The notes under the pieces were generated by a model. The model saw nothing but the letters and a program-made list of their open reading frames with translations, was not told the DNA's origin and made no database searches. Of a stretch of 64,000 nt of DNA, positions 1-64,000 are shown piece after piece. Within the stretch, counting starts at the first letter, position 1, and every line of letters starts with the position of its first letter. The stretch is from NCBI GenBank assembly GCA_964636675.1, contig CAZWUO010000001.1, positions 639-64,638 of the forward strand. The letters are read 5' to 3'. The DNA is from an uncultured Ectothiorhodospiraceae bacterium (GTDB lineage Bacteria; Pseudomonadota; Gammaproteobacteria; S012-40). The translations under genes and the position numbers were made by a program.

Positions 1-1179
1 CGCAAAATAGTCGAAGAAATTAATAGCATCCGGTCGGCGATAAAATCACAGTTTCAGTCTGCGCTTGAAAAAGAAAGGTTGCTTAACCTCGAGTTAGTTG
101 CTTTGAAAGAAAATGTACTTGGTTTTCAAGACAGAAGTATTCAATATAATATTTTGCAGCGAGAGGTTGAAACAAACCGTGAGTTATATCAGGGTTTGTT
201 ACAACGGATGAAAGAAGTGGGTGTGGCTGGCGGTATAAGTTCGAATAATGTTTTTATTGTTGATGTGGCAGTTGATCCGGACAAAAAATATAAACCAAAG
301 CTTGTGGTTAATTTATTACTGGCAATGTTGGTTGGTTTACTTGGCGGGATTGGACTGGCATTTTTGTTTGAACACCTTGATGATACCTTAAAACAGGCTG
401 ATGACTTTGAGAAACTAGTTTCCTTGTCTTCTCTTGGTCTCGTTCCGGTAGCCAGTGAAAGTGTTTCAACTTCTGATTTGGGCTTATTGTCGCATTACGA
501 CCCTGGCTCGATGTTGGCCGAAGCTTATCGTTCCATTAGAACGTCGTTAAGCTTTGGCACGACGAACGGTGCTCCTAGGAGTCTGTTGATTACGAGTCCA
601 GGGCCAGGAGAAGGAAAAACGACCTCAGCCCTGAATATTGCCATTGCGTTTACTCAGCTAAATAAGCAAGTTCTACTGATCGATGGTGATTTGAGAAATC
701 CGTCGATTCATAAGCTATTGCGCATCAGGAATAGCATTGGACTGAGTAATTATTTGACGTCTGATACTGGTCCTGCTGATGTCTCTCAAGATACCGAAAT
801 CGAGGGTCTATTTGTAATGCCGGCTGGGCCTGTTTGTCCGAACCCTGCTGAGTTATTGTCGAGTGAGAAAATGAGCGAATTATTAACCATTGCGCAGCAG
901 AAGTTTGATTATGTCATAATAGATGGCCCTCCCGTGCTGGGTTTAGCTGATGCATTAATACTCAGTAAACAAGTTGTTGCTGTTGTAATGATTGCTGAGG
1001 CGAGTAGCACAAGAACTGGCATGCTAAAAATGAGTGTAAAGCGATTAATCAAAGCGCACGCTAATATAATGGGTGGCATATTAACCAAAGTAGACGCAAG
1101 GCATGGGTTTTATGGCTATTATGGTCAGTATTATTCCTACGAACGAGACCGAGAAGAAAATCCAAAGCTTCCGGTGTGA
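1..1179 (+). CDS. Polysaccharide-biosynthesis tyrosine autokinase (BY-kinase, Wzc/Etk-like), C-terminal cytoplasmic kinase domain. The reading frame is open from base 1, so the gene is 5'-partial.
   Basis: Walker A GPGEGKTT, Walker A' VLLIDGDLR, Walker B DYVIIDGPP and a terminal Tyr cluster YGYYGQYYSY. Upstream TM-like segment LVVNLLLAMLVGLLGGIGLAFLF. Frame 1 has no stop between bases 1 and 78. Confidence 0.75.
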   Translation, partial: RKIVEEINSIRSAIKSQFQSALEKERLLNLELVALKENVLGFQDRSIQYNILQREVETNRELYQGLLQRMKEVGVAGGISSNNVFIVDVAVDPDKKYKPKLVVNLLLAMLVGLLGGIGLAFLFEHLDDTLKQADDFEKLVSLSSLGLVPVASESVSTSDLGLLSHYDPGSMLAEAYRSIRTSLSFGTTNGAPRSLLITSPGPGEGKTTSALNIAIAFTQLNKQVLLIDGDLRNPSIHKLLRIRNSIGLSNYLTSDTGPADVSQDTEIEGLFVMPAGPVCPNPAELLSSEKMSELLTIAQQKFDYVIIDGPPVLGLADALILSKQVVAVVMIAEASSTRTGMLKMSVKRLIKAHANIMGGILTKVDARHGFYGYYGQYYSYERDREENPKLPV

Positions 1180-1259
1180 GATAAATCACAAGTATCGCTG
1201 CAGATTGATGGTACAAGATAGGTAATTATTCCGTTGTTTTTAGTATTTAGGTGAGCTAA

Positions 1260-3947
1260 TTGTACGAAGCACATTTTGGATTAACCGCATCTCCTTTTCG
1301 GCTTAGCCCGGATCCTAGCTTCTTTTTTGGAAGCAAGGGGCACAAGCGTGCGCTTGCGTATTTACGGTATGGTTTGACTCAAAAAGAAGGCTTTATTGTG
1401 GTTACTGGTTCACCCGGAACGGGTAAGACCACACTTGCACGCGCTTTACTTGAAGAGCTATCTAAAAATAAGGTCATTGTTTCGGAACTAAATACCACGC
1501 ATCTTGAGGCAGATGATGTATTACGCATGGTGGCCGCATCTTTTGGTTTAGAGCATGAAAATCTCGCAAAAGCTTCGTTGCTTAATAGACTGGAACGCTT
1601 TTTTCTGACGAAGTATAGAGCTGGATATCATTGTTTGTTGATGGTTGATGAGTCGCAAAACCTTCCGTTTGGTTCATTAGAAGAACTTAGAATGCTGTCT
1701 AATTTTTATGCGGGAAAACATGCCTTATTGCAAATTTTTCTATTAGGTCAGCAACAGTTTCGAGATGCGTTGTATGATCCTAAGTTAGAGCAATTGCGTC
1801 AACGTGTTGTTGCTGCAACTCATCTTGATCCATTAAACGCGAAAGAAACACGTGCATATATACTGCATCGTTTAAATCATGTTGGATGGAAGCAAAACCC
1901 TAATTTTACCCAAAGAGCTTTTGCTTATATTTATACTTTGACCACAGGGATTCCAAGACGCATAAATACGTTTTGTGATCGTTTGATGTTGTTTGCATCC
2001 TTAGAAGAAATTACTGAAATAAATGATACCCATGTTAAAGCAGTTGCCAAGGAGTTGATGTACGAGGTTACTTCCAATAAATCCGATATAACGACTGAGA
2101 CCGCTTCTGATCCGTCACAAACTTCTCTTGAGTTGACGACTATGGAAGAACTTACTCCGTCAGAAATAATTAATATTGAAGAAGAATTTAGACAGGAAGA
2201 AGAGCTTCAGGCGTCAGAAATATCGCAAACCGAAATTGTGCAAAACGCACCGTTATTAGTGCCAGAAGAAGAGAACATCGAAAAACTTGCTGCACAAGAA
2301 AAAACTGCTTTTGAGGCTCAAGCATCTTTTTCCAGGAATGAAGTTCTTTCTGATAAAAATGAGAGCAACGATATTGCGCATGATGATAGTTCATCGAAAG
2401 TTAAAAATAAAAAACGCAAAGGCCAAAATAAATCATATGCTAGCGTGAAAAAAACGCTATACAGTAAATCCAGAAATAATACTCAAACATCACCTAGAAA
2501 GAATGTTGAACACAAACCTCAGTATTTAAATCAGCAACCAGGGCTAGGATTAGTTGCTCTTGCCGTAGAGTATTATCATCAACCTGATGAACATAAAGAA
2601 TTATTGTGTTCCTCTTCGATATTGCCACCTGGCATTGACGAGCTTTTCAGGGTGGCGATGGGAAAATTACATATTGATTTAGATGCGTTTGAAGGTTTAT
2701 CAGATATGAGCCAAGCAGATCTAAAGGAGGCTGCACGGCGTTTTATCAAGGAAATATTATTATCCAATGCATCTGATTATTATCGACGATTAGGTTTAAC
2801 TAAGACTGCTAGCCAAGAACAAATTAAAGCGCACTACCAAATATTATTCAAACTTTTTCAGCCGGATCAAGAAAAAGATGCTGGACAATGGAATGAATCT
2901 TTCACTATAAAAATAAACCAAGCTTATGTTTCTTTACGTGAAAAAAATAAACGAGATGCCTATGATTATTTTCTTGATTCTTTAGAAATTGTTGAGCTTG
3001 ACCAAGAAGTTGAAGTTGATCAAGGATCCGTATCTGTTTCAGATATTTCGGATAAGCTTCCATTAAAGCTTGAAGCAGGGGATGCGAATAAAACTTTCTT
3101 ATCTGTCGTTAAGAATAATATGTACATGATCATTGCGACTGTGATTTTTATGATTATCGGGGTTGTAAGTGTGGTGTTAGCTCCTTCGCTGTTTGATTTA
3201 CAACCAAATCAGTTTGTGGATAAGCAACGCGACGGATCTTTAATGAACGCTCCCACGGAAAATATTCCTCTTTCCCCGACTGATGAGCATGATATCAATC
3301 GGATAGATACTGTCCTAAATAGTGACCTCGAATTTGGAGAACCAAAGGTATTTGATGGGTCGGCAGGTTCGAATTCACCGATTACAAATTTCATTAATGA
3401 AAATATTAATTCTACGACGCTGAATAAATCCGCGCAAGAAAAACCCCCAGGGTTTAAGATTCGCAATAATATTCTTTCTCAACAAACCACGACTCTGTCG
3501 ACAGAAAAACTCGGATCCTTAAAAACGAACGAACAAGTTAAAAAACTCGAGACAGTGAAGCAAAACACCGTTAAAGTTATACCGAAAAAAGAGCTTGATG
3601 CCATGATGAGCCTGTTTTATCAGTCTTATAAAGAAGGTGATTTAAAAGAATTTATTCGTTTGTTTTATAAAAGCGCGATCACGAATGATCGCAAGAACAG
3701 AGTTGGGATTGCCAAAGATTATTCTCGACTTTTTAGTTCTACTGATAAACGCAGTATTAACATCGAAAATCTCGAATGGAATACGGTGGGTAATAAAGCA
3801 GTAGGAATTGGAGACTTTATCGTTAGGACAGTTAAGACTGGGGACACCGAAACAAAGAGTTTTGAAGGCACAATTAGACTCGTTGTGCTTAAAGAAAGAG
3901 GCAAAATAAGATTTAAAGAAATGTACCATGCTTACAGTGAAGATTGA
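1260..3947 (+). CDS. ExeA/GspA-like AAA ATPase with a central J-like domain, one TM segment and a C-terminal periplasmic domain (EPS/exosortase-locus-associated ATPase type)
   Basis: TTG start after aggtgag SD. Walker A GSPGTGKTT and Walker B LLMVDESQN. J-domain-like stretch DYYRRLGLTKTASQEQIKAHYQILFKLFQPDQ...KRDAYDYF with HPD replaced by QPD. TM MYMIIATVIFMIIGVVSVVLAP. Confidence 0.65.
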   Translation: MYEAHFGLTASPFRLSPDPSFFFGSKGHKRALAYLRYGLTQKEGFIVVTGSPGTGKTTLARALLEELSKNKVIVSELNTTHLEADDVLRMVAASFGLEHENLAKASLLNRLERFFLTKYRAGYHCLLMVDESQNLPFGSLEELRMLSNFYAGKHALLQIFLLGQQQFRDALYDPKLEQLRQRVVAATHLDPLNAKETRAYILHRLNHVGWKQNPNFTQRAFAYIYTLTTGIPRRINTFCDRLMLFASLEEITEINDTHVKAVAKELMYEVTSNKSDITTETASDPSQTSLELTTMEELTPSEIINIEEEFRQEEELQASEISQTEIVQNAPLLVPEEENIEKLAAQEKTAFEAQASFSRNEVLSDKNESNDIAHDDSSSKVKNKKRKGQNKSYASVKKTLYSKSRNNTQTSPRKNVEHKPQYLNQQPGLGLVALAVEYYHQPDEHKELLCSSSILPPGIDELFRVAMGKLHIDLDAFEGLSDMSQADLKEAARRFIKEILLSNASDYYRRLGLTKTASQEQIKAHYQILFKLFQPDQEKDAGQWNESFTIKINQAYVSLREKNKRDAYDYFLDSLEIVELDQEVEVDQGSVSVSDISDKLPLKLEAGDANKTFLSVVKNNMYMIIATVIFMIIGVVSVVLAPSLFDLQPNQFVDKQRDGSLMNAPTENIPLSPTDEHDINRIDTVLNSDLEFGEPKVFDGSAGSNSPITNFINENINSTTLNKSAQEKPPGFKIRNNILSQQTTTLSTEKLGSLKTNEQVKKLETVKQNTVKVIPKKELDAMMSLFYQSYKEGDLKEFIRLFYKSAITNDRKNRVGIAKDYSRLFSSTDKRSINIENLEWNTVGNKAVGIGDFIVRTVKTGDTETKSFEGTIRLVVLKERGKIRFKEMYHAYSED

Positions 3948-4064
3948 TGACAGTTTGCCTCGTTTTCATCTCACTATCACTTAATCAGAGGTTGCCTTAT
4001 TAATTAGGATACGATAATTATGTTGATTTTTATGAATGCATACCACGGTGACCCTTGTTAAGGC

Positions 4065-5309
4065 TTGAATCGAAATTTGCTTAAAGTTTACCCTTTTGTT
4101 TTTTTTCTGTTGTGTACAGTATTAGTTTGGCGTGTCATTTCTCTTGGTGTTTCTGAGTTTTTGAGCGCAGACTCTTCAGTGGATAATATCGACGCGATAT
4201 TGAGCTGGAATAGTGTAAATCCACAAGCATTACTTGCCAAAGGATTGTCTCATTTATCAACTGACAAAGATTCCTTTGAGTTTTATTTAGCAAAATCAAT
4301 TGTGAGTAATATTTCTGATTCCAGAAGTCTCGTACTGCTCGCGGAGCGGTGGGCAGAGCGCGGAGATATAGAAAGAGCGAATAAGGCGATGCACTTGTTG
4401 GTTAAGTTATATCCGGCAGATATAAGTGTTGGTCTAGCGGCTGCTTCTTATTTTTATAGCCGCAGTAAACTCACTGAAGCTTTCCAACATTGGTCACAGG
4501 CGATGCTGAGATCAAGTCGTTTTGATTCAGTAATATTTGATTTTATTTATCCGCAACTCAAACATAAAGAAATGCGAGATGCGGTGATTAATGCATCGAG
4601 GGCTGGAAAAAAATGGTGGCCTAGATTTTTTGCTTACGCGATCAAGCAAAACGATAATATTGATATTGTAGATGTGTTATACGCTGCAAGATTGGAGTCT
4701 GCCAAGCCTGTCAAGCCTTGGGTTCGCAAGCAATATCTCAATTTTCTATTTAAACATGATAAATGGCAAAAAGCCTATATGGTTTGGTTGTCAGGTTTGG
4801 ATGAAAAAGAAAGGAAATCTTTAGGTTATTTATACGATGGTGGGTTTGAAAATGAATTTAGCTATTACGGATTTTATTGGCATGCCTACAAGAATAAAGC
4901 GGCAAAAATAGAACAAACACGGGTGCGCGCTAGCAGTGGCAAGAAGGCTCTAAAAATCACGTTCTTAAACAAGCCCGTTCCGTTTTATCATGTTCTGCAA
5001 ATTACTCTCTTACGACCGGGCAGTTATCTTTTTAAAGGAAAAGTTAAGAAAGATGGTTTAACGAGCAATCGAGGAATTAATTGGCGCATAAGTTGTAAAG
5101 GGCAATCACTATTGGCGCAAAGTATTCGTTTTAACGGGATGGAGCATTGGCAGTCTTTTGAGGTAGAATTCAAGGTTCCTGAGCAAAAATGCAATGCTCA
5201 AGAAATAAGACTCGTCTCAAATGGAAAGAATAAATCAGATTATAAAATAAAAGGTGCTCTTTGGTTTGATGATTTATCGATCGCTCAAGTGCATCGACCA
5301 AATAGATAA
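4065..5309 (+). CDS. Hypothetical membrane-anchored protein with an N-terminal TM and helical repeats
   Basis: 414-aa ORF, TTG start, N-terminal hydrophobic segment VYPFVFFLLCTVLVW. No recognisable catalytic motif. Confidence 0.45.
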   Translation: MNRNLLKVYPFVFFLLCTVLVWRVISLGVSEFLSADSSVDNIDAILSWNSVNPQALLAKGLSHLSTDKDSFEFYLAKSIVSNISDSRSLVLLAERWAERGDIERANKAMHLLVKLYPADISVGLAAASYFYSRSKLTEAFQHWSQAMLRSSRFDSVIFDFIYPQLKHKEMRDAVINASRAGKKWWPRFFAYAIKQNDNIDIVDVLYAARLESAKPVKPWVRKQYLNFLFKHDKWQKAYMVWLSGLDEKERKSLGYLYDGGFENEFSYYGFYWHAYKNKAAKIEQTRVRASSGKKALKITFLNKPVPFYHVLQITLLRPGSYLFKGKVKKDGLTSNRGINWRISCKGQSLLAQSIRFNGMEHWQSFEVEFKVPEQKCNAQEIRLVSNGKNKSDYKIKGALWFDDLSIAQVHRPNR

Positions 5310-5326
5310 TTGTTTAAAGGTTAAAT

Positions 5327-5884
5327 ATGATGAAAAACAAATGGATATGTGCTTTTTTGTTGGTGTTAACGGCATCGATAGGTATCGCTAATGCTGAAAA
5401 AGTGACCGTTGGAGAAATAATTGGTTTGGTAATGCTCAATAATGAAGGTGTATTTGTAAAAGTGAATACAGGGATGGAATTAGAAAAAGGTGATCAAATT
5501 TATGTGCTTGAAAATTCTTCGGCATTATTATTACAAGGTAGTGATTGTGCAGCGCGGTTAAATGCCAATGAACTCTTTGAGTTAAATCACTCTGATCTAT
5601 GCGCAAAAAACTCCAGTTTGATTACGTCCAAAGGGCCTCAATTAGTCGCAGCGATCGGCTTGGATGAACCTAACTCTGCAACTGGCTTGGATACAGGGGA
5701 AGCATCTGAAGACCAAGAAAATTCCGTTGGTGAAGATGGAGCAATATTACCGGAAAATCAGAGTTTTTTTTCAGGGATTGCAGCGAAACTAGCAATTCCT
5801 GCAACCTTAACCGGTGCTGTACTATTTTCAACCATTGCAGGTGGTGGTGGTACTGTGCGGCCTGAACCGATTAGTCCAGAATAA
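5327..5884 (+). CDS. Small secreted protein with a FecR-like beta domain and a hydrophobic, Gly-rich C-terminus
   Basis: Signal peptide MMKNKWICAFLLVLTASIGIANA with an AEK cleavage context. Central region aligns by eye with the N-domain of the 621-aa protein at 32081..33946 (G.V...G.V..N...V..G..L..GD.I...ENS.A.L). C-terminus AIPATLTGAVLFSTIAGGGGTVRPEPISPE. Confidence 0.5.
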   Translation: MMKNKWICAFLLVLTASIGIANAEKVTVGEIIGLVMLNNEGVFVKVNTGMELEKGDQIYVLENSSALLLQGSDCAARLNANELFELNHSDLCAKNSSLITSKGPQLVAAIGLDEPNSATGLDTGEASEDQENSVGEDGAILPENQSFFSGIAAKLAIPATLTGAVLFSTIAGGGGTVRPEPISPE

Positions 5885-5925
5885 GTTGTGAGCCAAATAC
5901 AAGTCGTTACTTAGAATATTCTTTA

Positions 5926-7407
5926 GTGTATGAGTCTGCAAAACTAAGCCGATACTCTTTTGGTTTAGTTATTCTTCTTCTCACAGCGCCTCTGTTTCGC
6001 GGTGGTAACCGTCCCATCGCTCTTATGTTTATTGAATTGTTGGGAATAGCCTTGTTATTCCTAATATTTTTTCAGCGGAAACAATTGTCCTCGATGCCGA
6101 AATTTTTACGTTATGGTTTAGTTGCTTTTGTTTTAATACCGCTGATCTACTTAATACCCTTGCCTATTGATTGGTGGGCAGCCCTCCCTGGCAGAGAAGG
6201 ATTTTATGAAGTGCTTCGTTTATTAGAGGGTGAGAGGGTTTTATTTCATAGCATATCAATAAATTCTCTTTCTTCTGAGCAATCTTATCTCGCGTTGTTA
6301 CCCATCATCGCGATTTTTCTGAGCTGCTTTATTTTTAATCAAAAGCAGCTATTAAATATTATCAAGTGCTTAATCCTATTAGCAATGTTTCAAGCGATTA
6401 TAGGGCTTCTGCAATTTAGTACAGCTGTTGATCACTGGATTCGCTTGGGCATTGAGACCCATAGTAATAATGCAGTGGGTACCTATCCAAATCGGAATCA
6501 TTTTTCGGGCTTGCTTGAGATGATTTTACCGCTTTCCATTGCTTATTGGGCAATGCGTTTTAATCGCCGAATCGGTAAAGAAGGACTGCGGCATTGGCGA
6601 ATTAGGCTTGCGAGTTTAGCTGATAGTGACGCATTGATAATTGCGGGGATAGGTATTGTTATTTTATTGCTGATCTTAGGGGTGGTTTTTTCGCGTTCTA
6701 GAACAGGTATAGCCCTCGTCATGTTAGGTATCCTGTTATCCGCTATATTGTTGGCACCAAAAATTAATAAGAAACGAGGATTTCGAGGTATTGCAGTATT
6801 AGTGACGCTGGTCATTGTTATTGCTGCGCAAATTGGCCTGATGCCTATTTTTCAACGATTTGCGGAGCAAGACCCGTTGCTGGACAGTAGATGGACGATC
6901 TATAGTGCAACGTTTGACGCTATAAGTACCTATTTCCCGTTAGGCAGTGGACCGGGAACCTATCAATCCGTTTTATTGGGCTTTCAGCCAGATAGCATTA
7001 GTCATTTTATTAATCACGCCCACAATGATTATTTGGAGTGGATGACTGAATTAGGTATTTTTTCCATTTTATTGTTTGTTTTATTTTGCTTCGTTATTTT
7101 GCGACAATTTATTCGTTTATTTAACAATAAACACTGGGGTGATTTTCACTATTTACAAATGGGTTGCGGCATAGGTATTTTTTTAATGATGTTACATAGT
7201 CTTACTGATTATAATTTGAGAATTCCTGCGAATGCACTTATTTTTTCTTTTTTGGTGGGGGTGTTTTTAAGATCACATAATGAGGGACTAGAGAAGAGAG
7301 CCACGCGTAAATTAAGGTTCAAAGCAGACGGTGCACGTATATTACATCAATCGGTTAAACCAGATTCCTTGCGTAGCAAAAAAAATCCTTTTCTTGATTC
7401 TGACTAA
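5926..7407 (+). CDS. O-antigen ligase / Wzy_C-family polytopic membrane protein (exopolysaccharide-locus ligase type)
   Basis: GTG start, at least 10 predicted TM helices, a periplasmic loop with AHNDYLEWMTELGI (Wzy_C signature region), basic C-terminal tail. Confidence 0.65.
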   Translation: MYESAKLSRYSFGLVILLLTAPLFRGGNRPIALMFIELLGIALLFLIFFQRKQLSSMPKFLRYGLVAFVLIPLIYLIPLPIDWWAALPGREGFYEVLRLLEGERVLFHSISINSLSSEQSYLALLPIIAIFLSCFIFNQKQLLNIIKCLILLAMFQAIIGLLQFSTAVDHWIRLGIETHSNNAVGTYPNRNHFSGLLEMILPLSIAYWAMRFNRRIGKEGLRHWRIRLASLADSDALIIAGIGIVILLLILGVVFSRSRTGIALVMLGILLSAILLAPKINKKRGFRGIAVLVTLVIVIAAQIGLMPIFQRFAEQDPLLDSRWTIYSATFDAISTYFPLGSGPGTYQSVLLGFQPDSISHFINHAHNDYLEWMTELGIFSILLFVLFCFVILRQFIRLFNNKHWGDFHYLQMGCGIGIFLMMLHSLTDYNLRIPANALIFSFLVGVFLRSHNEGLEKRATRKLRFKADGARILHQSVKPDSLRSKKNPFLDSD

Positions 7408-7413
7408 GTTTAA

Positions 7414-7456
7414 CCTAGATTCCGCAGTTGACCACGATGCGGCATCGTTAAGCCGC
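7414..7456. repeat. Truncated copy (left terminal inverted repeat plus about 20 bp) of the MITE-like repeat family also present at 15420, 24510 and 35501
   Basis: cctagattccgcagttgacc...ggcatcgttaagccgc matches the 5' end of the 15420..15647 copy. It overlaps the spoVR stop codon. Confidence 0.6.
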
Positions 7457-8953
7457 AATCTCTTTTTTCTGTTCATGGGTTAATTCAACGGCGTTATCCT
7501 CGGTAACGGTCTCTAGGCGTACCGTAAACCCCCATAGTCGCGTGAGATGTTTTATTACCTGATCGACAGTTGCAGCAAGTGGTTTACGGTTGTATTGTTG
7601 GTGGCGTAAGGTCAATGCGCGATCGCCACGCATGTCTACATTATACACCTGAATATTAGGTTCTTGGCTTCCTAGATTATATTGATCCGCAAGTAATGTG
7701 CGAATTTGTTGATAGCCTTCATCATTATGAATTGCAGATATTTCGATATTGCGATTTTTGTCATTGTCTAGAACAGCGAACAGTTTTAAGTCGCGTATCA
7801 CTTTAGGTGACAAATATTGTGAAATAAAGCTTTCATCTTTAAAATTTCTCATGGCAAAGTCCAAAGTATCGATCCAGTCTGTGTTTACTAAATCAGGAAA
7901 CCATTTTGTATCTTCCTCGGTAGGGTGTTCGCAGATTCGCCTGATATCACTCATTATCGAAAATCCAAGCGAGTAGGGGTTTATTCCACTATAGTGGGGT
8001 GAGTCGAAATCGGGTTGGTAAGTTACATTACTATGTGACTTGAGGAATTCAATCATAAAACCATCAGTGACGAGATTTTCATCATAGAGTTGATTTAAAA
8101 TCGTATAGTGCCAAAATGTTGCCCAACCTTCATTCATCACTTTAGTTTGTTTTTGTGGATAAAAGTATTGGGATATTTTTCTGACTATGCGTACGATTTC
8201 TCTTTGCCAAGGTTCTAGTAGAGGGGCATTTTTTTCGATAAAGTAGAGTATGTTTTCCTGAGGTTCTTCTGGGAAACGATCAACTATTTTTTCTTTTTTC
8301 TCATTTTCTCGTCTAGGCAACGTGCTCCATAGCTCATTAACCTGAGACTGCATATAAACTTCTCGTTCTTTGAGCCTTGCTTGTTCTTCTTTCATGGACA
8401 CAGGGTGGGGCCGTTTATATCGATCAACTCCGTAGTTCATTAGCGCATGACAGGAATCCAATATTTCTTCGACTGCAACTTCGCCATATTTTTCTTCGCA
8501 GTCAGTCACAAAGTCCTTGGCAAATACGAGATAATCAATAATCGCATCTGCGGAAGTCCATTGTTTAAATAAATAGTTGTTTTTAAAAAATGAATTATGT
8601 CCATAAGCTGCATGTGCAAGCACAAGTGCTTGCGTCATCATCGAGTTTTCTTCCATTAAATAGGATATACATGGATTCGAGTTTATAACAATTTCGTAGG
8701 CTAAGCCCATTTCTCCGCGACGATACTTTTTCTCCGTGTCCATAAATTGCTTACCGAAAGACCAGTGGCTATAACCCACCGGCATTCCAACTGAGGAATA
8801 CGCATCCATCATCTGTTCTGCGGTTATAACTTCTATTTGGTTTGGATAGGTATCGAGCTTGAATTTCCGAGCAATCCTCGATATTTCTTGGTCATATCGC
8901 TCAATCAACTCGAAGGTCCACTCAGATGTTTCAGATATTGGCTTGTGTGTCAT
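7448..8953 (-). CDS. spoVR: SpoVR/YcgB-family protein
   Basis: 501 aa. Conserved gene order prkA-yeaH-spoVR on the same strand. Typical SpoVR-family length and motifs. Confidence 0.85.
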   Translation of the reverse strand: MTHKPISETSEWTFELIERYDQEISRIARKFKLDTYPNQIEVITAEQMMDAYSSVGMPVGYSHWSFGKQFMDTEKKYRRGEMGLAYEIVINSNPCISYLMEENSMMTQALVLAHAAYGHNSFFKNNYLFKQWTSADAIIDYLVFAKDFVTDCEEKYGEVAVEEILDSCHALMNYGVDRYKRPHPVSMKEEQARLKEREVYMQSQVNELWSTLPRRENEKKEKIVDRFPEEPQENILYFIEKNAPLLEPWQREIVRIVRKISQYFYPQKQTKVMNEGWATFWHYTILNQLYDENLVTDGFMIEFLKSHSNVTYQPDFDSPHYSGINPYSLGFSIMSDIRRICEHPTEEDTKWFPDLVNTDWIDTLDFAMRNFKDESFISQYLSPKVIRDLKLFAVLDNDKNRNIEISAIHNDEGYQQIRTLLADQYNLGSQEPNIQVYNVDMRGDRALTLRHQQYNRKPLAATVDQVIKHLTRLWGFTVRLETVTEDNAVELTHEQKKEIAA

Positions 8954-8961
8954 ATAACGTT

Positions 8962-10272
8962 CTACGTTTCATTGTTTTTGCTAAAGAGTTCCCGAAAAAC
9001 AGGATAAATGTCTGCGACATCGTGTAACTGCTGCATCGCAAAATTTGGATAAGTCGATACTATTTTTTCATACTCATACCACAGGCTTTGGTGGTTTTGC
9101 GGGGTTATTTCTACGTATGCAAAATATTGTACTAATGGCATAATGTCCTCTTCCAAGAGCTTTTTGCACAACGGGGAGTCATCATGCCAATTATCACCAT
9201 CTGATGCTTGGGCAGCATAAATATTCCATTCCTCTTCCGAGTATCGTTCTTGTGCGATTTTTTTCATTAAGTGTAATGCGCTCGATACAACTGTTCCACC
9301 TGTTTCGCGAGAATAAAAAAAGTCTTCTTCGGATACTTCTTTGGCGATAGTATGGTGTGATATGAAGACGAGTTCAATTTTTTCATAATTACGATTTAGA
9401 AATAGATAGAGAAGAATAAAGAATTTTTTAGCCATATCCTTCTTTTTTTGATCCATAGACCCCGATATATCCATGAGACAAAACATGACTGCCTGGGTTG
9501 TTGGTTTTTGGATGTCGACCCTATTGTTATACCGTAAATCAAAAGTGTCGATAAAGGGAATCGCATCTCGTTTCCTCTTTAGACCTTCAATTTTTTTTCT
9601 TAATTGAATGACCGGTAAATCGTCTTCGGAAGACGATTCTAATAGCAATTCTAGCTCTTTTTCTGTTTCGATTATTTTTTTTCTATAGGGATTGCGCAGT
9701 GCAATTCTGCGAGCTTGGGCACTACGCATTGAACGCAGAATATTAATGTTTGTAGGTACACCTGATGTAGTGAATCCCGCTCTGGATTTGCTTTTTTCAT
9801 ATATCGTGGAAAGTTTTGTTTTAACCAAGTTTGGAAGTTCAAGATCCTCAAAGAAAAACTCCATGAACTCTTCTTTACTGAGTTCAAAGACAAAGTCATC
9901 AGCACCCTCACCTTGATTCGACGGCTTATTTCCTTGTCCATTTCCTTTGCCACCTCTTGGTCTCGGTATTTTATCGCCGGGTACAAAATCATGATTTCCA
10001 GGATGGATAATATCTCGTTGGCCGCCTTGGCCATGATATATAGTCGGTTCAGAAATGTCTTTTGCAGGAATTGAGATTTTTTCACCACTGTCTACGTCAG
10101 TGATGCTTCGATTTGCAATGGCGTCAGTGACCGCCTTCTTAATTTGGTTTTTATAGCGCCGAATAAAACGTTGACGATTTACTGCACTTTTGTTTTTCCC
10201 ATTAAGACGACGATCAACAAGTCTGTACACAGTGTCAACCTTTATGAAGACTTGCGTACGCGTAAATACCAA
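8962..10272 (-). CDS. yeaH: YeaH/DUF444 family protein (vWA-like)
   Basis: 436 aa. Gly-rich basic segment RPRGGKGNGQGNKP typical of YeaH. Sits between prkA and spoVR. Its start overlaps the prkA 3' end. Confidence 0.85.
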   Translation of the reverse strand: MVFTRTQVFIKVDTVYRLVDRRLNGKNKSAVNRQRFIRRYKNQIKKAVTDAIANRSITDVDSGEKISIPAKDISEPTIYHGQGGQRDIIHPGNHDFVPGDKIPRPRGGKGNGQGNKPSNQGEGADDFVFELSKEEFMEFFFEDLELPNLVKTKLSTIYEKSKSRAGFTTSGVPTNINILRSMRSAQARRIALRNPYRKKIIETEKELELLLESSSEDDLPVIQLRKKIEGLKRKRDAIPFIDTFDLRYNNRVDIQKPTTQAVMFCLMDISGSMDQKKKDMAKKFFILLYLFLNRNYEKIELVFISHHTIAKEVSEEDFFYSRETGGTVVSSALHLMKKIAQERYSEEEWNIYAAQASDGDNWHDDSPLCKKLLEEDIMPLVQYFAYVEITPQNHQSLWYEYEKIVSTYPNFAMQQLHDVADIYPVFRELFSKNNET

Positions 10273-12164
10273 TCACAAAGTAAACGTACTTGTTTCGAGG
10301 TGTAGCCTTTGTCTGACATACGTTGCAAGAAGTCATCGTGCTTTTTCTTATCATCAGAGGAAGATTTTGTATTAAATGAGATAACGGGTAAAAGTTCTTC
10401 CGTATTAGAGAACATTTTTTTCTCTATGACATTTCTGAGTTTTTCATAGCTTGTCCAGCTAGGGTTTTTTCCTTTGTTTGCGGCTTTTGCTCGCAGAACA
10501 AAGTTTACGATCTCATTCCTAAAATCTTTAGGATTGCTGATTCCTGCTGGTTTTTCTATTTTTTCCAATTCTTCATTTAGTGCGGATCGACTAAATATTT
10601 CCCCGGTATCTGGGTCACGATAGTCTTCGTCTTGAATCCAATAGTCTGCATAGGTGACATAGCGGTCAAATATATTTTGACCATACTCTGAATAACTTTC
10701 TAGATACGCGGTTTGTATTTCTTTCCCAATAAATCCCACATATTCCCTAGCGAGATATCCTTTGATAAATGACAAATAACGCTCTTCAATTTCAGAAGAG
10801 AATTGTTCTTGTTCTATCTGCTGTTCCAATACATAGAGAAGATGAACCGGATTTGCTGCTATCTCCGAGTTATCATAATTAAACACTCGTGATAGTATTT
10901 TAAACGCGAAGCGAGTCGATAAACCTGTCATTCCTTCATCAACACCGGCAAAATCTGTATATTCTTGATAAGATTTTGCATGGGGGTCAGTATCTTTTAA
11001 ATTTTCTCCATCATAGACTCGCATCTTTGAATAAATATTCGAGTTTTCGGGCTCTTTCAGGCGAGATAATATGGCAAATTGAGCCATCATTTTGAGTGTA
11101 TCGGGCGCGCATGGGGCTTGAGAAAGCGAGCTTTCGCGCAAAAGTTTATTGTAAATTTTGATTTCGTCGGCTACCCGTAAACAGTAAGGGACTTTCACAA
11201 TATAAATTCGATCAAGAAATGCTTCATTATTTTTATTGTTTCTAAATGTTTGCCATTCGGATTCATTGGAGTGAGCAAGGACTATTCCATCGAATGGTAT
11301 AGCACCTAATCCTTCAGTGCCTTTATAGTTACTCTCTTGAGTTGCGGTTAACAGAGGATGTAACACTTTAATCGGTGCTTTAAACATCTCGACAAATTCT
11401 AATAGACCTTGGTTAGCTAAGCATAGTCCTCCTGAATAGCTATAAGCATCAGGATCATCCTGTGCATATTCTTCTAGTTTTCGGATATCTACTTTACCTA
11501 CTAAGCTAGAAATATCTTGGTTGTTTTCATCGCCAGGTTCGGTTTTGGCAATTCCCGATTGCAAAAGTATTGATGGCTTGAGCTTAACAATTTTAAATTT
11601 GGTAATATCGCCATTAAATTCTTGCAACCTTTTTACAGCCCAGGGTGACATCATTCCATTTAGATAGCGACGTGGTATGCCATAATCCTCTTCAAGAATT
11701 TCGGCATCCTCTTCTACGGAAAAAAGTCCCAGAGGAGATTCATTGACGGGGGATCCTTTGATGGCATAGAACGGTGTTACTTCCATCAGTGATTTCAGCT
11801 TTTCTGCTAACGAAGATTTTCCACCACCAACAGGGCCTAACAAATATAGAATTTGTTTTTTCTCTTCTAAGCCTTGTGCCGAGTGTTTGAAATAAGAAAC
11901 TATTTTTTCCACCGCGTCTTCCATGCCGTAAAAATCTTTGAATGCCGGATAAATTTTTATCATGCGATTGGAAAATAATCGGCTCAGCCGTGGATCTGTT
12001 CTTGTATCAATAATTTCTGGTTCGCCAATAGCAGCTAACATTCTTTCCGCTGCGGTAGCATATGCAGAGGAATCAGACTTGCAAAGCGTAAGATACTCCT
12101 GAATGGAATATTCTTCTTCTTTGGCTGCATCAAAACGTGTTTGATAATGATTGAATATGCTCAT
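10242..12164 (-). CDS. prkA: PrkA-family serine protein kinase (AAA-type)
   Basis: 640 aa. Walker A GPVGGGKSS. Strong end-to-end resemblance to E. coli YeaG/PrkA. Confidence 0.9.
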   Translation of the reverse strand: MSIFNHYQTRFDAAKEEEYSIQEYLTLCKSDSSAYATAAERMLAAIGEPEIIDTRTDPRLSRLFSNRMIKIYPAFKDFYGMEDAVEKIVSYFKHSAQGLEEKKQILYLLGPVGGGKSSLAEKLKSLMEVTPFYAIKGSPVNESPLGLFSVEEDAEILEEDYGIPRRYLNGMMSPWAVKRLQEFNGDITKFKIVKLKPSILLQSGIAKTEPGDENNQDISSLVGKVDIRKLEEYAQDDPDAYSYSGGLCLANQGLLEFVEMFKAPIKVLHPLLTATQESNYKGTEGLGAIPFDGIVLAHSNESEWQTFRNNKNNEAFLDRIYIVKVPYCLRVADEIKIYNKLLRESSLSQAPCAPDTLKMMAQFAILSRLKEPENSNIYSKMRVYDGENLKDTDPHAKSYQEYTDFAGVDEGMTGLSTRFAFKILSRVFNYDNSEIAANPVHLLYVLEQQIEQEQFSSEIEERYLSFIKGYLAREYVGFIGKEIQTAYLESYSEYGQNIFDRYVTYADYWIQDEDYRDPDTGEIFSRSALNEELEKIEKPAGISNPKDFRNEIVNFVLRAKAANKGKNPSWTSYEKLRNVIEKKMFSNTEELLPVISFNTKSSSDDKKKHDDFLQRMSDKGYTSKQVRLLCDWYLRVRKSS

Positions 12165-12777
12165 CAGATTTGCCTCCTAATGAGTGTTTGTACTTACTCA
12201 AATGCGGCAAACATTTACCGCCAATTCTGTGGTTAATGCAGTTAAGTGCATGAAAAAAAACTAAAAACCACTCAATGATATTCTAATTTAGCGAGCAAGA
12301 TATAAGCCAAGAGAATAAAATCGTGCTGTAGGCTCTATATCGTCGATTATATTAGTTGATAAACCAATACTGGTTAGGTACTTGGAGTCATAATACGCAA
12401 AAAAATGCGAAAATTTGTTGACTCTAGTTACGCATTTCGTGCTTGGGTTAGACAATTTAATGACGCTCTCAAGCATTTTGCAAAGGGAATTGGGCTGAAG
12501 TTTTTATGTGCCAAATCTTTCAAAGATAGGTGTTGTTTTTTACGCAAAAACAGGCCTTTTAGGGAGAAAAAAAATTAATACGTATCATTAAAAAAAAGTA
12601 TTTGTATCTTTTTTATGGACTATTATTGTAGTAAGTACGCCAATCGAAAATGCAAGCAGGACAAATGGATACTAAGATAAAAGGAGTGTTATATACACAT
12701 TAAATTTTCGTGGTGTTCTTGGGGTAAAATCTAATCTCAGGATTCGTTAAGAGTTATAATTATAGAGGAGATCATTT

Positions 12778-13308
12778 GTGAAGCTTCCGTTACAAATAAC
12801 AACGCGAAAACTTTCCTTACCGAAAAACGCTGCAGACATGATTAAGCAAAAAGCGAACAAACTAGAGACTTTTTATGACAAAATCATTGGGTGTCGCGTT
12901 ATGGTTGAGACACCACACAAGCACCAAAATCAGGGAGTATTATATAATGTTAGAATTGTAATTAGTGTCCCTGGATCAGAACTCATCGTGAAAAGAGAGC
13001 CTAACCAAGGTATCTATATTGCTATTCGTGATGCCTTTGATGCTGCAAGACGACAAATTCAAAATTTTGCGCGTAAACGTAGAGGAGAAATAAAGACCCA
13101 TCACGTCATTCCAACCGCTACAATCACTGAAATCTTTCCTTATATGGGATATGGCTTTATGACGACTGATGACGGTCGACAAATCTATTTTCATACCAAT
13201 AGTTTGATCAATCAGGATATTGCAGAAGTGGAAATAGGAGCTTCGGTGCGATTTGCCGAAAAGCAAGGCATGGATGGCCCTCAAGCGAGCACCGTTGCGT
13301 TGATCTAA
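12778..13308 (+). CDS. hpf: Ribosome hibernation factor (HPF/RaiA) N-domain fused to a C-terminal cold-shock-like (CSD) domain
   Basis: GTG start after agaggag SD. N-terminal 110 aa match the HPF/YfiA pattern (LQITTRKL...A..KLETFYDKI....V...PH). C-terminal 65 aa match CspA-like motifs (GYGFMTTDDGRQIYFH...VEIGASVRF...GPQAS). Confidence 0.7.
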   Translation: MKLPLQITTRKLSLPKNAADMIKQKANKLETFYDKIIGCRVMVETPHKHQNQGVLYNVRIVISVPGSELIVKREPNQGIYIAIRDAFDAARRQIQNFARKRRGEIKTHHVIPTATITEIFPYMGYGFMTTDDGRQIYFHTNSLINQDIAEVEIGASVRFAEKQGMDGPQASTVALI

Positions 13309-13382
13309 TAAATACAGAGATACCCTATAGCTAATAACGGTGTTTGTACGATCTCGGAGCTGTGAGTATTGGGAAGTATCTA

Positions 13383-13422
13383 AAAGCCTTTTCATTCTAT
13401 GGAATGAAAGGGCTTTTTCTTT
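13383..13422 (+). terminator. Rho-independent terminator downstream of hpf
   Basis: aaagccttttcattc-tatg-gaatgaaagggcttt followed by a T-run. Confidence 0.5.
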
Positions 13423-13549
13423 GTTAATCAATTATATAAGGTGTTAAGTGAAAGAATAAACTAAAGGTTCGTCGGTTTTATGTCGAAATGCTTGTGTACA
13501 TAGATTATGCACTCAACCCATTTACGAGAATAATACGGCGGTTCTTCCA

Positions 13550-14284
13550 ATGCCCTCAAAACCTTATAAGCAATTAAAAGATGGTGAGATTTCCAATGAT
13601 TTTGTCAAAAATTATGCGCCTTTAGTTAAGCGTATCGCGTATCATTTGATGGCTCGATTGCCCGCGTCGGTTATTGTCGATGATTTAATTCAGGCTGGTA
13701 TGGTCGGTTTGCTTGAAGCGTCACGGAATTACAAGGCAGAATTAGGCGCTAGTTTCGAGACCTATGCGGGGATTCGCATTCGCGGGTCAATGTTAGATGA
13801 ATTAAGACGAAATGACTGGGCTCCTAAGTCAGTCCATCGAAAAACGCGAGAATTAGCACAGGTTGTGCGTAAAATCGAAGGAGAAACGGGTAGAGATGCG
13901 CGTGATGATGAAGTCGCTAAAGCACTTAATATTACCTTGGGCGAATACTATAAGATACTGCAAGATGCGAGTACTGCGAGAATGTTCGGTTTTGAAGATT
14001 TAGGGGTCAATGAAGATACGCTTGACGCGGGAATACGGGATGGTGCGCGGAGTACGCCTCTCGATAAGATTCAAGACGAACGTTTTAAGAAAAAGCTCAA
14101 AGAAGCAATATCTGGCTTACCCGAGCGGGAGAAAATGGTGGTTACACTTTATTATGACTCTGAGCTAAATCTTAGGGAAATCGGTTCAGTATTAGGTGTG
14201 AGTGAATCGCGAATTAGTCAACTACTAAGCCAAGCGATGATACGGTTACGCGCACGCATGAAAGAATGGGTGATAGATTCTTAG
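13550..14284 (+). CDS. fliA: Flagellar sigma factor sigma-28 (FliA/RpoF)
   Basis: Sigma-70 region 2 (DLIQAGMVGLLEA), region 3 and a region-4 HTH (LNLREIGSVLGVSESRISQLLSQA). 244 aa. Confidence 0.85.
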   Translation: MPSKPYKQLKDGEISNDFVKNYAPLVKRIAYHLMARLPASVIVDDLIQAGMVGLLEASRNYKAELGASFETYAGIRIRGSMLDELRRNDWAPKSVHRKTRELAQVVRKIEGETGRDARDDEVAKALNITLGEYYKILQDASTARMFGFEDLGVNEDTLDAGIRDGARSTPLDKIQDERFKKKLKEAISGLPEREKMVVTLYYDSELNLREIGSVLGVSESRISQLLSQAMIRLRARMKEWVIDS

Positions 14285-14318
14285 CGCAAATTTAGTTAGA
14301 TTTGAAACAGGTATAACA

Positions 14319-14762
14319 ATGTTATTGAAACCCCATTTAAAGAATTGCCAAAAGCTTTATGAGCAAAATTATCGAAATTTACTGGCGATAATGCCTGAGT
14401 TAGTCATTATAGAAATGCAAAAAAATAACTATGGGCTTCCTGCTTACGGCTTAAAAGTCCACATACGCGAGCGTACAAGATATACAACGTTGCTAAGCTT
14501 TGATATTAATCAGAATATTGAAAGTCCTTTTATAAAGGCTTCTGTGTTTCAAGTGCGGATGTATCACGATGCTAGAGTAGCGGAAGTGGTTTCTTATCAA
14601 GGTCATCGTTGTCAACAGGCTCACTACGCATATCCCAACCAAAATATGTACCACAAAGACGAAAAAAAACAATTAAACTTATTACTTTCCGAAGTAATCG
14701 AGCTTTGTCATGATAATGGCTTGAACGCGATTCCAAATATTCATTCCTTCGAAATAAATTAG
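14319..14762 (+). CDS. Hypothetical protein (147 aa) downstream of fliA
   Basis: ORF with reasonable codon usage and no recognisable motif. Possibly co-transcribed with fliA. Confidence 0.5.
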   Translation: MLLKPHLKNCQKLYEQNYRNLLAIMPELVIIEMQKNNYGLPAYGLKVHIRERTRYTTLLSFDINQNIESPFIKASVFQVRMYHDARVAEVVSYQGHRCQQAHYAYPNQNMYHKDEKKQLNLLLSEVIELCHDNGLNAIPNIHSFEIN

Positions 14763-14973
14763 CTCCCTTCTTACATTATCAGTGATCATTATGCGTGCGC
14801 TACGAGTATAGCTTTGCATTTGTTACTGAATATTCCGCCTTCGGAAACAAAATTTGCTGGATGGCTCATCCGTTGCCATTGATGTCTTCCCTCGTGATTT
14901 TTGTGAACTTAGATAAGTTGAATTATCTGGTTTTGCAGGGCAAATTCGGCTGATTTTGGCTTTTCCAGTTTTA

Positions 14974-14989
14974 TGTGAATTAATTCACA
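14974..14989. promoter_or_regulatory. Perfect CRP/Vfr-type palindrome TGTGA-N6-TCACA
   Basis: tgtgaattaattcaca, embedded in the 18-bp perfect palindrome atgtgaattaattcacat, about 100 bp upstream of the small acidic ORF starting at 15090. Confidence 0.45.
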
Positions 14990-15089
14990 TTTTTTCTTTT
15001 ATTCTTGGTTAATTTAATTTGAGTCCAGACGATTAAAACATTAGTTCGGTATGTAAATACATTTAACGCTAATAACACAGGTGATAATA

Positions 15090-15299
15090 ATGGCTAGAAC
15101 CATTGAAAATGCTCAGTATGCGGGTGCGGGTAAGAGAAAACTTGAAAATATGAATGACTCCGTCCGTATGGATGATGCGTATAAAGAGCCTAAATCCATA
15201 CAGATCGATGATGAATGGGACACCAACATGGAAGAGTATTTTGATGAAATCGAAGATTTTCAAGATATCGATTTTCCAAGACTAGACAACGATTATTAA
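15090..15299 (+). CDS. Small, highly acidic hypothetical protein (about 69 aa)
   Basis: ATG 5 nt after the acaggtga SD. C-terminal half is very acidic (EEYFDEIEDFQDIDF). The ORF track gives a GTG-extended version from 15081. Confidence 0.4.
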   Translation: MARTIENAQYAGAGKRKLENMNDSVRMDDAYKEPKSIQIDDEWDTNMEEYFDEIEDFQDIDFPRLDNDY

Positions 15300-15419
15300 G
15301 GACGCTCTGATTAATTCTAGGCCACAGAGCTAGAAGATTTTAGTCTAGCCATTGATTCATGAATTAGTCAGAGATTTGCAAAGGGGTCTCAATTAATACA
15401 CCAGTACGGCAGCATTAAT

Positions 15420-15647
15420 CCTAGATTTCGCAATTGACCGCTGTGAGGCATCGTTAAGCGGCTGAATAAAAAACGAATGAGGTGGTTTGTCGAATTCACT
15501 CAGAGGATGAGTGCGTTACGCCATGAATAGCGCACTTATAAGCGCACTCGATAACTGCTCCATGCGTCGCCTAAGAGCGCCTACTTTTGGTGTTCTACCT
15601 CCTGCATCCATGCAGTCGTCTGCATGCCGACCAACTGCGATTCTAGG
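15420..15647. repeat. Full-length (about 228 bp) MITE-like repeat with terminal inverted repeats and a 5-bp flanking duplication TTAAT
   Basis: Ends are cctagatttcgcaattgaccgc ... ccaactgcgattctagg. Internal nested palindromes ctgcatccatgcag and gcagtcgtctgc. Flanked by ttaat on both sides. Confidence 0.7.
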
Positions 15648-15669
15648 TTAATGGATAAAAACCCTTGTG

Positions 15670-16539
15670 TTAATGTGGTTTAATTTCCATGAATGCGCTC
15701 GCAGCGTTAGATAGCGTTCTTTGTTTGTGAGTGACTATCCCTAACTTTCGAGCAATTGCAATACCCTTGACCTTAAAGGGGCTTATTTCAGGACCTAACA
15801 TTGACTCAGGTAACACGCTCCACCCCAGTCCGACTCCTACCAACATTTTTATTGTTTCCAGATAGTTTGTCGCGATCCCGGATTGTAACGTAATATTTTT
15901 TTGCTTAAATTGAGCGTCTAATATTCTGCGTGTATAGGTGCTTTGGCTGGTTAATATGGCGGGCTGATCGGCCAATTGTAACGGAGAAATCGGTTCTTCA
16001 TTTGTCCATGGATGATCGGGTTTTATGACGAAACACAATTTATCATTCCACATCGGGGTTTGCTCTAAGTTGTCTATGGGTTTATTTGGCAGGGTAACAA
16101 TCGCAAATTCTAGCTTACCTGAAAGAACCTGCTCGCAAGCGGCTTCCGAATCTAAAAATGATATATTGACATTAACGCTAGGAAAGTTTTCAGTAAAAAT
16201 TTTTAGTATCGGAGGCAAATGGTATAAACCAATATGATGACTTGTTCCGAAGTTTAATTTCCCTGCAATTTCAGTTGAAAACTTGTCTACCGCTTTTTTA
16301 GCTTCGCTGATGGAGTCTAAAACCAGCTTTGCTTTGGGTAGCAACGCTTCGCCAACGGCGGTTAAGCGACATGACCTACCAATTCGATCAAACAGTTTTT
16401 GATTGAGCGAGGCTTCTAGATTGAATATTCGCTTACTCACCGCAGACTGAGTGATGAATAAATCATCTGCTGCTGCAGAAAACGATCCTGTATCCGAGAC
16501 TGCGATAAATGCACTCAAATTAGCAATATCCATGTTCAA
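15670..16539 (-). CDS. LysR-family transcriptional regulator, divergent from leuC (probable leu-operon regulator)
   Basis: N-terminal HTH FIAVSDTGSFSAAADDLFITQSAVSKRI and a LysR substrate-binding domain. Divergent arrangement with leuCDB. Confidence 0.85.
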   Translation of the reverse strand: MNMDIANLSAFIAVSDTGSFSAAADDLFITQSAVSKRIFNLEASLNQKLFDRIGRSCRLTAVGEALLPKAKLVLDSISEAKKAVDKFSTEIAGKLNFGTSHHIGLYHLPPILKIFTENFPSVNVNISFLDSEAACEQVLSGKLEFAIVTLPNKPIDNLEQTPMWNDKLCFVIKPDHPWTNEEPISPLQLADQPAILTSQSTYTRRILDAQFKQKNITLQSGIATNYLETIKMLVGVGLGWSVLPESMLGPEISPFKVKGIAIARKLGIVTHKQRTLSNAASAFMEIKPH

Positions 16540-16697
16540 ATCCTTGAGTTATTGGTATTCCTGTTAGGAATGGTTTCCTATTATAAATATGAATTGAAGT
16601 AATGAAAAGATATTAGGTAAAATAGCGATACTTGCTTTTATCGTAGCCGCAAGATCCAATTTCGCTAAATTGGGCTTACTCTGAGGAATATTAGAAA

Positions 16698-18116
16698 ATG
16701 AACGGAAAAACACTTTATGACAAATTATGGGATGCGCATGTCGTGCGTCAGGAAAATGATGGCACTTCACTCATTTATATAGATCGTCAGCTTGTACATG
16801 AAGTGACATCACCCCAAGCGTTCGAGGGGTTACGTGTGAACAAAAGATTGCCCTGGCGCACGGCCGCTAATTTAGCCACACCGGATCATAATGTTCCGAC
16901 TACCGATAGAAGCCAGGGAATCACGGATGAAATTTCACGACTGCAAGTTGAGACATTAGATCAAAACTGCCGTGAGTTCAATATAATCGAATTCCCTATG
17001 GATGACATTCGTCAGGGAATAGTGCATGTAGTGGGGCCTGAGCAAGGTGCCACATTACCGGGTATGACCATCGTGTGTGGGGATTCTCATACTGCTACAC
17101 ACGGTGCATTTGGCGCCTTAGCTTTTGGCATCGGAACATCGGAGGTCGAGCATGTACTCGCAACTCAATGTCTCATGCAACAAAAGTCAAAAAATATGCA
17201 AATCAAGGTTGATGGCTTTACCGTTGACGGCGTGAGTGCAAAAGATATCGTCTTAGCCATTATTGGGCGCATTGGAACGGCAGGTGGCACAGGCCATACC
17301 ATTGAGTTTGTCGGAGATGCAATAACAGCGCTGTCGATGGAAGGTAGAATGACGGTGTGCAATATGGCTATCGAGGCGGGTGCTAGGGCAGGGATTATTG
17401 CGGTTGATCACAAGACGATCGAATATGTTAAAGGACGCCCTTATGCACCCAAAAAGTCCCAATGGGAGCAGGCTATTCAGCAATGGCAAGATTTACACAG
17501 TGATGCAGATGCTAAATTTGATCGTGTGGTTGAAATTGACGCAACAGAAATTAAGCCGCAGGTCACTTGGGGAACATCGCCTGAAATGGTGGTAGATATC
17601 GATTCGAAAGTACCTGACCCTATGGCGGTTGGTGATCTCGTTAAACGCGAAAGTATGCTGGCGGCGCTCAATTATATGGGCTTAGAAGCGAACACTGCTA
17701 TACGAGATATCAGAATTGATGCAGTGTTTATTGGTTCGTGTACTAACTCCAGGATTGAAGATTTGCGTGTTGCTGCGAAGATTGTTAAAGGTCAAAAATT
17801 AGCGAAAAATATTAAGCAAGCATTGGTCGTGGCGGGTTCTGGCTTGGTAAAAAAACAAGCAGAAGGCGAGGGCTTAGACATCATATTTAAGGCAGCAGGT
17901 TTTGAGTGGCGTGAACCGGGTTGCTCGATGTGTCTCGCGATGAATGCTGATCGATTGGAGGAGGGTGAAAGATGTGCTGCAACATCAAATCGGAATTTTG
18001 AAGGTCGTCAAGGAAAAGGGGGAAGAACCCACTTGGTAAGCCCTGCAATGGCTGCTGCAGCTGCTATCGCAGGTCATTTTGTGGATATTCGTGAAAAAAT
18101 TGGGAGCATGACATAA
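16698..18116 (+). CDS. leuC: 3-isopropylmalate dehydratase large subunit
   Basis: Near-identical blocks to E. coli LeuC ([59 protein letters not shown]). Confidence 0.95.
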
Positions 18117-18760
18117 TGGAAGCTTTTACTCAGTTAGCAGGCATTGTGGTACCGCTGGATAGGGCTAATGTCGATACAGACGCGATTATCCCTAAGCAGT
18201 TTTTGAAATCTATAAAACGTTCTGGGTTTGGTCCGAATTTGTTTGACGAATGGCGTTATATGGATCATGGGGAGCCTGGCCAAGATGTGCAGAATCGGAA
18301 ATTGAACCCAGACTTTGTGTTGAACCAGGCGCGTTATCTAAACGCGAGTATATTGCTTGCAAGGGAAAATTTTGGCTGTGGTTCAAGTCGCGAGCATGCG
18401 CCATGGGCATTAGAGGATTTCGGAATTAAGGTCATTATTGCACCTAGTTTTGCAGACATTTTCTATAACAACTGTTTCAAAAATGGTATTCTTCCTATCG
18501 TTTTGGATGCATCGATTGTAGATGATTTGTTTGCAAGCACGTTTACGCAGATAGGTTATAGCCTCACCGTTGATTTACCTGCGCAAAAAATAGTGGCTAA
18601 GGGGAATAAAATAATTGAATTTGACATTGATCCGTTTCGCAAAGATTGCTTGATAAACGGTTTAGATGATATTGCTTTAACATTGCGCTATGTTGACGCA
18701 ATAAAAAAATATGAAGCACGCAAAAAAGTAGAATCCCCGTGGTTATTTAACGATCTCTGA
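18116..18760 (+). CDS. leuD: 3-isopropylmalate dehydratase small subunit
   Basis: ATG overlaps the leuC stop (taATGg). LeuD motifs [11 protein letters not shown]. Confidence 0.9.
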
Positions 18761-18797
18761 ACGGCAAATCGCAGCAAGATTCCAATTTGAAAATTTA

Positions 18798-19982
18798 GTG
18801 AATGGGATGAACATGACAAAAAAAATACTCGTATTACCCGGTGATGGCATTGGCCCGGAAATCGTCGAGGAAGCTACCAAGGTTCTTAAATGCCTTAAGC
18901 AAGAACTCGAATTGGATATAGAGCTGGAATATGCCCACATCGGTGGTGCTGCAATTGATGCTCTCGGTAGCCCATTACCTAAGGAAACGCTAAAACTCGC
19001 GAGGGAATGTGATGCGATATTATTAGGTGCTGTGGGTGGGCCTAAATGGGAATCCTTGGATATTTCCATGAGGCCTGAAAAGGGCTTGCTGGGTTTGCGT
19101 TCTGAATTAGAGCTATTTTCAAATTTGCGTCCTGCGATATTATATCCTCAGCTTGCCGCGGCCTCATCTTTGAAATCTGAAATTGTATCTGGGCTTGATA
19201 TTATGATTGTCAGAGAGCTGACAGGTGGAATATATTTTGGACAGCCGAGAGGAATTAGAGTTTTAGACAATGGGGATAAAGAAGGATTTAATACCCTCGT
19301 TTATAATGAAACCGAAATCAAACGTATTGGCCGTTCGGCATTTCAAATTGCTCAAAAAAGAAATAAAAAACTATGCTCTATTGATAAGGCCAATGTTTTG
19401 GAGTGTACTGAATTATGGCGCGAAACGATGACTGAGCTTGCAAAAGATTATCCGGATGTAGAGTTAATTCACATGTATGTGGATAATGCGGCAATGCAAC
19501 TTGTTAAGGCACCAAAACAATTTGATGTCATCGTTACAACTAATATGTTCGGGGATATCTTATCTGATTGTGCCGCTATGCTGACTGGCTCGATAGGGAT
19601 GTTGCCCTCTGCTTCTTTGGCTGCTGATAACAAAGGTATGTATGAACCCATTCATGGATCAGCCCCCGATATTGCAGGCCAAGGTATCGCAAACCCACTT
19701 GCGACCATATTGTCAGTCGCTATGATGCTAAGATATAGCCTGGATGCGTCGGCGTTGGCGGATCGAGTAGAGCATGCTGTAGCTACGGTATTAGATGAAA
19801 AACTAAGAACGCCTGACATACATACTGATGATAGTCGTAAAGTTGGTACGGAAGAAATGGGTGATGCAGTTATTGCTTCAATGATGCGGGAGTACTGGCA
19901 TGAAGCTGGAATGAAGCAAAACCTGGAGAATAGCACTCACGAATGTGTAGGTAGTGGTGGCTTGAGCAATGACGCCGATTAA
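18798..19982 (+). CDS. leuB: 3-isopropylmalate dehydrogenase
   Basis: [14 protein letters not shown]-terminus and the NMFGDILSD motif. The true start may be the internal ATG at 18813 ([14 protein letters not shown]). Confidence 0.9.
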
Positions 19983-20001
19983 TGACTATAGGAATTCATG
20001 A

Positions 20002-21036
20002 ATGAGCAATAAAATAAAAAAATATGATGTGGCTATTGTCGGTGCAACGGGTGCTGTTGGCGAGGTGATGATATCCATACTTGAGCAACGCAAATTTCCG
20101 GTGGGCAAGCTTTATTTGCTTGCAAGTAGTCGGTCAGCAGGAAGAAAAATCCAGTTTAATGGGAAAAATATTACGGTTATTGATTTGGCAGATTTCGATT
20201 TTTCAAAAGTTCAAATAGGCTTATTTTCTGCCGGTGGGCATATTTCTGAAATATTTGCGCCAAAGGCGGCTGAAGCTGGGTGCATTGTCATTGATAATAC
20301 ATCTCACTTTAGGTACGACAAAAACATCCCGCTGGTTATTCCAGAGGTTAATCCGCAAGCTATCGAGCAATATACCGAGCGGGGTATTATCGCTAACCCC
20401 AATTGTTCCACTATTCAAATGTTAGTTGCGCTAAAGCCAATCTATGACGCAGTCGGTATTGAGCGGATAAATGTTGCGACTTATCAAGCTGTATCAGGTA
20501 CTGGAAAAGAGGCGATAGAAGAGCTAGCTAAGCAAACAGCAGCACTTTTGAGTTTTAAGGATGTTAAGTCAGAAGTCTATCCCAAGCAGATTGCGTTTAA
20601 TGTGCTACCGCAGATTGATGTGTTTATGGATAATGGGTACACCAAAGAAGAGATGAAAATGGTGTGGGAAACAAAAAAAATATTTGCAGATGATCACATT
20701 GAAGTAAATCCCACGGCTGTGCGTGTCCCGGTATTTTTTGGGCATTCTGAATCGCTGCATATTGAAACGAAAGAAAAAATTACGACATTAATGGCAAAAG
20801 ATTTGCTCGAAAACGCACCTGGAGTGCAAGTGATGGATATACGCGAAGATGGCGGATATCCGACAGCTATATCTGAAGCGGCGGGTCAAGATCCCGTTTG
20901 GGTTGGGCGAATTCGTGAAGACATTTCACACCCCCGAGGCCTTAATCTATGGGTGGTTGCAGATAATGTGCGTAAAGGCGCTGCATTGAACAGCATTCAA
21001 ATTGCTGAGTTATTGATCAAAAAGTATTTAGCCTAA
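20002..21036 (+). CDS. asd: Aspartate-semialdehyde dehydrogenase
   Basis: VAIVGATGAVGE Rossmann N-terminus and the active-site region NPNCSTIQM. Confidence 0.9.
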   Translation: MSNKIKKYDVAIVGATGAVGEVMISILEQRKFPVGKLYLLASSRSAGRKIQFNGKNITVIDLADFDFSKVQIGLFSAGGHISEIFAPKAAEAGCIVIDNTSHFRYDKNIPLVIPEVNPQAIEQYTERGIIANPNCSTIQMLVALKPIYDAVGIERINVATYQAVSGTGKEAIEELAKQTAALLSFKDVKSEVYPKQIAFNVLPQIDVFMDNGYTKEEMKMVWETKKIFADDHIEVNPTAVRVPVFFGHSESLHIETKEKITTLMAKDLLENAPGVQVMDIREDGGYPTAISEAAGQDPVWVGRIREDISHPRGLNLWVVADNVRKGAALNSIQIAELLIKKYLA

Positions 21037-21218
21037 ATCTTGCATATGTGCTGTTAATTTTACAGCTAGGAGTCTATTTGGAATATGGATGATTCTTCGT
21101 GGCAATTTGCGGTTGCATTGGTTTACCACCTATATCGAAATAATTGCACGCATGTGGAGCAGCAATTCACAGCTTTTGAGCAATTCGTCGATGCGTAACG
21201 CGGATTATTTATTGTAAA

Positions 21219-23663
21219 ATGGATAACATTATCGCTCATCATTTCGTTAAGATCTCGTTAATTCGGAATACTATCCGAATGGGGGTTGCAGCGGTGAAAA
21301 AAACTCTTTTTGTCCTCTTAGCATTGTTAACAATGTTTTATTCATTTCCTGCTCATTCGCTAGATCTGGGTAATATTCAGGTTAACAGTCTCATTAACCA
21401 GAGACTAGAAGCTAGCATAGCCTTAGTAGATGTTGACGAAGCACAGATTTCTCAGCTCGAAATCATGCTCGCTGAGGAAAATATCTTTAAACGTTTGGGG
21501 GTTGAGCGTAACAAACAGTTAGAGACCTTGGTTTTCGCCGTAAAACAAGATGATAAACAACAATATTATATCGAAGTAAGCTCAAGTGATCCTATTTCAG
21601 TAGAGTTTTTGAATTTCCTTATAGAGATTAACTGGCCTGGGGGGCGCTTGCTGAGAGAATTTACCGCATTATTAGACCAGCCTATTTTTCTGGATGATCA
21701 AGCAAAGCAGGTTTCATCCCCCTCTACGGAGCGAGTTGTGTCGCAACAACGAGAAATACAAGCTGAGGATCACGAAAGTCATTCAAATGTGTTATCTGTT
21801 CCGAAATCAGAATCCAATCAAACACCCTTGTTATACGGTCCTGTTGAAAAAAATGAATCGCTTTGGAAAATCGCTGAAAAAATAATGCCTGAAGGGGTAA
21901 CATTGGAGCAAATTATTTATGCGCTGTATTTAGAAAACCCGGAAGCCTTTTATCGCCAAAACATGAATAATTTAAAAGAAGGTTCGGTTTTAAGATTGCA
22001 GAGTAGAAAGAGTATTACCGCAATCTCGCCAGATGATGCCTTGGCTATTATGGCTAAGCATCACAATATATGGATGCAAGAAAAGCGCGAGCGACAAAAT
22101 AGGAGAGCGTCGAACGGTGAAGCGATAGGGTTAAAAAATGAAACTAGCGATGCTTCTTTATCTCGTGCGAAATTTAGTCTCGATAGGGAGGCTCGGTTAT
22201 CATTACTGGTTCCAAATGGCGAGCGATTTTCTGATGCGAGCACGGATAATTCAAGACTGAATAATGCACGTCAGGAGCATTCGTTAGCGAGCGAAACCTT
22301 CGAGGCTGTAAAAAAAGAAAACCAAGTGTTGCAAAATCGACTGCAATCAATCGAAGGGCAAGTGGTTTCTCTACGCAATTTAATCCAATTGAAAGATGAG
22401 CAGCTACGGCTATTGCAAGAAAACAAAAGTAAAAAATTCAATGACAATATTTCTAGTCTTGAGCTAGATATTGCATCCGATAATCAAAAACTGACAGTTT
22501 CAAATATTTCCGAAAAAGATAAATCCGTTGATTCCCTTTGGAGTGATCCCTTAGTACTGGGCACTGGTGTTGGTGTGATTGCTTTACTTGGATCGCTTAT
22601 ATTGCTTTTAAGAAGAGGTAAAAAAACTACTTTAAGCCGTGTTCCGAAAGTAGATGAACCGGATTCTGAAAATAATTTTGTAAACAAAGAACAAGTATTT
22701 ACCGACAGTGATCGATCCGATATTTCGGATATGATTATTGGGCGACAATCACAAGCGAAAAGTATAAATAATGATGACCAAGAAAAAAAGCTTGTTGCGG
22801 ATGGCGACACTATTGAAGTGCCAGGGGGTTCTGATAATTATAGCGGGTCTTCTATTGATCCTATATCAGAAGCGGATGTATATATAGCATATGGTAAATA
22901 CGATAAAGCCGTAATATTATTATCTGAAGCGATTACAGAGCGTCCAGAGAATCACCAGTTAAAGCTAAAGTTATTAGAAGTCTATGCGGCAAGTAATAAT
23001 AAAGAATTATTTATTGTAGCAGCTGAAGAGCTTTATGCTGCGTTAGGCGGTGATACTGCTAACATATTATGGAAACAAGCACTGAGTTTTGCAAAAAATA
23101 TTTGTCCGGAGCATCCGTTGTTTAATAGTGCTGATAGTAGTGCTTCGGAAGAAAAAGATATTACCCCAGAAGCTTTCGACAATATTTCTGTTCCTGAATT
23201 TGATGTGCCTACAACAGATGAATCAAAAATTATGATTCAACCTGCAACAAAAATATTTGTTGATGAGGAACCGCAAGAGTCTAATCGAGTCACACCCGAT
23301 AATTCCTCTGAAAGCTCGCCGGAAAAAATGCTGACCAAAGAAGAGCGAGCGAGCAAAGAAGATATACAGAGTTTGGCTGCGTCATTTTCCGCAGCAGAAG
23401 CGAAAACAGAAAGTACTTTGCATGATGGCATCTCTGATGTTTTCTCTGATCTCGGTTATCAGTCTGAATTTGGTTCTCAAGACATGGACGATGCATCTAT
23501 GTTCTTGCTTGCAGATGAAGTAGGTACCAAATTGGATCTAGCACGCGCTTATATAGAAATGGGTGATAAAACAGGTGCAAAAGAATTATTAAGTGAAGTA
23601 GAAGAAGAAGGAAATGAGCAACAACAGGTTGAAGCTAAGAAACTTATGGAGTATACGAGTTAG
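21219..23663 (+). CDS. fimV: FimV-like peptidoglycan-binding, motility/pilus assembly protein
   Basis: Signal peptide, LysM-like N-region, central TM (VLGTGVGVIALLGSLILLL), acidic C-terminal region with a TPR-like repeat and the FimV C-terminal motif (LDLARAYIEMGDKTGAKELL). The real start is probably internal, GTG 21294 (MKKTLFVLLALL) after GGGGG. Confidence 0.7.
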   Translation: MDNIIAHHFVKISLIRNTIRMGVAAVKKTLFVLLALLTMFYSFPAHSLDLGNIQVNSLINQRLEASIALVDVDEAQISQLEIMLAEENIFKRLGVERNKQLETLVFAVKQDDKQQYYIEVSSSDPISVEFLNFLIEINWPGGRLLREFTALLDQPIFLDDQAKQVSSPSTERVVSQQREIQAEDHESHSNVLSVPKSESNQTPLLYGPVEKNESLWKIAEKIMPEGVTLEQIIYALYLENPEAFYRQNMNNLKEGSVLRLQSRKSITAISPDDALAIMAKHHNIWMQEKRERQNRRASNGEAIGLKNETSDASLSRAKFSLDREARLSLLVPNGERFSDASTDNSRLNNARQEHSLASETFEAVKKENQVLQNRLQSIEGQVVSLRNLIQLKDEQLRLLQENKSKKFNDNISSLELDIASDNQKLTVSNISEKDKSVDSLWSDPLVLGTGVGVIALLGSLILLLRRGKKTTLSRVPKVDEPDSENNFVNKEQVFTDSDRSDISDMIIGRQSQAKSINNDDQEKKLVADGDTIEVPGGSDNYSGSSIDPISEADVYIAYGKYDKAVILLSEAITERPENHQLKLKLLEVYAASNNKELFIVAAEELYAALGGDTANILWKQALSFAKNICPEHPLFNSADSSASEEKDITPEAFDNISVPEFDVPTTDESKIMIQPATKIFVDEEPQESNRVTPDNSSESSPEKMLTKEERASKEDIQSLAASFSAAEAKTESTLHDGISDVFSDLGYQSEFGSQDMDDASMFLLADEVGTKLDLARAYIEMGDKTGAKELLSEVEEEGNEQQQVEAKKLMEYTS

Positions 23664-23718
23664 CTAAGGAATGAAGAAGGTGTGCAATAAAACCGGAGTT
23701 TCGCGCGCTATGGGTATA

Positions 23719-24393
23719 TTACCTCGCAAAAACTGAAGATGCGTATTTAGAATGAGTTTTAATGTAGTTATGGAATTTTAAATTAAAGTCGTTTCTCGCT
23801 GAATTTATCACAGAAGGTCTTGCAATAAGTGCTTTAGACCAAGATTGCAAATTTGGCAAGTTCTTTAAAAAACCAAGGTGACTTCTTGATTCCATTAGAC
23901 GAAGCCGTAAAAAAAACGGCGCGATAGCGGCATCTATTAACGAAAAATGATTACCATTGAAAAAAGGTTTTTTTAATGTGTGTTTTTCTAGATTTTTTAG
24001 GTCTTGTATTAACAGTTGAAGATATTTTTTAAAGTCATCCTCGGTATTTGCGATTGATAATAAAATTTGTATTTCTATTAAGTCGGAAGAAAAGTGAATC
24101 CATGATCGATTAATGGCTTTTTCCAAAGAATCGGTCGGGTGCATAGAAGGCGAAATAATTTCGTCGAGATATTCGTTTATGACAGAAGATTCAAATAAAA
24201 TACCCCCATTATGTTTTAGTATTGGGACCTTTGCAGAAGGGGTTATATCCAAAAACCACTTAGGGGGCTTTTCTAGGTCAATGTAAGTGATGTCGTAATC
24301 AATTTTTTTTTCTAATAATGTAATTACAGAGCGTTGCACAAATGGGCATAAGTCATTACTCATAAGTTCTGGCTTCATTATAAAATTATCCAC
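23719..24393 (-). CDS. Glutathione S-transferase / glutaredoxin-2-like thioredoxin-fold protein
   Basis: CPFVQRS active-site-like motif in an N-terminal thioredoxin fold and a helical GST C-domain. The start is probably the internal Met (MKPELMSNDLCPF). Confidence 0.6.
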   Translation of the reverse strand: MDNFIMKPELMSNDLCPFVQRSVITLLEKKIDYDITYIDLEKPPKWFLDITPSAKVPILKHNGGILFESSVINEYLDEIISPSMHPTDSLEKAINRSWIHFSSDLIEIQILLSIANTEDDFKKYLQLLIQDLKNLEKHTLKKPFFNGNHFSLIDAAIAPFFLRLRLMESRSHLGFLKNLPNLQSWSKALIARPSVINSARNDFNLKFHNYIKTHSKYASSVFAR

Positions 24394-24509
24394 AGTAAAG
24401 ACTTAATTAGAAATCAAACTTGGACTCTAATATATCAGTAAATAATAAACATATAAAGTGTAAGAGCATTATCCGCTGCTGTTTACTCCGGTATTCTTTC
24501 TCGGTTCAA

Positions 24510-24636
24510 CCTAGAATCCGCAGTTGGACGACATGCAGAGTGCGCTCATCCTCTGGGTGAATTCGACAAACAAGCTCATTCGTTTTCTCATCCATCGCTT
24601 AACGATACCTCATAGCGGTCAACTGCGGAATCTAGG
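24510..24636. repeat. Short (127 bp) MITE-like repeat copy with both terminal inverted repeats and the 5-bp flanking duplication TTCAA
   Basis: cctagaatccgcagttgg ... ggtcaactgcggaatctagg, flanked by ttcaa on both sides. The interior is an internally deleted version of the 228-bp copy, in opposite orientation. Confidence 0.7.
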
Positions 24637-24699
24637 TTCAACGTTAATCCTAGTAATTACACTACTTCAGAACTATCGCGCTGAATATTTTTTGTCTTT

Positions 24700-25311
24700 T
24701 TAGTATGCGTTGCTAGTAATTGCCAGTTTAAGTTCAGAAAAATTCGTTGCACGAGAAGAAAATTCGATTTTTCTTTGACACCTATTATTGATATGTGAAG
24801 TTGAAAAAATACCACGTATGAAGTCGGTATGGGTGTTTTCTAGATGCTCTACAACTAATAAATGTTGCCTGTTGATATGGCGAATTGTTTCGATAATATC
24901 TCCTACGCAGGCTTTTTCCACATCTTTCATATGCAATACATCAAGTCGTTTTTTTGGCGTCATTATTTCTTGTACCATAATCTCATCACGTGATCCTCCA
25001 TGTTCCGTTAAATACTGAATTGGTTTTTCTCCTAAAATATCAGTCGTTGTAATTAAGCCCAACAAGTTGTCAAATTGATCAAGCACAAACAGTAACCTTA
25101 CGCCGTGAGCAATCATTGTCATATTGGCTTTATCGATAGTATCTGTAGGGGAAATAATACGGATAATAACAGAGTGTAAGTCCGTCATTACCTTGGTAGC
25201 AGGATCATTCAAACTGACTATTGAATTATCTAACTTGCCAGACTTAAAAGCAGCATTAGAAGAAATAAGAAAACTTGACAGCTCTTTAAATTGATTAGCC
25301 ATACTGAGCAC
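24700..25311 (-). CDS. CBS-domain protein
   Basis: Tandem CBS-like segments (hydrophobic-G-hydrophobic-hydrophobic-T..D pattern: LLGLITTTDIL, LLVVEHLENT). 203 aa. Confidence 0.65.
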   Translation of the reverse strand: MLSMANQFKELSSFLISSNAAFKSGKLDNSIVSLNDPATKVMTDLHSVIIRIISPTDTIDKANMTMIAHGVRLLFVLDQFDNLLGLITTTDILGEKPIQYLTEHGGSRDEIMVQEIMTPKKRLDVLHMKDVEKACVGDIIETIRHINRQHLLVVEHLENTHTDFIRGIFSTSHINNRCQRKIEFSSRATNFSELKLAITSNAY

Positions 25312-25728
25312 CTCCTTTAAACTGGGTATTGTTTAACAGTAGACCGATTTTTCTGAAAGTTCCAGTGCCTAGGTGATGACGGAGGGATAGTTGGATTTGA
25401 GCCAATTCTTTGGCATGCGCCATCTTAGGATTTGGATGTTTTCCTGCAAAGTCTTCTTATCGGTTCTGCGTTAATTATTGACAATTCCGGCCCCCCCGGC
25501 CAATTAACGAGTATTTCACGCGCATAAGGGCCTGTAATAGCGTGCATTGCATCAAAAAGTATTGAAATGGACTTATTAGTCATTAAGATGTTGTTCAAGA
25601 CCTGATGTGTCTGGCTTTTGATCGGTAGTAGGGTTTGTTTTAATATTATTAATCTTCATGTGAGGTGTCCATTGGAATGCCAAGTAATATTTACATTTAC
25701 ATCTGCCACTAAATTCGAGTTAAAGGCA

Positions 25729-25755
25729 TTGAAATAAAGAAGAAAAGCCCCACCT
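25729..25755 (+). promoter_or_regulatory. Sigma-32 (heat-shock) type promoter upstream of htpG
   Basis: TTGAAA, a 13-nt spacer, then CCCCACCT (consensus TTGAAA-N13-15-CCCCATNT), about 150 bp upstream of the htpG start. Confidence 0.5.
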
Positions 25756-25901
25756 TACAAGCTAATATCAGAGAGTTTATCAGAGATAGTGGCTTAATAA
25801 GCAATTAAGATGTTAGAAACAGAGGCTATTTTATTGATTTAACAGAAGATTACAGAATTTTTAATAGGTAAGAGATTAACATATCGCAAGAGGAGAACAG
25901 A

Positions 25902-27842
25902 GTGACAACAGTAGAAACCAATACAGAGACTAGCGTTGAGAGCAACGCAGAAACACACAAAGAAACAATGAGCTTCCAAACAGAAGTTAAGCAATTACTT
26001 CAGTTAATGATTAATTCGTTGTACTCAAATAAAGAGATATTTTTAAGAGAACTGATTTCAAACGCATCCGATGCTTGTGACAAGCTGCGTTTTAATGGGC
26101 TTACCGATGACGCTTTATATGAGGGTGACAATGATTTACAAATACATGTCAGCTTTAACAAAGATGAAAAGACCTTAACCATTTCAGACAATGGTATTGG
26201 GATGACGCGCGAAGAAGTCATTAGTAATATCGGTACTATCGCAAAATCTGGAACAAAACAATTTTTTGATGCTTTAACGGGAGACCAAGCAAAAGATGCT
26301 CAGCTTATTGGTCAATTTGGAGTGGGTTTTTATTCCTCGTTTATCGTCGCTGAAAAAGTAACAGTGATAACCCGGCGCGCAGGTTTAGGCATTGAACATG
26401 GAGTATGTTGGGAGTCTAGCGGTGAAGGCGAGTTTTCGTTGGAAACAGTTGAGAAGAAATCCCGTGGTACTGACGTTATTTTAACTCTGAAAGCAGACGA
26501 AGATGAGTTTCTTGATAATTTTCGCTTGAAATCAATTATTCGCAAATACTCGGATCATATCGCTTTACCGATTTTGATGGAAAGTGATGATGAGGAAAAG
26601 AAAGGCGAAGATGAGCGTGTAAATCAAGCTTCCGCGCTGTGGACTAGGCCCAAAAATGAAATTACTGACGAAGAATATACCGAATTTTATAAGCATGTAT
26701 CACATGATTTTGAAGAGCCATTAGCCAATATTCATACCTCTGTTGAAGGCAAACACTCGTATAAATCACTTTTTTTCATACCTAAACGTGCACCTTTTGA
26801 TTTATGGGATAGAGAGCGTAAGCAAGGAATCAAACTTTATGTTAAACGGGTATTCATCATGGATGATGCTCAGCATATTTTGCCAGAATACTTGCGCTTT
26901 GTTAAAGGCATTGTCGACTCCGATGACTTACCATTAAATATTTCTCGAGAAATTTTACAAAAAAATCGTCATATTGATGTAATTCGTGGAGCATCCATTA
27001 AGAAAATTTTGGGTTTAATGGAAGGCATTGCTAAAAATGACAAAGAAAAATATGAGATCTTGTGGGAACAGTTTGGCAATGTGTTAAAAGAAGGGCCTGC
27101 AGAAGATTTTGCGAATAAAGAAAGAATTGCGAAATTACTTCGTTTTGCTTCCACGCATAATAATGCGGAAAAACAAAACGTATCCTTAGAAGAATATGTC
27201 GCAAGAATGAATGATCAGCAAGAAGCTATTTATTATATTTCTGCTGATAATTATACTTCGGCGAAGAACAGTCCGCACCTTGAGGTTTTTAAGAAAAATA
27301 ACATAGAAGTTCTGCTTCTCGTTGATCGTGTTGACGAGTGGCTAATGAATCATCTGACCGAGTTTGATGGTAAAAAAATCCAATCAGTAGCAAAGGGTGA
27401 TTTAAATCTTGGCAAAATTGAAGATGATGAAGCAATAAAAGAACAAGAAAAGGCGGCTGAGGAAATACAAGGACTGACTGAGCGAATGAAATCTGCACTC
27501 GGAGAAAAAGTAAAAGAAGTACGTATTACTCATCGCCTTACAGATTCCCCGTCTTGTTTAGTCGTAGAAGATGAAGATATGGCAGTAAATCTTCAACGCA
27601 TGTTAAAAGCAGCTGGTCACGAAGTGCCAAGTAGTCAGCCAATCATGGAAATTAATCCTCAGCATCCATTAGTTAAGCGAATCGATAAAGAAGTGGATGA
27701 GGATTTATTTAATGATTGGACATCCATTTTGTTTGATCAGGCAAATCTTGCAGAGGGTGGGCAGCTTGACGATCCAGCATCTTATGTTGCGAAGTTAAAC
27801 GAGCTGTTGCTTCAGCTATCAACAGATCATGCGATAGAATAA
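25902..27842 (+). CDS. htpG: Molecular chaperone HtpG (Hsp90)
   Basis: GTG start after aggag [36 protein letters not shown] is almost identical to the E. coli HtpG N-terminus, and the GHKL ATPase motifs are present. An alternative start is the internal ATG at 25968. Confidence 0.95.
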
Positions 27843-27924
27843 TTCGATGCGTAATATAGTGCAGGCACTGTGTATGCGGGTTGAAATAATGCGGAGTTTA
27901 TAATAAAAAAAGGTAATAAAAAAA

Positions 27925-27950
27925 GGGTGGCTAATAAGCCACCCTTTTTT
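27925..27950. terminator. Bidirectional rho-independent terminator (htpG 3' end and small minus-strand peptide gene)
   Basis: gggtggct-aataa-agccaccc flanked by an A-run upstream and a T-run downstream. Confidence 0.7.
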
Positions 27951-27971
27951 GATTCTGTTTATTCTTAACGC

Positions 27972-28043
27972 TTAAACAGAAGCCAAAGGTAGCAGTACGA
28001 AAAGTAATAGAGTACCGCCAAAAAAGATCAATGGAACTTGCAT
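27972..28043 (-). CDS. Candidate 23-aa hydrophobic peptide MQVPLIFFGGTLLLFVLLPLASV
   Basis: ATG 8 nt after the AGAGGAG SD. Ends at the bidirectional terminator. Below the ORF-track length cut-off. Confidence 0.35.
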   Translation of the reverse strand: MQVPLIFFGGTLLLFVLLPLASV

Positions 28044-28275
28044 TATGTGAACTCCTCTAAAAAGTAACATCCCAAATGCTCCCCTCCCAAAGGGAGCGCC
28101 CTGTAACTGTGAGCAATAACTCGAACAAATAATCAACATCTATAATAAAGTTAATTACTTGAAGATGTAACATAAACAAGTTTAATAATCTCTGCAAGCG
28201 TTATTTATAGAATCGCTTCTAAAGTGGTAATTATCATCAATATGAATTTGTCTCAGATCAGCTGAATAAAGACAT

Positions 28276-28304
28276 AAAAAAAGCCGGTATAAATACCGGC
28301 TTTT
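28276..28304. terminator. Bidirectional hairpin terminator
   Basis: aaaaaagccggtat-aaa-taccggctttt, a perfect 9-bp stem with flanking A-run and T-run. Confidence 0.5.
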
Positions 28305-28368
28305 AAATCACGTGTATAATATCTCACGTAACGCGATGCAATACGTGAGTGAATATGTCGAGTGGATT

Positions 28369-28473
28369 TTAGCCCATCGCCATACCTAAGAACATAAGTC
28401 CAAAAGTTATTACTATAAGGAAAACCACGATTATCGTATCGTCTTGGCTTACGTCAGTTCTTTGTTTTGCCAT
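28369..28473 (-). CDS. Candidate 34-aa single-TM peptide MAKQRTDVSQDDTIIVVFLIVITFGLMFLGMAMG
   Basis: ATG 9 nt after the AGAGG SD. Paralogous to the peptide at 28740..28844. A hairpin (ctcacgta...tacgtgag) and a terminator follow on the minus strand. Confidence 0.4.
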   Translation of the reverse strand: MAKQRTDVSQDDTIIVVFLIVITFGLMFLGMAMG

Positions 28474-28694
28474 TGGGTATACCTCTTTTATTCAAAATTG
28501 TTAGATATTTATAAACTAAAACATTAATGTAGCAAGACAAACATTAGCAGCAGCAGGATTCGAACGCAAGCAGGCACCCATAGAATATTTATGGGTAAGG
28601 GATAAGGGCAGTTTATTAACTGCTTTCAATGGGGAAACTGGTTAAACTATGTTCTTTTCTATCTCTCCAATATATTAGCAAGAATTGAATAATA

Positions 28695-28719
28695 AGAGGG
28701 TGCGGCAAATACACCCTCT
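28695..28719 (-). terminator. Hairpin terminator downstream of the small peptide gene 28740..28844
   Basis: agagggtg-cggcaaata-caccctct followed on the minus strand by a T/A-rich run. Confidence 0.45.
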
Positions 28720-28739
28720 TAGTAAGGTATGCCCTAATC

Positions 28740-28844
28740 CTAGGCCATATTAACGCCAATAATACCTAATACAAGCGTCATAACAGCTAGATAAACTACA
28801 AACAATGTATCGTGGGTATGAATTAGACCGTCATTCTGGCTCAT
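28740..28844 (-). CDS. Candidate 34-aa single-TM peptide MSQNDGLIHTHDTLFVVYLAVMTLVLGIIGVNMA
   Basis: ATG 7 nt after the AGAGGGG SD and its own hairpin terminator. Aligns with the 28369..28473 peptide: DT[LI][FI]VV[YF]L[AI]V[MI]T[LF].L..[IL]G..M[AG]. Confidence 0.45.
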   Translation of the reverse strand: MSQNDGLIHTHDTLFVVYLAVMTLVLGIIGVNMA

Positions 28845-29116
28845 GAGTGTTCCCCTCTATTTTATTAGTTAGCACGTGATTGCCATCAAAGGCGGATAAA
28901 CCATAGCAGTTTACTAATGTATAAATCAAGTATTTTTTATAAAATATAATGTGTGATAAATGGTAACCCTATGATTTATGGATTATTGCAGGGGCATAGC
29001 AAATAGGTGCTTAGGTTTAACAAATGAGGAAATCATATAAACCAAGTATTTTGCTTATGTAATGACACTTTTGCCAGATAACATCTTCATCACCGCGGAG
29101 AGTGATTGGTTTTGTT

Positions 29117-31639
29117 TTAACCATTTCTTCTATGTTTCTTTTTTTTCGCTTGTCCATGATTATTATATTTATGGGGCTTTTTATATTTTCTTTTATAAGA
29201 TTTCTTTTTTTTCCCATGATGCTTTCGAATCTTTACATGATGTTGTTCCATTTTGTGGTGCTTGTGGGCATATTTATGCGAGCGCTTTTTAGAATATTTT
29301 CGCAAGTGTTTTACTTCATAATAATATGTTTTTGATTTAATATTTCCAGATTCATCGCTTGCTGTCACTACAATGGTATATATTAAGTTTTCATTTGATC
29401 GAGGAATTCTGGTTTTTTTCAACCAGATATCCCATCCATCTTCGGTTTTTCTTATATCCCAAAATGGCTTATTGTACCGATGGCGTCTAGGATGTTTCTT
29501 AATATCCAGGTTAGTGGAAATGTTGATGTCTAGGTTTGGTGATTCATCAACGATGTCCTTTAAGCGATTAATGCTAAGCATGTGCTCGAGCTTACGATTT
29601 GGTGGCCAAAGTCTATTTTTAGTTTCAATGATCGTAAAAGTAGGAGCGGTAGTATCAATAATGATTATCTCTTGTACAGCAACACTTGTGTTTCCGTTGC
29701 TATCGGTTGCATGCCAAGTAACGAGTGTTTGACCAAGCGGCAACGCAGTTGGAGCATTATTAGTAATGGTTACTGGAAAGATATCTTCTGCTTGCGCCGA
29801 GCCAATATTAATTTTGGTTGCAAGACTAGTCGCCTCAGAAATAATATTTTCGGGTGTACTAAGAATAGGAGGTGTCGTATCAGCAACTTGAATGGTTGAT
29901 GTTAAGCTTGAGGCATTGCCACTTGCATCAATTGCACTCATATTTATATCGGTAAACCCGACCGGAAACCACGAGTCATTTATACTGATAGTGGTGTTAG
30001 GGATACTGCAATTGTCTGTTGCGTTGATCGTCACCAAGTAGTGGGCACCTTGTAACGAAGTGGCCTCTAACATGATGTACGATGGTGTGTGAATTTGGGG
30101 TGGTGTATAGTCGTTAATAGAAATTATTACATTATCTGAATCTAATGCATCCGAATTATCACGTACTTGTAAGTTAATGTTATGAATTCCGGTTGCCAAC
30201 GGAAGTACTGGATTCATTAAGTTATTGCTGCCAAAAGTGCCTGTCCAGGTATAGGCCAACGACTGCTCAGAGTCAGGATCGTTTGATTGGCTACCATCGA
30301 GTTGTATGTTTGTAGTAAGGCCGTTACACAATAAAACTTGATCAATTCCCGCATTTGCGACGGGCTGAATATTGGGTATGGTATCTCTCACACGAAGATT
30401 AATTTGGGTGTGATTATTCGAACCCAAATTTGACGCTGAAGACGAAAATGTCAACATCTCCCCGTTATCGTTTATTGCGCTAACGAAGTCAATATTAGCA
30501 TTCAGTTGCTGCCCTTGGTGAGTCAAACTGACTCGTTCGGTGGTACCTAAGATAGTATCGTAGACAAATAAATCGCTTGAATCGTTTGAGTCGTTGCTGA
30601 CCAAGTTGCTTGCTTTTGATACATATGACACAAAACGACCGTTATTACTCATTTTGGGTATTAGACTAACGTTGTTTGCTTGAATCCCCTCCGAGGATTT
30701 ACTGATGAGAATAATTGAATCGGTAGTTTTGTTGTACAAAAAAACATGTCTAAATGTTGCATTTGTACCAGCCACTAAATTCTTAGCGTCCGATATAAAT
30801 GCAATGTATTTTCCGTTGCCACTGATATAAGGGTTTCTATTGTTGGCGACAAGAGGGCTGCCATCAAAGGTTTTGCTGATTAACTCAGAAGTACCTGTTT
30901 CTCTGTCCCAAAGAAAGACATCATACTTATTGTTGTCATCAATCGGGTCAATGTTATTCGCAACAGAAATGTAACTGATGTATCTGCCATCATCACTGAT
31001 GCTTGGAGAATTGCTGTCCCCATTAGCGCTGGATCCATCAGGAGAGGATGAGATTAATTGTACCGAATTGTTAACTACATCAAATATGAATATATCGCGA
31101 AATTGATTGTTATCGTTAGGCGCTAGGTTTGTAGCTCTGGAGTGAAAAACGATATATTTTCCATTACCACTAATTTGAGATAACGAACTTATCCCATTCG
31201 GAATGCTTCCATCATGGGTTTTACTCACTAGTGTTGTAATGTTATTTGTTATATTTCTTAAAAATATATTACCCTTGCTTCCCGAGTTAGCGGTGAGATT
31301 GTTTGCAAAAGACTCGAACACTGCCAATGTCCCATTGCTATCTATATCTGCCCGAAGGCTATTTGCATTTCCTGGATCCCCTGAATTTGAAACACTTAAT
31401 CGAGTGAATTTATTTGTTGTTCGGTCAAGCAGATAGATGTTTCTATTTGTTACCCCATCATTTATAAGATTTCTGGCAGTAGATTCGAATACGATTCTAT
31501 TAGCCTTTGCGCTTATTGAGGGAGAATAGCTTGGACCATTTCCCAATTCGCTTCCATTCTTCGAAATTATAAATGTTTCAGCAGCATTTACCGCAAAACA
31601 AAACACGAATAGAAAACTATATTGGAACAGAGCTTTCAT
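29117..31639 (-). CDS. Secreted 840-aa protein: N-terminal PD40/TolB-like beta-propeller repeats, HYR/Ig-like modules and an extreme Lys/His-rich C-terminal tail
   Basis: GGAGG SD and signal peptide MKALFQYSFLFVFCFAVNAAE. Repeated NGKYI(V/A)F.S.A.NL units. HYR-like blocks (NCSIPNTTISINDSWFPVGFTDINMSAIDASGN, VTWHATDSNGNTS). Last 65 aa about 45% Lys and 20% His. Start overlaps the upstream gene's stop (ATGA). Confidence 0.7.
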   Translation of the reverse strand: MKALFQYSFLFVFCFAVNAAETFIISKNGSELGNGPSYSPSISAKANRIVFESTARNLINDGVTNRNIYLLDRTTNKFTRLSVSNSGDPGNANSLRADIDSNGTLAVFESFANNLTANSGSKGNIFLRNITNNITTLVSKTHDGSIPNGISSLSQISGNGKYIVFHSRATNLAPNDNNQFRDIFIFDVVNNSVQLISSSPDGSSANGDSNSPSISDDGRYISYISVANNIDPIDDNNKYDVFLWDRETGTSELISKTFDGSPLVANNRNPYISGNGKYIAFISDAKNLVAGTNATFRHVFLYNKTTDSIILISKSSEGIQANNVSLIPKMSNNGRFVSYVSKASNLVSNDSNDSSDLFVYDTILGTTERVSLTHQGQQLNANIDFVSAINDNGEMLTFSSSASNLGSNNHTQINLRVRDTIPNIQPVANAGIDQVLLCNGLTTNIQLDGSQSNDPDSEQSLAYTWTGTFGSNNLMNPVLPLATGIHNINLQVRDNSDALDSDNVIISINDYTPPQIHTPSYIMLEATSLQGAHYLVTINATDNCSIPNTTISINDSWFPVGFTDINMSAIDASGNASSLTSTIQVADTTPPILSTPENIISEATSLATKINIGSAQAEDIFPVTITNNAPTALPLGQTLVTWHATDSNGNTSVAVQEIIIIDTTAPTFTIIETKNRLWPPNRKLEHMLSINRLKDIVDESPNLDINISTNLDIKKHPRRHRYNKPFWDIRKTEDGWDIWLKKTRIPRSNENLIYTIVVTASDESGNIKSKTYYYEVKHLRKYSKKRSHKYAHKHHKMEQHHVKIRKHHGKKKKSYKRKYKKPHKYNNHGQAKKKKHRRNG

Positions 31640-32064
31640 AGTGAACCTCCATCTATCTCGCTGAATATAGGGAAATTCAGATTATCCTGAGTGCTGTTTT
31701 TTGCTTGTAAATCGAATACTAAAATGGGGTCTTGAGAAACGGAGCTTGCGGTTGTGTAAGTCGTAAAGCTCCAATAGGATTTGTACATACTCGAAATGGG
31801 TAAGTTTCCGATTTCGAGTATATGATTGGTTGGGTTACTCATTATATCGATACTACGAGGAATGAGAACGACGGAGTTAAAATTCTTCAAGGTGTTGTTA
31901 ATAATAGTGATCTCATAAACTGCGCTGGTGTAATCATCTTTCGAAAATACTGAAACCAAGCGATGTTTAACAGAGATAGCATTTTGCTCAGCCATCAAAT
32001 GACCTGGCCAAATTAATAAGACGCAAATCATAAATGCCAATATATACCTGTAATGATTCATCAC
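31636..32064 (-). CDS. Small secreted hypothetical protein (142 aa), translationally coupled to the downstream 840-aa gene
   Basis: Signal peptide (ILAFMICVLLIWPGHLMAEQ). The stop overlaps the start of the 29117..31639 gene. Confidence 0.55.
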   Translation of the reverse strand: MMNHYRYILAFMICVLLIWPGHLMAEQNAISVKHRLVSVFSKDDYTSAVYEITIINNTLKNFNSVVLIPRSIDIMSNPTNHILEIGNLPISSMYKSYWSFTTYTTASSVSQDPILVFDLQAKNSTQDNLNFPIFSEIDGGSL

Positions 32065-32080
32065 TATCCCAACCCCTCTT

Positions 32081-33946
32081 TTATTGCACTACTTCTAAAG
32101 CAATAGCGCCGTTAACCGTAATATCGTTGTTTACAAAATTTGAGTCTTCGACTGAATCGTTGACTGAATAAGTTAAGCCAACTCCAGCGGGATTATTGCT
32201 CGTTGGATCGGTTAGTGCGCTAAATGCACCATCAATCTGCCCGGTGGCTGAGCCAGATGCGCCTGTGTTTGCAAACATCGTAGTCATACTGCCGCTAAAG
32301 GTGGCGTTTGCATTGTTGATAGGAACGTTAATGGCTTGAGCGGTGATTTCATAATTTGTTGCATCAGGATCATTGATGTCTAACTTGATATCTGCAGATA
32401 TCGTTTGATTGGAAAAATTCGCGGTTAGGGAGGTTTGAGATCTGTTAAGTGTGCCGATATTTCCAAAGTTGTCGGTAGGTGAGGTATTGCCAATGACTGC
32501 ATAATGTGCAACACCGGTAGATGGCAAGGTAATTTGCTCTGCTGATTCATCCATTAACAACCAATGTAGTTTATTTTGGGTAAGATCGATGTTGGATGCT
32601 GTCGTGCCGTCTGATAGCTTCATGCTGCCAGATTCCCACCGCCCCCAAGAAATTCCGAGAGCTGCATTTGAACCACTATCTGCATTTTTTGCAGTTCCTA
32701 TGCTCACCGTTTGTTCTTCGGTAATTAAAGCACTGTTCAATATTTTAATCTTGAACGAAGTGAGTCGTTGGTTTGTGTCGATTTGAAAATCACTCGTTTT
32801 ACGGGAATATACTGCACTCGATATGTTCAAACCATTGTTGGAAAAAATGTTGTTAGATACTGCAATATTATTCTGAGAAATTACCGGTGGCATAATAATA
32901 TTGGGAGTGGATTCGTCCGTTGAAGAATCATTTGGAGGGGGAATACTAATACTGGCTTCAGTAGAGGCATCTTCTTTTGAATGTGTATTTGAGACGATTA
33001 ACAGAACATTTTTTTTGTCCTCAATGGCAGTTTCATTTGATTGCGCGAGTATTTCGGATGATTCAGTATTTCTGACTAACACCTCTTCTTCAAGTTTGTC
33101 ATCAACAAAAATATCATCTGATTTGACCGTTGAAATGATATCTTCTGATACCGAGCTATTTGTTACACGATTATTTTCGGGGTTGACGAATGAGTCTTGT
33201 TTGCCTGCGATTGATGTTGTTACTTTGGAGTTGTTAACGATGTCTTTTGTTATAGATTTTTCTGCAATATTGGAATCAGATTGATTTGATTTTATCGCAG
33301 CAAATAATAACTCTCCAGGTGCTGAATCTAAAAGCAGGGGTTCAGATGAGAAGTCTGGAACATAACCATATTCACTGGCATCAATTTCTACGCTGCCTCC
33401 TTCATTAGCTACTACAACTCCGCCAGCCATAACGCCAATATATAACCCATTATCGTTATTGCAGTCTTCGTCACACAATCGTGCGCTATAGTCTGTTCCT
33501 CTAATGCCTATTGTTGCGATTGGAGTTGCAACTTTATACGATTTTTTATTTGCTTCACCTATAGACCCGGTAACACTTCTAAAGCTTCCCTTTAACAAGT
33601 TGAAGAATGTTCTGTCATTTTCAATATTTTCATTAAAAGTGAATATGTCAATTCTAAATCGACTATTTGGCCTGATGGCAATAAGTCCACCATCGGCCAT
33701 TCTTAGTTGGGCTTGACCGTTTTCTGATGTTATAATTGTGTCTCCCTCATTAATATCATCACCTCGATAAAGTCGTTTTATCTGTTTCGAGTCAGAATTT
33801 TTTATATGTACACCACCCAGAGAAAATAAAACTTTTCCCGCAGCAGAATAGGCTGTTATAGGAATGAATAAAATAAATAACATAAAAATAGTTTGTAATT
33901 TAGTTGTGTTGTTTTGGAAAAAATAAACTGGGTTTTCGGTAGTCAT
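32081..33946 (-). CDS. Secreted 621-aa protein: signal-peptidase-I type leader, FecR-like N-domain, long Ser/Asn/Thr/Asp-rich linker, C-terminal beta-rich domain (candidate Slam-type cargo)
   Basis: AGGAGG SD. Leader MLFILFIPITAYSAAGK with no lipobox Cys. FecR-like block GKVLFSLGGVHIKNSD...GDDINEGDTIITSENGQAQLRMADGGLIAIRPNSRF. C-terminal 200 aa of alternating hydrophobic/polar strands (GVAHYAVIGN, LTANFSNQTISADIKLDI, ATFSGSMTTMFA, AGVGLTYSV) ending VVQ. Confidence 0.7.
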   Translation of the reverse strand: MTTENPVYFFQNNTTKLQTIFMLFILFIPITAYSAAGKVLFSLGGVHIKNSDSKQIKRLYRGDDINEGDTIITSENGQAQLRMADGGLIAIRPNSRFRIDIFTFNENIENDRTFFNLLKGSFRSVTGSIGEANKKSYKVATPIATIGIRGTDYSARLCDEDCNNDNGLYIGVMAGGVVVANEGGSVEIDASEYGYVPDFSSEPLLLDSAPGELLFAAIKSNQSDSNIAEKSITKDIVNNSKVTTSIAGKQDSFVNPENNRVTNSSVSEDIISTVKSDDIFVDDKLEEEVLVRNTESSEILAQSNETAIEDKKNVLLIVSNTHSKEDASTEASISIPPPNDSSTDESTPNIIMPPVISQNNIAVSNNIFSNNGLNISSAVYSRKTSDFQIDTNQRLTSFKIKILNSALITEEQTVSIGTAKNADSGSNAALGISWGRWESGSMKLSDGTTASNIDLTQNKLHWLLMDESAEQITLPSTGVAHYAVIGNTSPTDNFGNIGTLNRSQTSLTANFSNQTISADIKLDINDPDATNYEITAQAINVPINNANATFSGSMTTMFANTGASGSATGQIDGAFSALTDPTSNNPAGVGLTYSVNDSVEDSNFVNNDITVNGAIALEVVQ

Positions 33947-33958
33947 TCGGTCTACCTC

Positions 33959-35293
33959 CTATTGTATTTTCCATTGAACAGACAAATTTATTGAAAATCT
34001 GTCGTAATCAAATAGAGAAACGGTTGAAATATTTTTTATGTACTTTATTTGTGGAATAATACTTAAATTTTTTCTAATTATTATATTTATGCCACTGGAA
34101 AAATTTGCTTTTTTTTCTTTGCGAATTGTCCCAATAAATGGTTTGTTATAATTTGAAGTAGATAATTTTATCTGTGTGAAAAATTGTTTTTTCCCGCCTA
34201 AAAAATGGTTTGTTATGATTTTTGTATGTAAAGAATTTTTTTCATACGGCGATGATTTCAATTTTGGCGCGTCATATTCAATATATCCAGCCAATAAAGC
34301 GGTAGATGGAATAAATAATTTGTATGAAAATTTGGTGTTAATTTCGATTGATCCTTGGTAGCGATCACGTAATGAAAAATTCGATGCATGTGTGTAGTAA
34401 GATATTGTGGAGCTAGTACCGAATCTAATGGTTGGCGAAGCAAAGTAATTCCATTGTGCAGTCGATCTTATGATTCCGGTATTAAATTCGGTTCCCAGAT
34501 AAAATGCGGTGACTGATATATTTGTGTTAGTTGAAAATTTGAGTCTCTTATACGACATTCCGATTGAGGACATTGCACCCGACGAGTTTACAAATGACGC
34601 TCGATTGTATCGATTATCAAATATCGCTGCACTAAGATAAATGTCAGTTCGTTTGTTAGATGAATATGTTGCTGTATTATTCATTGTTAAGCCCATAAAC
34701 TCCGAAGGCGTTGCTTTACTTTCTTGGGTTAATATTAATCCAAGAAAGGATTCATTTTCTGTGGCTGAATTCACATTGTCGTCAAATCCGCCTTTTAGTG
34801 TGACGTAGGTCTCGAAATTAATTGGTTTTTCATACAGTTTGGCATTGATTTTTTTCAACGAAACTGTGATAAATTGTTGCAATTCTCGCGGTGGTTGCAA
34901 GCTTTGAGATATTTCAAATTGTCTTTTTGCTTGATGCAGTTCATGTGCTCGATAATACGCCCGACCTAACTCAAAATGAGCTCCACCGAAGTTCGGGTGT
35001 ATGGCTACGGATCTTTCTAAAGCGAATATAGCGATGCTGGTTTTTCCGGTTTCTAATGCGGATAAACCCAATAAATAGTCAAACTGAGGGTTGCCCGCGT
35101 TAGTTTCCGCTAAGGGGTTTAGCAGCGAGAATGCTCTTATAGATTGGTTATTTGCAATAAGAACTTCGGCTTTTTCCAATAGTTCTTTTAACACATTTTT
35201 ATTCGCGGCTTCATTAATAGATTCGCTTGCTGTTACCTTGGGCAAAAAAATGGATAAAGCGAGAAGGAGAAAAAGCCATTTTGTATTTTTCAT
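33959..35293 (-). CDS. Outer-membrane protein: signal peptide, periplasmic TPR repeats, C-terminal beta-barrel (Slam / DUF560-like surface-protein translocator candidate)
   Basis: Signal peptide MKNTKWLFLLLALSIFLPKVTASE. TPR-like helices (FDYLLGLSALETGKTSIAIFALERSVAIHPNFGGAHFELGRAYYRAHELHQAKRQFEISQSL). About 290-aa C-terminal region of amphipathic beta-strands with aromatic girdle residues. First gene of a 4-gene operon, 12-nt gap to the next gene. Confidence 0.7.
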   Translation of the reverse strand: MKNTKWLFLLLALSIFLPKVTASESINEAANKNVLKELLEKAEVLIANNQSIRAFSLLNPLAETNAGNPQFDYLLGLSALETGKTSIAIFALERSVAIHPNFGGAHFELGRAYYRAHELHQAKRQFEISQSLQPPRELQQFITVSLKKINAKLYEKPINFETYVTLKGGFDDNVNSATENESFLGLILTQESKATPSEFMGLTMNNTATYSSNKRTDIYLSAAIFDNRYNRASFVNSSGAMSSIGMSYKRLKFSTNTNISVTAFYLGTEFNTGIIRSTAQWNYFASPTIRFGTSSTISYYTHASNFSLRDRYQGSIEINTKFSYKLFIPSTALLAGYIEYDAPKLKSSPYEKNSLHTKIITNHFLGGKKQFFTQIKLSTSNYNKPFIGTIRKEKKANFSSGINIIIRKNLSIIPQIKYIKNISTVSLFDYDRFSINLSVQWKIQ

Positions 35294-35500
35294 TTTTTAG
35301 TTCGCTACCAGAAAACCTTTCATACATAAGCAATTTTATCGCTAGCTGATAATTTTTACTGCGCTTGGTATCACAATAATTCTTTTTGATTTTGACGCAG
35401 TTCACGGTTTTGCTAAAAGCAAGCAAGAATTTCATTAAAACACCATATTAATAATGGTTTTATGGGGATTGTTGAATTGTTTTTTTTCTGTTTGGTATGA

Positions 35501-35619
35501 CTCATCGACTATTCACGGCATAGCGCGTTCATCCTCTGAGTGAATCCGATAAACAGGGCTATTCATTTTATAATCAATCGCTTAGCGATACCTCATGGCA
35601 GTCAACCGCGGAATCTAGG
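35501..35619. repeat. Truncated copy of the MITE-like repeat (right terminal inverted repeat plus internal region)
   Basis: ...catcctctgagtgaatccgataaac...cgcttagcgatacctcatggcagtcaaccgcggaatctagg. Aligns with the right half of the 24510 copy and the interior of the 15420 copy. Right flank tttaa. Confidence 0.6.
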
Positions 35620-35732
35620 TTTAAGATAAATTGCTTTCAAGTCAACTTGTCGAGCAACCGATAAACGAGTGGGTAATGGTCATAAATCAAATAAAACCTT
35701 GAGATACAAACGGTAATAACGGAGAAAACACG

Positions 35733-36029
35733 ATGTCGGTAACGAGTAAGATAGATGGTGACAATGTGATGATTACAATCAGTGGGAGGTTTAATTTTAA
35801 TGATCATGTACAATTTAGAAATGCTTATAAAGATGTGCCTCCGAATGCTACTTACACAATGGATATGAGCAATACGGAATATATGGATAGTTCTGCTTTA
35901 GGAATGTTACTTCTGCTACGTGAGCATGCAGGAGGAGACTCATCTGATATTATTATTGCAGGTAGTCCCCCAGACATAAAGAAAATACTCAATATCGCAA
36001 ATTTTCAAAAACTGTTTGAAATACGTTAG
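35733..36029 (+). CDS. STAS-domain anti-sigma-factor antagonist (HsbA/SpoIIAA-like)
   Basis: 98 aa. STAS pattern with phosphorylatable Ser in DSSALGMLLLL. Confidence 0.75.
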   Translation: MSVTSKIDGDNVMITISGRFNFNDHVQFRNAYKDVPPNATYTMDMSNTEYMDSSALGMLLLLREHAGGDSSDIIIAGSPPDIKKILNIANFQKLFEIR

Positions 36030-36043
36030 TTTTTTTTAATAAC

Positions 36044-37750
36044 ATGAAAGTATTAGTGGTCGATGATGATGCAACGAATAGGCTCGTCTTAAAGGGCTTA
36101 CTCGAAAAAGAAGATCATGATGTTATGCTGGCAGTAAACGGTGTTGAGGCTATTCAACAGTATGAAAATGGCAGTCCAGACCTGATTTTAATGGATGTTA
36201 TGATGCCAGAAATGGATGGCTACGAGGCGACCAGAGAAATCAAAAAGAGGTGTGGTAGCCGATTTGTTCCGATAATATTTTTAACCGCAGTTAGTGGTAA
36301 TGAAGCGTTAGTAACCTGTCTCGAATATGGTGGTGACGATTATATCGGGAAACCTTTCAACCGAACCGTATTAAGCGCAAAAATTGAAGCAATGAACCGC
36401 ATTGTTTCTCTTTATTATCAAATCCAAAACCAAAAAGAAGAGCTTGAAACCCATAAGCGTCATGTTCAGCGCGAAACTGAAGTAGCAGAGAAAATATTTA
36501 ATGGTATTCTTGAGCGCAGTGATTTAAATGTAGACTTTATCAATACCTTAAGACGTTCAGCCGAAGCATTTAATGGTGATATCGTGCTTGCCACGCGTAA
36601 TCCAAACGGGGGGATGAATATATTAGTGGGTGATTTTACAGGTCATGGTTTAGCCGCTGCTATTGGAGCAATGCCTGTCGCTGATGTGTTTTATGGAATG
36701 TCCAAAAAAGGCTTTGAGCTTGAAGACATTGTATCGGAAATAAATAAAAAATTACGTGTTGTCTTACCCATGGGGAGATTTTTGGCGGCGTGTATTATTC
36801 ATGTGGATACACGTTGCGAATACCTAAAAATATGGAACGGAGGAATGCCAGACGTTCTTATTTACCGACCGAGTGCGAAACAAGTAGTAGAATACTTGCC
36901 TTCTGAGCACGTTCCGTTGGGAATCTCTTCTCCTGTTCAGTTTGAAACGCAAGCCACCCGGGTGAAAATCAGCCCTGGCGACTATTTATATATTTATTCT
37001 GACGGTGTCGTTGAAACCACAAACGAACACGATGAGTTATTTGGAATGGATAGATTGGTTGAAGTTATTACTACGTTTGATGGCAACGAGGTTATCAGTG
37101 AATTAGAGGCATCTTTAAGTCGGTTCTCTAATACGCTTCCGCAAGCTGATGATATTACTTTAATGGAGTTTCATTGTAATCCAACTCATTTATTGCAACT
37201 CGATAATGAGATATCAGTTGGTAAAACATATGCAACCAGTTGGAGTATGTCGTTTATTTTTGAAACAGATACCTTACAGCGATTAGATCCAGTCACTTTT
37301 TTAATGAAAACCTTGAGCGAAATACAAGGCCTGCGAAGTCACAGTCAAAGTTTGTTTATGATCATTTCAGAGTTGTTTAGCAATGCGCTTGAGCATGGTG
37401 TGCTTGGCTTAGATTCGAAGTTAAAGACGACGCCTGAGGGATTTGCGCAATATTATTTTTTACGAGAAACTTTATTAAAAAAGATGAAATATGCTTATAT
37501 AAAGTTCAGTTTTTCACAGAAAATCATCGGTAGAGGAGGTGAAATAACCATCGGGGTTGAGGACTCAGGAGATGGGTTTGACTATGCTTCGTTAGGTGGG
37601 GAGAAACAATCAATGCCGCCTGAAAGTGTTAAATCGGGACGCGGACAGGTGCTTATTGCTGATTTGTGTGAGACTATTACCTATAAAGGAAAAGGAAATG
37701 TGGTTGAAGCCGTTTATTCTTGGAATGATACCCCCCTTATCGCGCATTAA
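36044..37750 (+). CDS. Three-domain partner-switching regulator: REC receiver + PP2C (SpoIIE/RsbU-like) phosphatase + RsbW-like GHKL serine kinase (HsbR-like)
   Basis: REC (MKVLVVDDD...DLILMDVMMPEMDG). PP2C block (GDFTGHGLAAAIGAMPV...YIYSDGVVE). GHKL N-box ELFSNALEHG, G1 DSGDGFD, G2 GRGQVLIA. Confidence 0.8.
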   Translation: MKVLVVDDDATNRLVLKGLLEKEDHDVMLAVNGVEAIQQYENGSPDLILMDVMMPEMDGYEATREIKKRCGSRFVPIIFLTAVSGNEALVTCLEYGGDDYIGKPFNRTVLSAKIEAMNRIVSLYYQIQNQKEELETHKRHVQRETEVAEKIFNGILERSDLNVDFINTLRRSAEAFNGDIVLATRNPNGGMNILVGDFTGHGLAAAIGAMPVADVFYGMSKKGFELEDIVSEINKKLRVVLPMGRFLAACIIHVDTRCEYLKIWNGGMPDVLIYRPSAKQVVEYLPSEHVPLGISSPVQFETQATRVKISPGDYLYIYSDGVVETTNEHDELFGMDRLVEVITTFDGNEVISELEASLSRFSNTLPQADDITLMEFHCNPTHLLQLDNEISVGKTYATSWSMSFIFETDTLQRLDPVTFLMKTLSEIQGLRSHSQSLFMIISELFSNALEHGVLGLDSKLKTTPEGFAQYYFLRETLLKKMKYAYIKFSFSQKIIGRGGEITIGVEDSGDGFDYASLGGEKQSMPPESVKSGRGQVLIADLCETITYKGKGNVVEAVYSWNDTPLIAH

Positions 37751-37904
37751 AAGAAAATCAACAGGCGCTAACAAATAGATAATAATGATAATTCTGTGTA
37801 AGCTAGCATCATGACTCCTGGATTCATTTATCACCAATGTATTTTACTGGAGAATATCAACATATCATGCTGAATTAGTTACATAATAATAAGGGGGGTG
37901 ATCT

Positions 37905-38588
37905 TTGATCGTTGTTATAGCAGATGATCATGCCATTGTCAGGGAAGGTGTTATTTATTCTTTAAAGACTCATTTTGGCGAAGAGACACAGGTTTTAGAA
38001 GCAGAAGACTCTCCGAGTTTAGTCGCATTACTTGAGCAAAATAAAAATATCGATCTCATCTTACTGGATCTCATGATGCCAGGTGCAAACGGGCTTTCCG
38101 TGTTAAGAAAAATATGTAATGAATGGCCTGGAAACTCCGTAGTGGTGTTGTCCGCATCAGAAGACTCTACGCTGATGCGTAAATCAATTGATATAGGCGC
38201 CGCAGGCTTTATTCCAAAATCATCACCTCGAGAGGTCATGATGAGTGCTATTAGGTTAGTGCTTGCTGGAGGAGTATATATACCGCCTAAAAGTTTATTG
38301 TCCATAGAAGCAGTCTCAACTTCCTCCGAAGCAACGGAAAATAATAAGTTACCTGATCCAAAAATACTCGCTCCCAAGCTAACCGATAGACAACGACAGG
38401 TATTGATTGGTATCGCTGAAGGCAAAACGAATAGAGAGATCGGAGCAGGGCTAGAACTGTCAGAATATACCATCAAGATTCATGTAACGGCTATATTCAA
38501 AAAACTGCAGGTGAACAATCGCATGCAATCTGTGTTAGTTGCTAAAGAGTTAGGCTTATTCAAGGTGGGTGACCTCACGCCAGACTAA
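37905..38588 (+). CDS. NarL/FixJ-family response regulator (REC + LuxR-type HTH)
   Basis: TTG start after aaggggggtga. REC (DLILLDLMMPGANG). C-terminal LuxR HTH (LTDRQRQVLIGIAEGKTNREIGAGLELSEYTIKIHVTAIFKKL). Confidence 0.8.
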   Translation: MIVVIADDHAIVREGVIYSLKTHFGEETQVLEAEDSPSLVALLEQNKNIDLILLDLMMPGANGLSVLRKICNEWPGNSVVVLSASEDSTLMRKSIDIGAAGFIPKSSPREVMMSAIRLVLAGGVYIPPKSLLSIEAVSTSSEATENNKLPDPKILAPKLTDRQRQVLIGIAEGKTNREIGAGLELSEYTIKIHVTAIFKKLQVNNRMQSVLVAKELGLFKVGDLTPD

Positions 38589-38784
38589 GTGTTTTATTCA
38601 TTTATCGCGTAATGCCCTGAATATTTTTATATCTAAAGATCGCCTAACGGTACCAATCTTAGATTGCCCATTATCTCACCTTCCATTCGGCCCAGAATTA
38701 CTTAGTATTACCAGGGAGCAAAATCCTTCTGACACCGAATAAATGCGCACTCTGCATGCTGTTCAACTGTGGGTTCTAGGATAA

Positions 38785-39537
38785 TTGACGATTATGCAAA
38801 AAAGAAGTAGTGAATCTTCAAAGTACATCGCTTTGGTTGCTGAAGATCATAAATATAATATGATATTGATGGCGAGCTTGTTAGAGAAAAAGAGTGTTAC
38901 TGTTATTCAGGCACGCAATGGTAAGGCCGCCGTTGAGCAATATTTGGCAAATAAAGTGGATATTATATTTATGGATATACACATGCCAGTCATGGACGGC
39001 ATTGAAGCGATTAAAAAGATTCGGACCTTAGAAAAGGGGCAAAATCACGTGCCTATTGTAGTGCTTACGGCCGATGTTTTTATTCGGGAAAATACAGGCT
39101 TAGACACTACTCTAATTGATGAAATTTTACTAAAGCCTATCGTTAGCCAAGATTTATGGAGAGCTTTCGAAAAATTAGCCATCAAAAATTCTCTATCTGA
39201 AAAATCTTGTGAGGCTAAATCGATGCCACAAGCGAAAAGTCCTCAAACAGTCATTTCCAAACATTCTCATAAATTACCCGATGTGCTTAAAGAAAAATTT
39301 ATTAAAGAAGTACACTTATTATATGGGTTAGTTGAGGAGCAATATCGTCTAGGTAATTCAGATAAATTGCAAGAATTACTGCATAAGTTAGCGGGTATGA
39401 GCGGATGTTTTGACGCGACAGAAATGACCGGCATTTGCAATGAGTTGTTGTCCGCGATTAAGAACGAAGATTTAGTGGCAATTGATTTGGCTTTTCAAAA
39501 GTTAACCCAGTATAACGCTGAGTTACCTACCCATTAA
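38785..39537 (+). CDS. REC receiver fused to a C-terminal Hpt phosphotransfer domain (HptB-like function)
   Basis: REC (DIIFMDIHMPVMDG) and a C-terminal Hpt-like helix with LHKLAGMSGCFDA (the HxxKG motif). Confidence 0.75.
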   Translation: MTIMQKRSSESSKYIALVAEDHKYNMILMASLLEKKSVTVIQARNGKAAVEQYLANKVDIIFMDIHMPVMDGIEAIKKIRTLEKGQNHVPIVVLTADVFIRENTGLDTTLIDEILLKPIVSQDLWRAFEKLAIKNSLSEKSCEAKSMPQAKSPQTVISKHSHKLPDVLKEKFIKEVHLLYGLVEEQYRLGNSDKLQELLHKLAGMSGCFDATEMTGICNELLSAIKNEDLVAIDLAFQKLTQYNAELPTH

Positions 39538-39751
39538 GGAATGGGCACGAAATATAGAGATTTAGCCGAATGAATAAGTCTGACCATAAATCATGATACA
39601 TCAGTGATTAAGATCTGGTAAGATCCTATACTTTGAAATCTGTAGTTTAGCGTTAATTCTGGTTTTAGATGAACAACTGAATGCTTATTATACTATATCA
39701 ATAAGCAAACACGCTGGGCTGGGATAGTTCATCAGATAAGAAATAGTTCTT

Positions 39752-42700
39752 TTGGTTATCGCGGATACGGGATGTTTTGTGATTGCGCCTAATGAGATTA
39801 TTGATAAAAACCTTCCAAGGAATGAACTGCTTAGTCGGTTGAGCAGGTTGCACACTAAGTCCGTTGCTTGGGTGAGTGGCCCACCCGGTGCGGGGAAAAC
39901 AAATCTTGTTGCAACTTATGTGAAAAGGCAAACATCTGTCATTATATGGTACGAGGTAGAGGTTGGAGACGAGGACCCCGCGACATTTTTCCATTATTTA
40001 TCAGAGAATATAAAGAAAAAATGTGGCTTAGCTGAGAACTGGATTAACCCTTTAAAACCGGAATACCTATTATCTATTGATGTTTACGCAAGGCAGTTTT
40101 TTCAATTGTTGTGTCAGAATATCGATGAATCTTTTACGTTGGTTTTTGACCAATATCAGGAATTACCCAATAAATCCATTATTCATGATCTCATCAAGCA
40201 CTTCATTCGTGCCATACCTAGCCACAGTTCGATTATTTTTATTAGCCGATCTGACCCACCGGCAGCACTCGCACGTTTTGTTATCAATCAAGAAATTGAA
40301 TGTATAGGTTGGAATGATCTACGTTTTTCGGAAAATGAAATTGATGCGCTGGGACATTTGTGGGGATTCTGTCATGATGAAATGCAACTATTAGAAGAAG
40401 CAAAGTCGCAGATAAACGGGTGGGTAGCTGGTGCAGTAATCATTTGCGATTTTATTCGCAACGTTAAAAAAACGCCAGCCATAAAAGATTTATCTAACTC
40501 GGACATTTTGTTGAATTATTTTTCCGGTGAAATATTAAATAAACTCAGCGAGATCGAAAAGAATTTTTTATTTCAAATATCTTTCTTGCCGCGTTTTTCT
40601 GTTGCAGCAGCAATAGAGCTTACAGGAATCGATGACGCGCTACATATTATTGAGCAGTTACACAGTAATCATTCTTTTACTGAGAAGTTAGGTTATTCAT
40701 CAAATGAATATCAGCTACACCCTTTATTCAGAAGGTTTTTACGCTCGCGCATAAAGGATGAGTTATCTAAATCAGATATTTTAAATATTAAACACAGAGC
40801 GGCTTCTTGTTTAGAAAAACAAGGACTCGTCGAGCATGCCATCACACTTTGGTATGAAACCGAGCAATGGGACATGCTTGCGCGGATTGCAGAAAGCTAT
40901 ACCGACACACTGATTGAGCAAGGTCGCGGTAGTACGGTTGCAAAGTGGTTTCAACAAATACCGCCTGCTGTTGTCGATAAATACCCTTGTTTTGCTTATT
41001 GGAGAGCAAGGGCAATTATGCCTTATGACACCAAAGAGGCGCTAAGACTATACCGGTTTGCCTACGAAAAATATGTGCTTTTAGATACTGATGTTAATAA
41101 AAAATGGTTATGTTGGGCAGGATGTGTCGCTACCTATATACACGACTGGAAATCATTTGATGATCTGGATTATTGGATTAGTGAATTACCTTTTTTGCCT
41201 TGTAGCTTCCCACCAGCTTGTAGTATCGAAACCAAAGCCAGTGTTACTTCTGCTATGTTTATTGCGTTATTATTTAGGCAACCCGATCACTCACACTTTA
41301 TTTTGTGGGAAGAGGCCAGCCTAGCATTAGTAAAGAGTGAGTTGAATATCAATCAAAAAATCACGACTGGAAATTGCTTGGTTCTTTATTATTCTTGGAT
41401 TGCCGATTTCCCCAAGTGTCAAGTCATTATGGAAACCATGCGCGAGAATATTTCTCAGCCAGACGTATTGCCGCTTACTCGAATTATTTGGCATTCTATG
41501 GAGGCGATGTATGCTTGGCTGGGCTTGAAACCGCAGCGATGTGAAGAGATTGTTTCCAAGGGCTTAGCATTGGCGAATGATTATGGAATTAAGATTTGGG
41601 ATTTTATGCTCAACGCCCAAGGGGCTTACGGAAAACTTTCTTCTGGACAATTAGCGGGTGCTACCAAATATTTGAAAAATATGTCACGATCCGTTAGTGG
41701 GGGAAGGTCTCTTGATGCATCTCAGTATTACTATTTGAGTGCATGGGTTGCGGTATTAAAAAAGGATTACCCCCAGGCTTTAGAAAAAATTAAATTTGCG
41801 AGTGATTTGACCAAGGACGCGGGATCTCCATTTCCTACTACTTTTGTAGACATTGCTCTGTCGCAGGTGTTGTTTGAGCAAGGCGAAAAATCACGTGCGC
41901 GCGTGATTATTAAACATGTGAACAGCATAGCAGATTCGTTGCGTAGTCGGCATTTTAAACATCATAGTCTTTTAGTGTTGGCTTATTTTGATTTAATGGA
42001 TGGGAGTTACGAGCAAGGAATTAATTATCTAGAGCAAGGATTCAGATTCGCCCGTGAAAATCATTTTTTGAGTCTTATATGGTGGCGTCCTGAGCTTATG
42101 TCTAAGCTTTGCGGAATTGCTTTGTTGCATAATATCGAAGCGGAGTACGTCAAAGAGTTAATTATAAAAAATGAATTAACTCCCGATGAAAAATATCTTG
42201 GACTAGAGCAATGGCCTTGGCAAGTAAAAATCACTTCATTCAATCATTTTACTTTATTCAAAAATGACATACTTTTTGGGTCTTCCGGAAAATCTCAAGT
42301 AAAACCTTTAGATTTATTAAAGGTGTTACTGGCTTATGGAGGCAAAAGCGTTAGTGTCACAAAAATCACAGACTGTTTGTGGCCTGATGCAGACGGTGAT
42401 ATGGGGCAGCACTCATTTAGTACTACGTTATATAGGTTACGCAAACTATTAGGCTGTGAAAATTCCTTACTTCTCAATAATGCGCAATTGAGTTTAAATC
42501 CTATATTTTGCTGGACAGATGTCTGGGCAATTGAAATGCTTGAGAAAAAAATAGAGCAGAAACTACTGGAAGCTACATTCGATCCAAGCACAGCAGCGTG
42601 TTTAGAGATCGAGCTATTTAATTTGTATCAGGGTGCATTTTTAAGTCTGGAAAGTGAAAAACCTTGGTTTTTTATAAAGCGCGAAAAAGAAAGAAATCGT

Positions 42701-42967
42701 TTTATTCGGATCGCAGAACATATAGGGAAATATTGGCTCGATAATTCGCAGATAGATAATGCGATTCGTTTTTATCAAAAAGCGATCGAAATCGATTACT
42801 TGGTGGAATCGTTTTACCAACAGCTTATCCTTGCTTATCAACGTGCCGGACGAAAAGCCGAGGCTAATTCAGTTTATAAACAATGTGAGCAAGCATTAAG
42901 TGACTTTGACGACATAAGGCCGAGCGAGAAGACCAAGAAAATTTTTCGTGACTGTATGAGTTCTTAA
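39752..42967 (+). CDS. Large STAND-type regulator: N-terminal NTPase (MalT/NB-ARC-like), central helical/TPR region, C-terminal OmpR-type winged helix plus BTAD-like domain
   Basis: Walker A GPPGAGKTN and Walker B LVFDQYQE. C-terminal wHTH-like block LLKVLLAYGGKSVSVTKITDCLWPD...TTLYRLRKLLG followed by TPR-like helices (IRFYQKAIEIDYLVESFYQQLILAYQRAGRKAEA). TTG start. Confidence 0.7.
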   Translation: MVIADTGCFVIAPNEIIDKNLPRNELLSRLSRLHTKSVAWVSGPPGAGKTNLVATYVKRQTSVIIWYEVEVGDEDPATFFHYLSENIKKKCGLAENWINPLKPEYLLSIDVYARQFFQLLCQNIDESFTLVFDQYQELPNKSIIHDLIKHFIRAIPSHSSIIFISRSDPPAALARFVINQEIECIGWNDLRFSENEIDALGHLWGFCHDEMQLLEEAKSQINGWVAGAVIICDFIRNVKKTPAIKDLSNSDILLNYFSGEILNKLSEIEKNFLFQISFLPRFSVAAAIELTGIDDALHIIEQLHSNHSFTEKLGYSSNEYQLHPLFRRFLRSRIKDELSKSDILNIKHRAASCLEKQGLVEHAITLWYETEQWDMLARIAESYTDTLIEQGRGSTVAKWFQQIPPAVVDKYPCFAYWRARAIMPYDTKEALRLYRFAYEKYVLLDTDVNKKWLCWAGCVATYIHDWKSFDDLDYWISELPFLPCSFPPACSIETKASVTSAMFIALLFRQPDHSHFILWEEASLALVKSELNINQKITTGNCLVLYYSWIADFPKCQVIMETMRENISQPDVLPLTRIIWHSMEAMYAWLGLKPQRCEEIVSKGLALANDYGIKIWDFMLNAQGAYGKLSSGQLAGATKYLKNMSRSVSGGRSLDASQYYYLSAWVAVLKKDYPQALEKIKFASDLTKDAGSPFPTTFVDIALSQVLFEQGEKSRARVIIKHVNSIADSLRSRHFKHHSLLVLAYFDLMDGSYEQGINYLEQGFRFARENHFLSLIWWRPELMSKLCGIALLHNIEAEYVKELIIKNELTPDEKYLGLEQWPWQVKITSFNHFTLFKNDILFGSSGKSQVKPLDLLKVLLAYGGKSVSVTKITDCLWPDADGDMGQHSFSTTLYRLRKLLGCENSLLLNNAQLSLNPIFCWTDVWAIEMLEKKIEQKLLEATFDPSTAACLEIELFNLYQGAFLSLESEKPWFFIKREKERNRFIRIAEHIGKYWLDNSQIDNAIRFYQKAIEIDYLVESFYQQLILAYQRAGRKAEANSVYKQCEQALSDFDDIRPSEKTKKIFRDCMSS

Positions 42968-43173
42968 AAAGTCTGTGTTCGTCGTATCTTCCTATTAGAT
43001 CTTCCTCTGCATATTTGCCGCAAATGTTTGATTTATCCGTATTGTTTGCGCACCAAGCTTAAACTAACCGCCCTATATTGGTGCATTTATCGGTTATTCT
43101 AGGTCTCGATAAGCCTGCATTGTTACTCACAATCTTTATAAAAAACATAACTTTAGGCTTGGTTATTGAGAGC

Positions 43174-43189
43174 TGGCCCAGCTGTTGCT
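43174..43189 (+). promoter_or_regulatory. Sigma-54 type promoter (-24 GG / -12 GC) upstream of nirB
   Basis: TGGCCCagctgTTGCT versus consensus TGGCAC-N5-TTGCW, with correct GG to GC spacing, about 35 bp upstream of the nirB ATG. Confidence 0.45.
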
Positions 43190-43224
43190 CAATGTCGTCA
43201 TAGCAAAATATTTGAAGGATTAGC

Positions 43225-45663
43225 ATGAAAGAAAAATTGGTATTGGTTGGCAACGGTATGGCAGGTGTTCGTACGCTAGAGGAACTCCTAAAAATTGCGC
43301 CCGATAAATACGCTATTACTGTTTTTGGTTCCGAACCCTATGGGAATTACAATCGTATATTATTATCGCCTGTGTTAGCAGGAGAGAAGTCGTTAAATGA
43401 AATTATGCTCAATGATGAGCAATGGTATAAAGATAACGATATTACTTTGCTTAAAGGTAATAAGATTACAAAAATTGACCGCAAAAATAAAACGGTCATC
43501 GCTGAAGATGGCACCCAGGCCTCCTATGATCGTCTATTGCTAAGCACCGGCTCCAATCCATTTATGATCCCTATTCCCGGTATCGAGTTGCCGGGTGTTA
43601 TCAGTTTTCGTGATGTGCATGATGTTGATCAAATGTTAGATGCGAGTAAAAAGCATAAACATGCCGTAGTCATCGGTGGTGGGTTACTGGGTCTGGAAGC
43701 CGCGAATGGGTTAATGACCCAAGGCATGAACGTCACCGTTGTTCATCTTGGTGACACATTAATGGAACGCCAGATGGATACGGTATCCGGAAAAATGTTG
43801 CAAACCTCGTTAGAGCAACGTGGTTTGCATTTTTTAATGGAACACGCCACAGAAGCGATACTGGGCGAGGATAGAGTCAAAGCCGTGCGTTTTAAAAGTG
43901 GCCTTGAGATAGCTGCAGACATCGTAGTGATGGCCGTAGGTATACGGCCAAATACTGAGCTTGCTGAAAGCGCAGGTATTTATGCTGAACGTGGTATCGT
44001 CGTTGATGACACCATGCAAACATATGATCCAAAGATTTACGCAGTCGGTGAATGTGTGCAACATCGCGGTTCAACCTATGGACTCGTTGCTCCGCTGTTT
44101 GAGCAAGCGAAGGTTTGTGCAAACCATCTCGCGGAATACGGTATCGGTCGATATCAAGGATCGGTGACCTCGACAAAACTAAAAGTGACCGGCATTGATT
44201 TATTTTCAGCCGGTGATTTTAACGGTGACGAGCAGACTGAAGAGTTGGTGATGCAAGATGTGTCACGTGGCATTTATAAAAAGTTAGTCATTAAGGATAA
44301 TAAAATAAGTGGCGCAGTCATGTACGGTGATACGGTAGATGGTGCATGGTATTTCCAATTATTGCGTGACGAAACAGATATCTCGGATATTCGGCATAAC
44401 TTGCTTTTTGGGCAAGCGCACTTAGGTGATTCTGGGCATGGTGGGCATAATCTTGCGGCTCAAATGACCGACGCTACCGAAGTCTGTGGTTGTAATGGAG
44501 TATGCAAAGGCGATATTACTAAAGCGATTACCAGTAAAGGCTTGTTTACCTTAGACGATGTCAGAGCCCATACCAAGGCTTCTGCTTCCTGTGGATCGTG
44601 TACCGGTCTGGTAGAACAAATTATTGCCTCGACGCTTGGTGGTGATTATTCAGAAGCATCAAAAGTAAAGTCAATCTGTAAATGTACAGAGCATACACAC
44701 GAAGAAATTCAAGCTGAAATAAAGGCCCATAAGCTCACAAGCTATCGTGCAGTAATCGATAAAATGGATTGGCATACTGCGGATGGTTGTCATGTTTGTA
44801 GACCGGCACTTAATTATTATGTATTAGCGGCATGGCCAGCGGAAGCAGTTGATGATCCTCAATCACGTTATATCAATGAACGTGTGCATGCAAACATTCA
44901 AAAAGATGGCACCTATTCGGTAGTGCCGCGCATGTGGGGAGGGGTAACAAACCCTAAAGAGTTACGCGCGATTGCAGATGTCGCTGAAAAATACGATGTC
45001 CCTACGGTAAAAGTCACCGGTGGTCAACGTATCGATTTACTCGGTGTCAAAAAACAAGATCTTCCGTTAATGTGGAAAGACTTAAATGATGCAGGCATGG
45101 TTTCTGGTCATGCTTATGGTAAGTCTCTGCGAACGGTTAAAACCTGTGTTGGTAAGGAGCATTGTCGCTTCGGCACCCAATATTCTATGGCATTAGGGAT
45201 TAAGCTCGAAAAACTAACCTGGGGTTCATGGATGCCACACAAATTTAAAATCGCGGTATCGGGTTGTCCGCGTAATTGTGCAGAAGCAACCATTAAGGAC
45301 TTTGGCGTGGTCGCAGTAGATTCGGGTTATGAATTACATGTCGGTGGTAATGGTGGTATAAAAGTCCGCGCAACCGACCTTTTGTGCAAGGTAACGACGG
45401 AAGAAGAAGTCATCGAATACTGCAATGCCTTTATTCAAATGTATCGAGAGCAAGCGCATTATTTAGAGCGCACTGCGCCGTGGATAGAACGTGTAGGATT
45501 GTCGTTTCTGAAAACCCATATTGTCGAGGATGAAAAAAATAGAATAGCGTTATCCAAGCGTTTTGTTGAGTCGCAATCCTATGTGCAAAAAGATCCTTGG
45601 GAAGAAAGAACAACGGGTGATTACGAAAAACATCAGTTTGTTACTTTAAAAGATGTCTCGTAA
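43225..45663 (+). CDS. nirB: Assimilatory NAD(P)H nitrite reductase large subunit
   Basis: FAD/NAD Rossmann motifs (LVLVGNGMAG, AVVIGGGLLGLEAA), BFD-like [2Fe-2S] region and siroheme/4Fe-4S Cys cluster (CGCNGVC, CVGKEHC). 812 aa. Confidence 0.9.
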   Translation: MKEKLVLVGNGMAGVRTLEELLKIAPDKYAITVFGSEPYGNYNRILLSPVLAGEKSLNEIMLNDEQWYKDNDITLLKGNKITKIDRKNKTVIAEDGTQASYDRLLLSTGSNPFMIPIPGIELPGVISFRDVHDVDQMLDASKKHKHAVVIGGGLLGLEAANGLMTQGMNVTVVHLGDTLMERQMDTVSGKMLQTSLEQRGLHFLMEHATEAILGEDRVKAVRFKSGLEIAADIVVMAVGIRPNTELAESAGIYAERGIVVDDTMQTYDPKIYAVGECVQHRGSTYGLVAPLFEQAKVCANHLAEYGIGRYQGSVTSTKLKVTGIDLFSAGDFNGDEQTEELVMQDVSRGIYKKLVIKDNKISGAVMYGDTVDGAWYFQLLRDETDISDIRHNLLFGQAHLGDSGHGGHNLAAQMTDATEVCGCNGVCKGDITKAITSKGLFTLDDVRAHTKASASCGSCTGLVEQIIASTLGGDYSEASKVKSICKCTEHTHEEIQAEIKAHKLTSYRAVIDKMDWHTADGCHVCRPALNYYVLAAWPAEAVDDPQSRYINERVHANIQKDGTYSVVPRMWGGVTNPKELRAIADVAEKYDVPTVKVTGGQRIDLLGVKKQDLPLMWKDLNDAGMVSGHAYGKSLRTVKTCVGKEHCRFGTQYSMALGIKLEKLTWGSWMPHKFKIAVSGCPRNCAEATIKDFGVVAVDSGYELHVGGNGGIKVRATDLLCKVTTEEEVIEYCNAFIQMYREQAHYLERTAPWIERVGLSFLKTHIVEDEKNRIALSKRFVESQSYVQKDPWEERTTGDYEKHQFVTLKDVS

Positions 45664-45690
45664 AACAACAAAATATAGATAGGCTAAGCA

Positions 45691-45999
45691 ATGACACAAT
45701 ATATTGAAGTAGGAAAAATTGAAGATATTCCAAAGTTAGGTTCTCGCGTCATAAAGACCGGGGAAGGGGATGTCGCTGTTTTTAGAACAAGTGATGATGA
45801 AATATTTGCGCTAAAAGACAGTTGTCCGCATCAAGCCGGGCCACTTTCGCAAGGCATTGTACACGGCAAAAAAGTCACATGTCCGTTACATAATTGGGTG
45901 ATTCAACTTGCAGACGGCGAAGTGATTGCTCCCGACGAAGGGTGTGCCGCAACCTACCCGGTAAAAATTGAAAACGCCATCGTTTTTATAAAACTCTAA
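45691..45999 (+). CDS. nirD: Nitrite reductase small subunit (Rieske-like)
   Basis: 102 aa. CPH...CPLH Rieske-type motif (DSCPHQAGPLSQG...VTCPLHNW). Confidence 0.85.
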   Translation: MTQYIEVGKIEDIPKLGSRVIKTGEGDVAVFRTSDDEIFALKDSCPHQAGPLSQGIVHGKKVTCPLHNWVIQLADGEVIAPDEGCAATYPVKIENAIVFIKL

Positions 46000-46027
46000 C
46001 AAGTAAACCCATTGACTGGAGTATTAT

Positions 46028-48214
46028 ATGCTAATTACTCGCCCGATAAAGAATGAAATAAAATTACCCGGAAAACAAGATGAAGTTGTTGCCTGGAAAT
46101 ATACGACCTGTGGTTATTGCTCCACCGGTTGCTCGATCGAAGTGGGGGTCAATGAAAAAGGTGAGGGTATAAAAGCCCGTGGTGTCGGCAACGCAGATGT
46201 GAATCAAGGAAAATTGTGTTTAAAAGGTATTTTTGAGCATGAGTTATTCACTTCCTCGGGGCGTGGAACCATTCCATTGGTGCGCGATAAAATTTTTGAA
46301 GACTATAAAGAAAGCACCTGGGATGCGGCGCTGGATAAAACAGTATCTGAAATCGAACGTATTCAAAAAAAATATGGCAGAGATAGTTTTGCGATTGTAT
46401 CAACCGGTCAAATATTGACTGAAGAATTTTATACCTTGGGGAAACTCGCCCGTGGGGTTATCGGCACGAATAATTACGACGGTAATACAACGCTGTGCAT
46501 GGCCTCTGCCGTTTCGGGTTATAAACGGTCATTTGGTTCGGATGGCCCTCCGGGATGTTATGATGATTTTTCACATACGGATTGTTTGCTTGCCTTTGGT
46601 TCCAACTTACCCGAGCAACACCCCGTTATCTATTGGCGACTCAAGCAGGCGCTTGAAAAGAAAAAATTCCCCCTCATCGTCGTTGACCCTCGGGTAACGA
46701 TGTTTGCGCAATTTGCAGACATGCATTTACCGATAACCCCCGGAACCGATGTCGTGCTGCTGAATAGCTTGGCACACGTTATTCTTGACGAGGGTTTGGA
46801 AGATCGTGCCTATATAGATGCACACACCTCAAACGCTGAGGAATTCGAGAAGCTCGTCGAAAAATACAACCCCGTGATGGCCGCGAAACAATGTGGCATC
46901 GACGAAGATACGATTCGCAATGTGGCGCGATTGTATGCCAAATCCGATGCCGCGATGAGTATCTGGACCATGGGCATTAACCAAAGCACGCATGGCTCTG
47001 ACGGTGTGGTCGGCATTAATAGTTTGAATTTGATTACCGGTAATATTGGCAAAAAAGGCGGTACGAGTTTATCTATTACCGGACAATGCAATGCGATGGG
47101 TACACGAGAATGGTCATCTTGTTCGGGTTTGCCCGGTTATCGTGTGCTTGAAAAAGAACAAGATCGAGAAGACATTGCTAAATTTTGGGGTATTGATCCT
47201 GAGTTTTTCCCTAAAAAACGCGGCTTATTCCAAACAGATATTTTTCCTGCGATAGAAACCGGTCAAATAAAGGGATTGTGGATCATTGCCACTAACCCAA
47301 TGACCTCAATGCCGAATACCGCTAGGATTAGAAAAACATTTGAACAATTGGAATTCTGTGTGGTGCAAGATGCTTATCGTGATGTGGAAACCACAGAATA
47401 TGCACATGTCTATTTTCCTGCGGGATTATGGGCAGAAAAAGAAGGGTGCATGACTAATACCGAAAGAAGGGTGAATTTTATTAGTAATGTTTTGCCCGCG
47501 CACGCTGATTCAAAACCTGATCTATGGATATTTAATCAGCTGGCAAAACGCTTTGACAACGGGAAAAAAATGACATTTCCCGATTCAGCCTCCGCGGTAT
47601 TTGATGAAATGCGCGAGCTTTCGAAGGGACGTTTTCTTGATATTTCGGGCATGTCGCACAAAAAAATAGAAGAAAACCGAGGTTTGCAATGGCCGATGAA
47701 AGAAGATGCAGAAGTAGGATCGGCACGATTATATGAAGACGGAAAGTTTAACCATCCGGATAAAAAAGCCAAGCTAATAGCACTTGATTTTGTTGATAAC
47801 AACGAAGTCCCCGACGAAAAATATCCCTTCTGGTTGAATAGCGGGCGTGTTGTCGAACATTTTCATACCCGAACACGCACCGGAAAAATAGGCAATCTCA
47901 ATAAATTCAGTCCAACGCCCTATATGGAAATGAACCCAGATGTCGCCGCAGAACTTGGTGTGGAACATATGACTTATGTGCGCTTAGTCTCGCGCCGCGG
48001 AGATTCGGTGGTACTCGTACAACTGACTCAGCGGGTACCCCGAAATATGGTCTTTATTCCTTTCCATTTTCATGAATGTGTTAACCGCCTGAGTCTTGGG
48101 TTATTAGACCCTTATTCGCGACAACCTGCATTTAAGCAATGTGCCGTGCGTATAGAAAAGGTGAGTAAACAAGAAGCTGCAGCGCTCACCAATAAATCCA
48201 TTAGAGCGTTTTAA
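46028..48214 (+). CDS. nasA: Assimilatory nitrate reductase catalytic subunit (molybdopterin oxidoreductase, NasA type), cytoplasmic
   Basis: N-terminal 4Fe-4S motif CGYCSTGCSIEV, MopB domains, no twin-arginine signal. Immediately downstream of nirBD. Confidence 0.8.
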   Translation: MLITRPIKNEIKLPGKQDEVVAWKYTTCGYCSTGCSIEVGVNEKGEGIKARGVGNADVNQGKLCLKGIFEHELFTSSGRGTIPLVRDKIFEDYKESTWDAALDKTVSEIERIQKKYGRDSFAIVSTGQILTEEFYTLGKLARGVIGTNNYDGNTTLCMASAVSGYKRSFGSDGPPGCYDDFSHTDCLLAFGSNLPEQHPVIYWRLKQALEKKKFPLIVVDPRVTMFAQFADMHLPITPGTDVVLLNSLAHVILDEGLEDRAYIDAHTSNAEEFEKLVEKYNPVMAAKQCGIDEDTIRNVARLYAKSDAAMSIWTMGINQSTHGSDGVVGINSLNLITGNIGKKGGTSLSITGQCNAMGTREWSSCSGLPGYRVLEKEQDREDIAKFWGIDPEFFPKKRGLFQTDIFPAIETGQIKGLWIIATNPMTSMPNTARIRKTFEQLEFCVVQDAYRDVETTEYAHVYFPAGLWAEKEGCMTNTERRVNFISNVLPAHADSKPDLWIFNQLAKRFDNGKKMTFPDSASAVFDEMRELSKGRFLDISGMSHKKIEENRGLQWPMKEDAEVGSARLYEDGKFNHPDKKAKLIALDFVDNNEVPDEKYPFWLNSGRVVEHFHTRTRTGKIGNLNKFSPTPYMEMNPDVAAELGVEHMTYVRLVSRRGDSVVLVQLTQRVPRNMVFIPFHFHECVNRLSLGLLDPYSRQPAFKQCAVRIEKVSKQEAAALTNKSIRAF

Positions 48215-48232
48215 TGTTAGCAGGAGTCTTAT

Positions 48233-50197
48233 ATGTTTAAAGTTCGTGATGACGAACCGAGTTATGCATTTATTCCCGATGTAGAAACCTCTGATATAAA
48301 CCAATGGGGAAAAAAAATTGAAACCGTCACAGAAGATGACGCGGCGCGGGGTAAATCATTAAATATAAACGGCGATAGCGGCGTAGGCTCAAATGTTAAC
48401 CGTTACAAACAACATGGTTTTCATTTTACCGCCGATAATTGCATTGGCTGTCACGCGTGTGAAGCGGCATGCAGTGAAAAAAACGATTTACCGGCGTATT
48501 TAAGTTTTCGTTCAGTGGGCTATATTGAAGGTGGAAGTTATCCCGCCTATCAACGACTCAATATTTCCATGGCCTGTAATCATTGTGATGATCCAGTGTG
48601 TTTAAAAGGTTGTCCTACCCGCGCATATACAAAATATCCAGAATACGGTGCCGTATTACAAGACCCAGATACCTGTTTTGGTTGTGGCTACTGCACCTGG
48701 GTTTGCCCCTATAACGCGCCCCAACTGGATTTATCCAAAGGCGAAGTATCAAAATGCAATATGTGTGTAGATCGCTTAGAAGTGGGACTAAAACCCGCGT
48801 GTGCAGCAGCTTGTCTAGGCAGTGCATTGGATTTTGGATTAATCGAAACAACGCCTGAGCACAAAGAACAAGCAAAAATTAATATACCAGGGTTTCCTGA
48901 TCCTCGTATCACCAACCCAAATATTCGTTTTCAACAAACCCGCTCATTACCCCGAGAGATGACCCGCACTGACTCGCAACCCTTGCGTTATCAACGCGAC
49001 GAGCAAGGGCAGGGCGAGTATAAAAGCAAGGCCGTTAATCAATCGCTGAGCAAAGAATGGAGCTTTAAAAAACTCAGTTCACGCGAAAATCCCTTAGTCA
49101 TTTTTACGCTGATATCACAGGCGGTAGTGGGCGCATTCTCGCTATTATATTTAGCACCCTTATTCGGAGTATCCGAGCTTTCAAGCGCGAGTAATCCTAT
49201 TACGGTGCTCAGCATGTTGATCTTTATGTTCGTTATACAAGTTGCTGCCCTGGGCATGTCAACCATGCATCTTGGCAAGCCACACCGTTTTTATCGTGCC
49301 TTTAATAATTTGAAATATTCACCGGTGGGCCGAGAAGTGGCCTCGTTAGCGGTATTTTTTACGTTATTTGCAGGCTATGTATTTTTGGAGTCGGGTTTAT
49401 TATCTGGGTTGCCAGAAACGGTGGTAAGCACTGCATCTCATATTATAGGTCTCTTAGCACTCGTCATGGGGCCGATCTTTATTTATGCGATGCATAAAAT
49501 TTATCGTATAGAGGCACGCCCATTTTGGAATCATTGGCAGGTGTTGACCACTTTTTTTGGCAATACGCTCGCATTAGGGGCTTTATTAGTAATACTTTCA
49601 TTTGCCTTTTCAATGGCACTACAGTCACAAAGCTTTCTACCACTCATTAGCATACTCGCACCGATATTGTTATTCGGCTTATTGCTCGAGGGCTATGGTT
49701 TATATCAACACAAAAAGGATTTACAGAAAACAGGTGGCGAAGGTGCTGCTGCACAATTGGTGCAAGAAACCAGGTTTGGAAAAACGTATCAACTGCGCAA
49801 CCTGGCCTTGGGAGTATCAATAAGTATCGTCGGCATATTATCTCTTGCCAATATTGAAGGCTTCATCGGCTTTGTCGCATGGTTTTTAGTCGGTGCGCTT
49901 ATTATTGCGACGGCGGTCGTAGGGCGAGCTTTATTTTATGTATTAGTCATACCCACTACCATGCCCGGTGCCTTTTTCTGGAAAAACACGGGTTTTCAAG
50001 ACCATGCTAGAGAAACCGGTTTAGCCGACATGCAACAAGTTGGCGTGTTACCTAAAACCGATTACCATCATGAACTCATGGCCAGAGCCAAAGCAGATAT
50101 CGCCGCAGAAATAGCGCAAATTCGGCAAGAAGGTTGGCTAAAAGGCATTACTGCTCGGTTGTTTAAAAGAGTAAAAATTATAAAAGAAGGTTTATAA
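48233..50197 (+). CDS. Fusion of a four-cluster ferredoxin (DmsB/NarH-like) with a polytopic DmsC/NrfD-like membrane anchor
   Basis: aggag SD 18 nt after the nasA stop. Four Cys clusters (CIGCHACEAAC, CNHCDDPVCLKGCP, CFGCGYCTWVCP, CNMCVDRL...CAAAC). Then about 8 TM helices including MHLGKPHRFYRAF (DmsC-like motif). No signal peptide. Confidence 0.7.
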   Translation: MFKVRDDEPSYAFIPDVETSDINQWGKKIETVTEDDAARGKSLNINGDSGVGSNVNRYKQHGFHFTADNCIGCHACEAACSEKNDLPAYLSFRSVGYIEGGSYPAYQRLNISMACNHCDDPVCLKGCPTRAYTKYPEYGAVLQDPDTCFGCGYCTWVCPYNAPQLDLSKGEVSKCNMCVDRLEVGLKPACAAACLGSALDFGLIETTPEHKEQAKINIPGFPDPRITNPNIRFQQTRSLPREMTRTDSQPLRYQRDEQGQGEYKSKAVNQSLSKEWSFKKLSSRENPLVIFTLISQAVVGAFSLLYLAPLFGVSELSSASNPITVLSMLIFMFVIQVAALGMSTMHLGKPHRFYRAFNNLKYSPVGREVASLAVFFTLFAGYVFLESGLLSGLPETVVSTASHIIGLLALVMGPIFIYAMHKIYRIEARPFWNHWQVLTTFFGNTLALGALLVILSFAFSMALQSQSFLPLISILAPILLFGLLLEGYGLYQHKKDLQKTGGEGAAAQLVQETRFGKTYQLRNLALGVSISIVGILSLANIEGFIGFVAWFLVGALIIATAVVGRALFYVLVIPTTMPGAFFWKNTGFQDHARETGLADMQQVGVLPKTDYHHELMARAKADIAAEIAQIRQEGWLKGITARLFKRVKIIKEGL

Positions 50198-50287
50198 ATA
50201 CCGAGCTTTAATCTCCCCAAGGTGGATTTGTCATTGTCGCAAATAACTTGAAATAAAAAATGTTATATCAATATAAAGGGATTTGTA

Positions 50288-50623
50288 ATGAGCGATGTTG
50301 GGGAAGAGCACGAAGAAGTTTTCCTGATTACCCAAGCGTGGGTGAAGCCAGGGACTTTTGAAGAACTCAAAGCATATCGCATAAAGGTTCTAAAGATTCT
50401 GGAACCATTTTCACCCGATTTTATTTTTTATAATCATCCATTTGAATGGGTATTTGACGCTGGGGAAGATGAGACTCCCAGCGGCATAGAAGTTTGCCGA
50501 TTTCAAAATGAACAAATCGCCCGTGCAGCAATAGCAGCCATTGAAAGTTCAGGTATACGTGCGGAAGAAAGTAATGTTTTTAGGAAAATTCGAAGTTACT
50601 TAAGCTGTTATTCCTTGCGCTAG
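50288..50623 (+). CDS. Small hypothetical protein (111 aa)
   Basis: ORF with plausible start. No confident motif. Confidence 0.45.
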   Translation: MSDVGEEHEEVFLITQAWVKPGTFEELKAYRIKVLKILEPFSPDFIFYNHPFEWVFDAGEDETPSGIEVCRFQNEQIARAAIAAIESSGIRAEESNVFRKIRSYLSCYSLR

Positions 50624-50779
50624 ATATGATAATTCGGAGTTATTAGCCTTAGTTGTAGTGGTCTAATAAAACCGTACCAACCAATAGGTGGTAAACTCCA
50701 CCAACAAGCGAGGTATGAAAAAATGCCAGAGCTATCAGTATTGCTCAACCTATTAAATGGAGCAAGGTAATCTAGAATA

Positions 50780-51121
50780 ATGGAATTAAGTGATATCGTT
50801 TTACTCGCCTTGTTTTTTTTACTTGCGCGGTTTTGGTGGCAGACTTTAGAAGCGCGAGAGATGGCGGAGAAGCTGTGTAAAAATGCATGTATTAAAGAAA
50901 ATGTGCAATTACTCGATGGCACGGTATCGCTTAAAAAACTACGTTTTGAAAAATCGACACGAGGTCGCCGAATGTTGTTAAGGTATTTCAGTTTTGAATT
51001 TTCGGCAACCAGTGATGATAGAAGAGAAGGCGTTATTGCCATGCATGGGATTAGGCAGCAATATTTAGTCATGGATTTACCTGAAGAATCGATTATTACG
51101 GTTTCATCTGACGAAGAATAA
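50780..51121 (+). CDS. Small membrane-anchored hypothetical protein (DUF3301-like pattern)
   Basis: N-terminal TM (IVLLALFFLLARFWW), then a basic helix, LLDGTVSLKKLRF and FEFS motifs resembling the DUF3301 family. Preferred over the overlapping antisense ORF at 50620..51072. Confidence 0.5.
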   Translation: MELSDIVLLALFFLLARFWWQTLEAREMAEKLCKNACIKENVQLLDGTVSLKKLRFEKSTRGRRMLLRYFSFEFSATSDDRREGVIAMHGIRQQYLVMDLPEESIITVSSDEE

Positions 51122-51228
51122 CCCTTTGATTCTAAGCTTTACCCCGTTCGTTTTGGCATGCTAGGTTGTTGGAGTACTCGTTTAGCCAGCTTATTTTATA
51201 TTTAACATCGTAATAAAGGTTTAACTCT

Positions 51229-52029
51229 ATGAATGACCCTGCTATTCGGTTTATCGATTCTCATTGTCACCTCGATTGTTTGGAGGGTGCGGAAGAGACT
51301 AATGGGGTAAAAAAATATCTTGATCGCGCCAAAGAAAACGGTGTGTCGGATTTTCTTTGTGTGTCGATAGATATGGAAAACTATCCTAAAGTTAAAGCCT
51401 TATCGCAGCAATTTGATAATGTTTATGCGTCTGTGGGGGTGCATCCTAATCATCGCGATAATCGTGAATCCTTAGTTGATGAGTTAATAACAGAAGCGCA
51501 GGATAAAAAAATCGTTGCGATAGGGGAAACCGGCTTGGATTATTTTCGCTCAGAGGGCGATTTAGAATGGCAGCGTCATCAGTTTCGGCGCCATATTGAT
51601 GCGGCCAAACAATGTCATAAACCTCTCATCATCCACACACGAGAAGCCCAACAAGATACCATTAACATCATGCAGGCTGAGAATGCAAATGAAGCAGGGG
51701 GTGTAATGCATTGTTTTACTGAGGATTGGAGTATGGCAAAGCAGGCGCTTGATATGGGTTTTTATATTTCATTCTCAGGCATTGTTACGTTCAAAAGTGC
51801 TAAACAGATCCATGAAGTTGCGCAGAAAGTACCTGCGGATCGAATGTTGATTGAGACCGATTCACCGTATCTTGCGCCGGTACCCCATCGTGGCAAGCCC
51901 AACGAGCCGGCTTATGTGCGCTATGTGGCCGAATTTTTGGCCGAACTCAGAAATCAACCGTTGGCGCAAATTGCAGTGCAAACAAGCCAGAATTTTGCGA
52001 CGCTCTTTGCGCTACCTCACTTGAAGTAG
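51229..52029 (+). CDS. tatD: TatD-family metal-dependent DNase/hydrolase
   Basis: IDSHCHLD N-terminal motif and TIM-barrel hydrolase His/Glu/Asp ligands (GETGLDY, HTREA, ETDSPYL). Confidence 0.85.
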   Translation: MNDPAIRFIDSHCHLDCLEGAEETNGVKKYLDRAKENGVSDFLCVSIDMENYPKVKALSQQFDNVYASVGVHPNHRDNRESLVDELITEAQDKKIVAIGETGLDYFRSEGDLEWQRHQFRRHIDAAKQCHKPLIIHTREAQQDTINIMQAENANEAGGVMHCFTEDWSMAKQALDMGFYISFSGIVTFKSAKQIHEVAQKVPADRMLIETDSPYLAPVPHRGKPNEPAYVRYVAEFLAELRNQPLAQIAVQTSQNFATLFALPHLK

Positions 52030-52130
52030 GTAACATACCTTTTTGAATATTATTGTTTTTTCCTCTTGTTTTCATGGTAAACACGGTTTAAGACTGTTTT
52101 TAGACGCGCGCATCAGTTAAAATCCACAGC

Positions 52131-52994
52131 ATGTTAATATATCCAGAAATTGATCCCGTTGCGCTTGATTTAGGCCCGATTAAAGTCCATTGGTATGGGC
52201 TAATGTATTTAGTTGCTTTTGCCACTGCGTGGTATTTAGGCAAGATACGTGCGAACAAGCCTGGTTCCGCGTGGAACACAGACCAAGTAAGCGATGTTAT
52301 ATTTTACGGCGCACTCGGTGTCGTCCTTGGTGGGCGAATAGGTTATGTGTTGTTCTATAATTTCGGCGAGTTTGTTGCTGATCCGCTGATTCTGTTCCGT
52401 GTATGGGAAGGTGGCATGTCTTTCCACGGAGGCATGTTAGGTGTCTTCGTTGGAATGTATCTGTTTGCCAGAAAAACCAATAAAACGTTTTTTCAAGTCA
52501 TAGACTTTATAGGGCCGCTGGTTCCTCTGGGTTATTTTGCGGGTCGCATCGGTAATTTTATCAATGGTGAATTATGGGGTAGGGCGACCGATGTGCCTTG
52601 GGGCATGGTGTTTCCACAGGCCGGTAATTTTGCGCGCCATCCCTCGATGTTGTATCAAGCGGTACTTGAAGGACTGGTTTTATTCTTAATTTTATGGATT
52701 TATTCTGCTAAACCCCGACCTACGATGGCGGTGTCCGCGGCCTTTTTAATCGGTATGGGATCCTTCCGTATTATCAATGAATTTTTTCGCGAGCCAGATG
52801 CACATTTAGGATTTATTGCATTTGACTGGATGACCATGGGGCAATTACTTTCGCTTCCGATGGTGTTGGCCGGTGCACTTCTTATGTGGTTTGCTTATCA
52901 TAAAGCATCGCCGACGATAAGCGATACGCCGGCGCGCTCAAAGGATCGTACGCAAAATAAATCAGCACGTAAATCTAAGAAAAAATCAAAATAA
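52131..52994 (+). CDS. lgt: Prolipoprotein diacylglyceryl transferase
   Basis: HWYGLMY, the [13 protein letters not shown] signature and a basic C-terminal tail. Confidence 0.9.
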
Positions 52995-52997
52995 GCC

Positions 52998-53792
52998 ATG
53001 CAGCAATATTTAGAATTATTACGCCATGTGTTGGCCAACGGTCATAAAAAAGAGGATCGCACGGGCACGGGCACCTTAAGTGTTTTTGGACACCAGACAA
53101 GATATGATTTAACCCAGGGTTTTCCTGTCGTCACCACAAAAAAGCTTCATCTGCGCAGCATTATTCATGAGCTTCTTTGGTTCTTAAAAGGTGATACTAA
53201 TATAAAATATCTTACGGATAATAAGGTGAGTATTTGGGATGAGTGGGCCGATAAGAATGGCGATTTAGGCCCCGTCTATGGATCACAATGGCGTCAATGG
53301 GTAAAAAATGACGGCTCCCATGTTGATCAAATTTCTAATCTCATCCAGCAAATTAAAAGCAATCCAGATTCACGGCGATTAATTGTTTCCGCGTGGAACG
53401 TAGCTGAGATAGATGATATGGCGTTACCGCCTTGCCATGCCTTTTTTCAATTTTATGTTGCCAACGGCAAGTTATCCTGTCAGCTTTATCAGCGCAGCGC
53501 AGATTTGTTTTTAGGCGTTCCGTTTAATATTGCATCGTATGCTTTGTTAACCCATATGCTAGCCCAGGTAACGGGTTTACAGGTTGGAGAGTTTATTCAT
53601 ACTCTGGGTGATGCACATATTTATGTTAACCACATGAGCCAAGTAGAGCTCCAGCTCACGCGTAAACCACACACCTTGCCACAGTTAAAAATCAATCCAG
53701 AAGTGCGGGATATTTTTGAATTTCAATACGCTGATTTTGAGCTGGTTAATTATACCTGTGATGCAGCCATTAAAGCACCGGTAGCGGTTTAA
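52998..53792 (+). CDS. thyA: Thymidylate synthase
   Basis: Near-identical blocks to E. coli ThyA ([33 protein letters not shown]). 264 aa. Confidence 0.95.
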
Positions 53793-53795
53793 TCA

Positions 53796-54296
53796 ATGAT
53801 AGTATCCTTGATCTGGGCAATGGACGATAATCGGGTCATTGGACTGGATAATAAATTACCTTGGCGTTTACCGGCTGATCTACAGTATTTCAAAAAGACC
53901 ACGTTGGGCAAGCCCATCATCATGGGCCGTAAGACGTTTGAATCCTTTGGCAGTAGGCCATTACCGGGAAGAAAGAATATCGTAATCACTCGCGATCAGA
54001 GGTATGCGCCCGATCCCGATATTACAGTGGTAAGCTCTATAGAGAGTGCGCTTACCGCAACAGGTGATGTCGATGAAGTCATGATTATTGGTGGTCAACA
54101 AATTTACTCTCAGACATTATCACTCGCTGATCGTTTATATATTACAATCGTCCACTCAGAGTTCACGGGGGACGCTTTTTTTCCTGAATTTAATTTAGCT
54201 GCTTGGCGAGAGATAAAACGGGAAGACTGTAAAGCAGATGAAAAAAACCCTTACAACTATAGCTTTATTCTTATGGAAAGAATAACAACATCCTAG
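53796..54296 (+). CDS. folA: Dihydrofolate reductase
   Basis: MIVSLIWAMDDNRVIG, GRKTFESFG and IGGQQIY motifs. 4-nt overlap region with thyA. Confidence 0.9.
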   Translation: MIVSLIWAMDDNRVIGLDNKLPWRLPADLQYFKKTTLGKPIIMGRKTFESFGSRPLPGRKNIVITRDQRYAPDPDITVVSSIESALTATGDVDEVMIIGGQQIYSQTLSLADRLYITIVHSEFTGDAFFPEFNLAAWREIKREDCKADEKNPYNYSFILMERITTS

Positions 54297-54304
54297 CTTA
54301 CCTA

Positions 54305-54667
54305 TTACGCATATAAATCCACTCCAAGCATTTGCTGTATTTCTTGCAATTTATTAAAGTTTTCATTTTTTTTATAGCTTGATATAGCGCTTTGTGCTTG
54401 CGGGTGATAGCGTTCGAGTTCAATTTTGGAAGAAAGTGTTGCGTCGTATTTTTGCGCAAGACTTTCCGCGTAGTTTATTTGTTGTACGGACTTCTGTTGT
54501 GCTTCAGGCGTAATAGCTTGTAGCATTAAACGGTTTGCGGCAGCTGATTTTTTACTCGGTATTGGTGAAATCGCGGCAGCTAACGCGTGGGATTCGATAT
54601 TATTTCGGGATATTGCTTGCGCGCGAGCGTATAAAAAACCTTGTGAAGATAGGGCGGCGATTGACAA
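54305..54667 (-). CDS. Hypothetical low-complexity protein (120 aa, Ala/Gln/Ser-rich)
   Basis: ORF only. No recognisable motif. Confidence 0.4.
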   Translation of the reverse strand: MSIAALSSQGFLYARAQAISRNNIESHALAAAISPIPSKKSAAANRLMLQAITPEAQQKSVQQINYAESLAQKYDATLSSKIELERYHPQAQSAISSYKKNENFNKLQEIQQMLGVDLYA

Positions 54668-54953
54668 AGAGATTTAAACTTAGCACAAACTGCTAAGTTC
54701 GACGCCTTAGAGATGGGGAGACAGGGATAAAAAAATAGACAGAGAAGGGCAGTTTTAGATCATCGCAATCGTCGCTGTGGGCATTAGTTACCAAAATATC
54801 GCGGCTCTTCAACTGCCTTCCTCCAAAACAAAAAGATGTCTTGAATAACTATAGTCGAAGCGAACTCAGAATCAAGAAGAGCTGGGTAAAAAATTTTACG
54901 CTTTCGTTTAATCACAGCAGCAGACAGGGACTGATGATAAAACTCCAATTAAA

Positions 54954-56189
54954 TCAATAAATTATACTGTCTGTATTGGAAGCGCGATCTAGGCCAATAA
55001 CGGTTTTCGAGTTTTTTGTAGCGTGAAAATTAACAGAATCTAGGTTTGCGCCGCTAACGTCCATTTTGTGTATGTTGGCAAAACGAAAATCAGCATGACT
55101 GAGATTAGCCATTGTGTAATTTGTCCATTTATTAATGGTGGATACCAATAGTGTTGATCGCAGTTTTGCCCGTTTGAAGCTTGCCTTACTTAGGTCCGCT
55201 TTTGTAAAGTCGGTATTGGCAATGTGCGACCAATTAAAATTGGCTAATTTTAAATTACATTCGACAAAATCAACATGCGATATCTTTGACTCTTCAAACC
55301 GGGCCTCGGTGAGTTTTCCAGCGTTAAAATTAATGTGCGAAAGTTTACTGCGATTGAAATTAGTGCCAATTGCAATGACATTTAAGAATGTGGAGTTTTC
55401 TATATTGGAAGTACTTAAATCCACTATTTGTAATGATGCACCGCTAAAATCTGATTGGGATATATGAGTATAGCTTAAATCAGAACCGTATAAATTACTA
55501 TTTTTCATGTTGGTCTTATCAAATCTAGCACCCAAAAAATTGCTATAACGTAAGTCTATAGAGGAAATATTGGAGCGCGTAAAATCCGAATATTGTGCTG
55601 TGATACGATTAAGTTTTGATAGCGCAAACGAACTGTTTATCACTTTAGCATCATTGAAATTACTCTTGCTTAGAATAGAGTTATGCACTACCACATTACT
55701 CATATTTGCTTTTCTCAGATTAGCGCCGGTTAAATTTACATTAATGAGAATCGCACCGTCTAAGTTACTTGTTTCGAGATTGCTATATGCTAAGTTTACA
55801 TTTGTAAGAATAGCGCCAGAAAAATTAATTTTTGCTAAATCACAATTTTCAAAATTAATATGCGATAGTTGAGAGTAACTAAAATTTCCATTTGCAATAT
55901 TACAGTTTTTTAAATGTATATTTTGTATTGTTGTGTATTCTGCATTGATGTTATTGAGCCGGATGGTGTTAAGCATCACGGCGTTAGCATTAGTATTGTT
56001 CGCTCGCTCTAAAAACACCTGATTATCCATGATAACATAGGTGTGCAAATTACTTGTTTGATTTATTGCACAAGCAAAAAGTGTAGGAATAAAAGTGAGT
56101 AAAATAATAATCCTAAGAAAAGCGAGGTTGCAAAAAGAATATTTATTAAGGGGGCTAGGAGGGCGTTTTTGCGGTTTTTTTAGCAACAT
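54954..56189 (-). CDS. Pentapeptide-repeat protein with an N-terminal signal/anchor
   Basis: About 60 consecutive A(D/N)LxX pentapeptide units (ANLSHADFRFANIHKMDVSGANLDSVNF...). N-terminal hydrophobic segment LAFLRIIILLTFIPTLFACA. The start is given at the internal Met (MLLKKPQ). The ORF-track start 56240 would overlap the tsaB 3' end by 86 nt. Confidence 0.7.
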   Translation of the reverse strand: MLLKKPQKRPPSPLNKYSFCNLAFLRIIILLTFIPTLFACAINQTSNLHTYVIMDNQVFLERANNTNANAVMLNTIRLNNINAEYTTIQNIHLKNCNIANGNFSYSQLSHINFENCDLAKINFSGAILTNVNLAYSNLETSNLDGAILINVNLTGANLRKANMSNVVVHNSILSKSNFNDAKVINSSFALSKLNRITAQYSDFTRSNISSIDLRYSNFLGARFDKTNMKNSNLYGSDLSYTHISQSDFSGASLQIVDLSTSNIENSTFLNVIAIGTNFNRSKLSHINFNAGKLTEARFEESKISHVDFVECNLKLANFNWSHIANTDFTKADLSKASFKRAKLRSTLLVSTINKWTNYTMANLSHADFRFANIHKMDVSGANLDSVNFHATKNSKTVIGLDRASNTDSIIY

Positions 56190-56841
56190 TATTTCGTAAG
56201 TAAACTGGAACCGCTTTCTCGGGAGGATAAATTTTTCCATCGATTAAATCTTGGTATGCTAAGTATGCAATATTCTCAGCCGAAGGTAAAGAATCCGTTT
56301 CGAATTCCACCATACTAGTAATGACTTGCTCTGCAAAGCAAGTCCGGTATGTGGTCCATGCATCACCTACTGCATACCACTTGACATCGGTTGACGTTGT
56401 TAGTGCCTTAGGTTGGCAAAGTCCTTCCGCAGCATTGACCAGCGTGCCCTTATCAAATTTGAACGCTCCCCAATAGACTTCTTGCATTTTTGCATCCATA
56501 ACAACGAGAATATTTTTTTGTTTATTTTCAATATGTGTTTTATGCGCCAAGGCAGCGAGCGATGATATTGGAATAATAGGTAGGTTTGCGGAAAATGCAA
56601 TCCCCTGGGTCACACCGGCGGCAATTCTAAGACCGGTAAATGATCCTGGCCCGCGTCCAAAGGCAATGCCATCGAGTTGCGAGGGCAATAATTTTTGTTC
56701 TGTTAACAGCTGATCACACATCGTTAAAATGAGATCGGAATGACCTCTAGGTGTGAGTTCATAAAGTGTTTTTACTTTGTCCTTTATCATCAGAGATGCC
56801 GAGCAAGCAGCCGAGGATGTATCTAAAGCGAGTAAATTCAT
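56155..56841 (-). CDS. tsaB: tRNA threonylcarbamoyladenosine biosynthesis protein TsaB (YeaZ)
   Basis: MNLLALDTSS N-terminus and an ASKHA fold without metal-binding His, typical of TsaB. 4-nt overlap with the upstream helicase gene. Confidence 0.85.
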   Translation of the reverse strand: MNLLALDTSSAACSASLMIKDKVKTLYELTPRGHSDLILTMCDQLLTEQKLLPSQLDGIAFGRGPGSFTGLRIAAGVTQGIAFSANLPIIPISSLAALAHKTHIENKQKNILVVMDAKMQEVYWGAFKFDKGTLVNAAEGLCQPKALTTSTDVKWYAVGDAWTTYRTCFAEQVITSMVEFETDSLPSAENIAYLAYQDLIDGKIYPPEKAVPVYLRNNVAKKTAKTPS

Positions 56842-58757
56842 GCTTCAATAATCTCTTCCACATTGAAAAAATGGCGAACGTCGTTGATGTTTTGGGTGAT
56901 TGGCATAGGCGGCAAGCTATGTAAAAAAGTTCTACCATAAAATCGACTTTGAATTCTAGGATCAAAGATAACCATGACGCCACGGTCGGTAAAATCCCGT
57001 ATAAGTCTGCCTACCCCTTGTTTCATAGAAATGACGGCTTGGGGTAGCTGGTAAGTTTTGAAGGGATCAAGACCAGACTCCCTGAAATTGGTGAGTCGTG
57101 CTGATGTAACGGGGTCTCCCGGAGAGGCGAACGGGAGTTTATCGATCATAACGCAGGACAATGCATCGCCGCGAATATCCACACCCTCCCAAAAACTAGC
57201 CGTACCTAAAAGAACGCCATTGCCACTTTTTTTAAATTCGCGCAATAGAGTACGTTTAGGTTTACTGCCTTGGATAAAGAGCGGATAAGATGAGTTCTCT
57301 AATAGCTGTGCTGCTTCTTGCAAATTCCGGTGACTCGTGAATAACAGAAAAGCTCTACCGCGGCTACATTCCAGAATATCTAATGCGTGTTTAACTAAAC
57401 AAGAAACAAACGTGTCTGCAGAGGGCGCGGGCATCTTATTCGGAAAATAGAGTAAGGTGTTTTTACTATAGTTGAAAGGACTATCCCAGGCATAGCAAAT
57501 TGCTTTTTCCAGCCCGAGTTGGTAGACAAAATAACTAAAGTCGTTCTCTACAGAAAGCGTAGCAGATGTAAAAACGACCGATTTGAATTTTTCTATAGGT
57601 TCTCTAAATTTGTCAGCGACATCTAAAGGAGTCGTGTGAAAAATAAAATTTCGCTCAGAGGTTTCGTACCAATGAATTTGCTTGGTTTTAATTTGTATCA
57701 TTTCGTTTAATAAAGATACAAATTTATCGCAGCGAGTTGAACATAACTCGAGTTGTTTTCCGCGTTCGGAGAATTCTTTTAGGTAGGATTGCAATGCTAC
57801 CAGGTTTTCCTGGCATTCCGCGATCGCTGATATAATGTTAGGTTCTCGACTAAATGCAAACCATGGCCCACGATTGGGCAGCTGCTTAAGATGGGTTTTG
57901 ATTTGATGACATGAAAGTATGAGCGGGTCAATATATTTTTTTACGCTGGCTAACAAGTCTGCGGCTTCTTCTTCAATGGCTTCTAATACATCATGGGTTA
58001 ATTCTTGTAACTGCCGGTAACTGACCATTTTACCAAAAAATTGACTGGCGATTTCTGGCAGATGATGCGCTTCATCGAATATAACGGTATCCGAACTGGG
58101 CAGCAGTTCGTTAATGGTTTCTTCCTGTAAAGCAAGATCAGCAAAAAACAAATGGTGATTGATGACAACGATATCCGATTTTTGCGCTTCTTTGCGGGCT
58201 TCTGCGACACAGCATCGATCTATATCGGGGCAATCTGATCCTAAGCAATTATCCGCGTTAGAAGTCACTAAGGGCCACACCGGAGAACCTTCGGCGATAT
58301 TTGCTAGCTCAGAAATATCCCCTTTTTTTGTCCGTAGTGACCAATCCATGATGTTATTAAATGCGACGACGTGTTCGCGAGAACTCAGACGTGCTTCTTC
58401 AGCATTTTTATTCAGTCGGAAATGACATAGATAATTCGCCCGGCCCTTTAATAATGCAATCTTTACAGGCAGACCTAAAACCTTGCAAACTCTAGGCAGA
58501 TCATCGAGAAAAATTTGATCTTGCAAGTGCTTTGTGCCGGTGGATATGAGTACTTTTTTACCGGATAATAATGCCGGTATGAGGTAGGCGAAGGTTTTAC
58601 CGGTGCCGGTTCCGGCTTCTACGATGAGCAGCTGGTTTTTTGCAATACCTTCTTCGATTTTTATAGCCATTTCGATTTGCGCCACACGTGGCGTATAGGC
58701 ATCTATCGCAGTTGCAAGCTTTCCGTTAGCGCCGAAAATGGTATTAATTGAGGACAT
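56838..58757 (-). CDS. yoaA: DinG-family ATP-dependent DNA helicase, YoaA-like (639 aa)
   Basis: Walker A EAGTGTGKT, DEAH box FDEAHHL, Fe-S Cys residues and a C-terminal helicase domain. Its length and adjacency to tsaB are as for E. coli yoaA-yeaZ. Confidence 0.8.
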   Translation of the reverse strand: MSSINTIFGANGKLATAIDAYTPRVAQIEMAIKIEEGIAKNQLLIVEAGTGTGKTFAYLIPALLSGKKVLISTGTKHLQDQIFLDDLPRVCKVLGLPVKIALLKGRANYLCHFRLNKNAEEARLSSREHVVAFNNIMDWSLRTKKGDISELANIAEGSPVWPLVTSNADNCLGSDCPDIDRCCVAEARKEAQKSDIVVINHHLFFADLALQEETINELLPSSDTVIFDEAHHLPEIASQFFGKMVSYRQLQELTHDVLEAIEEEAADLLASVKKYIDPLILSCHQIKTHLKQLPNRGPWFAFSREPNIISAIAECQENLVALQSYLKEFSERGKQLELCSTRCDKFVSLLNEMIQIKTKQIHWYETSERNFIFHTTPLDVADKFREPIEKFKSVVFTSATLSVENDFSYFVYQLGLEKAICYAWDSPFNYSKNTLLYFPNKMPAPSADTFVSCLVKHALDILECSRGRAFLLFTSHRNLQEAAQLLENSSYPLFIQGSKPKRTLLREFKKSGNGVLLGTASFWEGVDIRGDALSCVMIDKLPFASPGDPVTSARLTNFRESGLDPFKTYQLPQAVISMKQGVGRLIRDFTDRGVMVIFDPRIQSRFYGRTFLHSLPPMPITQNINDVRHFFNVEEIIEA

Positions 58758-58769
58758 GAATCACTATTT

Positions 58770-59276
58770 TTAATTGCTGGCCTGGTTTTCCCAGATTTCA
58801 TCTTCGATAGAACCCTCTTCTTGAGTCCAAACTAGACTTGCAATGATTTTGAATTTGGCCAGCGACATCGCACCGCGTTTGTTGCGCTTGTTATGTTGCA
58901 GTTTATCAGATTCATCAAGGATAATGTCTTTATCGCATTCATATATTTCAACAGGATCATAATTTTCGTCCATAATGACTAAAACGACGGAATCCCATTC
59001 TTGCTCTAGCTTGAGTTGGCCAATCCGCTGTCCGGATTTTTTTTCATCAAAGACGGCGCGTCCCTTAATTTGTACCCGTTTTCCTTCGCGTGTGCCCCGG
59101 CCAATGGCGTCATAGGCGCCCGTTTTTTCACGGCATAACTCGAGATTGAGTAATTTGGCAGCATCAAACTCGGCTATTTCGCTACTGATACCCAAAGGCT
59201 TTCCCGTCGCCTTGCGGTATTCAGCCGCTAATCGACGTGCTTCAGCGACAAGTTTTTCGGTAGAATATACGCTCAT
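58770..59276 (-). CDS. Hypothetical protein (168 aa), first gene of the yoaA-tsaB transcription unit
   Basis: 12-nt gap to yoaA. Weak D...(Q/E)xK pattern (AYDAIGRG...VQIKGR), possibly nuclease-like. Unassigned. Confidence 0.5.
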   Translation of the reverse strand: MSVYSTEKLVAEARRLAAEYRKATGKPLGISSEIAEFDAAKLLNLELCREKTGAYDAIGRGTREGKRVQIKGRAVFDEKKSGQRIGQLKLEQEWDSVVLVIMDENYDPVEIYECDKDIILDESDKLQHNKRNKRGAMSLAKFKIIASLVWTQEEGSIEDEIWENQASN

Positions 59277-59656
59277 GATGCGTTGCTTAGAACCCGATTA
59301 AAATTAAACTTAACTATATTAACGTACTTAACGCCACAAAACCTAAACCGATGCGTGAGACTGGCTAAGTTAAGTTTCATATTATCAACTAATAAATAAG
59401 CAAAAACAATCTATTACAAGATATATAAAAAGTGAAAACTAGTATAAAGAATTTCCTGATTTGCCTTCTTATATAGGCAGCCCATGATAAAACAATGGGA
59501 AAAATATGATTTTATAACGGCGATAAGCCAAGGAAATCTTTTTTCGGTGGAATCGGATTTACTGCAACGTCTCATTTTACGATTAATAAAGGGAACCAGA
59601 GAAATTTGTTCTTATTTAGACGAGGCTAGAAAAAAACGATAATAATTGGAACGGTA

Positions 59657-60448
59657 TTAGACAAGCTGGTCTATACTATTTTTTCGATTATTTTCAGTGG
59701 GCTTGTCTGTATAATCCGCGACTTTTGTATAGGCTTCGGAAGCGGGTTGGGATTCTCGGTTGTCGGCTGTAATTTGCTGCTCTTCTATTGCCTGAGTATT
59801 TTCTCGAGTTGCTGCTTTAGTCAGTAAATCCGGCGATGTTTCTTTGCTTGATTCTAAGCGCTCCGTGCTTAGCTCTTGTTGCGCCGTTGCTATTAATTGT
59901 ACTGCTGATGCGGCTACAGATTGGTCTTGCGATGAAGGCTCTGCGGGGGCAAGAGCAGATGCTTTAATTTGTCTGGCTTTTCTTAGCGTCGCTTCTGGGT
60001 CACCTGGAATGGGTGCAGTGTCAATTTTTACTTCACCACCAACCGCGTAGGATTTACCATTTGGGCCTTGCTTAAATGTATAACTAGGGCCGCCTTGAGC
60101 ATACGGACCTGCCGCTGCAAGATGGGCCGCTTCGTGGTTGCGAACTTCTCTATCTCGAATACTTAATTCTTTAATTTCTCGTATTTTTTCTTCTGGTAAT
60201 TCACTGCTTGCTTTATCTGAATCTGACCTTAGCGCTTCCTGGGCATTTTTCTGGGTGATATTTTGTTCTTTAGCGGTGTTTTGATCGCTGGATTGCAAGC
60301 CATTGTTTTGTTGCTGTGTAGATTCTACTGGCTTATTCACACTACTGACTAAATTATATTGCTCAACCTGTTGTTGAGAATTACTTGTTATGCCTAAGTT
60401 TTGCTGATTAGCATATAAATGGTTTGAAGATATTTCGCCGATTGCCAT
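59657..60448 (-). CDS. Gln/Ser-rich hypothetical protein with a HEAAH (HExxH) zinc-metallopeptidase-like motif
   Basis: 263 aa. Low-complexity Q/S/N-rich flanks. Central conserved block REVRNHEAAHLAAAGPYAQGGPSYTFKQGPNGKSYAVGGEV. Confidence 0.55.
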   Translation of the reverse strand: MAIGEISSNHLYANQQNLGITSNSQQQVEQYNLVSSVNKPVESTQQQNNGLQSSDQNTAKEQNITQKNAQEALRSDSDKASSELPEEKIREIKELSIRDREVRNHEAAHLAAAGPYAQGGPSYTFKQGPNGKSYAVGGEVKIDTAPIPGDPEATLRKARQIKASALAPAEPSSQDQSVAASAVQLIATAQQELSTERLESSKETSPDLLTKAATRENTQAIEEQQITADNRESQPASEAYTKVADYTDKPTENNRKNSIDQLV

Positions 60449-60452
60449 GTTA

Positions 60453-60731
60453 TTAAGCCATTACGTCGAGCAAAGTACCGATGAGATTTTTTTCTGTTTG
60501 AATGACTTTCGCGGCAGCTTCCACATCACGGCGGTCAGAAATGAGATTAACTAAGCCGGTGTCTAGGCCTTCACCTAAGGATTTTCCGCTGGTAGGTTGT
60601 TCTCTTTGCATTAAATCAATACCGCTGTTAACAATATCTTGTGCGTCTCTACGCACATTATCCATGCCGCGTTTTATGCCAATGAGGCCGCTCGTAAGCG
60701 CAGAATTTTGAATTTCCATGAATTTCACCAC
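60453..60731 (-). CDS. Small hypothetical protein (92 aa), probably co-transcribed with the HExxH protein gene
   Basis: 4-nt gap to the downstream gene. No confident motif. Confidence 0.45.
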   Translation of the reverse strand: MVKFMEIQNSALTSGLIGIKRGMDNVRRDAQDIVNSGIDLMQREQPTSGKSLGEGLDTGLVNLISDRRDVEAAAKVIQTEKNLIGTLLDVMA

Positions 60732-61049
60732 CTAGTACTCTCGCTAGCCATAATATCGTCTGTCAATGAGAGAAATGAATAGTGTAAGCATGAATTTTGC
60801 TAATTCATTGCTAATTAAAGTCGCTTTCTGCGAAAGAGATCACAATAAACCTGAGTTATGAATGGGTATTAAACGATTGAAGGAATCTTATTTTATTTAC
60901 CTGGTTTCATATTTGCTTTTGAAAACAAGTCACGGTTAAAGCTCAGGATTTTTTGCTCGATACTACATCATCAATACGCTGAGTCCTCGCATTAGCAACA
61001 TTGAATACGGGCAATTTGCCAACACCAATTAAAGGAATGGAGTGATTAC

Positions 61050-61958
61050 ATGACCTATACGCCGGATATGTATGTGGAGAATATTCAATGTTTAGCAGCG
61101 CTGCCCGACATTTGCTTGCAGATAGATGAATTAATAGAAAATCCTTATTCATCAGCACTCGAGATAGCCGAGCTTATTTCTCGAGATCCTGCTCTTTCCG
61201 CGCAATTATTACGTATCGCCAATAGTCCATTTTATGGCTTTCCTTCAGCAATCGACACGATTGACCGGGCCGTTGCGGTTATCGGCACACGAGATATCAA
61301 AGATCTCGTTACCTGTGTATCAATCATTAATAACAGCTCGAGCTTGCCCAGCGATTATTTTAATTTGCAAGCATTTTGGAAACACAGTGTTTTTGTAGGC
61401 ATGATAGCGAGAAATTTGGCGAAAAAAACCACAGTGAAAATTTTACATAAGGAACGTTTATTTCTTGCGGGTTTGCTGCATGATATTGGTCATCTCGTGT
61501 TCAGTAGTAAATCATCCGATTTGTTTGGCGTCATGCTTAAGCGTAACTTAATGGTAAAAAATGAAGATTTTACCATTTCTCAGAATATCATTTTTGATAT
61601 GAATTCAATGGATGTAGGAGCTGCATTATTAAAAAAATGGAAGCTTCCTGTGAGTTTTCAAAACATTGTGAAAAATAGAAATAAAGTTGCAAACACGGTG
61701 GCAGATCGATTAGAAACTGCGATTGTCCATATCGCCAATGTCGAAGCAGGCAAGGCTGGTTTATCCGGCTCCATTGTCTACGAAGACGTTTTGATTAACG
61801 TGGCTGCGCTTGAAATTACAGGCTTAGATCAATCGCAAATTAGCGAAGTTGTGGAACAAACGAGTCGTGAGTTTAAGTCTACGATAAATGCATTTGTCGC
61901 CACTCCACGAGGAGAAGAGACGAGGCTTAGAAAACAGGCACGGGTTGTTTCTACCTAA
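61050..61958 (+). CDS. HDOD-domain signalling protein
   Basis: HDOD (HD-related output domain) pattern: LLRIANSPFYGF, LLHDIGHLVF. 302 aa. Confidence 0.7.
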   Translation: MTYTPDMYVENIQCLAALPDICLQIDELIENPYSSALEIAELISRDPALSAQLLRIANSPFYGFPSAIDTIDRAVAVIGTRDIKDLVTCVSIINNSSSLPSDYFNLQAFWKHSVFVGMIARNLAKKTTVKILHKERLFLAGLLHDIGHLVFSSKSSDLFGVMLKRNLMVKNEDFTISQNIIFDMNSMDVGAALLKKWKLPVSFQNIVKNRNKVANTVADRLETAIVHIANVEAGKAGLSGSIVYEDVLINVAALEITGLDQSQISEVVEQTSREFKSTINAFVATPRGEETRLRKQARVVST

Positions 61959-62094
61959 ATGCTTAAGGTTTGTGTGATAATTATACAGTTGTGGCATATT
62001 GCGCTAATTTCTGAATTAAATAAGGTGATCACACTAGCCAACATCTGCTAGTATCAGACTTCTTTTTCCAACCCGGGAAAACAAAAATCCATTA

Positions 62095-62793
62095 TTGAAT
62101 GATAAGGAAATTCTAATGAAAAAAACGACTCTATGGGCGTTATCCGCCTTGAGCGTATTACCATTTTATGCCTTTGCAAGTGATTTAAAGTTGACGACTG
62201 ATAAAGAAAAATTAAGTTATGCCTTGGGTGTACAAATTGGTCAGGATTTCAAGCAAAGAAATTTTGATGTCAATATTGATACTTTTACGGCGGCAATTAG
62301 CGACATGCTTGCGGGCAAAGAACCGCAATTAAGCCGATCAGAAATCACAAATGTTTTTCAGAAATTACAAAAGGTGCAAATGGAAAAGCAACAAGCAGCG
62401 GGCGCTGAAAATGACAAAAAAGGCAAGGCATTCCTTGCTGCAAACAAAGACAAAAAAGGTATAGTGATTTTAGAGAGTGGAATCCAATATCAAATAATTA
62501 AAGAAGGGACGGGAAAACGTCCAACGGCAACGAATAGCGTGGTTGCGCACTATACGGGAACGTTAATTGATGGTAGTGTTTTTGATAGCTCAGTTAACCG
62601 GGGTGAGCCTGCTACTTTTCCCGTGAATGGGGTTATTAAAGGCTGGCAGGAAATTTTGCCACTGATGAAAATGGGTGCAAAATGGAAAATTTTTATTCCA
62701 TCTGCCCTGGCTTATGGGGAGCGAGGAGCGGGCGCGAATATTGGGCCGAATGAAACCCTAATTTTCGATATTGAGCTTATTGATATCAAATAA
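62095..62793 (+). CDS. mip: FKBP-type peptidyl-prolyl cis-trans isomerase of the Mip/FkpA type
   Basis: Signal peptide, a long dimerisation helix, and an FKBP domain that closely matches Legionella Mip (VVAHYTGTLIDGSVFDSS...GEPATFPVNGVIKGWQEILPLMKMGAKWKIFIPSALAYGERGAGANIGPNETLIFDIELI). Confidence 0.85.
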   Translation: MNDKEILMKKTTLWALSALSVLPFYAFASDLKLTTDKEKLSYALGVQIGQDFKQRNFDVNIDTFTAAISDMLAGKEPQLSRSEITNVFQKLQKVQMEKQQAAGAENDKKGKAFLAANKDKKGIVILESGIQYQIIKEGTGKRPTATNSVVAHYTGTLIDGSVFDSSVNRGEPATFPVNGVIKGWQEILPLMKMGAKWKIFIPSALAYGERGAGANIGPNETLIFDIELIDIK

Positions 62794-62861
62794 ATTGTTT
62801 CACTGATTTAATCAAAGGCTAGGGACTGCTTTCCCTGGCCTTTTTTTGTTTTGTACTAGTG

Positions 62862-64000
62862 ATGAATGACGCACGATCAATTTTAAAAACAACTTTTGGA
62901 TATGATGTATTTCGCCATCAGCAAGAGGAGGTTATTCAAGCCTTGCTTGGCGGCGATGATGCATTTGTATTGATGCCCACCGGTGGTGGAAAGTCTTTGT
63001 GTTATCAAATTCCCGCGCTAATGCGTCATGGTGTTGGGGTCGTTGTTTCTCCGTTAATTGCTTTGATGCAAGATCAAGTGGATACTTTGCTGCAACTCGG
63101 ATTGCGCGCTGGGTTTATTAATTCAACGCAAAATTATGCGCAGCAACAGGAAATTGAACGCCAGATTGTTGGGGGCGAGATTGATATTGTTTATATCGCG
63201 CCAGAAAGGTTATTAACGGCGCGTTGTCTGAATATTTTAGATCATTCAGCAATCGCACTTTTTGCAATAGACGAAGCACATTGTGTATCCCATTGGGGGC
63301 ATGATTTTCGAAAGGAGTATCAGAAGCTAGGCATACTACACCAACGGTTTCCCAATGTTCCGCGCATAGCGCTGACTGCAACCGCCGATAAGAGAACCCG
63401 CCAAGAAATTATTGATCAGCTTAATCTGCAACAAGCCAATATTTTCGTAAATAGTTTTGATCGCCCAAATATTCGGTACACCATTAAAGAAAGGCAAAAT
63501 AGTCGTGAAGAATTATGGCGCTTCATCCACCAGCAACATCCGCGTGATGCAGGTATTGTGTATTGCCTGTCCAGAAAAAAAGTAGAAAACGTCGCAAATT
63601 GGTTGAGTAGCAAAGGACGTATTGCGCTGCCTTATCACGCCGGGTTGTCAAACGAATTAAGGGCACACAATCAAAAACGCTTTCTTAGAGAAGAGTCGGT
63701 TATTATTGTTGCGACGATAGCATTCGGTATGGGTATCGACAAACCGAATGTGCGGTTTGTTGCACATTTAAATCTACCGAAGAGTATCGAAGCTTATTAC
63801 CAAGAGACCGGGCGTGCGGGTCGGGATGGAAGTCCAGCAAATGCATGGCTCTCGTATGGTTTGCAAGATGTCATTTTATTGCGACAAATGTTGCAAGCGA
63901 GTGATGCAGAAGCGCATTATAAACATATTTCCCAGCACAAACTTGAGACCATGCTTGGGTTTACTGAACTCACAAGCTGTCATCGAATTGCTTTGCTTGC
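62862..64000 (+). CDS. recQ: ATP-dependent DNA helicase RecQ (3'-partial, runs off the window)
   Basis: [46 protein letters not shown] box [16 protein letters not shown], helicase motifs IV-VI. No stop before base 64000. Confidence 0.9.

Follow-up and report, generated by a model that had tools for sequence, protein, structure and literature searches.

The region from 29117 to 35293 of the 64,000-nucleotide stretch of DNA analysed here (the window) probably encodes a divergent translocator of the type XI secretion system (T11SS; Slam/DUF560 superfamily) together with a dedicated partner protein, and would then be a T11SS-like system whose cargo or partner is of a new class. The ORF listing of the window places four minus-strand genes in this span, with spacings from gene 1 to gene 4 of 12 nt, 16 nt, and then a 4-nt overlap: gene 1 (33959..35293), coding for a 444-aa outer-membrane protein (OMP); gene 2 (32081..33946), for a 621-aa Sec-exported partner or cargo; gene 3 (31636..32064), for a 142-aa exported protein with no assigned fold; and gene 4 (29117..31639), for an 840-aa exported protein. 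Signal peptides, called by inspection and a hydropathy score, are present in all four products (best 10-residue Kyte-Doolittle means of 2.7-3.4, followed by an AxA-like site), as compared with 0.8-1.5 by the same measure for three adjoining cytoplasmic regulators, and a lipobox is absent from all four inspected N-termini. The first-pass annotation had described the same four genes, the same spacings, and the same lipobox-free signal peptides, and the ORF listing and hydropathy scores agree with it exactly.

The four-gene order is also present in two further distinct contigs (L001 and L003) and in L012; L001, L002, and L004 are one metagenomic contig recovered three times and counted once. The gene 2 products of L001 and L003 are 54% and 33% identical to that of the window, respectively. 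The window derives from metagenomic contigs, and its nearest relatives are unclassified Gammaproteobacteria MAGs. Among gene 2 homologues that bear a C-terminal barrel, we treated as informative those loci that extend 1.5 kb or more upstream, and in 54 of 54 an OMP gene lies directly upstream on the same strand. Because the four-gene order recurs in L001, L003, and L012, and the OMP-gene 2 pair in every informative locus, the arrangement is not attributable to chance. The pairing is conserved in many environmental proteobacteria, with an OMP clade of at least 1195 cluster representatives, and at least 565 gene 2 relatives confirmed among the matches listed.

The gene 1 outer-membrane protein

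Gene 1 codes for a TPR domain (aa 24-153, nt 34835-35224, minus strand; eight helices in the predicted model) followed by a beta-barrel (aa 158-443, nt 33965-34822, minus strand; 286 residues and 14 strands in the predicted model). Several TPR Pfam models match residues 35-135, and in the AlphaFold model (pLDDT 94.6) the TPR helices precede the 14 strands; the solved barrels closest to the model are the 14-stranded CymA and OmpG. The periplasmic TPR region, the C-terminal barrel of ~290 aa, and the 14 strands expected of its predicted structure, all put forward at first pass, are thus borne out.

The Slam/DUF560 identity proposed at the same time holds for the superfamily, although the window OMP itself has no match to PF04575 (DUF560; gathering score, 22 bits) at E<=1 in a Pfam search, and neither do the OMPs of L001, L003, and L012 in its clade; TPR_Slam scores just 14.6 bits on the window OMP against a cutoff of 35.2. 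However, 69 of the 80 full-length members of the gene 1 family (A2 profile) match PF04575, the best at 6e-15, and 23 match TPR_Slam; the A2 family profile in turn matches the window OMP at 4e-110. OMPs at the same position in L072 (Sideroxydans) and L039 (Gallionella) score 50.7 and 50.1 bits, respectively, over PF04575 positions 3-288, and OMPs of Sideroxydans and Gallionellales sit in cluster 2 of the T11SS network (SSN) (Grossman 2021). These sequence relationships place gene 1, though divergent, in the DUF560/Slam (T11SS OMP) superfamily, the Slam family being defined as in PMC5449769, and because it and its clade are too divergent for a direct PF04575 match, its membership is by transitive homology. 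Like the T11SS/Slam proteins (Neisseria Slam1 and Slam2, Xenorhabdus NilB and HrpB, and Haemophilus TepS), gene 1 has a TPR domain on the periplasmic side and, in the model, a barrel of 14 strands, and the next gene codes, as in those systems, for a Sec-exported protein whose C-terminus is predicted to form a handle and 8-strand barrel of the TbpB/hemophilin/fHbp/HpuA type. It differs in that its relatives group with the uncharacterised environmental cluster 2 rather than the studied clusters 1 and 3, and in that no TonB or TonB-dependent receptor genes lie near the operon.

A FecR-like domain and a predicted cargo-type barrel in gene 2

By inspection and hydropathy score, the N-terminus of the gene 2 product is hydrophobic, has an AYS-AAG site, and lacks a lipobox. 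Beyond it, on the minus strand, lie a FecR/retention-module-like beta domain (aa 37-206, nt 33329-33838), a disordered linker (aa 218-343, nt 32918-33295), and, in the predicted model, a TbpB/hemophilin-type handle and 8-strand barrel (aa 358-619, nt 32090-32875). The 8-strand barrel with a handle had been anticipated from the sequence; the FecR/retention-module-like N-terminus had gone unnoticed. FecR is matched in Pfam at 1.2e-11, and the PupR and BDI_1681 anti-sigma domains are fold matches; the N-terminal domain also resembles the LapA/MpIBP retention module (PDB 5ix9) in fold and in sequence motifs, although the retention-module model NF033682 (NCBIfam) scores 21.6 bits, below its curated cutoff of 50. 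A CxxxC pair in the FecR domain is nearly invariant, which suggests oxidative folding.

Neither the Pfam model TbpB_B_D (PF01298) nor Lipoprotein C matches window gene 2, and TbpB_B_D weakly matches 1 of 47 family members (E 0.074). The L072 homologue has a separate internal TbpB_B_D domain (40.2 bits versus a cutoff of 26), and comparison of the gene 2 profile with this segment is weak (E 0.008, probability 5%). Because of the missing TbpB_B_D match and the weak profile comparison, the assignment of gene 2 to the cargo type is a structural one, from the predicted model. Long homologues in Gallionella and Sideroxydans have three to five handle-barrel units in tandem, much as in multi-lobed T11SS cargo (TbpB, LbpB, and the Sphingomonas/Psychrobacter surface proteins), and it is one L072 unit that TbpB_B_D recognises; linkers reach ~2000 aa among the homologues. 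The window protein differs from multi-lobed cargo in having a single unit, and all gene 2 family members differ from it in beginning with the FecR-like domain and in carrying no lipid anchor, a property that gene 2 shares with hemophilin-type cargo. Its FecR/retention-like 'effector' falls outside the approximately ten cargo architectures of PMC12282271, and a literature search found no publication linking FecR to T11SS. A FecR-like domain joined to a TbpB/hemophilin-type barrel, as modelled here, would be a previously undescribed partner protein.

The pairing was also followed in the reverse direction, and all three OMP homologues found by OMP similarity alone are followed by a FecR protein. 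Six FecR-only loci also have the OMP gene, the partners of distant OMP relatives are short FecR proteins without a clear barrel, and some members of the OMP clade, unlike T11SS/Slam OMPs, pair with barrel-less FecR proteins. Because distant OMPs and the six FecR-only loci maintain the pairing without a barrel, the barrel may not be what ties the partner to the OMP, and what stays constant in the partner may be the LapA-retention-like FecR module.

Genes 3 and 4 and the divergent regulators

Gene 3 has no Pfam or NCBIfam match, and its homologues are found solely in L001, L003, L007, and L012, always between genes 2 and 4; a search of 5.8 billion proteins gave 2 matches only. The 4-nt overlap with the start of gene 4 suggests translational coupling. 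Gene 4 is made up of PD40 (TolB-like) beta-propeller repeats, PKD/HYR Ig-like domains, and a basic tail (Pfam: PD40, 1.2e-8; HYR, 3.2e-7; K319L-like PKD, 6e-4); the tail is Lys/His/Arg-rich (aa ~766-840, nt 29117-29341, minus strand), with 42 K/R/H among the last 75 residues. Its homologues come after gene 3 in L001, L003, and L012, all with a signal peptide and a basic tail. In every locus the gene 2 profile matches gene 2 homologues as the sole ORFs, leaving genes 3 and 4 unmatched. The initial proposal of three secreted cargo proteins is therefore unsupported for genes 3 and 4, because these lack a cargo-type barrel and are confined to close relatives of the window.

Elsewhere, the gene 4 slot is often occupied by a giant Ig/cadherin-repeat lipoprotein. 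Among 30 sampled loci, the product encoded after gene 2 is large and has a lipobox (L-x-[AG]-C-G-G) in ~17, Big_9 domains occur in 14, cadherin-like domains in 10-11, and HYR is also seen; in five, an unrelated cytoplasmic cNMP-binding/Fe-S oxidoreductase gene fills the third slot. The trio of OMP, FecR protein, and giant lipoprotein is also present in the cultured Pseudoalteromonas carrageenovora. Gene 4 would correspond to these giant Ig/cadherin-repeat lipoproteins, which suggests that the module has a role in surface binding or adhesion.

Between gene 1 and a divergently transcribed STAS gene is an intergenic region (35294..35732) that we presume to contain the promoter. A block at 35348-35395 is conserved with L001 (80% identity over 40 nt), the wider 35330-35445 segment is 68% identical, and the remainder 47%; promoter-like matches in the intergenic region do not exceed the frequency seen in shuffled sequence. 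On the plus strand beyond it (35733..39537) is a set of regulatory genes, identified by Pfam domains, coding for a STAS protein (35733-36029), a response regulator-PP2C phosphatase-HATPase_c_2 protein (36044-37750), a response regulator-GerE/LuxR protein (37905-38588), and a response regulator-Hpt protein (38785-39537). We take the STAS, response regulator-PP2C-kinase-like, and Hpt proteins to resemble the Pseudomonas aeruginosa HptB-HsbR-HsbA partner-switching system, a comparison of domain architecture alone. The set adjoins the four-gene cluster in identical order and orientation in L001 and L003, and was not found at more distant loci; from this synteny in three contigs, we infer that the HsbA/HsbR/HptB-like partner switch may control the operon.

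Proposed transport by gene 1 and alternative readings

Slam recognises a C-terminal motif of its unfolded cargo and threads the cargo through its channel (PMC9090332). By a similar route, the gene 2 product would be exported by Sec, stay unfolded in the periplasm, be recognised by the gene 1 OMP through its periplasmic TPR domain, its 14-strand barrel, or both, and cross the outer membrane with its C-terminus leading; the handle and 8-strand barrel would then fold at the cell surface, and the linker and FecR-like domain would either follow or remain behind. Genes 3 and 4 would code for co-transcribed, Sec-exported accessory or passenger proteins.

A possible though less probable variant is that only the C-terminal handle-barrel of gene 2 and part of its linker cross the outer membrane, with the FecR/retention-like domain folding in the periplasm as a stopper so that the lipid-free protein is held in the gene 1 pore, by analogy with the LapA or MpIBP retention module, which holds RTX adhesins in a TolC-like pore. 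The periplasmic domain could then bind gene 4, gene 3, or the TPR domain of the OMP. It is the FecR-like domain and not the barrel that always accompanies the OMP, the pairing is strict and one-to-one even though gene 2 has no lipid anchor, oxidative folding of the CxxxC-bearing domain would be in keeping with such a stopper, and passage of unfolded cargo C-terminus first is the published Slam model. As in LapA and MpIBP, a short N-terminal beta domain heads a long, flexible, surface-directed protein. However, all retention-module scores fall under curated cutoffs, the LapA system works through the TolC-like pore of type I secretion under LapG/LapD control and no LapG, LapD, or T1SS (LapEBC) genes lie near the operon, and known soluble T11SS cargo such as the hemophilins is released in full; the long linkers with tandem barrels are compatible with either topology. 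Slightly more tentatively still, the OMP and FecR-barrel protein could form a new lipid-free device spanning the outer membrane, with the barrel or barrels outside, the linker in the pore, and the FecR-like domain plugging or docking on the periplasmic side. Such a device would either tether large Ig/cadherin or propeller proteins (gene 4, the giant lipoproteins) to the cell surface or pass a signal from outside on to partners in the periplasm.

We consider it improbable that gene 2 serves the OMP as an adaptor, in the periplasm or at the surface, with the third protein (gene 4, or the giant Ig/cadherin lipoproteins elsewhere) as the actual cargo, flipped to the surface much as Slam does with surface lipoproteins. 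The frequent large lipobox protein after gene 2, the Pseudoalteromonas trio, and the constant company of gene 4 homologues in the window's clade would fit such a role, but the downstream proteins are unmatched by the gene 2 handle-barrel profile, the third gene varies, down to the cytoplasmic oxidoreductase gene, and gene 4 is not a lipoprotein. We know of no T11SS cargo without a handle-barrel, which also counts against the adaptor.

FecR-type cell-surface signalling, in which gene 2 would be an anti-sigma regulator that links a receptor in the outer membrane to an ECF sigma factor, agrees with the FecR match and the PupR and BDI_1681 folds but is very doubtful: where FecR/PupR regulators have a cytoplasmic anti-sigma domain and a membrane-anchoring transmembrane helix, gene 2 has a cleavable signal peptide, its partner is a 14-strand TPR barrel and not a 22-strand receptor, and no ECF sigma factor or TonB-dependent transducer was found in the window from 16.7 to 50.2 kb, which takes in the ~10 kb flanking each side. 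Least credible is that gene 1 is a PgaA/BcsC/AlgE-like TPR-barrel exporting an exopolysaccharide beside unrelated periplasmic proteins, as the model has 14 strands and not 16, the family matches PF04575, no glycosyltransferase or polysaccharide synthase genes lie in the operon or its surroundings, and the pairing is strict with a protein bearing a predicted Slam-cargo fold. Neither of the two results that the first-pass annotation said would overturn its reading was obtained: an OMP matching another TPR/beta-barrel family (PgaA, BcsC, or YaiO, for example) with no DUF560 similarity, or co-encoded proteins that all lack a C-terminal barrel domain.

According to T11SS papers, experimentally verified cargo is limited to cluster 1 OMPs, whereas the remaining clusters of the network, which come largely from bacteria of water and soil, have no characterised protein and cargo 'as yet unknown'. 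If gene 1 and gene 2 are a T11SS-like translocator and its partner, one large environmental OMP clade gains a concrete, strictly co-inherited partner in which a FecR/retention-like domain is joined to a predicted Slam-cargo fold. This FecR-barrel class would escape BLAST or Pfam searches for TbpB_B_D, which may be why earlier surveys did not report it. Among cultured bacteria, the system could be tested in Pseudoalteromonas carrageenovora and Pseudoalteromonas denitrificans; Sideroxydans lithotrophicus ES-1, which has the OMP on record, is a probable further host. Retention of the FecR-like domain behind the pore, if true, would be a new way of anchoring proteins on Gram-negative surfaces, and an outer-membrane-spanning device, if true, would mean that the uncharacterised environmental T11SS clusters do something other than plain secretion.

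Layout and Setting of the Operon

The four genes lie on the minus strand between 29117 and 35293, and an ORF listing returned the coordinates, gaps and overlap exactly as first annotated: gene 1 (33959-35293, 444 aa), gene 2 (32081-33946, 621 aa), gene 3 (31636-32064, 142 aa) and gene 4 (29117-31639, 840 aa) are separated by gaps of 12 nt and 16 nt, with a 4-nt overlap between genes 3 and 4. The signal peptides without a lipobox described for the products were also seen; by inspection and hydropathy, every one of the four has a hydrophobic N-terminal stretch with an AxA-type site and none has a lipobox, a signature absent from the adjoining cytoplasmic regulators. The operon is part of the chromosomal backbone with no obvious island, as its G+C content (0.36-0.39) is similar to that of its flanks and its neighbors are core genes (leuC, leuD, leuB, asd, fimV-like, htpG, and nitrite and nitrate reductase genes). 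The sequence itself is found among metagenome assemblies, and the closest loci are in metagenome-assembled genomes (MAGs) of unclassified Gammaproteobacteria. We note that genes for a NirB-like nitrite reductase, a molybdopterin oxidoreductase and an Fe-S/DmsC-like protein at 43225-50197, together with leuCDB-asd-fimV at 16698-23663, are indicative of a free-living gammaproteobacterium and give no support to a Legionellales label.

The ~1.1 kb segment separating the htpG terminator from the end of gene 4 (27951-29116) has ORFs of at most 66 aa; a terminator-like hairpin lies on its minus strand (28279-28304), and all of its sRNA matches fall on hairpins and are sub-threshold. In the related locus L001, IS transposase genes lie on the corresponding side. 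Across 27.5-36.2 kb, the only Rfam matches were sub-threshold and fell on terminator hairpins, and promoter and terminator scans performed no better than on shuffled sequence.

Gene 1 faces four divergently transcribed genes, for a STAS protein, a response regulator-PP2C-HATPase_c_2 protein, a GerE-domain response regulator and a response regulator-Hpt protein, and behind them lies a gene for a BTAD/MalT-like protein; the architecture is one that we take to recall the Pseudomonas HptB/HsbR/HsbA partner switch. The set also adjoins the four-gene cluster in L001 and L003, two loci of the same clade, and is absent from more distant loci, and from this synteny we infer that the divergent genes may control the operon. 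In the spacer upstream of gene 1, a block of 40 nt (35348-35395) has 80% identity to L001, compared with ~47% elsewhere in the spacer, and may be a regulator or promoter site. The ORF at 38785-39537 codes for only a receiver and an Hpt domain (250 aa) and seems to lack a sensor-kinase part, since its counterparts are full hybrid histidine kinases of 897 aa in L001 (HAMP-HisKA-HATPase-receiver-Hpt) and 905 aa in L003.

A Divergent Slam-Like Protein and a FecR Protein with a Predicted Cargo-Type Fold

Direct Pfam and NCBIfam scans did not find DUF560 (PF04575) or TbpB_B_D in any of the four operon proteins, and Pfam reports only TPR repeats in the gene 1 product, with TPR_Slam at E 0.046. A word-indexed homologue search with gene 1 gave five relatives, two of which, distant ones that align over the full length, contain PF04575. 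A profile search with the outer-membrane protein (OMP) identified 1195 cluster representatives at E<=1e-30 (among 1.84 billion), nearly all of ~440 aa and matching from end to end. Among 80 aligned family members, 69 match PF04575, with a best value of 6e-15, and 23 match TPR_Slam; the OMPs that occupy this position in L072 (Sideroxydans) and L039 (Gallionella) reach 50.7 and 50.1 bits, respectively, across the whole PF04575 model, for which the cutoff is 22 bits. The OMPs of the window's own clade (L001, L003 and L012) give no match to it. The assignment to DUF560/Slam in the first-pass annotation is thus borne out for the family, but not by a PF04575 match in the window's OMP itself, and we regard gene 1 as a divergent member of the DUF560/Slam superfamily, on the basis of transitive homology and predicted architecture rather than a direct Pfam match. 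When PDB sequences were searched with the OMP, gene 2, and the profiles A1 and A3, TPR proteins and the 5ix9 anchoring domain were the only matches, with no Slam or TbpB entry among them. Slit_2212 of Sideroxydans lithotrophicus and Gallionellales OMPs are listed in network cluster 2, with 236 sequences (Grossman et al. 2021, Table S1); none of the nine clusters besides cluster 1 includes a characterized protein (Grossman et al. 2021).

Gene 2 codes for a FecR domain (Pfam, 1.2e-11), and a homologue search gave 241 relatives, many of them over the full length. Their alignment has three parts: a conserved N-terminal domain, a variable low-complexity linker, and a conserved C-terminal domain with the motifs GISWGRW, LP.TG.A.Y and L.A.F.N. 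Within the FecR-like domain, a CxxxC pair (C158 and C162; 33461-33475) is nearly invariant among 47 homologues, which suggests a disulphide or metal site. The AlphaFold model—all structures here are predictions—shows a confident FecR domain at residues 37-206 and a second confident domain, all-beta, at 358-619, with disorder at 218-343 (pLDDT <50).

In a Foldseek search of the PDB, the top matches to gene 2 are LbpB (6e-6) and an fHbp chimera (2e-5), followed by the FecR-fold proteins PupR and BDI_1681. Structure matches score 10.0 for the TbpB C-lobe, 9.9 for Haemophilus haemolyticus hemophilin, 9.8 for Vibrio harveyi HphA, 9.7 for HpuA, 9.5 for both fHbp and Acinetobacter baumannii hemophilin, 8.8 for NHBA, 7.9-8.5 for LbpB, and 6.4 for the Slam-dependent PmSLP of Pasteurella. 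The 160-190 aligned residues correspond to the beta-rich handle and the barrel, the fold that defines Slam cargo (PMC5449769), and the C-terminal handle and barrel forecast for gene 2 from the DNA alone are therefore present in the model. Sequence evidence for this link is weak: TbpB_B_D matches one of 47 family members (E 0.074), and profile comparison of the family with the TbpB_B_D segment of L072 gives a weak match. The Sideroxydans homologue itself (L072:9746-16252, 2168 aa) has a FecR domain and a separate above-threshold TbpB_B_D match, which is one handle-barrel unit (aa 1755-1894, 40.2 bits, Pfam). This and other long homologues from Sideroxydans and Gallionella, such as L067:9953-17005 (2350 aa), have three to five tandem handle-barrel units following the FecR domain.

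Partners of the Outer-Membrane Protein Across Genomes

A scan of species-representative genomes gave at least 600 pattern matches, at least 565 of which were confirmed as gene 2 relatives, and we kept 80 loci from Gamma- and Betaproteobacteria, mostly MAGs together with Pseudoalteromonas denitrificans; ORFs in these loci were called and searched with the family profiles. All 54 homologues with a C-terminal domain for which 1.5 kb or more of sequence is available upstream are directly preceded by a Slam-like OMP gene on the same strand, with gaps mostly of -16 to +190 nt; FecR-only relatives lacking the C-terminal domain are evenly divided, six with the OMP and six without. Conversely, three OMP homologues were identified solely through similarity to the OMP, one of them in cultured Pseudoalteromonas carrageenovora, and each is followed by FecR proteins. 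Because these three partners are short (357-392 aa) and have a Pro-rich tail or match the barrel marginally at best, the FecR-like domain is, as judged from gene neighborhoods, the element that always travels with the Slam-like OMP, and the handle-barrel is characteristic of a large subfamily that includes the window. Some loci carry two tandem FecR-like paralogues after the OMP (L088:2003-4192, L089:1509-3697 and L064:9968-12335), of which those in L088 and L089 have C-terminal tails that are Pro-rich and lack any detectable handle-barrel.

Gene 3 has no family match in Pfam or NCBIfam and almost no detectable relatives outside L001, L003, L007 and L012; a protein search recovered only itself and one relative with 79% identity. 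Gene 4 codes for PD40 propeller repeats and PKD/HYR Ig-like domains (Pfam), and for an extremely basic tail (residues ~766-840, 29117-29341): K, R or H account for 42 of its 75 residues and acidic residues for two. This composition is conserved, and the homologues in L001, L003 and L012 likewise carry basic tails or inserts rich in His and Lys. The handle-barrel profile matches neither gene 3 nor gene 4, and of the three co-encoded proteins proposed as cargo, only gene 2 has the expected domain, which leaves genes 3 and 4 as candidates at best.

The gene directly downstream of gene 2 was sampled in 30 loci. Its product is often very large, with Big_9 in 14 of the 30, cadherin-like domains in 10-11, HYR in six and PKD in five, and about 17 begin with a lipobox (e.g., LVAC-GGG). 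These features point to a recurring trio, in which a Slam-like OMP and a FecR(-barrel) protein are joined by a large, putatively surface-type Ig-repeat protein or lipoprotein. The giants with Big_9/cadherin/HYR repeats (1000-2100+ aa; L010, L013, L025, L030, L031, L035, L040, L044, L045, L078, L079 and L087) start with a lipobox and a Gly/Ser run, often with a 'KGP' motif domain, and probably represent surface lipoproteins with a genetic link to the OMP-FecR pair. In five of the 30 loci this slot is taken by an unrelated cytoplasmic oxidoreductase, which is conserved, ~790 aa long and combines cNMP-binding, pyridine-nucleotide-disulphide oxidoreductase and 4Fe-4S domains (L008, L024, L056, L069 and L074, all except L056 being Woeseiaceae-type or unclassified MAGs).

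A Proposed Model for Export and Its Relation to Known Systems

In the Slam model, a C-terminal motif of the unfolded cargo is recognized, and the cargo traverses the Slam channel to fold outside (PMC9090332). By analogy, after Sec export gene 2 would engage gene 1 and move outward with its C-terminus leading, its handle-barrel folding on the cell surface, and this Slam-type export is the reading that we favor with moderate confidence. The main rival, in which the N-terminal domain of gene 2 stays in the periplasm as a stopper, seems to us possible though rather unlikely; it is in keeping with the periplasmic location of FecR domains in their known setting, the absence of a lipid anchor on gene 2, and the FecR-like domain being the OMP's invariant partner. 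It is less likely that gene 2 is an adaptor, with gene 4 or the lipoproteins as the true cargo. Classical FecR signaling by gene 2 and polysaccharide export through gene 1 as an exopolysaccharide porin are also less likely and were rejected because their defining features fail; chance adjacency of the operon genes was rejected too.

Type XI secretion systems (T11SSs) are already known and widely predicted. Full-text literature searches found no paper combining a FecR cargo or partner with DUF560, Slam or T11SS; one preprint uses FecR only as an iron-related neighbor filter, and the word is absent from two bioinformatic T11SS surveys, which examined only clusters 1 and 3. The operon would represent a clade of T11SS-like OMPs with a new partner architecture, in which the predicted cargo-type domain of gene 2 is invisible to Pfam and BLAST-level searches.

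Follow-up and report, generated by a model that had tools for sequence, protein, structure and literature searches.

A polybasic, His-rich C-terminal tail and a remodelled cadherin-like domain on an exported PD40-HYR protein encoded near a T11SS/Slam-like outer-membrane protein

What could a C-terminal tail made up largely of Lys, His and Arg contribute to an exported bacterial protein with an adhesin-like build, and is such a tail real? This question is raised by a single ORF (29117..31639, minus strand; stop codon 29117–29119) in a 64,000-nucleotide stretch of DNA, referred to here as the window. The ORF encodes 840 aa, and its C-terminus in the ORF list is identical to the string reported in the original prediction. 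The features discussed below are collected in Table 1.

Table 1. Positions in the window of the tailed protein, its parts and the genes upstream of it.
Feature	Position	Strand	Basis or remark
Sec-type signal peptide, about residues 1–19/20 (...FAVNA, then AE)	31580..31639	-	Sequence reading; equivalent N-termini in homologues
Seven-bladed PD40-type beta-propeller head, residues about 21–417	30389..31579	-	Pfam PD40, AF2, Foldseek
Stalk: PKD-like and two HYR/HYR-like Ig domains, residues 418–661	29657..30388	-	Net charge -20; Pfam, AF2
Terminal cadherin-like Ig sandwich, residues 662–778	29306..29656	-	Uncurated, almost always C-terminal domain family
Basic C-D loop of the terminal domain, about residues 710–726, DIKKHPRRHRYNKPF	29462..29512	-	Alignment A5; loop-tail co-variation
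E-F loop KKTRIPRSNEN, about residues 742–751	29387..29416	-	Replaces canonical RAERxGxxxGR; alignment A5 and model strand topology
Polybasic His/Lys/Arg/Tyr-rich C-terminal tail, residues 779–840	29120..29305	-	Net charge +26; 11 His; predicted disordered
Two A8 runs inside the tail coding sequence	29139-29146, 29205-29212	-	Both KKKK runs are AAA AAA AAG AAA
Small exported protein, 142 aa, conserved	31636..32064	-	ATGA overlap with the PD40-HYR gene
Acidic FecR-like exported protein, 621 aa	32081..33946	-	Net charge -33; Pfam FecR; alignment A4
TPR and beta-barrel outer-membrane protein (OMP)	33959..35293	-	Probable remote T11SS/Slam (PF04575) family member by hhalign

The final folded domain stops at His778, so that the tail proper comprises 62 residues, with 34% Lys, 18% His and 10% Arg; it contains only 2 Ala and 1 Pro, and Cys is absent. 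The original prediction had put the last 65 residues at about 45% Lys and about 20% His. The tail itself is real, but its Lys content over that stretch is 33.8% (22/65), with 18.5% His and 9.2% Arg (K+R 43%, K+R+H 61.5%) and two acidic residues. No other window ORF of at least 150 aa comes near it in K/R/H content: 40 such residues fall within the richest 62-aa stretch of the 840-aa ORF, compared with 18 for the runner-up, and against a background K+R+H of 13.2% this corresponds to a binomial P of ∼1.5e-18. The enrichment in His alone (11 in 62 residues) has a P of ∼1e-7, and the His residues are arranged in three HH pairs and in HKH/HKYAH spacing.

The suggested codon-level check of the reading frame came out in favor of the tail. 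Frame 0 is open throughout this region, where stops are numerous in frame 2 and one occurs in frame 1, and the orthologues P0003 and P0002 (58–64% identity) carry similar tails right after the same conserved ...V-x-H domain end. The tail is poorly ordered in the AF2 models, with a pLDDT of ∼40 in the full-length model and 53–66 in a domain-only model, where a weak helix is seen only at residues 781–806. Searches of PDB and Pfam revealed no similarity of the tail to any solved or curated sequence. The hydrophobic moments of the window and P0003 tails are no better than those of shuffled sequences, giving no indication of an amphipathic helix of the antimicrobial peptide type. No NCBIfam or Pfam match to a sorting signal (LPXTG, PEP-CTERM, GlyGly-CTERM, MYXO-CTERM or T9SS CTD) was found, and the tail has no hydrophobic stretch. 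The tail is thus confirmed as a genuine polycationic extension, predicted to be intrinsically disordered.

The protein that carries this tail has the adhesin-like build that had been proposed for it: it is exported and consists of a seven-bladed propeller head, a PKD and HYR stalk and a cadherin-like base. The signal peptide, MKALFQYSFLFVFCFAVNA followed by AE, has no lipobox. In the AF2 model, the propeller begins directly after the signal peptide and comprises seven four-stranded blades with a pLDDT of >90; its Foldseek matches are propellers of S9-peptidase, tricorn and TolB. The predicted PD40 and HYR modules are both borne out by Pfam matches above the gathering score. For HYR (PF02494, residues 587–652), the score of 31.0 bits exceeds the 21.7-bit cutoff. 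The AF2 model alone reveals another HYR-like sandwich, at residues 515–586, and the PKD match in the stalk is weak. Identity with TolB was considered and rejected, since only the PD40 repeats match, the N-terminal alpha/beta domain is lacking and the gene context is not that of tol-pal; what the gene encodes is a propeller protein of the PD40 type. Its orthologues range from 829 to 1,365 aa and differ in the number of HYR repeats. The terminal domain is confidently predicted as a 7-strand cadherin-like sandwich, immediately followed by the disordered tail. The charge is distributed as a dipole, with -26 on the body, +5 on the terminal domain and +26 on the tail.

The terminal domain belongs to an uncurated family with ∼2,800 relatives. 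In 104 full-length matches, the domain nearly always comes last, ahead only of a tail with a median length of 8 aa, typically ...VPHDQGKGKKK. Short tails are net positive in 63 of 78 cases and long low-complexity tails in 16 of 16, the window tail being the most basic of the latter; tail length varies between 8 and 107 aa among relatives. Judged from these sequence matches, a short basic tail behind the cadherin-like domain is a trait of the whole family, and the window tail is its extreme form. It is therefore not the isolated oddity that it had been taken for, and it is coupled to remodelling of the adjacent domain. The terminal domain itself is not a T9SS-type signal, because in one relative a T9SS-type CTD follows it. 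A literature search for the domain motif WPPNHK and its variants found no paper.

The remodelling is seen at the pole of the domain from which the tail emerges. The beta-sandwich topology of the models places the C-terminus at one pole together with the C-D and E-F loops. In alignment A5, the C-D loop DIKKHPRRHRYNKPF stands where the canonical acidic loop SNEPxNGxGDGNTxxD would be, and the consensus SNEPxNGxGDGNTxxD / RAER / PHD reads TNLDIKKHPRRHRYNKPF / KKTR / VKHL in the window protein. The domain thus has the beta-sandwich fold of cadherin-like domains and lacks the acidic Ca2+-ligand motifs at this pole. The canonical pole may bind Ca, as suggested by the fold, the motifs and weak Ca_tandemer matches. 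Among 98 family members, all listed tails of at least 25 aa come after a His/Lys/Arg-rich loop that substitutes for GDGNT. In the same set, the Spearman coefficients, uncorrected for phylogeny, are 0.74 between loop His and tail His and 0.44 between loop charge and tail length. A sister clade has a basic disordered segment of 62–65 aa inside the loop and a short tail, and in the operon-linked clade either the tail or the loop expands to 25–107 aa. P0169, a relative with a canonical domain, lies outside such an operon.

The composition of the tail is kept while its sequence drifts. An alignment of the tails of four orthologues has only 2 invariant columns, and between 95%-identical variants the tail accumulates 15.6 differences per 100 residues, compared with 4.3 in the body (∼3.6 times the body rate), with no indels. 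The fast evolution of the tail could reflect weak constraint.

The gene is part of a conserved cluster in one gammaproteobacterial clade, consisting of a T11SS/Slam-like OMP, a FecR-like protein, a small protein and the PD40-PKD-HYR protein, with or without a CHASE2 cyclase. Translational coupling to the upstream gene for the small secreted protein, as originally proposed, is supported by a 4-nt ATGA overlap with the 142-aa ORF and a preceding GGAGG; the two genes also adjoin each other in loci L001, L003, L004 and L080–L083. The FecR-like protein contains a Ser/Asp/Glu-rich linker and a conserved C-terminal domain of ∼150 aa. Charge complementarity between the basic tail and this acidic protein looked promising at 4 loci, but is not significant over 8 (Spearman -0.44, p 0.28). 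The conserved neighbors are signalling proteins (FecR-like, CHASE2 cyclase and STAS/PP2C partner-switch regulators), and other nearby genes in the window encode a nitrite reductase, a Mo-oxidoreductase and signalling proteins, not virulence factors. The OMP is absent from one related locus. No CHASE2 gene or remnant was found among window ORFs of at least 90 aa or in the gap downstream of the gene. Rfam gave no match at gathering scores in the whole window, and only sub-threshold hairpin matches in E-value mode in the 1.27-kb downstream gap. A description of such a gene cluster was not found in the literature.

The locus was originally described as a Slam-like operon. The OMP itself has no direct match to PF04575 (DUF560/SlipAM), even at E≤10. 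Its homologue P0123 (E 2.8e-19, 91% coverage) passes PF04575 with 33.3 bits against a cutoff of 22, and the operon OMP family aligns with PF04575-positive proteins over 424 columns with an hhalign probability of 100% (E 1.5e-47). The N-terminal periplasmic TPR domain expected of a T11SS/Slam OMP is represented at residues 35–134 by several TPR-family matches just below curated cutoffs (TPR_2, 26.5 vs 27), together with a weak TPR_Slam match (E 0.046). Direct Pfam membership failed, and the link to Slam runs only through transitive and profile-profile homology; on this basis, the OMP is probably related to PF04575/Slam-family proteins, remotely but over its full length.

As in T11SS (Slam) loci, exported proteins are encoded beside the OMP. 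The tailed protein does not, however, qualify as the Slam cargo. It differs from T11SS cargo in not being a lipoprotein and in lacking the C-terminal 8-stranded barrel that defines such cargo, and TbpB_B_D has no match on it. The FecR-like neighbor would be the likelier T11SS cargo candidate. When its C-terminal domain was examined for a TbpB-like barrel, two of 8 members had a Pfam match to TbpB_B_D (best E 0.081) and one had a match to FHBP_C (E 0.068), all of them sub-threshold, and a PDB profile search with this domain returned only spurious EF-Tu matches. Two T11SS surveys do not mention FecR, PD40, HYR or CHASE2.

Polyanion or metal binding is the most reasonable function class for the tail. 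Within this class, we tentatively favor a multivalent, cationic and His-tunable foot that would anchor the base of the head-stalk protein to an anionic partner in the envelope. The localization, binding partner and tethering role that we infer for the tailed protein can be outlined as follows. The acidic, Ca-site-like loops at the pole (GDGNT, RAER, PHD) have been lost in the clade and His, Lys and Arg gained, such that loops and tail together would form one basic, His-rich foot. After Sec export, this foot would bind an anionic envelope component through multivalent electrostatic contacts, candidate partners being either LPS or some other anionic polymer of the surface, or a protein of acidic character. 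With its many His residues, the binding could be sensitive to pH or divalent metals. The foot would hold the base, while the acidic HYR/PKD stalk and the seven-bladed head project away from it. The tailed protein may act with the co-encoded FecR-like protein, small protein and T11SS-like OMP in a module that would signal through the CHASE2 cyclase where relatives have one, and here perhaps through the neighboring partner-switch regulators. The tailed protein could also remain periplasmic.

The same features are open to a second explanation, in which the tail and the remodelled loops bind, sense or buffer a transition metal (Zn/Ni/Cu/Co/Fe). The Ca-like O-ligand loop would be swapped for clusters of His N-ligands, the tail would add low-affinity multi-His sites, and the captured metal would be held or reported to the FecR-like/CHASE2 module. 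We consider this possible, although doubtful. Of all features of the operon clade, enrichment in His is conserved best, with 9–15 His in the last domain and tail at 8 of 8 operon-linked loci, irrespective of net charge. Several clade members have a last domain and tail that are near net neutral (K/H/D-rich); His content is thus better conserved than net charge, a pattern that suits metal binding at least equally well. Canonical loops are mostly without His, and loops of the DHKHKHKxDH type stand in place of GDGNT; the His excess of the tail, with its HH pairs and HKH/HKYAH spacing, points in the same direction. Characterized T11SS systems have been linked to the acquisition of metal and haem. 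On the other hand, Lys exceeds His in the tail, neither Cys nor a defined metal motif is present, and pH-dependent polyanion binding fits the composition equally. The gene context also provides little support, as no metal transporter is consistently adjacent and an RND/CzcB pair occurs at one locus only.

A largely neutral origin of the tail seems unlikely. Here, a short basic ancestor would have expanded in an A-rich region by slippage and drift into a tolerated low-complexity sequence with no specific function beyond that of the short tail. The wide range of tail lengths among relatives (8–107 aa), the fast divergence of the tail, a tail DNA with 52% A and two A8 runs, and the P0002 tail, which contains about four copies of an internal tandem repeat (DDDDDERSERRHRKAHK), are all compatible with such an expansion. 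In contrast, a search for DNA tandem repeats in the window tail was negative, 95%-identical variants have the same tail length, and the frame has stayed open although another is filled with stops. Furthermore, a net-positive K/H/R composition recurs across deep divergence, and the tail co-varies with substituted loops of a folded domain.

A more far-reaching interpretation is distinctly speculative. The whole cluster might constitute a new envelope signalling device, with a divergent T11SS-type OMP, a FecR cargo with a TbpB-like barrel, the foot as a pH/metal latch that derives from a Ca-site-like pole and docks the propeller-stalk protein, and output to a CHASE2 cyclase in relatives or to the adjacent STAS/PP2C partner-switch here. 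If true, T11SS would gain a new class of cargo, and the CHASE2 domain, with ligands described as unknown in a 2016 paper, its first candidate partners upstream.

The host-binding or toxin-like role originally suggested, with the tail binding host heparan sulfate or nucleic acids, finds no support in the locus and is improbable. The Lys-rich tail of HBHA (PMC3293801) and the Arg-rich regions of NHBA (PMC8677018, PMC5360712) behave in this way, the architecture is adhesin-like, and KKKK and KRKYKK in the tail resemble heparin-binding or NLS-like motifs. Nevertheless, no toxin domain, defence domain or anti-phage defence model was matched, the relatives with a named source are environmental gammaproteobacterial MAGs, the neighboring genes (nitrite reductase, Mo-oxidoreductase, signalling) are not virulence genes, and the conserved FecR-like and CHASE2 partners are signalling proteins. 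Finally, an assembly or sequencing artefact, namely a frameshift in an A-rich stretch as the two A8 homopolymers might suggest, is scarcely credible and was rejected, since the tail begins right after the conserved domain end, upstream of both runs, orthologues from other assemblies carry equivalent tails, and the other frames give early stops or unrelated hydrophobic read-through.

Polybasic tails on bacterial surface proteins are already known, and the tail alone is no surprise. What is new is, first, a large uncurated family of cadherin-like domains that, in the full-length matches examined, are nearly always C-terminal and carry a short basic tail, pointing to a general but unstudied mechanism by which secreted multi-Ig proteins are capped or tethered. 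Second, within one clade an acidic, Ca-site-like pole has clearly switched to a His/Lys pole, with a disordered basic segment grown in either loop or tail, a concrete case of a disordered region and a folded surface co-evolving. Third, this switch tracks a conserved cluster in which a T11SS-like OMP and a FecR-like protein are often joined by a CHASE2 cyclase. Should the foot mediate assembly of these proteins, T11SS would have a wider range of cargo, and a handle on CHASE2 signalling would be gained.

Among known systems, the C-terminal domain of HBHA, the mycobacterial heparin-binding haemagglutinin, is comparable, being a disordered, Lys-rich extension of an adhesin that binds heparan sulfate through multivalent electrostatic contacts with the polyanion (PMC3293801). 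The window tail differs in being K/H/R/Y-rich and repeat-free, without sequence homology to HBHA, and in its envelope and gene context. HBHA has Lys/Ala/Pro repeats without His, is methylated and belongs to a host-associated actinobacterium. Such tandem repeats are absent from the window tail, and the resemblance is compositional and functional only. Polybasic segments on diderm surface proteins are also found in Neisseria, where the Arg-rich region of NHBA and the alpha-peptide of IgA-protease favor biofilm and bind both heparin and extracellular DNA (PMC8677018, PMC5360712). These are short internal Arg-rich motifs on a lipoprotein or autotransporter of a host-restricted organism, with neither His enrichment nor a cadherin-like terminal domain. 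The secreted eukaryotic polycations histatin-5, kininogen domain 5 and histidine-rich glycoprotein are very similar to the tail in composition (K, H, R, Y, G, S) and in disorder, a likeness of composition and not homology. Zn2+/Cu2+ and pH modulate how these proteins bind anionic surfaces or membranes. His-rich, low-complexity C-terminal tails that bind Ni/Zn are present in HspA/GroES of Helicobacter, SlyD and Hpn; they are cytoplasmic and His/Cys/Asp-rich with few Lys, whereas the window tail is exported, Lys-dominated and Cys-free. Compared with the CDHL modules of SraP, which are Ca2+-stabilized repeats of a fibrillar adhesin, the acidic loop positions are occupied by Lys/Arg/His in the window protein, and its domain occurs once, as a C-terminal cap that carries a basic tail, instead of as a tandem stalk repeat.

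The 840-aa protein is encoded by a single long minus-strand ORF (29117..31639), whose end matches the C-terminal string of the original prediction exactly. Of the final 65 residues, two are acidic, and the shares of Lys, His, Arg and Tyr are 33.8%, 18.5%, 9.2% and 7.7%; the predicted 20% His was about right, while 45% Lys was too high (Lys and Arg together reach 43%). The tail proper starts at residue 779, right after the end of the last folded domain at His778. The densest 62-aa stretch of the ORF has 40 K/R/H residues, against 18 in the runner-up among the window's ORFs of at least 150 aa, and the K/R/H excess of the tail has a binomial probability of ~1.5e-18 (13.2% background). Both KKKK runs are encoded as AAA AAA AAG AAA, and no DNA tandem repeat was found in the tail coding sequence of the window. 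Reading the tail as an amphipathic helix performed no better on it than on shuffled sequences.

Pfam detects PD40 and HYR above the gathering score, as predicted, and PKD/Big weakly. A sequence search returned no solved structure for the protein. The AlphaFold2 model, based on an alignment with 64 homologues (mean pLDDT 84.7), contains the predicted propeller; its domains are listed below with the other features.

Features of the tailed protein, its gene cluster and related loci
Feature	Position	Strand	Remarks
Signal peptide	N-terminus of 840-aa protein		AlphaFold2 model
Seven-bladed propeller	residues ~30–417		AlphaFold2 model
PKD-like domain	after propeller		AlphaFold2 model
Two HYR-type sandwiches	up to residue 661		AlphaFold2 model
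Last β-sandwich (terminal domain)	residues 667–776		AlphaFold2 model
Modeled tail	after the sandwich ending at residue 776		pLDDT ~40, AlphaFold2 model
Tail proper	residues 779–840, window 29120–29305	minus	net +26, 11 His
A8 runs within tail coding sequence	29205–29212 and 29139–29146	minus	
Small exported protein gene			142 aa
FecR-domain protein gene	upstream of PD40-HYR gene	minus	621 aa
TPR + barrel protein (OMP) gene	upstream of PD40-HYR gene	minus	444 aa
CHASE2-guanylate/adenylate cyclase gene	L003 13234–15483; L004 12570–14810; L080 11655–13851; L082 12332–14557; L083 10204–12459		
Terminator-like hairpin	27919–27950		bidirectional
Terminator-like hairpin	28279–28304		

A profile of the terminal domain without the tail (A1), searched against 1.84 billion representative proteins, gathered 2,818 relatives at E<1e-3 (among them P0127–P0272, e.g. 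P0169, P0132, P0185 and P0180). The domain has no model of its own in Pfam or NCBIfam, and a literature search found no paper quoting its motif. In 104 retrieved proteins matching over the full length, it is almost always the last domain, followed by a tail with a median length of 8 aa. Tails of at most 13 aa (n = 78; pooled K 24%, G 20%) are net positive in 63 cases, a typical end being ...TV.VPHDQGKGKKK. All 16 long low-complexity tails (25–107 aa; pooled K 24%, H 13%, R 12%, D 12%) are net positive, with that of the window being the most basic and least acidic. A net-positive tail is the common denominator of the family, of which the window holds an extreme form. The heads carried by these proteins are diverse, including PD40, FG-GAP and SBBP propellers. 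The 1,352-aa orthologue P0002 has a 107-aa tail with about four tandem copies of DDDDDERSERRHRKAHK, a polyampholyte version apparently produced by repeat expansion. K/D/H/S-rich charged tails, such as HEKSKKGDDDHKSKSGKKDDDRKSDSKKGKKHD, also end HYR-repeat proteins whose last domain is of another kind, at loci L017, L018/L019, L021 and L022 (Zetaproteobacteria/Mariprofundus and one gammaproteobacterial MAG) and L015 (Oceanospirillales). Charged C-terminal tails may thus be common among HYR proteins of marine bacteria.

The canonical terminal domain follows the pattern LWPPNHKMV ... TSNEPxNGxGDGNTxxDW ... LRAERxGxxxGRxYTI ... VPHD. Its Asp/Asn/Gly-rich pole is reminiscent of cadherin Ca2+ sites, and Ca_tandemer matches to the domain are weak. 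The window protein aligns TNLDIKKHPRRHRYNKPFWD, LKKTRIPRSNENLIYTI and VKHL at the canonical loop positions. Judging from sandwich topology rather than coordinates, the C-D loop, E-F loop and C-terminus would lie at one pole. Across 98 family members, uncorrected for phylogeny, the His counts of loop and tail correlate (Spearman 0.74), as do loop net charge and tail length (0.44). All listed proteins with a tail of at least 25 aa have a His/Lys/Arg loop replacing GDGNT, and a sister clade (P0007–P0013) keeps a short tail with the loop swollen to a basic segment of 62–65 residues. The tail thus belongs to a more extensive basic, His-rich "foot".

We tentatively propose that the tail and the basic pole act as a non-covalent anchoring foot. 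The disordered multivalent polycation and the pole would hold the stalk by its base against an anionic component of the envelope, for which LPS and an acidic polymer or partner are candidates, and the His residues would let this contact respond to pH or metal. The main rival, which we consider somewhat unlikely, is that the tail and loops bind or sense a transition metal; it draws on the exchange of an O-ligand loop for His clusters and on His richness, not net charge, being common to all operon-clade members (9–15 His in the last domain plus tail at all eight operon loci). Neutral low-complexity expansion is less probable still: it would account for the variable tail length, the internal repeats in P0002 and a tail whose divergence between 95%-identical variants is 3.6 times that of the body, but the composition is conserved, the tail co-varies with loops of the folded domain and the frame is maintained. 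The host-binding adhesin or toxin-like role originally predicted is improbable, as the searches turned up neither a toxin domain nor a host-associated setting. An assembly or sequencing artefact is scarcely credible, and the frameshift raised in the original prediction is excluded, since frame 0 is open across the tail (frame 2 is full of stops, frame 1 has one) and tails of the same kind directly follow the same domain end in orthologues from independent assemblies.

The anticipated translational coupling of the PD40-HYR gene is borne out by its ATGA overlap with the stop of the small upstream gene and a preceding GGAGG. The FecR-like/small/PD40-HYR trio recurs at seven other distinct loci (L001, L003, L004, L080–L083), six of them with the OMP gene. 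The exception, L081 (the P0167 locus), keeps the trio with no adjoining T11SS-like OMP gene, so the trio can do without the OMP as a neighbor. P0169, a relative with the canonical acidic pole, lies outside any such cluster. At five of these seven loci, a CHASE2-guanylate-cyclase gene directly follows or lies near the trio; that FecR-domain proteins are linked genomically to CHASE2 sensors was noted earlier (PMC5192318). No CHASE2 gene or remnant was found in the window, and L001 also lacks the cyclase gene next to its PD40-HYR gene. The flanks in the window, L001 and L081 contain STAS, REC-PP2C-kinase, GerE-type and Hpt regulators, located upstream in the window and L001 in place of the cyclase. 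The four operon proteins (29117–35293) share 45–58% identity with their L001 orthologues, compared to 68–88% for the adjacent regulators (35703–42967), except a truncated kinase remnant (50%), indicating that the exported module evolves much faster than its neighbors. The window gene at 38785–39537 encodes only REC and Hpt (250 aa), while its syntenic L001 counterpart codes for a hybrid histidine kinase of 897 aa (HAMP, HisKA, HATPase, REC, Hpt); the window gene thus seems to have lost its sensor and kinase portion by deletion. The 1.27 kb that separate the stop codon of the tail from the convergent htpG (27843–29116) contain the two terminator-like hairpins but no ORF of at least 60 aa, and neither an Rfam family at threshold nor a CHASE2 remnant was found there.

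The predicted Slam-like operon is supported for the OMP, as a probable remote T11SS relative, and not for the tailed protein as cargo. The OMP has no direct match to PF04575. However, its homologue P0123 passes PF04575, and the operon-OMP profile aligns end-to-end with PF04575-positive proteins (hhalign probability 100%, E 1.5e-47, 424 columns), which makes the OMP, by profile comparison, a probable divergent member of the T11SS family. The defining feature of T11SS cargo is an 8-stranded barrel at the C-terminus; the tailed protein has neither this barrel nor a lipobox. The FecR-like proteins share a C-terminal domain of ~150 aa (window 32081–32536; also the seven other trio loci) with a TbpB-barrel-like sequence pattern. 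Sub-threshold matches to TbpB_B_D (2/8 members) and FHBP_C (1/8), together with the missing barrel of the tailed protein, make the FecR-like protein the likelier candidate cargo; a sequence search of the domain against the PDB found nothing. The T11SS surveys consulted mention neither FecR, PD40, HYR or CHASE2 nor a FecR-domain cargo. A ~220-aa insertion in the FecR-like protein (residues ~216–470, window 32537–33301) occurs only in the window and L001 and is missing from the FecR-like proteins encoded together with a short-tailed PD40-HYR protein; over its first ~130 residues the insertion is an acidic linker rich in Ser, Asp and Glu (net −13). Pairing of the tail with this linker (protein net −33) looked promising only at 4 loci and was rejected over 8 (Spearman −0.44, p 0.28), over which insertion and tail length were not significantly paired either.

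By composition, the window's tail comes closest to His/Lys polycations of eukaryotes, histatin-5 and domain 5 of kininogen among them. In function, the closest counterparts are polybasic appendages: HBHA with its Lys-rich C-terminus (PMC3293801), and the basic regions of Neisseria NHBA and alpha-peptide, which bind heparin and extracellular DNA (PMC8677018, PMC5360712). The tail has no homology to any of these. A polybasic tail is in itself ordinary in principle; what appears undescribed in the literature searched is the family of terminal domains, the change of their pole from acidic to basic, and the conserved T11SS-like/FecR-like/CHASE2 cluster.

Follow-up and report, generated by a model that had tools for sequence, protein, structure and literature searches.

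Experimentally verified cargo of the type 11 secretion system (T11SS, Slam or DUF560) comes only from the animal-associated DUF560 cluster 1, and the cargo of the environmental clusters is largely unknown (PMC8406197; PMC12282271). About 10 T11SS cargo architectures have been described, and a FecR- or retention-module-like head is not among them (PMC12282271). A FecR-headed class is unlisted in the published T11SS cargo surveys, where FecR appears only as a neighbouring regulatory domain. Non-lipidated Slam cargo has a precedent in hemophilin/HphA (PMC8406197; bioRxiv 10.1101/2023.03.29.534853). FecR domains of characterised systems act in the periplasm (PMC7529298; PMC12036975). In S. meliloti, NsrA is required for perceiving the external protein signal uL2 together with the CHASE2 cyclases CyaK, CyaD1, and CyaD2 (PMC7529298; PMC13001267), and the only part of it placed at the cell surface is the barrel (PMC7529298). 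Pairs of LysM-FecR proteins and CHASE2 kinases occur (PMC5192318), and a cluster of CHASE2 cyclase, FecR protein, and TPR protein has been noted in Campylobacterota (PMC9239204). The retention module of LapA is a periplasmic plug that holds the surface adhesin in an outer-membrane pore (bioRxiv 10.1101/198937).

Here we analysed a gene in a 64,000-nt stretch of DNA from an uncultured Ectothiorhodospiraceae bacterium (the window). The FecR-lobe ORF (32081..33946, minus strand, 621 aa) is a genuine gene with a strong ribosome-binding site: a Shine-Dalgarno AGGAGG, read directly from the sequence at 33955..33960 (-), precedes the start codon (ATG at 33946) by 8 nt and overlaps the stop codon (33959..33961) of an upstream outer membrane protein (OMP) gene. 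The first 36 residues (33839..33946, -) form a Cys-free signal peptide of the signal-peptidase-I type that ends in ITAYSAA/GK (slash, cleavage site). It was called by eye from the hydrophobic core and the S-A-A/G site; the leader reads MTTENPVYFFQNNTTKLQTIFMLFILFIPITAYSAA followed by GK, and the first Cys of the protein is residue 158. The claim of a first-pass annotation that the leader ends at a Cys-free signal-peptidase-I site is therefore correct. A lipobox on a corrected start was also looked for and is absent: the start is backed by the AGGAGG, and a regular expression found no lipobox-like motif in 112 of 120 homologues. In the other eight the match falls deep in the h-region, upstream of the conserved A-x-A/(A)GKVLFV site. 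None of the 120 homologues thus carries a genuine lipobox, and the A-x-A/(A)GKVLFV signal-peptidase-I junction is conserved family-wide. The protein has the Sec signal peptide of Slam/T11SS cargo and lacks the lipobox with Cys at +1 of the Slam-dependent surface lipoproteins; it is predicted not to be lipidated.

The C-terminal lobe (aa 403-621; 32084..32740, -) was modelled as a putative beta handle of ∼6 strands and, after it, a beta-barrel of eight strands of the kind seen in TbpB, hemophilin, fHbp, and NHBA, the C-terminal barrel of Slam/T11SS cargo. The AlphaFold2 model of the last ∼220 aa (mean pLDDT 89.2, pTM 0.86) has ∼15 strands and no helix. The description of the C-terminal ∼200 aa as beta-rich thus stands, and neither a helical nor a disordered domain was seen. 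The fold had to come from modelling because searches of PDB sequences with the whole protein and the lobe profile gave nothing relevant and matched no solved structure; Foldseek of the lobe against PDB gave nothing at E ≤ 1e-3 (PsbO on top, LbpB at 4.7e-3, TbpB at 0.11). The lobe family shares the motifs SWGRW, LHW, LPxTGxAxY, GNTSPTDNxGNxG, and GxFxGxF, with VxGxAxF near the C-terminus. Its weak sequence matches go to Slam cargo families only and to no OmpA/OmpW-type family: of 28 lobes, four are matched by NCBIfam slam_lipo (E down to 9.7e-5) and three by Pfam TbpB_B_D, with similarity below threshold, and FHBP_C matches in a Shinella relative. The last lobe ends ≤30 aa from the C-terminus in 250 of 252 family members, and we presume that it is the T11SS targeting and surface domain. 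A very improbable alternative is that the C-terminal domain sits in the outer membrane as an integral 8-stranded barrel, like OmpA, OmpW, or NspA, and anchors a periplasmic FecR domain. Lobe identity to membrane barrels is 3-8%, compared to 12-22% to Slam cargo; sequence matches are confined to the cargo families, and only 26% of the lobe is hydrophobic. A putative handle comes ahead of the barrel in the model, a layout shared with TbpB and hemophilin, one to eight lobes occur in tandem per protein, and the last residue of the chain is not aromatic.

The C-terminal module was found in 1620 protein clusters (counted at 50% identity) at E ≤ 1e-3 among 1.84 billion representatives, and the best homologues of the FecR-lobe protein reach E = 2e-293, far beyond chance. 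A FecR head is present in 211 of 252 members, and the longest members reach 3351 aa. Members come from environmental hosts, namely Woeseiaceae, Gallionellaceae, and further MAGs from sediment or groundwater; the gene pair, its order, and the strict C-terminal position of the lobe are kept across Gamma- and Betaproteobacteria.

The upstream OMP gene (33959..35293, -) encodes 444 aa, in which a signal peptide and a TPR domain make up the N-terminal part and a 14-stranded beta-barrel the C-terminal part. In the model, the TPR domain and 14-stranded barrel follow the DUF560/SlipAM layout, and the nearest structures are the 14-stranded CymA and OmpG. The protein did not match PF04575 (SlipAM) even at E ≤ 10 on its barrel half, and it reached no SlipAM or TPR_Slam threshold. 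Five relatives exceed the SlipAM gathering score. The homologues P0123 and P0127, which align over at least 91% of the length of the window OMP, score 33.3 and 33.8 bits against a cut-off of 22, and one relative carries the NCBI name ‘surface lipoprotein assembly modifier.’ The SlipAM/DUF560 membership of the window OMP rests on transitive homology, since its own sequence is under all thresholds. A search of PDB with the OMP profile matched only TPR proteins in a set without a solved Slam. Judging from homology and model, the OMP is presumably a divergent Slam/T11SS (DUF560, SlipAM) relative and the translocon of this locus, and its probable place is in an environmental DUF560 cluster that is still uncharacterised.

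The OMP and FecR-lobe genes are 12 nt apart, and this gap and the Shine-Dalgarno sequence overlapping the OMP stop codon point to a single operon with probable translational coupling. Related genomes were scanned with a 6-sequence alignment and the pattern [LVK][IV]GNTSPTD, which biases the sample to close relatives. In all 30 related loci with upstream DNA (28 distinct sequences), a co-directional OMP gene directly precedes the FecR-lobe gene; the same order is found on the P0005 contig and in the window itself. Such adjacency to a DUF560/SlipAM OMP is typical of Slam/T11SS cargo. Tight gene coupling would suit any stable complex, and the FecR-lobe protein could stay unexported in the periplasm as an accessory bound to the TPR domain of the OMP. 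Sensing at the surface would then fall to the OMP barrel itself, a role proposed for NsrA, and the lobe would merely be a docking domain. Slam-type proteins have their TPR domain in the periplasm. FecR domains of characterised systems act there (PMC7529298; PMC12036975). We nevertheless regard this accessory role as improbable, because the lobe fold and its obligatory C-terminal position are those of a translocated T11SS targeting domain, and tandem arrays of up to eight lobes are hard to explain as docking modules.

We concluded that the FecR-lobe gene and the OMP gene probably form a Slam/type-11-secretion module of two genes, in which the FecR-lobe gene encodes the cargo. This reading is well supported by the cysteine-free leader, the FecR head, the SlipAM-related OMP, and the gene pair in 30/30 loci, and the core proposal of the first-pass annotation, a non-lipidated cargo of a Slam-type OMP with a TbpB/fHbp-like C-terminal barrel, is upheld by the slam_lipo and TbpB_B_D matches, the terminal position of the lobe, and the upstream OMP. 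It is a reading from fold and synteny, and the family members are so far known from sequence and models. The protein would be exported by Sec and cleaved by signal peptidase I before Gly37; the adjacent OMP would then recognise the lobe and move it to the cell surface, by analogy with TbpB, fHbp, and hemophilin. Having no lipid anchor, the protein would be released or kept at the surface non-covalently, and the FecR head would be the end that does the work and binds a partner. The module would be wired to a CHASE2 adenylate/guanylate cyclase in many relatives. In the window it appears to be co-inherited instead with the genes for a PD40/PKD/HYR repeat protein, a second, small secreted protein, and a STAS/PP2C-kinase partner-switch that includes a LuxR-type regulator. 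Surface sensing or adhesion is a likelier role than nutrient capture.

The N-terminal head is a FecR-type beta domain (aa 37-205; 33332..33838, -). Pfam FecR (PF04773) matches residues 69-177 (33416..33742) with 45.3 bits against a cut-off of 24, as the description of a FecR-like N-terminus had anticipated; NCBIfam LipL45 matches the protein with 33.8 bits. NCBIfam retention_LapA scored 21.6 bits on aa 44-100, under its cut-off of 50, and the family N-domain profile A5 matches PDB 5ix9, the retention module of MpIBP, at E 1.1e-5. The first ∼70 residues of the mature protein thus seem to resemble the LapA/MpIBP retention module, a relatedness of the module only. In the family alignment, an R-G-T motif is invariant (G150-T151, 33494..33499), and the two Cys of LCxxDC (C158 and C162) are conserved. 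In hhalign, the G-T was aligned to the Gly181/Thr182 self-cleavage site of FecR only at a non-significant E of 0.21.

Between head and lobe lies a linker of 197 aa (aa 206-402; 32741..33331, -), which is acidic, rich in Ser/Asn/Asp/Glu/Thr, poorly conserved, and possibly disordered. It had been described as a Ser/Asn/Thr/Asp-rich linker of 150 residues. The composition (42% S/T/N/D) and acidic character agree; the length does not, and the lobe has an equal S/T/N/D fraction. Family linkers have a median length of 134 aa (5-95%: 84-542) and are rich in A/T/S/G/P.

A CHASE2 cyclase gene adjoins 14 of the related loci. A Sinorhizobium ORF on pSymB (L033:3114-6821), next to a CHASE2 cyclase, encodes 1235 aa with FecR, TPR, and C-terminal barrel regions, and it is likely NsrA by its size, position, and domain layout. 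Taken together with the likeness to LapA/MpIBP, the cyclase genes and the FecR-TPR-barrel fusion of NsrA suggest that the head is possibly on the periplasmic side and may act there. The protein could then form a trans-outer-membrane tether or signal relay. The lobe would be outside, the head would fold in the periplasm and be unable to pass, and the linker would be threaded through or beside the barrel as a lipid-free anchor; in the CHASE2-linked relatives, surface binding would be coupled to the inner-membrane cyclase. We regard this arrangement as a tentative possibility. It fits the 5ix9 match, the surface-exposed barrel of NsrA (PMC7529298), the LysM-FecR/CHASE2 kinase pairs (PMC5192318), the Campylobacterota cluster (PMC9239204), and the low-complexity linkers, and the conserved Cys pair would help the head to fold oxidatively at an early stage. 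However, a threaded Slam cargo is not known; characterised cargo is all fully exported. The retention-module scores are under the curated cut-off, the 64-kb window contains no CHASE2 cyclase homologue and its neighbouring regulators are cytoplasmic, and the pSymB ORF was identified as NsrA by size, position, and layout, not by accession.

The hemophilin-like free release put forward in the first-pass annotation was drawn from the missing Cys alone. The whole protein, head included, would be exported by the OMP and act as a soluble extracellular binding protein. Its non-lipidated part stands, but the protein is not a hemophilin homologue in function: it has a FecR head, not a haem-binding clamp, and the operon has no TonB-dependent receptor for ligand uptake. 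The relatives are linked to periplasm-facing CHASE2 sensors, and members with up to eight lobes and 3351 aa look like surface structures more than diffusible scavengers, so we rate free release as rather unlikely. The likeness of the head to LapA/MpIBP and the periplasmic FecR heads that occur with CHASE2 sensors in related systems (PMC7529298) make a cell-tethered topology at least as likely as release. In its most extended and somewhat doubtful form, the cargo and its Slam-type partner would be a lipid-free trans-outer-membrane signalling device, with the TbpB-like lobes outside, the linker at the DUF560 barrel, and the FecR head as a periplasmic plug or tether controlling a CHASE2 cyclase in many species, perhaps with FecR-style Gly-Thr self-cleavage. 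Type 11 secretion would then be part of cell-surface signalling, parallel to FecA-FecR and as a split form of NsrA-CyaK.

The probable Slam-cargo module in the window is followed by two more genes of the operon. The third gene (31636..32064, -) starts 16 nt past the FecR-lobe stop codon and encodes a secreted protein of 142 aa that matched no Pfam or NCBIfam family. It has homologues in equivalent position in the closest related loci, L001 (E 1.3e-7) and L002/L007 (E 1.6e-39). The fourth gene (29117..31639, -) overlaps the third by 4 nt and encodes an 840-aa secreted PD40/PKD/HYR repeat protein (Pfam PD40 35 bits, HYR 31 bits) with a Lys/His/Arg-rich C-terminal tail; it is kept downstream in L001 and L002/L007 (E 8e-175 and 9e-299). 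A promoter and terminator scan gave no more sites than shuffled sequence, and the operon structure was inferred from gene spacing alone. On the opposite strand, the gene at 35733..36029 (+) encodes a STAS anti-sigma antagonist by Pfam. The gene at 36044..37750 (+) encodes a response regulator in which PP2C (SpoIIE) and HATPase_c_2 domains were identified, and that at 37905..38588 (+) encodes another response regulator, whose output domain is GerE/LuxR. These divergent regulators (35733..38588) are arranged equally in L001 and L002/L003/L007, and this conserved synteny suggests a functional link to the operon.

A second, smaller FecR-like protein had been proposed at 5327..5884. We rejected this candidate: it has no Pfam FecR match at E ≤ 0.1, it is not matched by the HMM of the family N-terminal domains, and pairwise BLASTP gave only E = 0.23.

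These proteins probably make up a large family of cargo, so far undescribed, that occurs in Proteobacteria of sediment and groundwater and is often tied to cyclic-nucleotide signalling. If the reading is true, the T11SS cargo repertoire would gain a signalling-type class whose head is FecR and not a nutrient-binding domain, and the cluster of CHASE2 cyclase, FecR protein, and TPR protein (PMC9239204) would gain a structural explanation. It would also provide a route for CHASE2 sensors, whose ligands are unknown, to receive cell-surface information. Even if merely released, the FecR-lobe protein would be a new type of non-lipidated Slam cargo.

Compared to known Slam cargo (TbpB, LbpB, fHbp, NHBA, HpuA, PmSLP, and hemophilin/HphA), the window protein differs in its FecR/retention-module-like head and long low-complexity linker. 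Unlike in those systems, no TonB-dependent receptor is found in the operon or among the neighbours and no haem or iron genes are nearby; the locus is linked to signalling genes. Hemophilin/HphA has a haem clamp and an adjacent TonB-dependent receptor; here the head is FecR and the neighbours are the 142-aa, PD40/HYR, and STAS/PP2C proteins, so a haemophore function was ruled out. The OMP resembles Slam1/Slam2, NilB, HrpB, and HsmA in its signal peptide, TPR domain, 14-stranded barrel, and position beside a presumed cargo, but its sequence has diverged too far for a SlipAM or TPR_Slam match.

With FecR, FoxR, and PupR, the protein shares the Pfam FecR domain and a G-T dipeptide that aligns weakly with Gly181/Thr182 of FecR. 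Unlike them, it has no cytoplasmic anti-sigma domain, transmembrane helix, or C-terminal STN-binding domain; its FecR domain directly follows the signal peptide, and no ECF sigma factor gene (sigma-70 r2/r4) or TonB-dependent transducer is adjacent. An anti-sigma function of FecR type was ruled out on these grounds. The retention-module-like start, low-complexity linker, and subsequent surface-type domains are as in LapA. In contrast to LapA/MpIBP, RTX repeats, a T1SS signal, and LapBCE, LapG, LapD, or other T1SS genes are absent from the locus, the retention_LapA score is under the cut-off, and export is predicted to be Sec-dependent; a plug function for the window head is our conjecture. The differences from NsrA are that the parts in the window are split over two genes with a Slam-like barrel, whereas the pSymB protein fuses all three in one chain, lacks a TbpB-like lobe, and has a far larger barrel region. 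NsrA brings FecR, TPR, and outer-membrane-barrel parts together and works with a CHASE2 cyclase; likewise, relatives of the window gene adjoin such a cyclase in those 14 loci.

The target ORF (32081..33946, minus strand; 621 aa) follows the OMP gene after an intergenic gap of 12 nt, and the AGGAGG that we read 8 nt ahead of its ATG overlaps the TAG stop of the OMP gene. The first-pass annotation had described a non-lipidated leader, a FecR-like N-terminus and a Ser/Asn/Thr/Asp-rich middle, and these were largely borne out. The leader MTTENPVYFFQNNTTKLQTIFMLFILFIPITAYSAA/GK (slash, predicted cleavage) contains no cysteine, residue 158 being the first. Among 120 homologues, the A-x-A/(A)GKVLFV junction is conserved at the N-termini, and the few lipobox-like strings found by regular expression are located inside the hydrophobic core, upstream of the junction; for these reasons the target and its family would be, as far as sequence can show, signal-peptidase-I substrates. 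Pfam FecR matches residues 69-177 (45.3 bits; cut-off 24), and the acidic region 206-402 (42% S/T/N/D) shows no conservation. The annotation's second FecR-like protein, at 5327..5884 (plus strand) in the polysaccharide locus, failed three tests: this secreted protein of 185 aa matches neither Pfam nor an HMM of the target family's N-terminal domains, and it resembles FecR over no more than a short 'G..L.KGD.I' stretch (BLASTP E 0.23). By the look of their sequences, three consecutive genes at 7448..12164 (minus strand; 501, 436, and 640 aa) may be a SpoVR/YeaH/PrkA stress-kinase trio.

The last ∼220 residues of the target are all-beta in a confident model, neither helical nor disordered. The last ∼200 residues form a discrete module (phmmer, residues 359-621 against homologues). 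FecR proteins near 550, 800-940, and 1060 aa in length contain one, two, or three copies of it, respectively, and later searches gave up to eight copies per protein. The alignment of 28 modules has motifs that include SWGRW, LHW, LPxTGxAxY, GNTSPTDNxGNxG, and GxFxGxF. An AlphaFold2 lobe model built on this alignment (mean pLDDT 89.2, pTM 0.86) has roughly six strands that lead into an eight-stranded barrel. The proposed resemblance to the C-lobes of TbpB and fHbp was supported by comparison scores of 11.6 and 12.6, respectively; the lobe model scored 13.8 against the NHBA C-domain, 12.2 against Haemophilus hemophilin, 11.7 and 11.6 against Acinetobacter and Vibrio HphA, and 11.2 against HpuA, with LbpB (10.9) and PmSLP (9.5) ranking slightly lower. 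Identities to the compared Slam-cargo structures were 12-22%. Foldseek with the lobe model returned nothing at E ≤ 1e-3, and the lobe sequence profile found no relative in the PDB. At the family level, the 28 modules matched Slam cargo families only: NCBIfam slam_lipo in four modules (best E 9.7e-5) and Pfam TbpB_B_D in three (best E 0.015). Next to these cargo matches, the reading of the predicted barrel as an integral-membrane barrel is less likely.

The neighboring OMP gene (33959..35293, minus strand) encodes 444 aa with Pfam matches to TPR only; TPR_Slam reached 14.6 bits, under its cut-off, and the barrel half had no Pfam match. OMP homologues aligning over at least 91% of its length exceed the SlipAM/DUF560 gathering score of 22 bits: P0127 (33.8 bits, model positions 6-288 of 288; named 'surface lipoprotein assembly modifier' by NCBI), P0123 (33.3), P0125 (25.2), and the homologues at loci L004 (34.5) and L009 (25.9). 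Look-ups of six homologues and a scan of species-representative genomes gave 32 loci from Woeseiaceae, Gallionellaceae, Panacagrimonas, Oceanococcus, Burkholderiales, and unclassified Gamma- and Betaproteobacteria MAGs. HMM searches placed an OMP homologue directly upstream in every one of the 30 loci with upstream DNA, always on the same strand and in many cases overlapping; the other two end at a contig edge. This arrangement, together with the fold and sequence matches of the lobe, supports the earlier Slam-cargo proposal. We consider it fairly probable that the adjacent Slam-type OMP has the target as its cargo or partner, with the C-terminal lobe serving as a putative targeting and surface domain; a purely periplasmic role is less likely.

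A search of 1.84 billion representative proteins with the lobe profile gave 1620 clusters with E ≤ 1e-3, of which 397 had E ≤ 1e-30. Of the 252 members examined, 250 have their final lobe ending no more than 30 aa before the C-terminus, the position that is obligatory for a T11SS targeting domain (PMC12282271). A FecR domain stands at the start of 211; the remainder are mostly N-terminally truncated fragments. Giant members (L024, L028, L031, P0149, and P0153; 1584-3351 aa, 4-8 tandem lobes), preceded by a Slam-like OMP gene wherever the context is known, look more like surface fibers than soluble binding proteins.

A profile of 17 family N-domains matches PDB 5ix9 (E 1.1e-5, profile positions 5-75), the MpIBP N-terminal retention module and template for that of LapA; NCBIfam retention_LapA gave a sub-threshold 21.6 bits on the target. 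An R-G-T is invariant in the family FecR domain (ATIGIRGTDY in the target; G150-T151 at 33494..33499, minus strand). In a non-significant hhalign alignment (E 0.21), this G-T lies opposite the self-cleavage site of E. coli FecR, between Gly181 and Thr182 within ALG/TEFTV (PMC12036975), and the target might likewise self-cleave inside its head. The only two cysteines, C158 and C162 (33461..33475, minus strand), belong to a conserved LCxxDC (family consensus YxAxLCxxDC); they probably form a disulfide, which would favor early periplasmic folding of the head.

In 14 related loci a CHASE2 adenylate/guanylate cyclase gene adjoins the pair, mostly directly upstream of the OMP gene; the window subclade, made up of the window, L001 (33% identity), and L002, L003, and L007 (54%), lacks one. 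Downstream, this subclade encodes a secreted protein of 133-142 aa and then a PD40/PKD/HYR protein of 830-1033 aa. The window copy of the latter, the last operon gene (29117..31639, minus strand; 840 aa), ends in ∼60 residues of almost nothing but Lys, His, and Arg (…KKRSHKYAHKHHKMEQHHVKIRKHHGKKKKSYKRKYKKPHKYNNHGQAKKKKHRRNG); an electrostatic partnership of this tail with the acidic target linker is conceivable. The HsbR/HsbA-like partner-switch cluster at 35733..39537 (plus strand) encodes a STAS protein and three response regulators, one with PP2C phosphatase and HATPase_c_2 kinase domains, one with a GerE domain, and one with an Hpt domain. The first three of these four genes are divergent from the OMP operon and conserved in L001 and L002/L003/L007.

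The first-pass annotation was largely right on the target; we infer whatever goes past fold, homology and synteny. Free release of the target, as that annotation proposed and for which hemophilin is a precedent, is unproven. A tethered trans-outer-membrane arrangement is at least as plausible, because the head resembles a retention module, the linkers are long (median 134 aa), the family includes multi-lobe giants, and CHASE2 and NsrA systems offer parallels. FecR-headed cargo is absent from the T11SS cargo papers, which list FecR solely among the neighboring domains in a supplementary table. The present family would assign a large undescribed cargo group to environmental T11SS-like proteins and connect these to CHASE2 and FecR signaling. 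[quoted passage not shown] On a Shinella plasmid the gene order is TPR-OMP, FecR protein (weak FHBP_C match), CHASE2 cyclase. Sinorhizobium CyaK/CyaD signaling needs the outer-membrane receptor NsrA (PMC7529298, PMC13001267). A 1235-aa FecR-TPR protein on an S. meliloti pSymB-type plasmid (NZ_CP146209.1; L033:3114-6821), encoded directly upstream of a CHASE2 cyclase, has FecR at 85-179, TPRs at 397-606, and a C-terminal region of ∼600 aa. It is probably NsrA, matched by layout and position rather than accession; the published NsrA barrel spans aa 600-1200. If so, a FecR head and a TPR-barrel outer-membrane protein would be naturally fused in it. In LapA, the retention module remains periplasmic and keeps the adhesin in the outer-membrane pore.

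Follow-up and report, generated by a model that had tools for sequence, protein, structure and literature searches.

Two adjacent genes in the 64,000-nucleotide stretch of DNA analysed here (the window) appear, with a probability that we put at roughly 0.6, to code for a quinol:nitrate oxidoreductase that is bound to the membrane, faces the cytoplasm and supplies NirBD with nitrite for assimilation. On our best reading, the system combines parts known from Nas, DmsBC and SoeABC. A literature search found no paper describing a nitrate reductase made of such a molybdoenzyme and fusion protein, and the proposal has neither biochemical nor genetic evidence behind it.

Organization of the locus

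Four genes follow one another on the + strand, which carries all the features described below. nirB (43225..45663) encodes the 812-residue large subunit of an NAD(P)H nitrite reductase (955.9 bits against TIGR02374, cut-off 578), with the Pfam domains Pyr_redox_2 (FAD/NAD), Fer2_BFD (2Fe-2S) and NIR_SIR (sirohaem/4Fe-4S). nirD (45691..45999; TIGR02378, 101.8 bits, cut-off 74.65) encodes the 102-residue small subunit, in which the Rieske ligands CPH...CPLH are intact, as in Paracoccus NasG. Then come the gene for a catalytic molybdopterin subunit of 728 residues, nitrate-reductase type by Pfam, motifs and trees (46028..48214), and the gene for a fused electron-transfer and membrane-anchor subunit of 654 residues (48233..50197). 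The first-pass annotation placed these two genes 18 nt apart, and this is exact: the TAA of the first (48212-48214) and the ATG of the second (48233) flank a spacer (48215..48232) bearing the Shine-Dalgarno sequence AGGAG (48222-48226). The spacer contains no promoter- or terminator-like match, such matches being overall no commoner than in shuffled sequence. The two genes appear to be co-transcribed and tightly coupled. Searches of the window with NarK and NrtABC-type probes (tblastn), a transmembrane screen and family scans turned up no nitrate transporter gene, in line with the initial reading.

A distinct clade of Nas/Nap-type nitrate reductases

The 728-residue protein contains the Pfam domains Molybdop_Fe4S4, Molybdopterin and Molydop_binding. 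Its N-terminal [4Fe-4S] (FS0) motif, read from the sequence as C28, C31, C35 and C64 (46109..46219), aligns with its counterparts in NapA, NasC and FdhF. Alignments to Desulfovibrio desulfuricans NapA and to FdhF predict Cys157 as the molybdenum ligand, followed by Met158 (46496..46501) in LCMASAV, a Nap/Nas signature. Cys157-Met158 and Thr351 occupy the positions of the Sec-His pair and Arg333 of formate dehydrogenase H (FdhF); judged from this alignment, the active-site residues are of the nitrate-reductase type. The phylogeny that the first-pass annotation had proposed as a check gives the same answer: trees place the protein inside the Nas/Nap group to the exclusion of E. coli FdhF, with bootstrap values of 98-99. 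This placement and the Cys-Met/Thr351 active site speak against a formate dehydrogenase.

The same trees separate the protein and its relatives from every characterised Nas or Nap enzyme, as a distinct clade of the group. The original label, nasA, thus holds insofar as the gene encodes a Nas/Nap-type nitrate reductase beside nirBD, but the product is not a classical NasA, being only about 35% identical to NasA/NasC. Close homologues are named "assimilatory nitrate reductase catalytic subunit" or "nitrate reductase" by their sources, and the nearest annotated relatives from plasmid records (at most 38% identity) "nitrate reductase". Some genomes carry a classical NasA and the 728-residue type side by side; given this co-occurrence, the latter may be a specialist and not a general-purpose enzyme.

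A fused DmsB-DmsC-like subunit

The fusion protein begins with a conserved polar extension of 59 residues (48233..48409) that is absent from E. coli DmsB, whose alignment starts at residue 60. R5, Y11, N46 and R57 of this extension are invariant in 52 sequences, and it shows no signal-peptide features. In the catalytic subunit, only 27 residues, none of them part of a hydrophobic stretch, precede the first cluster cysteine. Both proteins thus lack a Tat or Sec signal, as had been claimed. Residues 60-206 (48410..48850) form a DmsB-type domain 40% identical to full-length E. coli DmsB. The four ferredoxin-type cysteine clusters noted at first reading are all present (C70/73/76/80, C115/118/123/127, C148/151/154/158 and C175/178/190/194), and all 16 cysteines are invariant in the 52 sequences. 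The domain scores 159.5 bits against TIGR02951, below the equivalog cut-off of 214. AlphaFold2 models it unreliably (pLDDT 30-40), which leaves the cluster geometry unsupported.

A linker (residues 207-284; 48851..49084), basic beside the first transmembrane helix (TM1), leads into an eight-helix anchor of the DmsC/NrfD type (49085..49945), identified by Pfam, hydropathy, AlphaFold2 and Foldseek. Residues 285-571 match positions 7-275 of the 275-position DmsC profile (PF04976) with 76.6 bits (cut-off 22.3). This full match and eight hydrophobic helices (residues 288-306, 323-341, 372-390, 398-420, 445-463, 467-485, 521-539 and 545-563) bear out the anchor proposed from a first look at the sequence; the motif quoted then, MHLGKPHRFYRAF, corresponds to residues 345-357. 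Most of the anchor helices have pLDDT values above 90, and the top Foldseek matches are ActC and PsrC. Alignment to DmsC predicts a quinol-site loop on the cytoplasmic side (49268..49336), where His346 and Glu368, both invariant in the 52 sequences, align with His65 and Glu87 of E. coli DmsC. Roles of these two DmsC residues at the quinol site are described in PMC13059093 (citing Geijer and Weiner 2004). The pattern HLG[KR]P...SW[LV]SRE is retained in distant fusions. The chain ends in a basic tail with two predicted helices (residues 572-654; 49946..50194), the final 40 or so residues of which occur only in the closest relatives.

The topology was derived from hydropathy and the positive-inside rule, with neither a dedicated predictor nor experiment. 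Averaged over 120 homologues, the FeS-side loops contain 5.0, 3.4 and 3.7 lysines plus arginines, those on the opposite side 0.12, 0.03, 0.11 and 0.00; the 30 residues before TM1 average 7.7 and the C-terminal tail 8.9. Because positive charges are concentrated on the FeS side, the FeS domain and the quinol-site loops are, by charge bias, cytoplasmic, the orientation first suggested for the FeS module. This is the reverse of E. coli DmsC, where 3 such residues lie on the side of DmsB and 6 on the opposite side.

The gene pair in related genomes

In all 73 informative genome loci the gene immediately upstream of the fusion gene encodes the molybdoenzyme (median gap, 57 nt), and reciprocal look-up from the molybdoenzyme found the fusion adjacent in 3/3 cases. 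In 46 of 51 metagenome loci, distant fusions (31-48% identity) are followed directly by a molybdoenzyme that belongs to the same clade and has the same motifs, so that the gene order is swapped. Chance juxtaposition is excluded, since all related loci that were examined have the pair. At one locus (L073) the pair adjoins a classical NasA that comes with a NasC-like flavoprotein of its own, implying that each catalytic subunit has its own partner.

The pair is usually accompanied by nirBD. The loci also carry a NarK-type transporter and a PP2C/kinase gene known from the Pseudomonas nas cluster. One locus alone, from Methylocaldum (L028), has genes for a NasS-like binding protein, a response regulator interpreted here as NasT-like, and MobB. 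Among the hosts are many lithotrophs and methanotrophs with an aerobic or microaerobic lifestyle.

Comparison with known systems

Like the soluble Nas enzymes (Klebsiella NasA/NasC, Paracoccus NasC with NasG/NasB, Bacillus NasC/NasB and cyanobacterial NarB), the 728-residue subunit is a cytoplasmic Mo-bis-MGD enzyme of the Nas/Nap group that has a 4Fe-4S cluster near the N-terminus and a Cys ligand within C-M-[AS]-[ST]-A, and its gene clusters with those for NirBD and nitrate transporters. Unlike NasA, which has roughly 900 residues, it has no C-terminal 2Fe-2S (BFD) domain, and its conserved partner is a membrane-anchored four-cluster protein instead of a flavoprotein, ferredoxin or flavodoxin. 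According to a 2020 survey (PMC7331816), the Nas/Nap/Fdh clade has no associated canonical four-cluster or anchor subunits. Besides the DmsB identity, the fusion shares with E. coli DmsB-DmsC identical cysteine spacing, the end-to-end DmsC profile, eight helices and the His65/Glu87 equivalents, but it is a single chain, has no Tat-exported partner, is inverted in the membrane by charge bias and serves a Nas/Nap-type catalytic subunit in place of DmsA.

NarGHI, which serves assimilation in Mycobacterium tuberculosis, is similar by inference, being membrane-bound and quinol-fed through an FeS chain with a cytoplasmic active site. NarG is much larger and has Asp as molybdenum ligand where the present subunit has Cys; the fusion scores only 52 bits against the NarH model TIGR01660 (cut-off 524), and its anchor is of the haem-free DmsC type, unlike di-haem NarI. 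The early description of the system as "mini-Nar-like" is apt for the side of the membrane but fails for energy coupling: the quinol site is periplasmic in NarI and predicted to be cytoplasmic here, so that no Nar-type redox loop is expected. In architecture (SoeB and SoeC sequences were not compared), the system also resembles SoeABC, a cytoplasm-facing molybdoenzyme with an FeS subunit and an NrfD/DmsC-family anchor, found in the same kinds of bacteria. SoeABC oxidises sulfite at the cytoplasmic side of the membrane in sulfur oxidisers and communicates with quinone through its anchor (PMC6303296; PMC6397845). It has three separate subunits and reduces quinone, whereas the system in the window has B and C in one chain and a catalytic subunit of the nitrate-reductase type, and flow from quinol to substrate is expected.

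Proposed mechanism and alternatives

In the mechanism we infer, the two proteins would form a complex in which quinol binds the DmsC-type domain at the cytoplasmic face, near His346 and Glu368. Two electrons would run through the four [4Fe-4S] clusters of the DmsB-type domain to the N-terminal [4Fe-4S] cluster of the 728-residue subunit and on to Mo-bis-MGD at Cys157, where nitrate would be reduced to nitrite in the cytoplasm. With both half-reactions on one side, the simplest expectation is that no membrane potential is built. This lack of proton translocation is itself inferred; subunits of the NrfD type are able to translocate protons (PMC6303296), and the enzyme might contribute to membrane potential in that way.

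The quinone pool as electron source, as first proposed, is favoured by topology, active site and gene pairing; the donor nonetheless remains inferred, and an NADH route is not excluded. The Rieske ligands of NirD (CxH...CxxH, found in 29/29 orthologues of the window's type) and the FAD/NADH and 2Fe-2S domains of NirB would allow electrons to pass from NADH through NirB and NirD to the molybdoenzyme, in the style of Paracoccus NasB-NasG-NasC. NasG reportedly hands electrons to NasC, and one locus (L085) has a Paracoccus-type nasABGHC cluster. The fusion would then be a membrane tether, for instance near a nitrate transporter, or a secondary or overflow link to quinone. We regard this as unlikely. 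NirD is Rieske-type in most loci, but in six it is of the E. coli type, lacking Rieske ligands, and the molybdoenzyme-fusion pair is still present; in the distant clade nirB is nearby in only 15 of the 30 loci whose downstream sequence is long enough, whereas the pair hardly ever breaks up. A mere tether, moreover, would need neither 16 invariant cluster cysteines nor invariant quinol-site residues.

The direction of flow and the assimilatory role are also inferences. E. coli nirBD serves dissimilatory nitrite reduction too, and for this reason the gene context does not strictly prove assimilation. The same chemistry could re-oxidise the quinone pool at low oxygen, with NirBD as electron sink or detoxifier. 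In favour of this are an architecture akin to that of respiratory complex iron-sulfur molybdoenzymes, the presence in several genomes of a classical NasA next to the pair, which suggests a division of labour, and the nature of the regulators upstream in the window, which are response regulators, one of them LuxR-type. Such a redox-balancing role seems doubtful to us given the nas-like context (NarK-type transporter with PP2C/kinase gene; NasS/NasT-like genes in L028), the absence of respiratory accessory genes from the loci, the aerobic or microaerobic habits of many hosts and a cytoplasmic-side quinol site that offers no obvious energy gain. Least plausible, to the point of being very improbable, is another substrate (chlorate, selenate or a further oxyanion) or reverse flow, with a cytoplasmic substrate oxidised and quinone reduced as in SoeABC, the precedent for such an enzyme, and the nirBD link incidental. 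Neither the 728-residue subunit nor the DmsB domain reaches any NCBIfam equivalog cut-off, and the clade is distinct from all characterised enzymes; yet the active site carries Nap/Nas motifs, the association with nirBD and nitrate transporters is common to two deeply diverged clades, and nitrite oxidation coupled to quinone reduction is unfavourable by standard potentials.

On the preferred reading, a quinol:nitrate oxidoreductase serving NirBD, nitrate assimilation in the source organism, as in many bacteria that oxidise sulfur or methane or live in soil, is probably fed from membrane quinol and not from NADH or ferredoxin. If true, this would save NAD(P)H, whose supply in lithoautotrophs depends on reverse electron flow.

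Organisation of the gene cluster

The cluster consists of four closely spaced plus-strand genes: nirB (43225-45663) and nirD (45691-45999), both scoring above their NCBIfam cut-offs, a gene for a 728-aa molybdopterin enzyme (46028-48214; Pfam PF04879, PF00384 and PF01568) and a gene for a 654-aa fusion of a DmsB-type domain with a Pfam DmsC region (48233-50197). The fusion gene starts 18 nt past the stop codon of the 728-aa gene, with the sequence AGGAG ahead of its start. The first-pass annotation had described this very layout, and the ORF positions, family matches and spacer bear it out. It had also stated that the window lacks a nitrate transporter gene; indeed, probe searches and a transmembrane screen revealed neither a NarK-type nor an ABC-type nitrate transporter in the 64 kb. 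Classical NasA is missing from the window, where the anchored type alone is present.

Directly upstream from nirB, a run of plus-strand genes (36044-42967) encodes a response regulator with a PP2C (SpoIIE) domain, a LuxR-type response regulator, a receiver-Hpt protein and a 1071-aa MalT/BTAD-like ATPase regulator. In related loci from other genomes, the place beside the cluster is taken by a NarK transporter and a PP2C/kinase gene instead, NasS/NasT-like genes being found in the Methylocaldum locus only. This difference suggests that the cluster is regulated differently in the organism studied here. A 111-aa ORF directly follows the fusion gene (50288-50623, plus strand). With neither a Pfam nor an NCBIfam match, and no likeness to the small downstream proteins of related loci, it is probably not part of the nitrate reductase system.

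The remainder of the window is ordinary chromosomal content, including XrtA/PEP-CTERM-associated exopolysaccharide genes (tyrosine autokinase, PEP-CTERM ATPase and Wzy-like polymerase; 79-7407, plus strand), a prkA-yeaH-spoVR stress-kinase cluster (7448-12164, minus strand), fliA, leuCDB, asd and htpG, with tatD, lgt and thyA lying downstream. The organism has a GC content of about 40%, and its closest relatives are uncultured Gammaproteobacteria. An Rfam scan of the window gave zero matches, and a promoter/terminator scan gave no more matches than expected by chance.

The catalytic subunit is of the nitrate reductase type

The 728-aa protein carries the motif for an N-terminal [4Fe-4S] cluster, FS0 (CxxCxxxC...C; C28, C31, C35 and C64). 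None of the NCBIfam models tried reaches its cut-off: the protein scores 571 bits against formate dehydrogenase alpha (cut-off 666), 506 against NasC (NF047855; 1100), 470 against haloarchaeal NasA (NF041323; 1000) and 409, also below cut-off, against NapA. Alignment to solved structures was more informative. The metal-ligand position reads LC157M158ASAV, compared to LCMASAV in Desulfovibrio desulfuricans NapA, where formate dehydrogenases have Sec/Cys-His; the position of FdhH Arg333 is occupied by Thr351 (SITGQCN), a threonine common to all aligned Nas and Nap sequences. This match of the ligand site to Nap and Nas settles the nitrate-reductase class of the subunit. In a neighbour-joining tree (100 bootstraps; few references and no maximum-likelihood tree), the protein falls inside the nitrate reductase group, from which E. 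coli FdhF is excluded with bootstrap values of 98-99. Formate dehydrogenase identity, which the best NCBIfam score had raised, is rejected in view of the Nap/Nas-like residues and the exclusion of FdhF; the phylogenetic check called for in the first-pass annotation thus came out in favor of a nitrate reductase.

Within that group the subunit occupies a clade of its own (100%), apart from NapA and from the clade uniting Paracoccus NasC with the ~900-aa proteobacterial NasA (100%). Identity amounts to about 35-38% to classical Nas, 32% to NapA and 30% to FdhF. The "NasA-type" designation initially given to the protein therefore holds as regards the nitrate-reductase type, as judged from motifs and tree, but not as membership in the classical NasA/NasC family, the scores being below cut-off (506 bits against 1100; 470 against 1000) and the clade separate. 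Homologues are publicly annotated as "nitrate reductase" or "assimilatory nitrate reductase catalytic subunit". A search of plasmid records identified no member of the fusion-linked molybdoenzyme clade; the nearest annotated relatives there are all "nitrate reductase" and no more than 38% identical.

The N-terminus of the protein is conserved (MLFGRxxKNPIKIADKGVVEWKYTTCGYCSTGC) and comprises about 25 residues without a hydrophobic core. The initial segment (MLFGR[RK]xKNPIK, window 46028-46108) reads Arg-Arg in some orthologues, such as those of loci L048, L062 and L080, with no hydrophobic region following. Periplasmic export was considered since some orthologues begin with MLFGRR, and was rejected: there is no hydrophobic stretch, only about 25 residues precede the first Cys, and so short a segment without a hydrophobic core is not an export signal. 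NarG holds a remnant of a Tat signal for chaperone binding, and the conserved N-terminus may be a remnant of the same kind. The WKYTTCGYC sequence that follows resembles the start of mature NapA (KWDKAPCRFC).

A DmsB-type domain fused to a DmsC-type anchor

Residues 60-206 of the fusion are 40% identical to complete E. coli DmsB, with all 16 cluster cysteines in four groups spaced as in DmsB. The Pfam Fer4_11 model is matched with 78.9 bits (threshold 26.2), whereas the DmsB equivalog TIGR02951 (DMSO_dmsB) is not reached (159.5 bits against 214.1). Residues 285-571 match Pfam PF04976 (DmsC) with 76.6 bits against a gathering score of 22.3, covering profile positions 7-275 of 275. This anchor portion has eight hydrophobic helices, in agreement with an AlphaFold2 model in which most helices have pLDDT values above 90, and a Foldseek search with the model returned the NrfD-like subunits ActC and PsrC first. 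The FeS domain was modelled with pLDDT values of only 30-40; hence, the model was not used for cluster distances or domain packing, and the Foldseek result supports an NrfD/PsrC-like fold only. The loop after TM2 bears the motif quoted in the first-pass annotation. His346 in this loop and Glu368 align with His65 and Glu87 of E. coli DmsC, and both are invariant in 52 sequences. The H65R change in DmsC abolishes the activity of DmsABC, and Glu87 matters for the binding of menaquinol (PMC13059093, citing Geijer and Weiner, 2004). Public annotations label the fusion "DMSO reductase anchor subunit" or "DmsC/YnfH family".

The FeS side is predicted to face the cytoplasm

Orientation was judged by applying the positive-inside rule to 120 fusion homologues. 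On the FeS side, the mean number of Lys and Arg residues is 7.7 in the 30 residues before TM1, 5.0 in loop 2-3, 3.4 in loop 4-5, 3.7 in loop 6-7 and 8.9 in the C-terminal tail; on the opposite side, loops 1-2, 3-4, 5-6 and 7-8 average 0.12, 0.03, 0.11 and 0.00, respectively. E. coli DmsC, whose DmsB-facing side is periplasmic, shows a weaker bias in the reverse direction (three such residues on its DmsB side and six on the other). The opposite biases imply that the whole DmsBC module of the fusion is, by prediction, inverted in the membrane relative to its E. coli counterpart, with the FeS side cytoplasmic. An FeS domain is not known to reach the periplasm without Tat. The claims that neither protein has a Tat or Sec signal and that the FeS module should face the cytoplasm both stand: no such signal was found on the 728-aa subunit or on the fusion, and the charge bias is clear in the means over the 120 homologues. 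As His346 and Glu368 lie on an FeS-side loop, the predicted quinol site falls at the cytoplasmic face. A periplasm-facing enzyme of the DmsABC type does not fit, there being no twin-arginine signal and the charge bias placing the FeS side in the cytoplasm.

The two genes are neighbours across deep divergence

Scanning species-representative genomes yielded 80 full-length relatives of the fusion (55-70% identity), mostly from uncultured Gamma- and Betaproteobacteria including Chromatiales, Thiohalobacter, Acidiferrobacterales, Thiobacillaceae, Gallionellaceae and Methylocaldum. Wherever upstream DNA was available (73 of 73 loci), a copy of the 728-aa gene (68-83% identical) lies directly upstream of the fusion, the median gap being 57 nt. 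Most commonly the genes run nirB-nirD-molybdoenzyme-fusion, often preceded by a divergent NarK-type transporter and a PP2C/kinase gene; a gene for a DsrC-like protein, for a small two-helix protein or for MobB often comes after them. Among isolates, Sulfuriflexus mobilis shows exactly this order, and its cluster contains no second nitrate reductase. When the molybdoenzyme served as the query instead, the fusion adjoined it in all three cases looked up, one of them the isolate Sulfurirhabdus autotrophica.

Among clustered representatives, we found many more signal-less DmsB-DmsC fusions, 31-48% identical to ours, that keep the HLG[KR]P...SW[LV]SRE motif. The automatic helix caller miscounts in some cases, the query among them, and only sequences called with eight helices were therefore used; in these the charge bias is the same. 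When metagenomes were scanned with the distant fusions, 46 of 51 informative loci proved to carry, directly downstream of the fusion, a same-clade molybdoenzyme that shares 41-47% identity with the one described here and retains GNTTLCMASAV and SITGQCNAMG; nirB follows in 15 of the 30 loci with sufficient sequence beyond. Near and distant fusion-linked molybdoenzymes form one group at a bootstrap of 73. The search for the same gene pair in relatives thus met with success at both depths. That the adjacency persists over such evolutionary distance, and even with the gene order switched, points to a functional pair, inferred as this is from gene arrangement, and is our strongest evidence for the partnership.

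About nine related loci also hold a classical ~900-aa NasA nearby. The Methylocaldum locus reads narK, kinase, nirB, nirD, molybdoenzyme, fusion, NasA, NasS-like protein and a response regulator taken to be NasT-like. In the Motiliproteus locus, the classical NasA beside the pair comes after a NirB-like flavoprotein of the NasC type, so that each catalytic subunit would have a separate electron-transfer partner, the flavoprotein going with the classical NasA and the fusion with the molybdoenzyme. With a partner of its own for each, the anchored and classical systems would be alternatives and not parts of one enzyme.

Several other neighbours were recorded. In 14 loci, the gene next after the fusion encodes a DsrC/TusE-family protein (about 113-123 aa, PF04358; e.g., L082 11874-12215, L017 2354-2710, L024 11863-12204), which the window lacks. 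The penultimate C-terminal Cys of functional DsrC is missing from all members; one subtype keeps the inner Cys only and the other has a single Cys or none overall. In about 21 loci, a small protein of some 110-122 aa occurs just downstream of the fusion (e.g., L074 11994-12362, L012 11940-12287). Judged by its sequence it looks like a two-helix membrane protein; it has no Pfam match and conserves the motif LERAVF...KH.LRG..WP.Y. It is often followed by MobB, for molybdopterin guanine dinucleotide synthesis, which fits a bis-MGD enzyme. In five loci (L022, 1927-5109; L040, L044, L047 and L075) the fusion gene is followed by genes for a MoxR-type AAA+ ATPase and a VWA-domain protein, which may be a pair of maturation or insertion factors for the enzyme. 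Finally, a Brevibacillus laterosporus plasmid record (L088, 2908-6109) has a Bacillus-type NasC-like gene (724 aa) after a 346-aa ORF with a hydrophobic-looking N-terminal stretch; a 430-aa ORF, taken without a scan to be a transporter, also precedes the gene. Here, too, a Nas-type enzyme could be linked to the membrane, by a different arrangement.

Discussion

We infer that the two genes encode a quinol:nitrate oxidoreductase, a reading to which we assign a probability of roughly 60%, with quinol as the inferred donor. Quinol would be oxidised at the cytoplasmic face of the anchor, the electrons would travel via the four FeS clusters to FS0 and then to the molybdenum centre, and the nitrite produced by the 728-aa subunit would pass to NirBD. 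With standard potentials of about +0.1 V for ubiquinol and +0.42 V for nitrate, this transfer is comfortably downhill. Both half-reactions taking place on one side of the membrane, the simplest expectation is that there is no charge separation, but NrfD-type subunits can conduct protons (PMC6303296), so that some charge separation remains possible.

The main competing explanation has NADH supplying the electrons through NirB and a Rieske-type NirD, as in Paracoccus NasBGC, and draws support from the Rieske ligands carried by the NirD of the window. Such a route is not excluded, but the retention of the pair in six loci whose NirD lacks the ligands, the lack of a nearby nirB in half of the distant loci (15/30) and the invariance of all cluster and quinol-site residues in the fusion speak against it. 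Another possibility leaves the chemistry unchanged and assigns the enzyme a dissimilatory or redox-balancing role; the assimilatory role, in growth on nitrate, is inferred from genomic context alone (nirBD, NarK and NasS/NasT-like genes). A different substrate, or operation in reverse like SoeABC, fits poorly with the active-site motifs and with thermodynamics. The idea of a cytoplasmic enzyme fed by membrane quinol, put forward in the first-pass annotation, is supported, with corrections, by every computational test available.

A precedent for a cytoplasm-facing anchor of the NrfD/DmsC family is SoeABC (PMC6303296, PMC6397845), a cytoplasmic system (PMC6397845). The likeness lies in the absence of export signals and in the combination of an FeS subunit with an anchor of this family; the nitrate-reductase motifs make orthology of the 728-aa subunit to SoeA unlikely, a judgement made without Soe sequences. 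NarGHI is likewise a cytoplasmic nitrate reductase, and is quinol-fed, but its B-type and anchor subunits are unrelated to ours at the equivalog level: the fusion scores 52 bits against 524 for the NarH model, NarG gave no match, and the anchor is of the DmsC type and not a di-haem cytochrome b like NarI. Taken singly, the catalytic subunit of the Nas/Nap type, the DmsB-type four-cluster protein and the anchor of the DmsC/NrfD type are all familiar; their combination and orientation depart from published descriptions. A full-text search turned up no account of a Nas enzyme with DmsBC as its partner; subscription journals lay outside this search and a prior description is not excluded. The supplement text of the Sulfurirhabdus autotrophica genome/proteomics paper contains nothing on the proteins of the pair. 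According to a phylogenetic survey from 2020, canonical four-cluster or membrane-anchor subunits do not accompany any member of the Fdh/Nas/Aio/Nap clade (PMC7331816).

The system is widespread, mis-annotated and directly testable, the latter in cultured carriers such as Sulfuriflexus mobilis and Sulfurirhabdus autotrophica. More tentatively, and at slightly less than even odds, it would represent a widespread undescribed class of cytoplasm-facing, membrane-anchored assimilatory nitrate reductases, quinol-fed via a fused DmsB-DmsC; many sulfur-, iron- and methane-oxidising Proteobacteria would depend on it chiefly or solely for assimilating nitrate, and a sister clade at deep divergence would occur in soil and sediment bacteria. 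If so, SoeABC would be joined by a further system in which an NrfD/DmsC-type module operates from the cytoplasmic side, and the published view that enzymes of the Nas/Nap/Fdh clade lack the canonical four-cluster and anchor module would no longer hold. Genes for a "DMSO reductase anchor subunit" in hundreds of genomes would be mislabelled, and the apparent potential for DMSO respiration inflated in metagenome surveys. The textbook donors of assimilatory nitrate reductases are soluble, namely NADH, ferredoxin or flavodoxin; quinol would define a fourth donor class beside the Nas enzymes dependent on these three. With quinol as donor, the energetics of nitrate assimilation would have to be reckoned differently in chemolithoautotrophs and methanotrophs, for which NAD(P)H is expensive to make.
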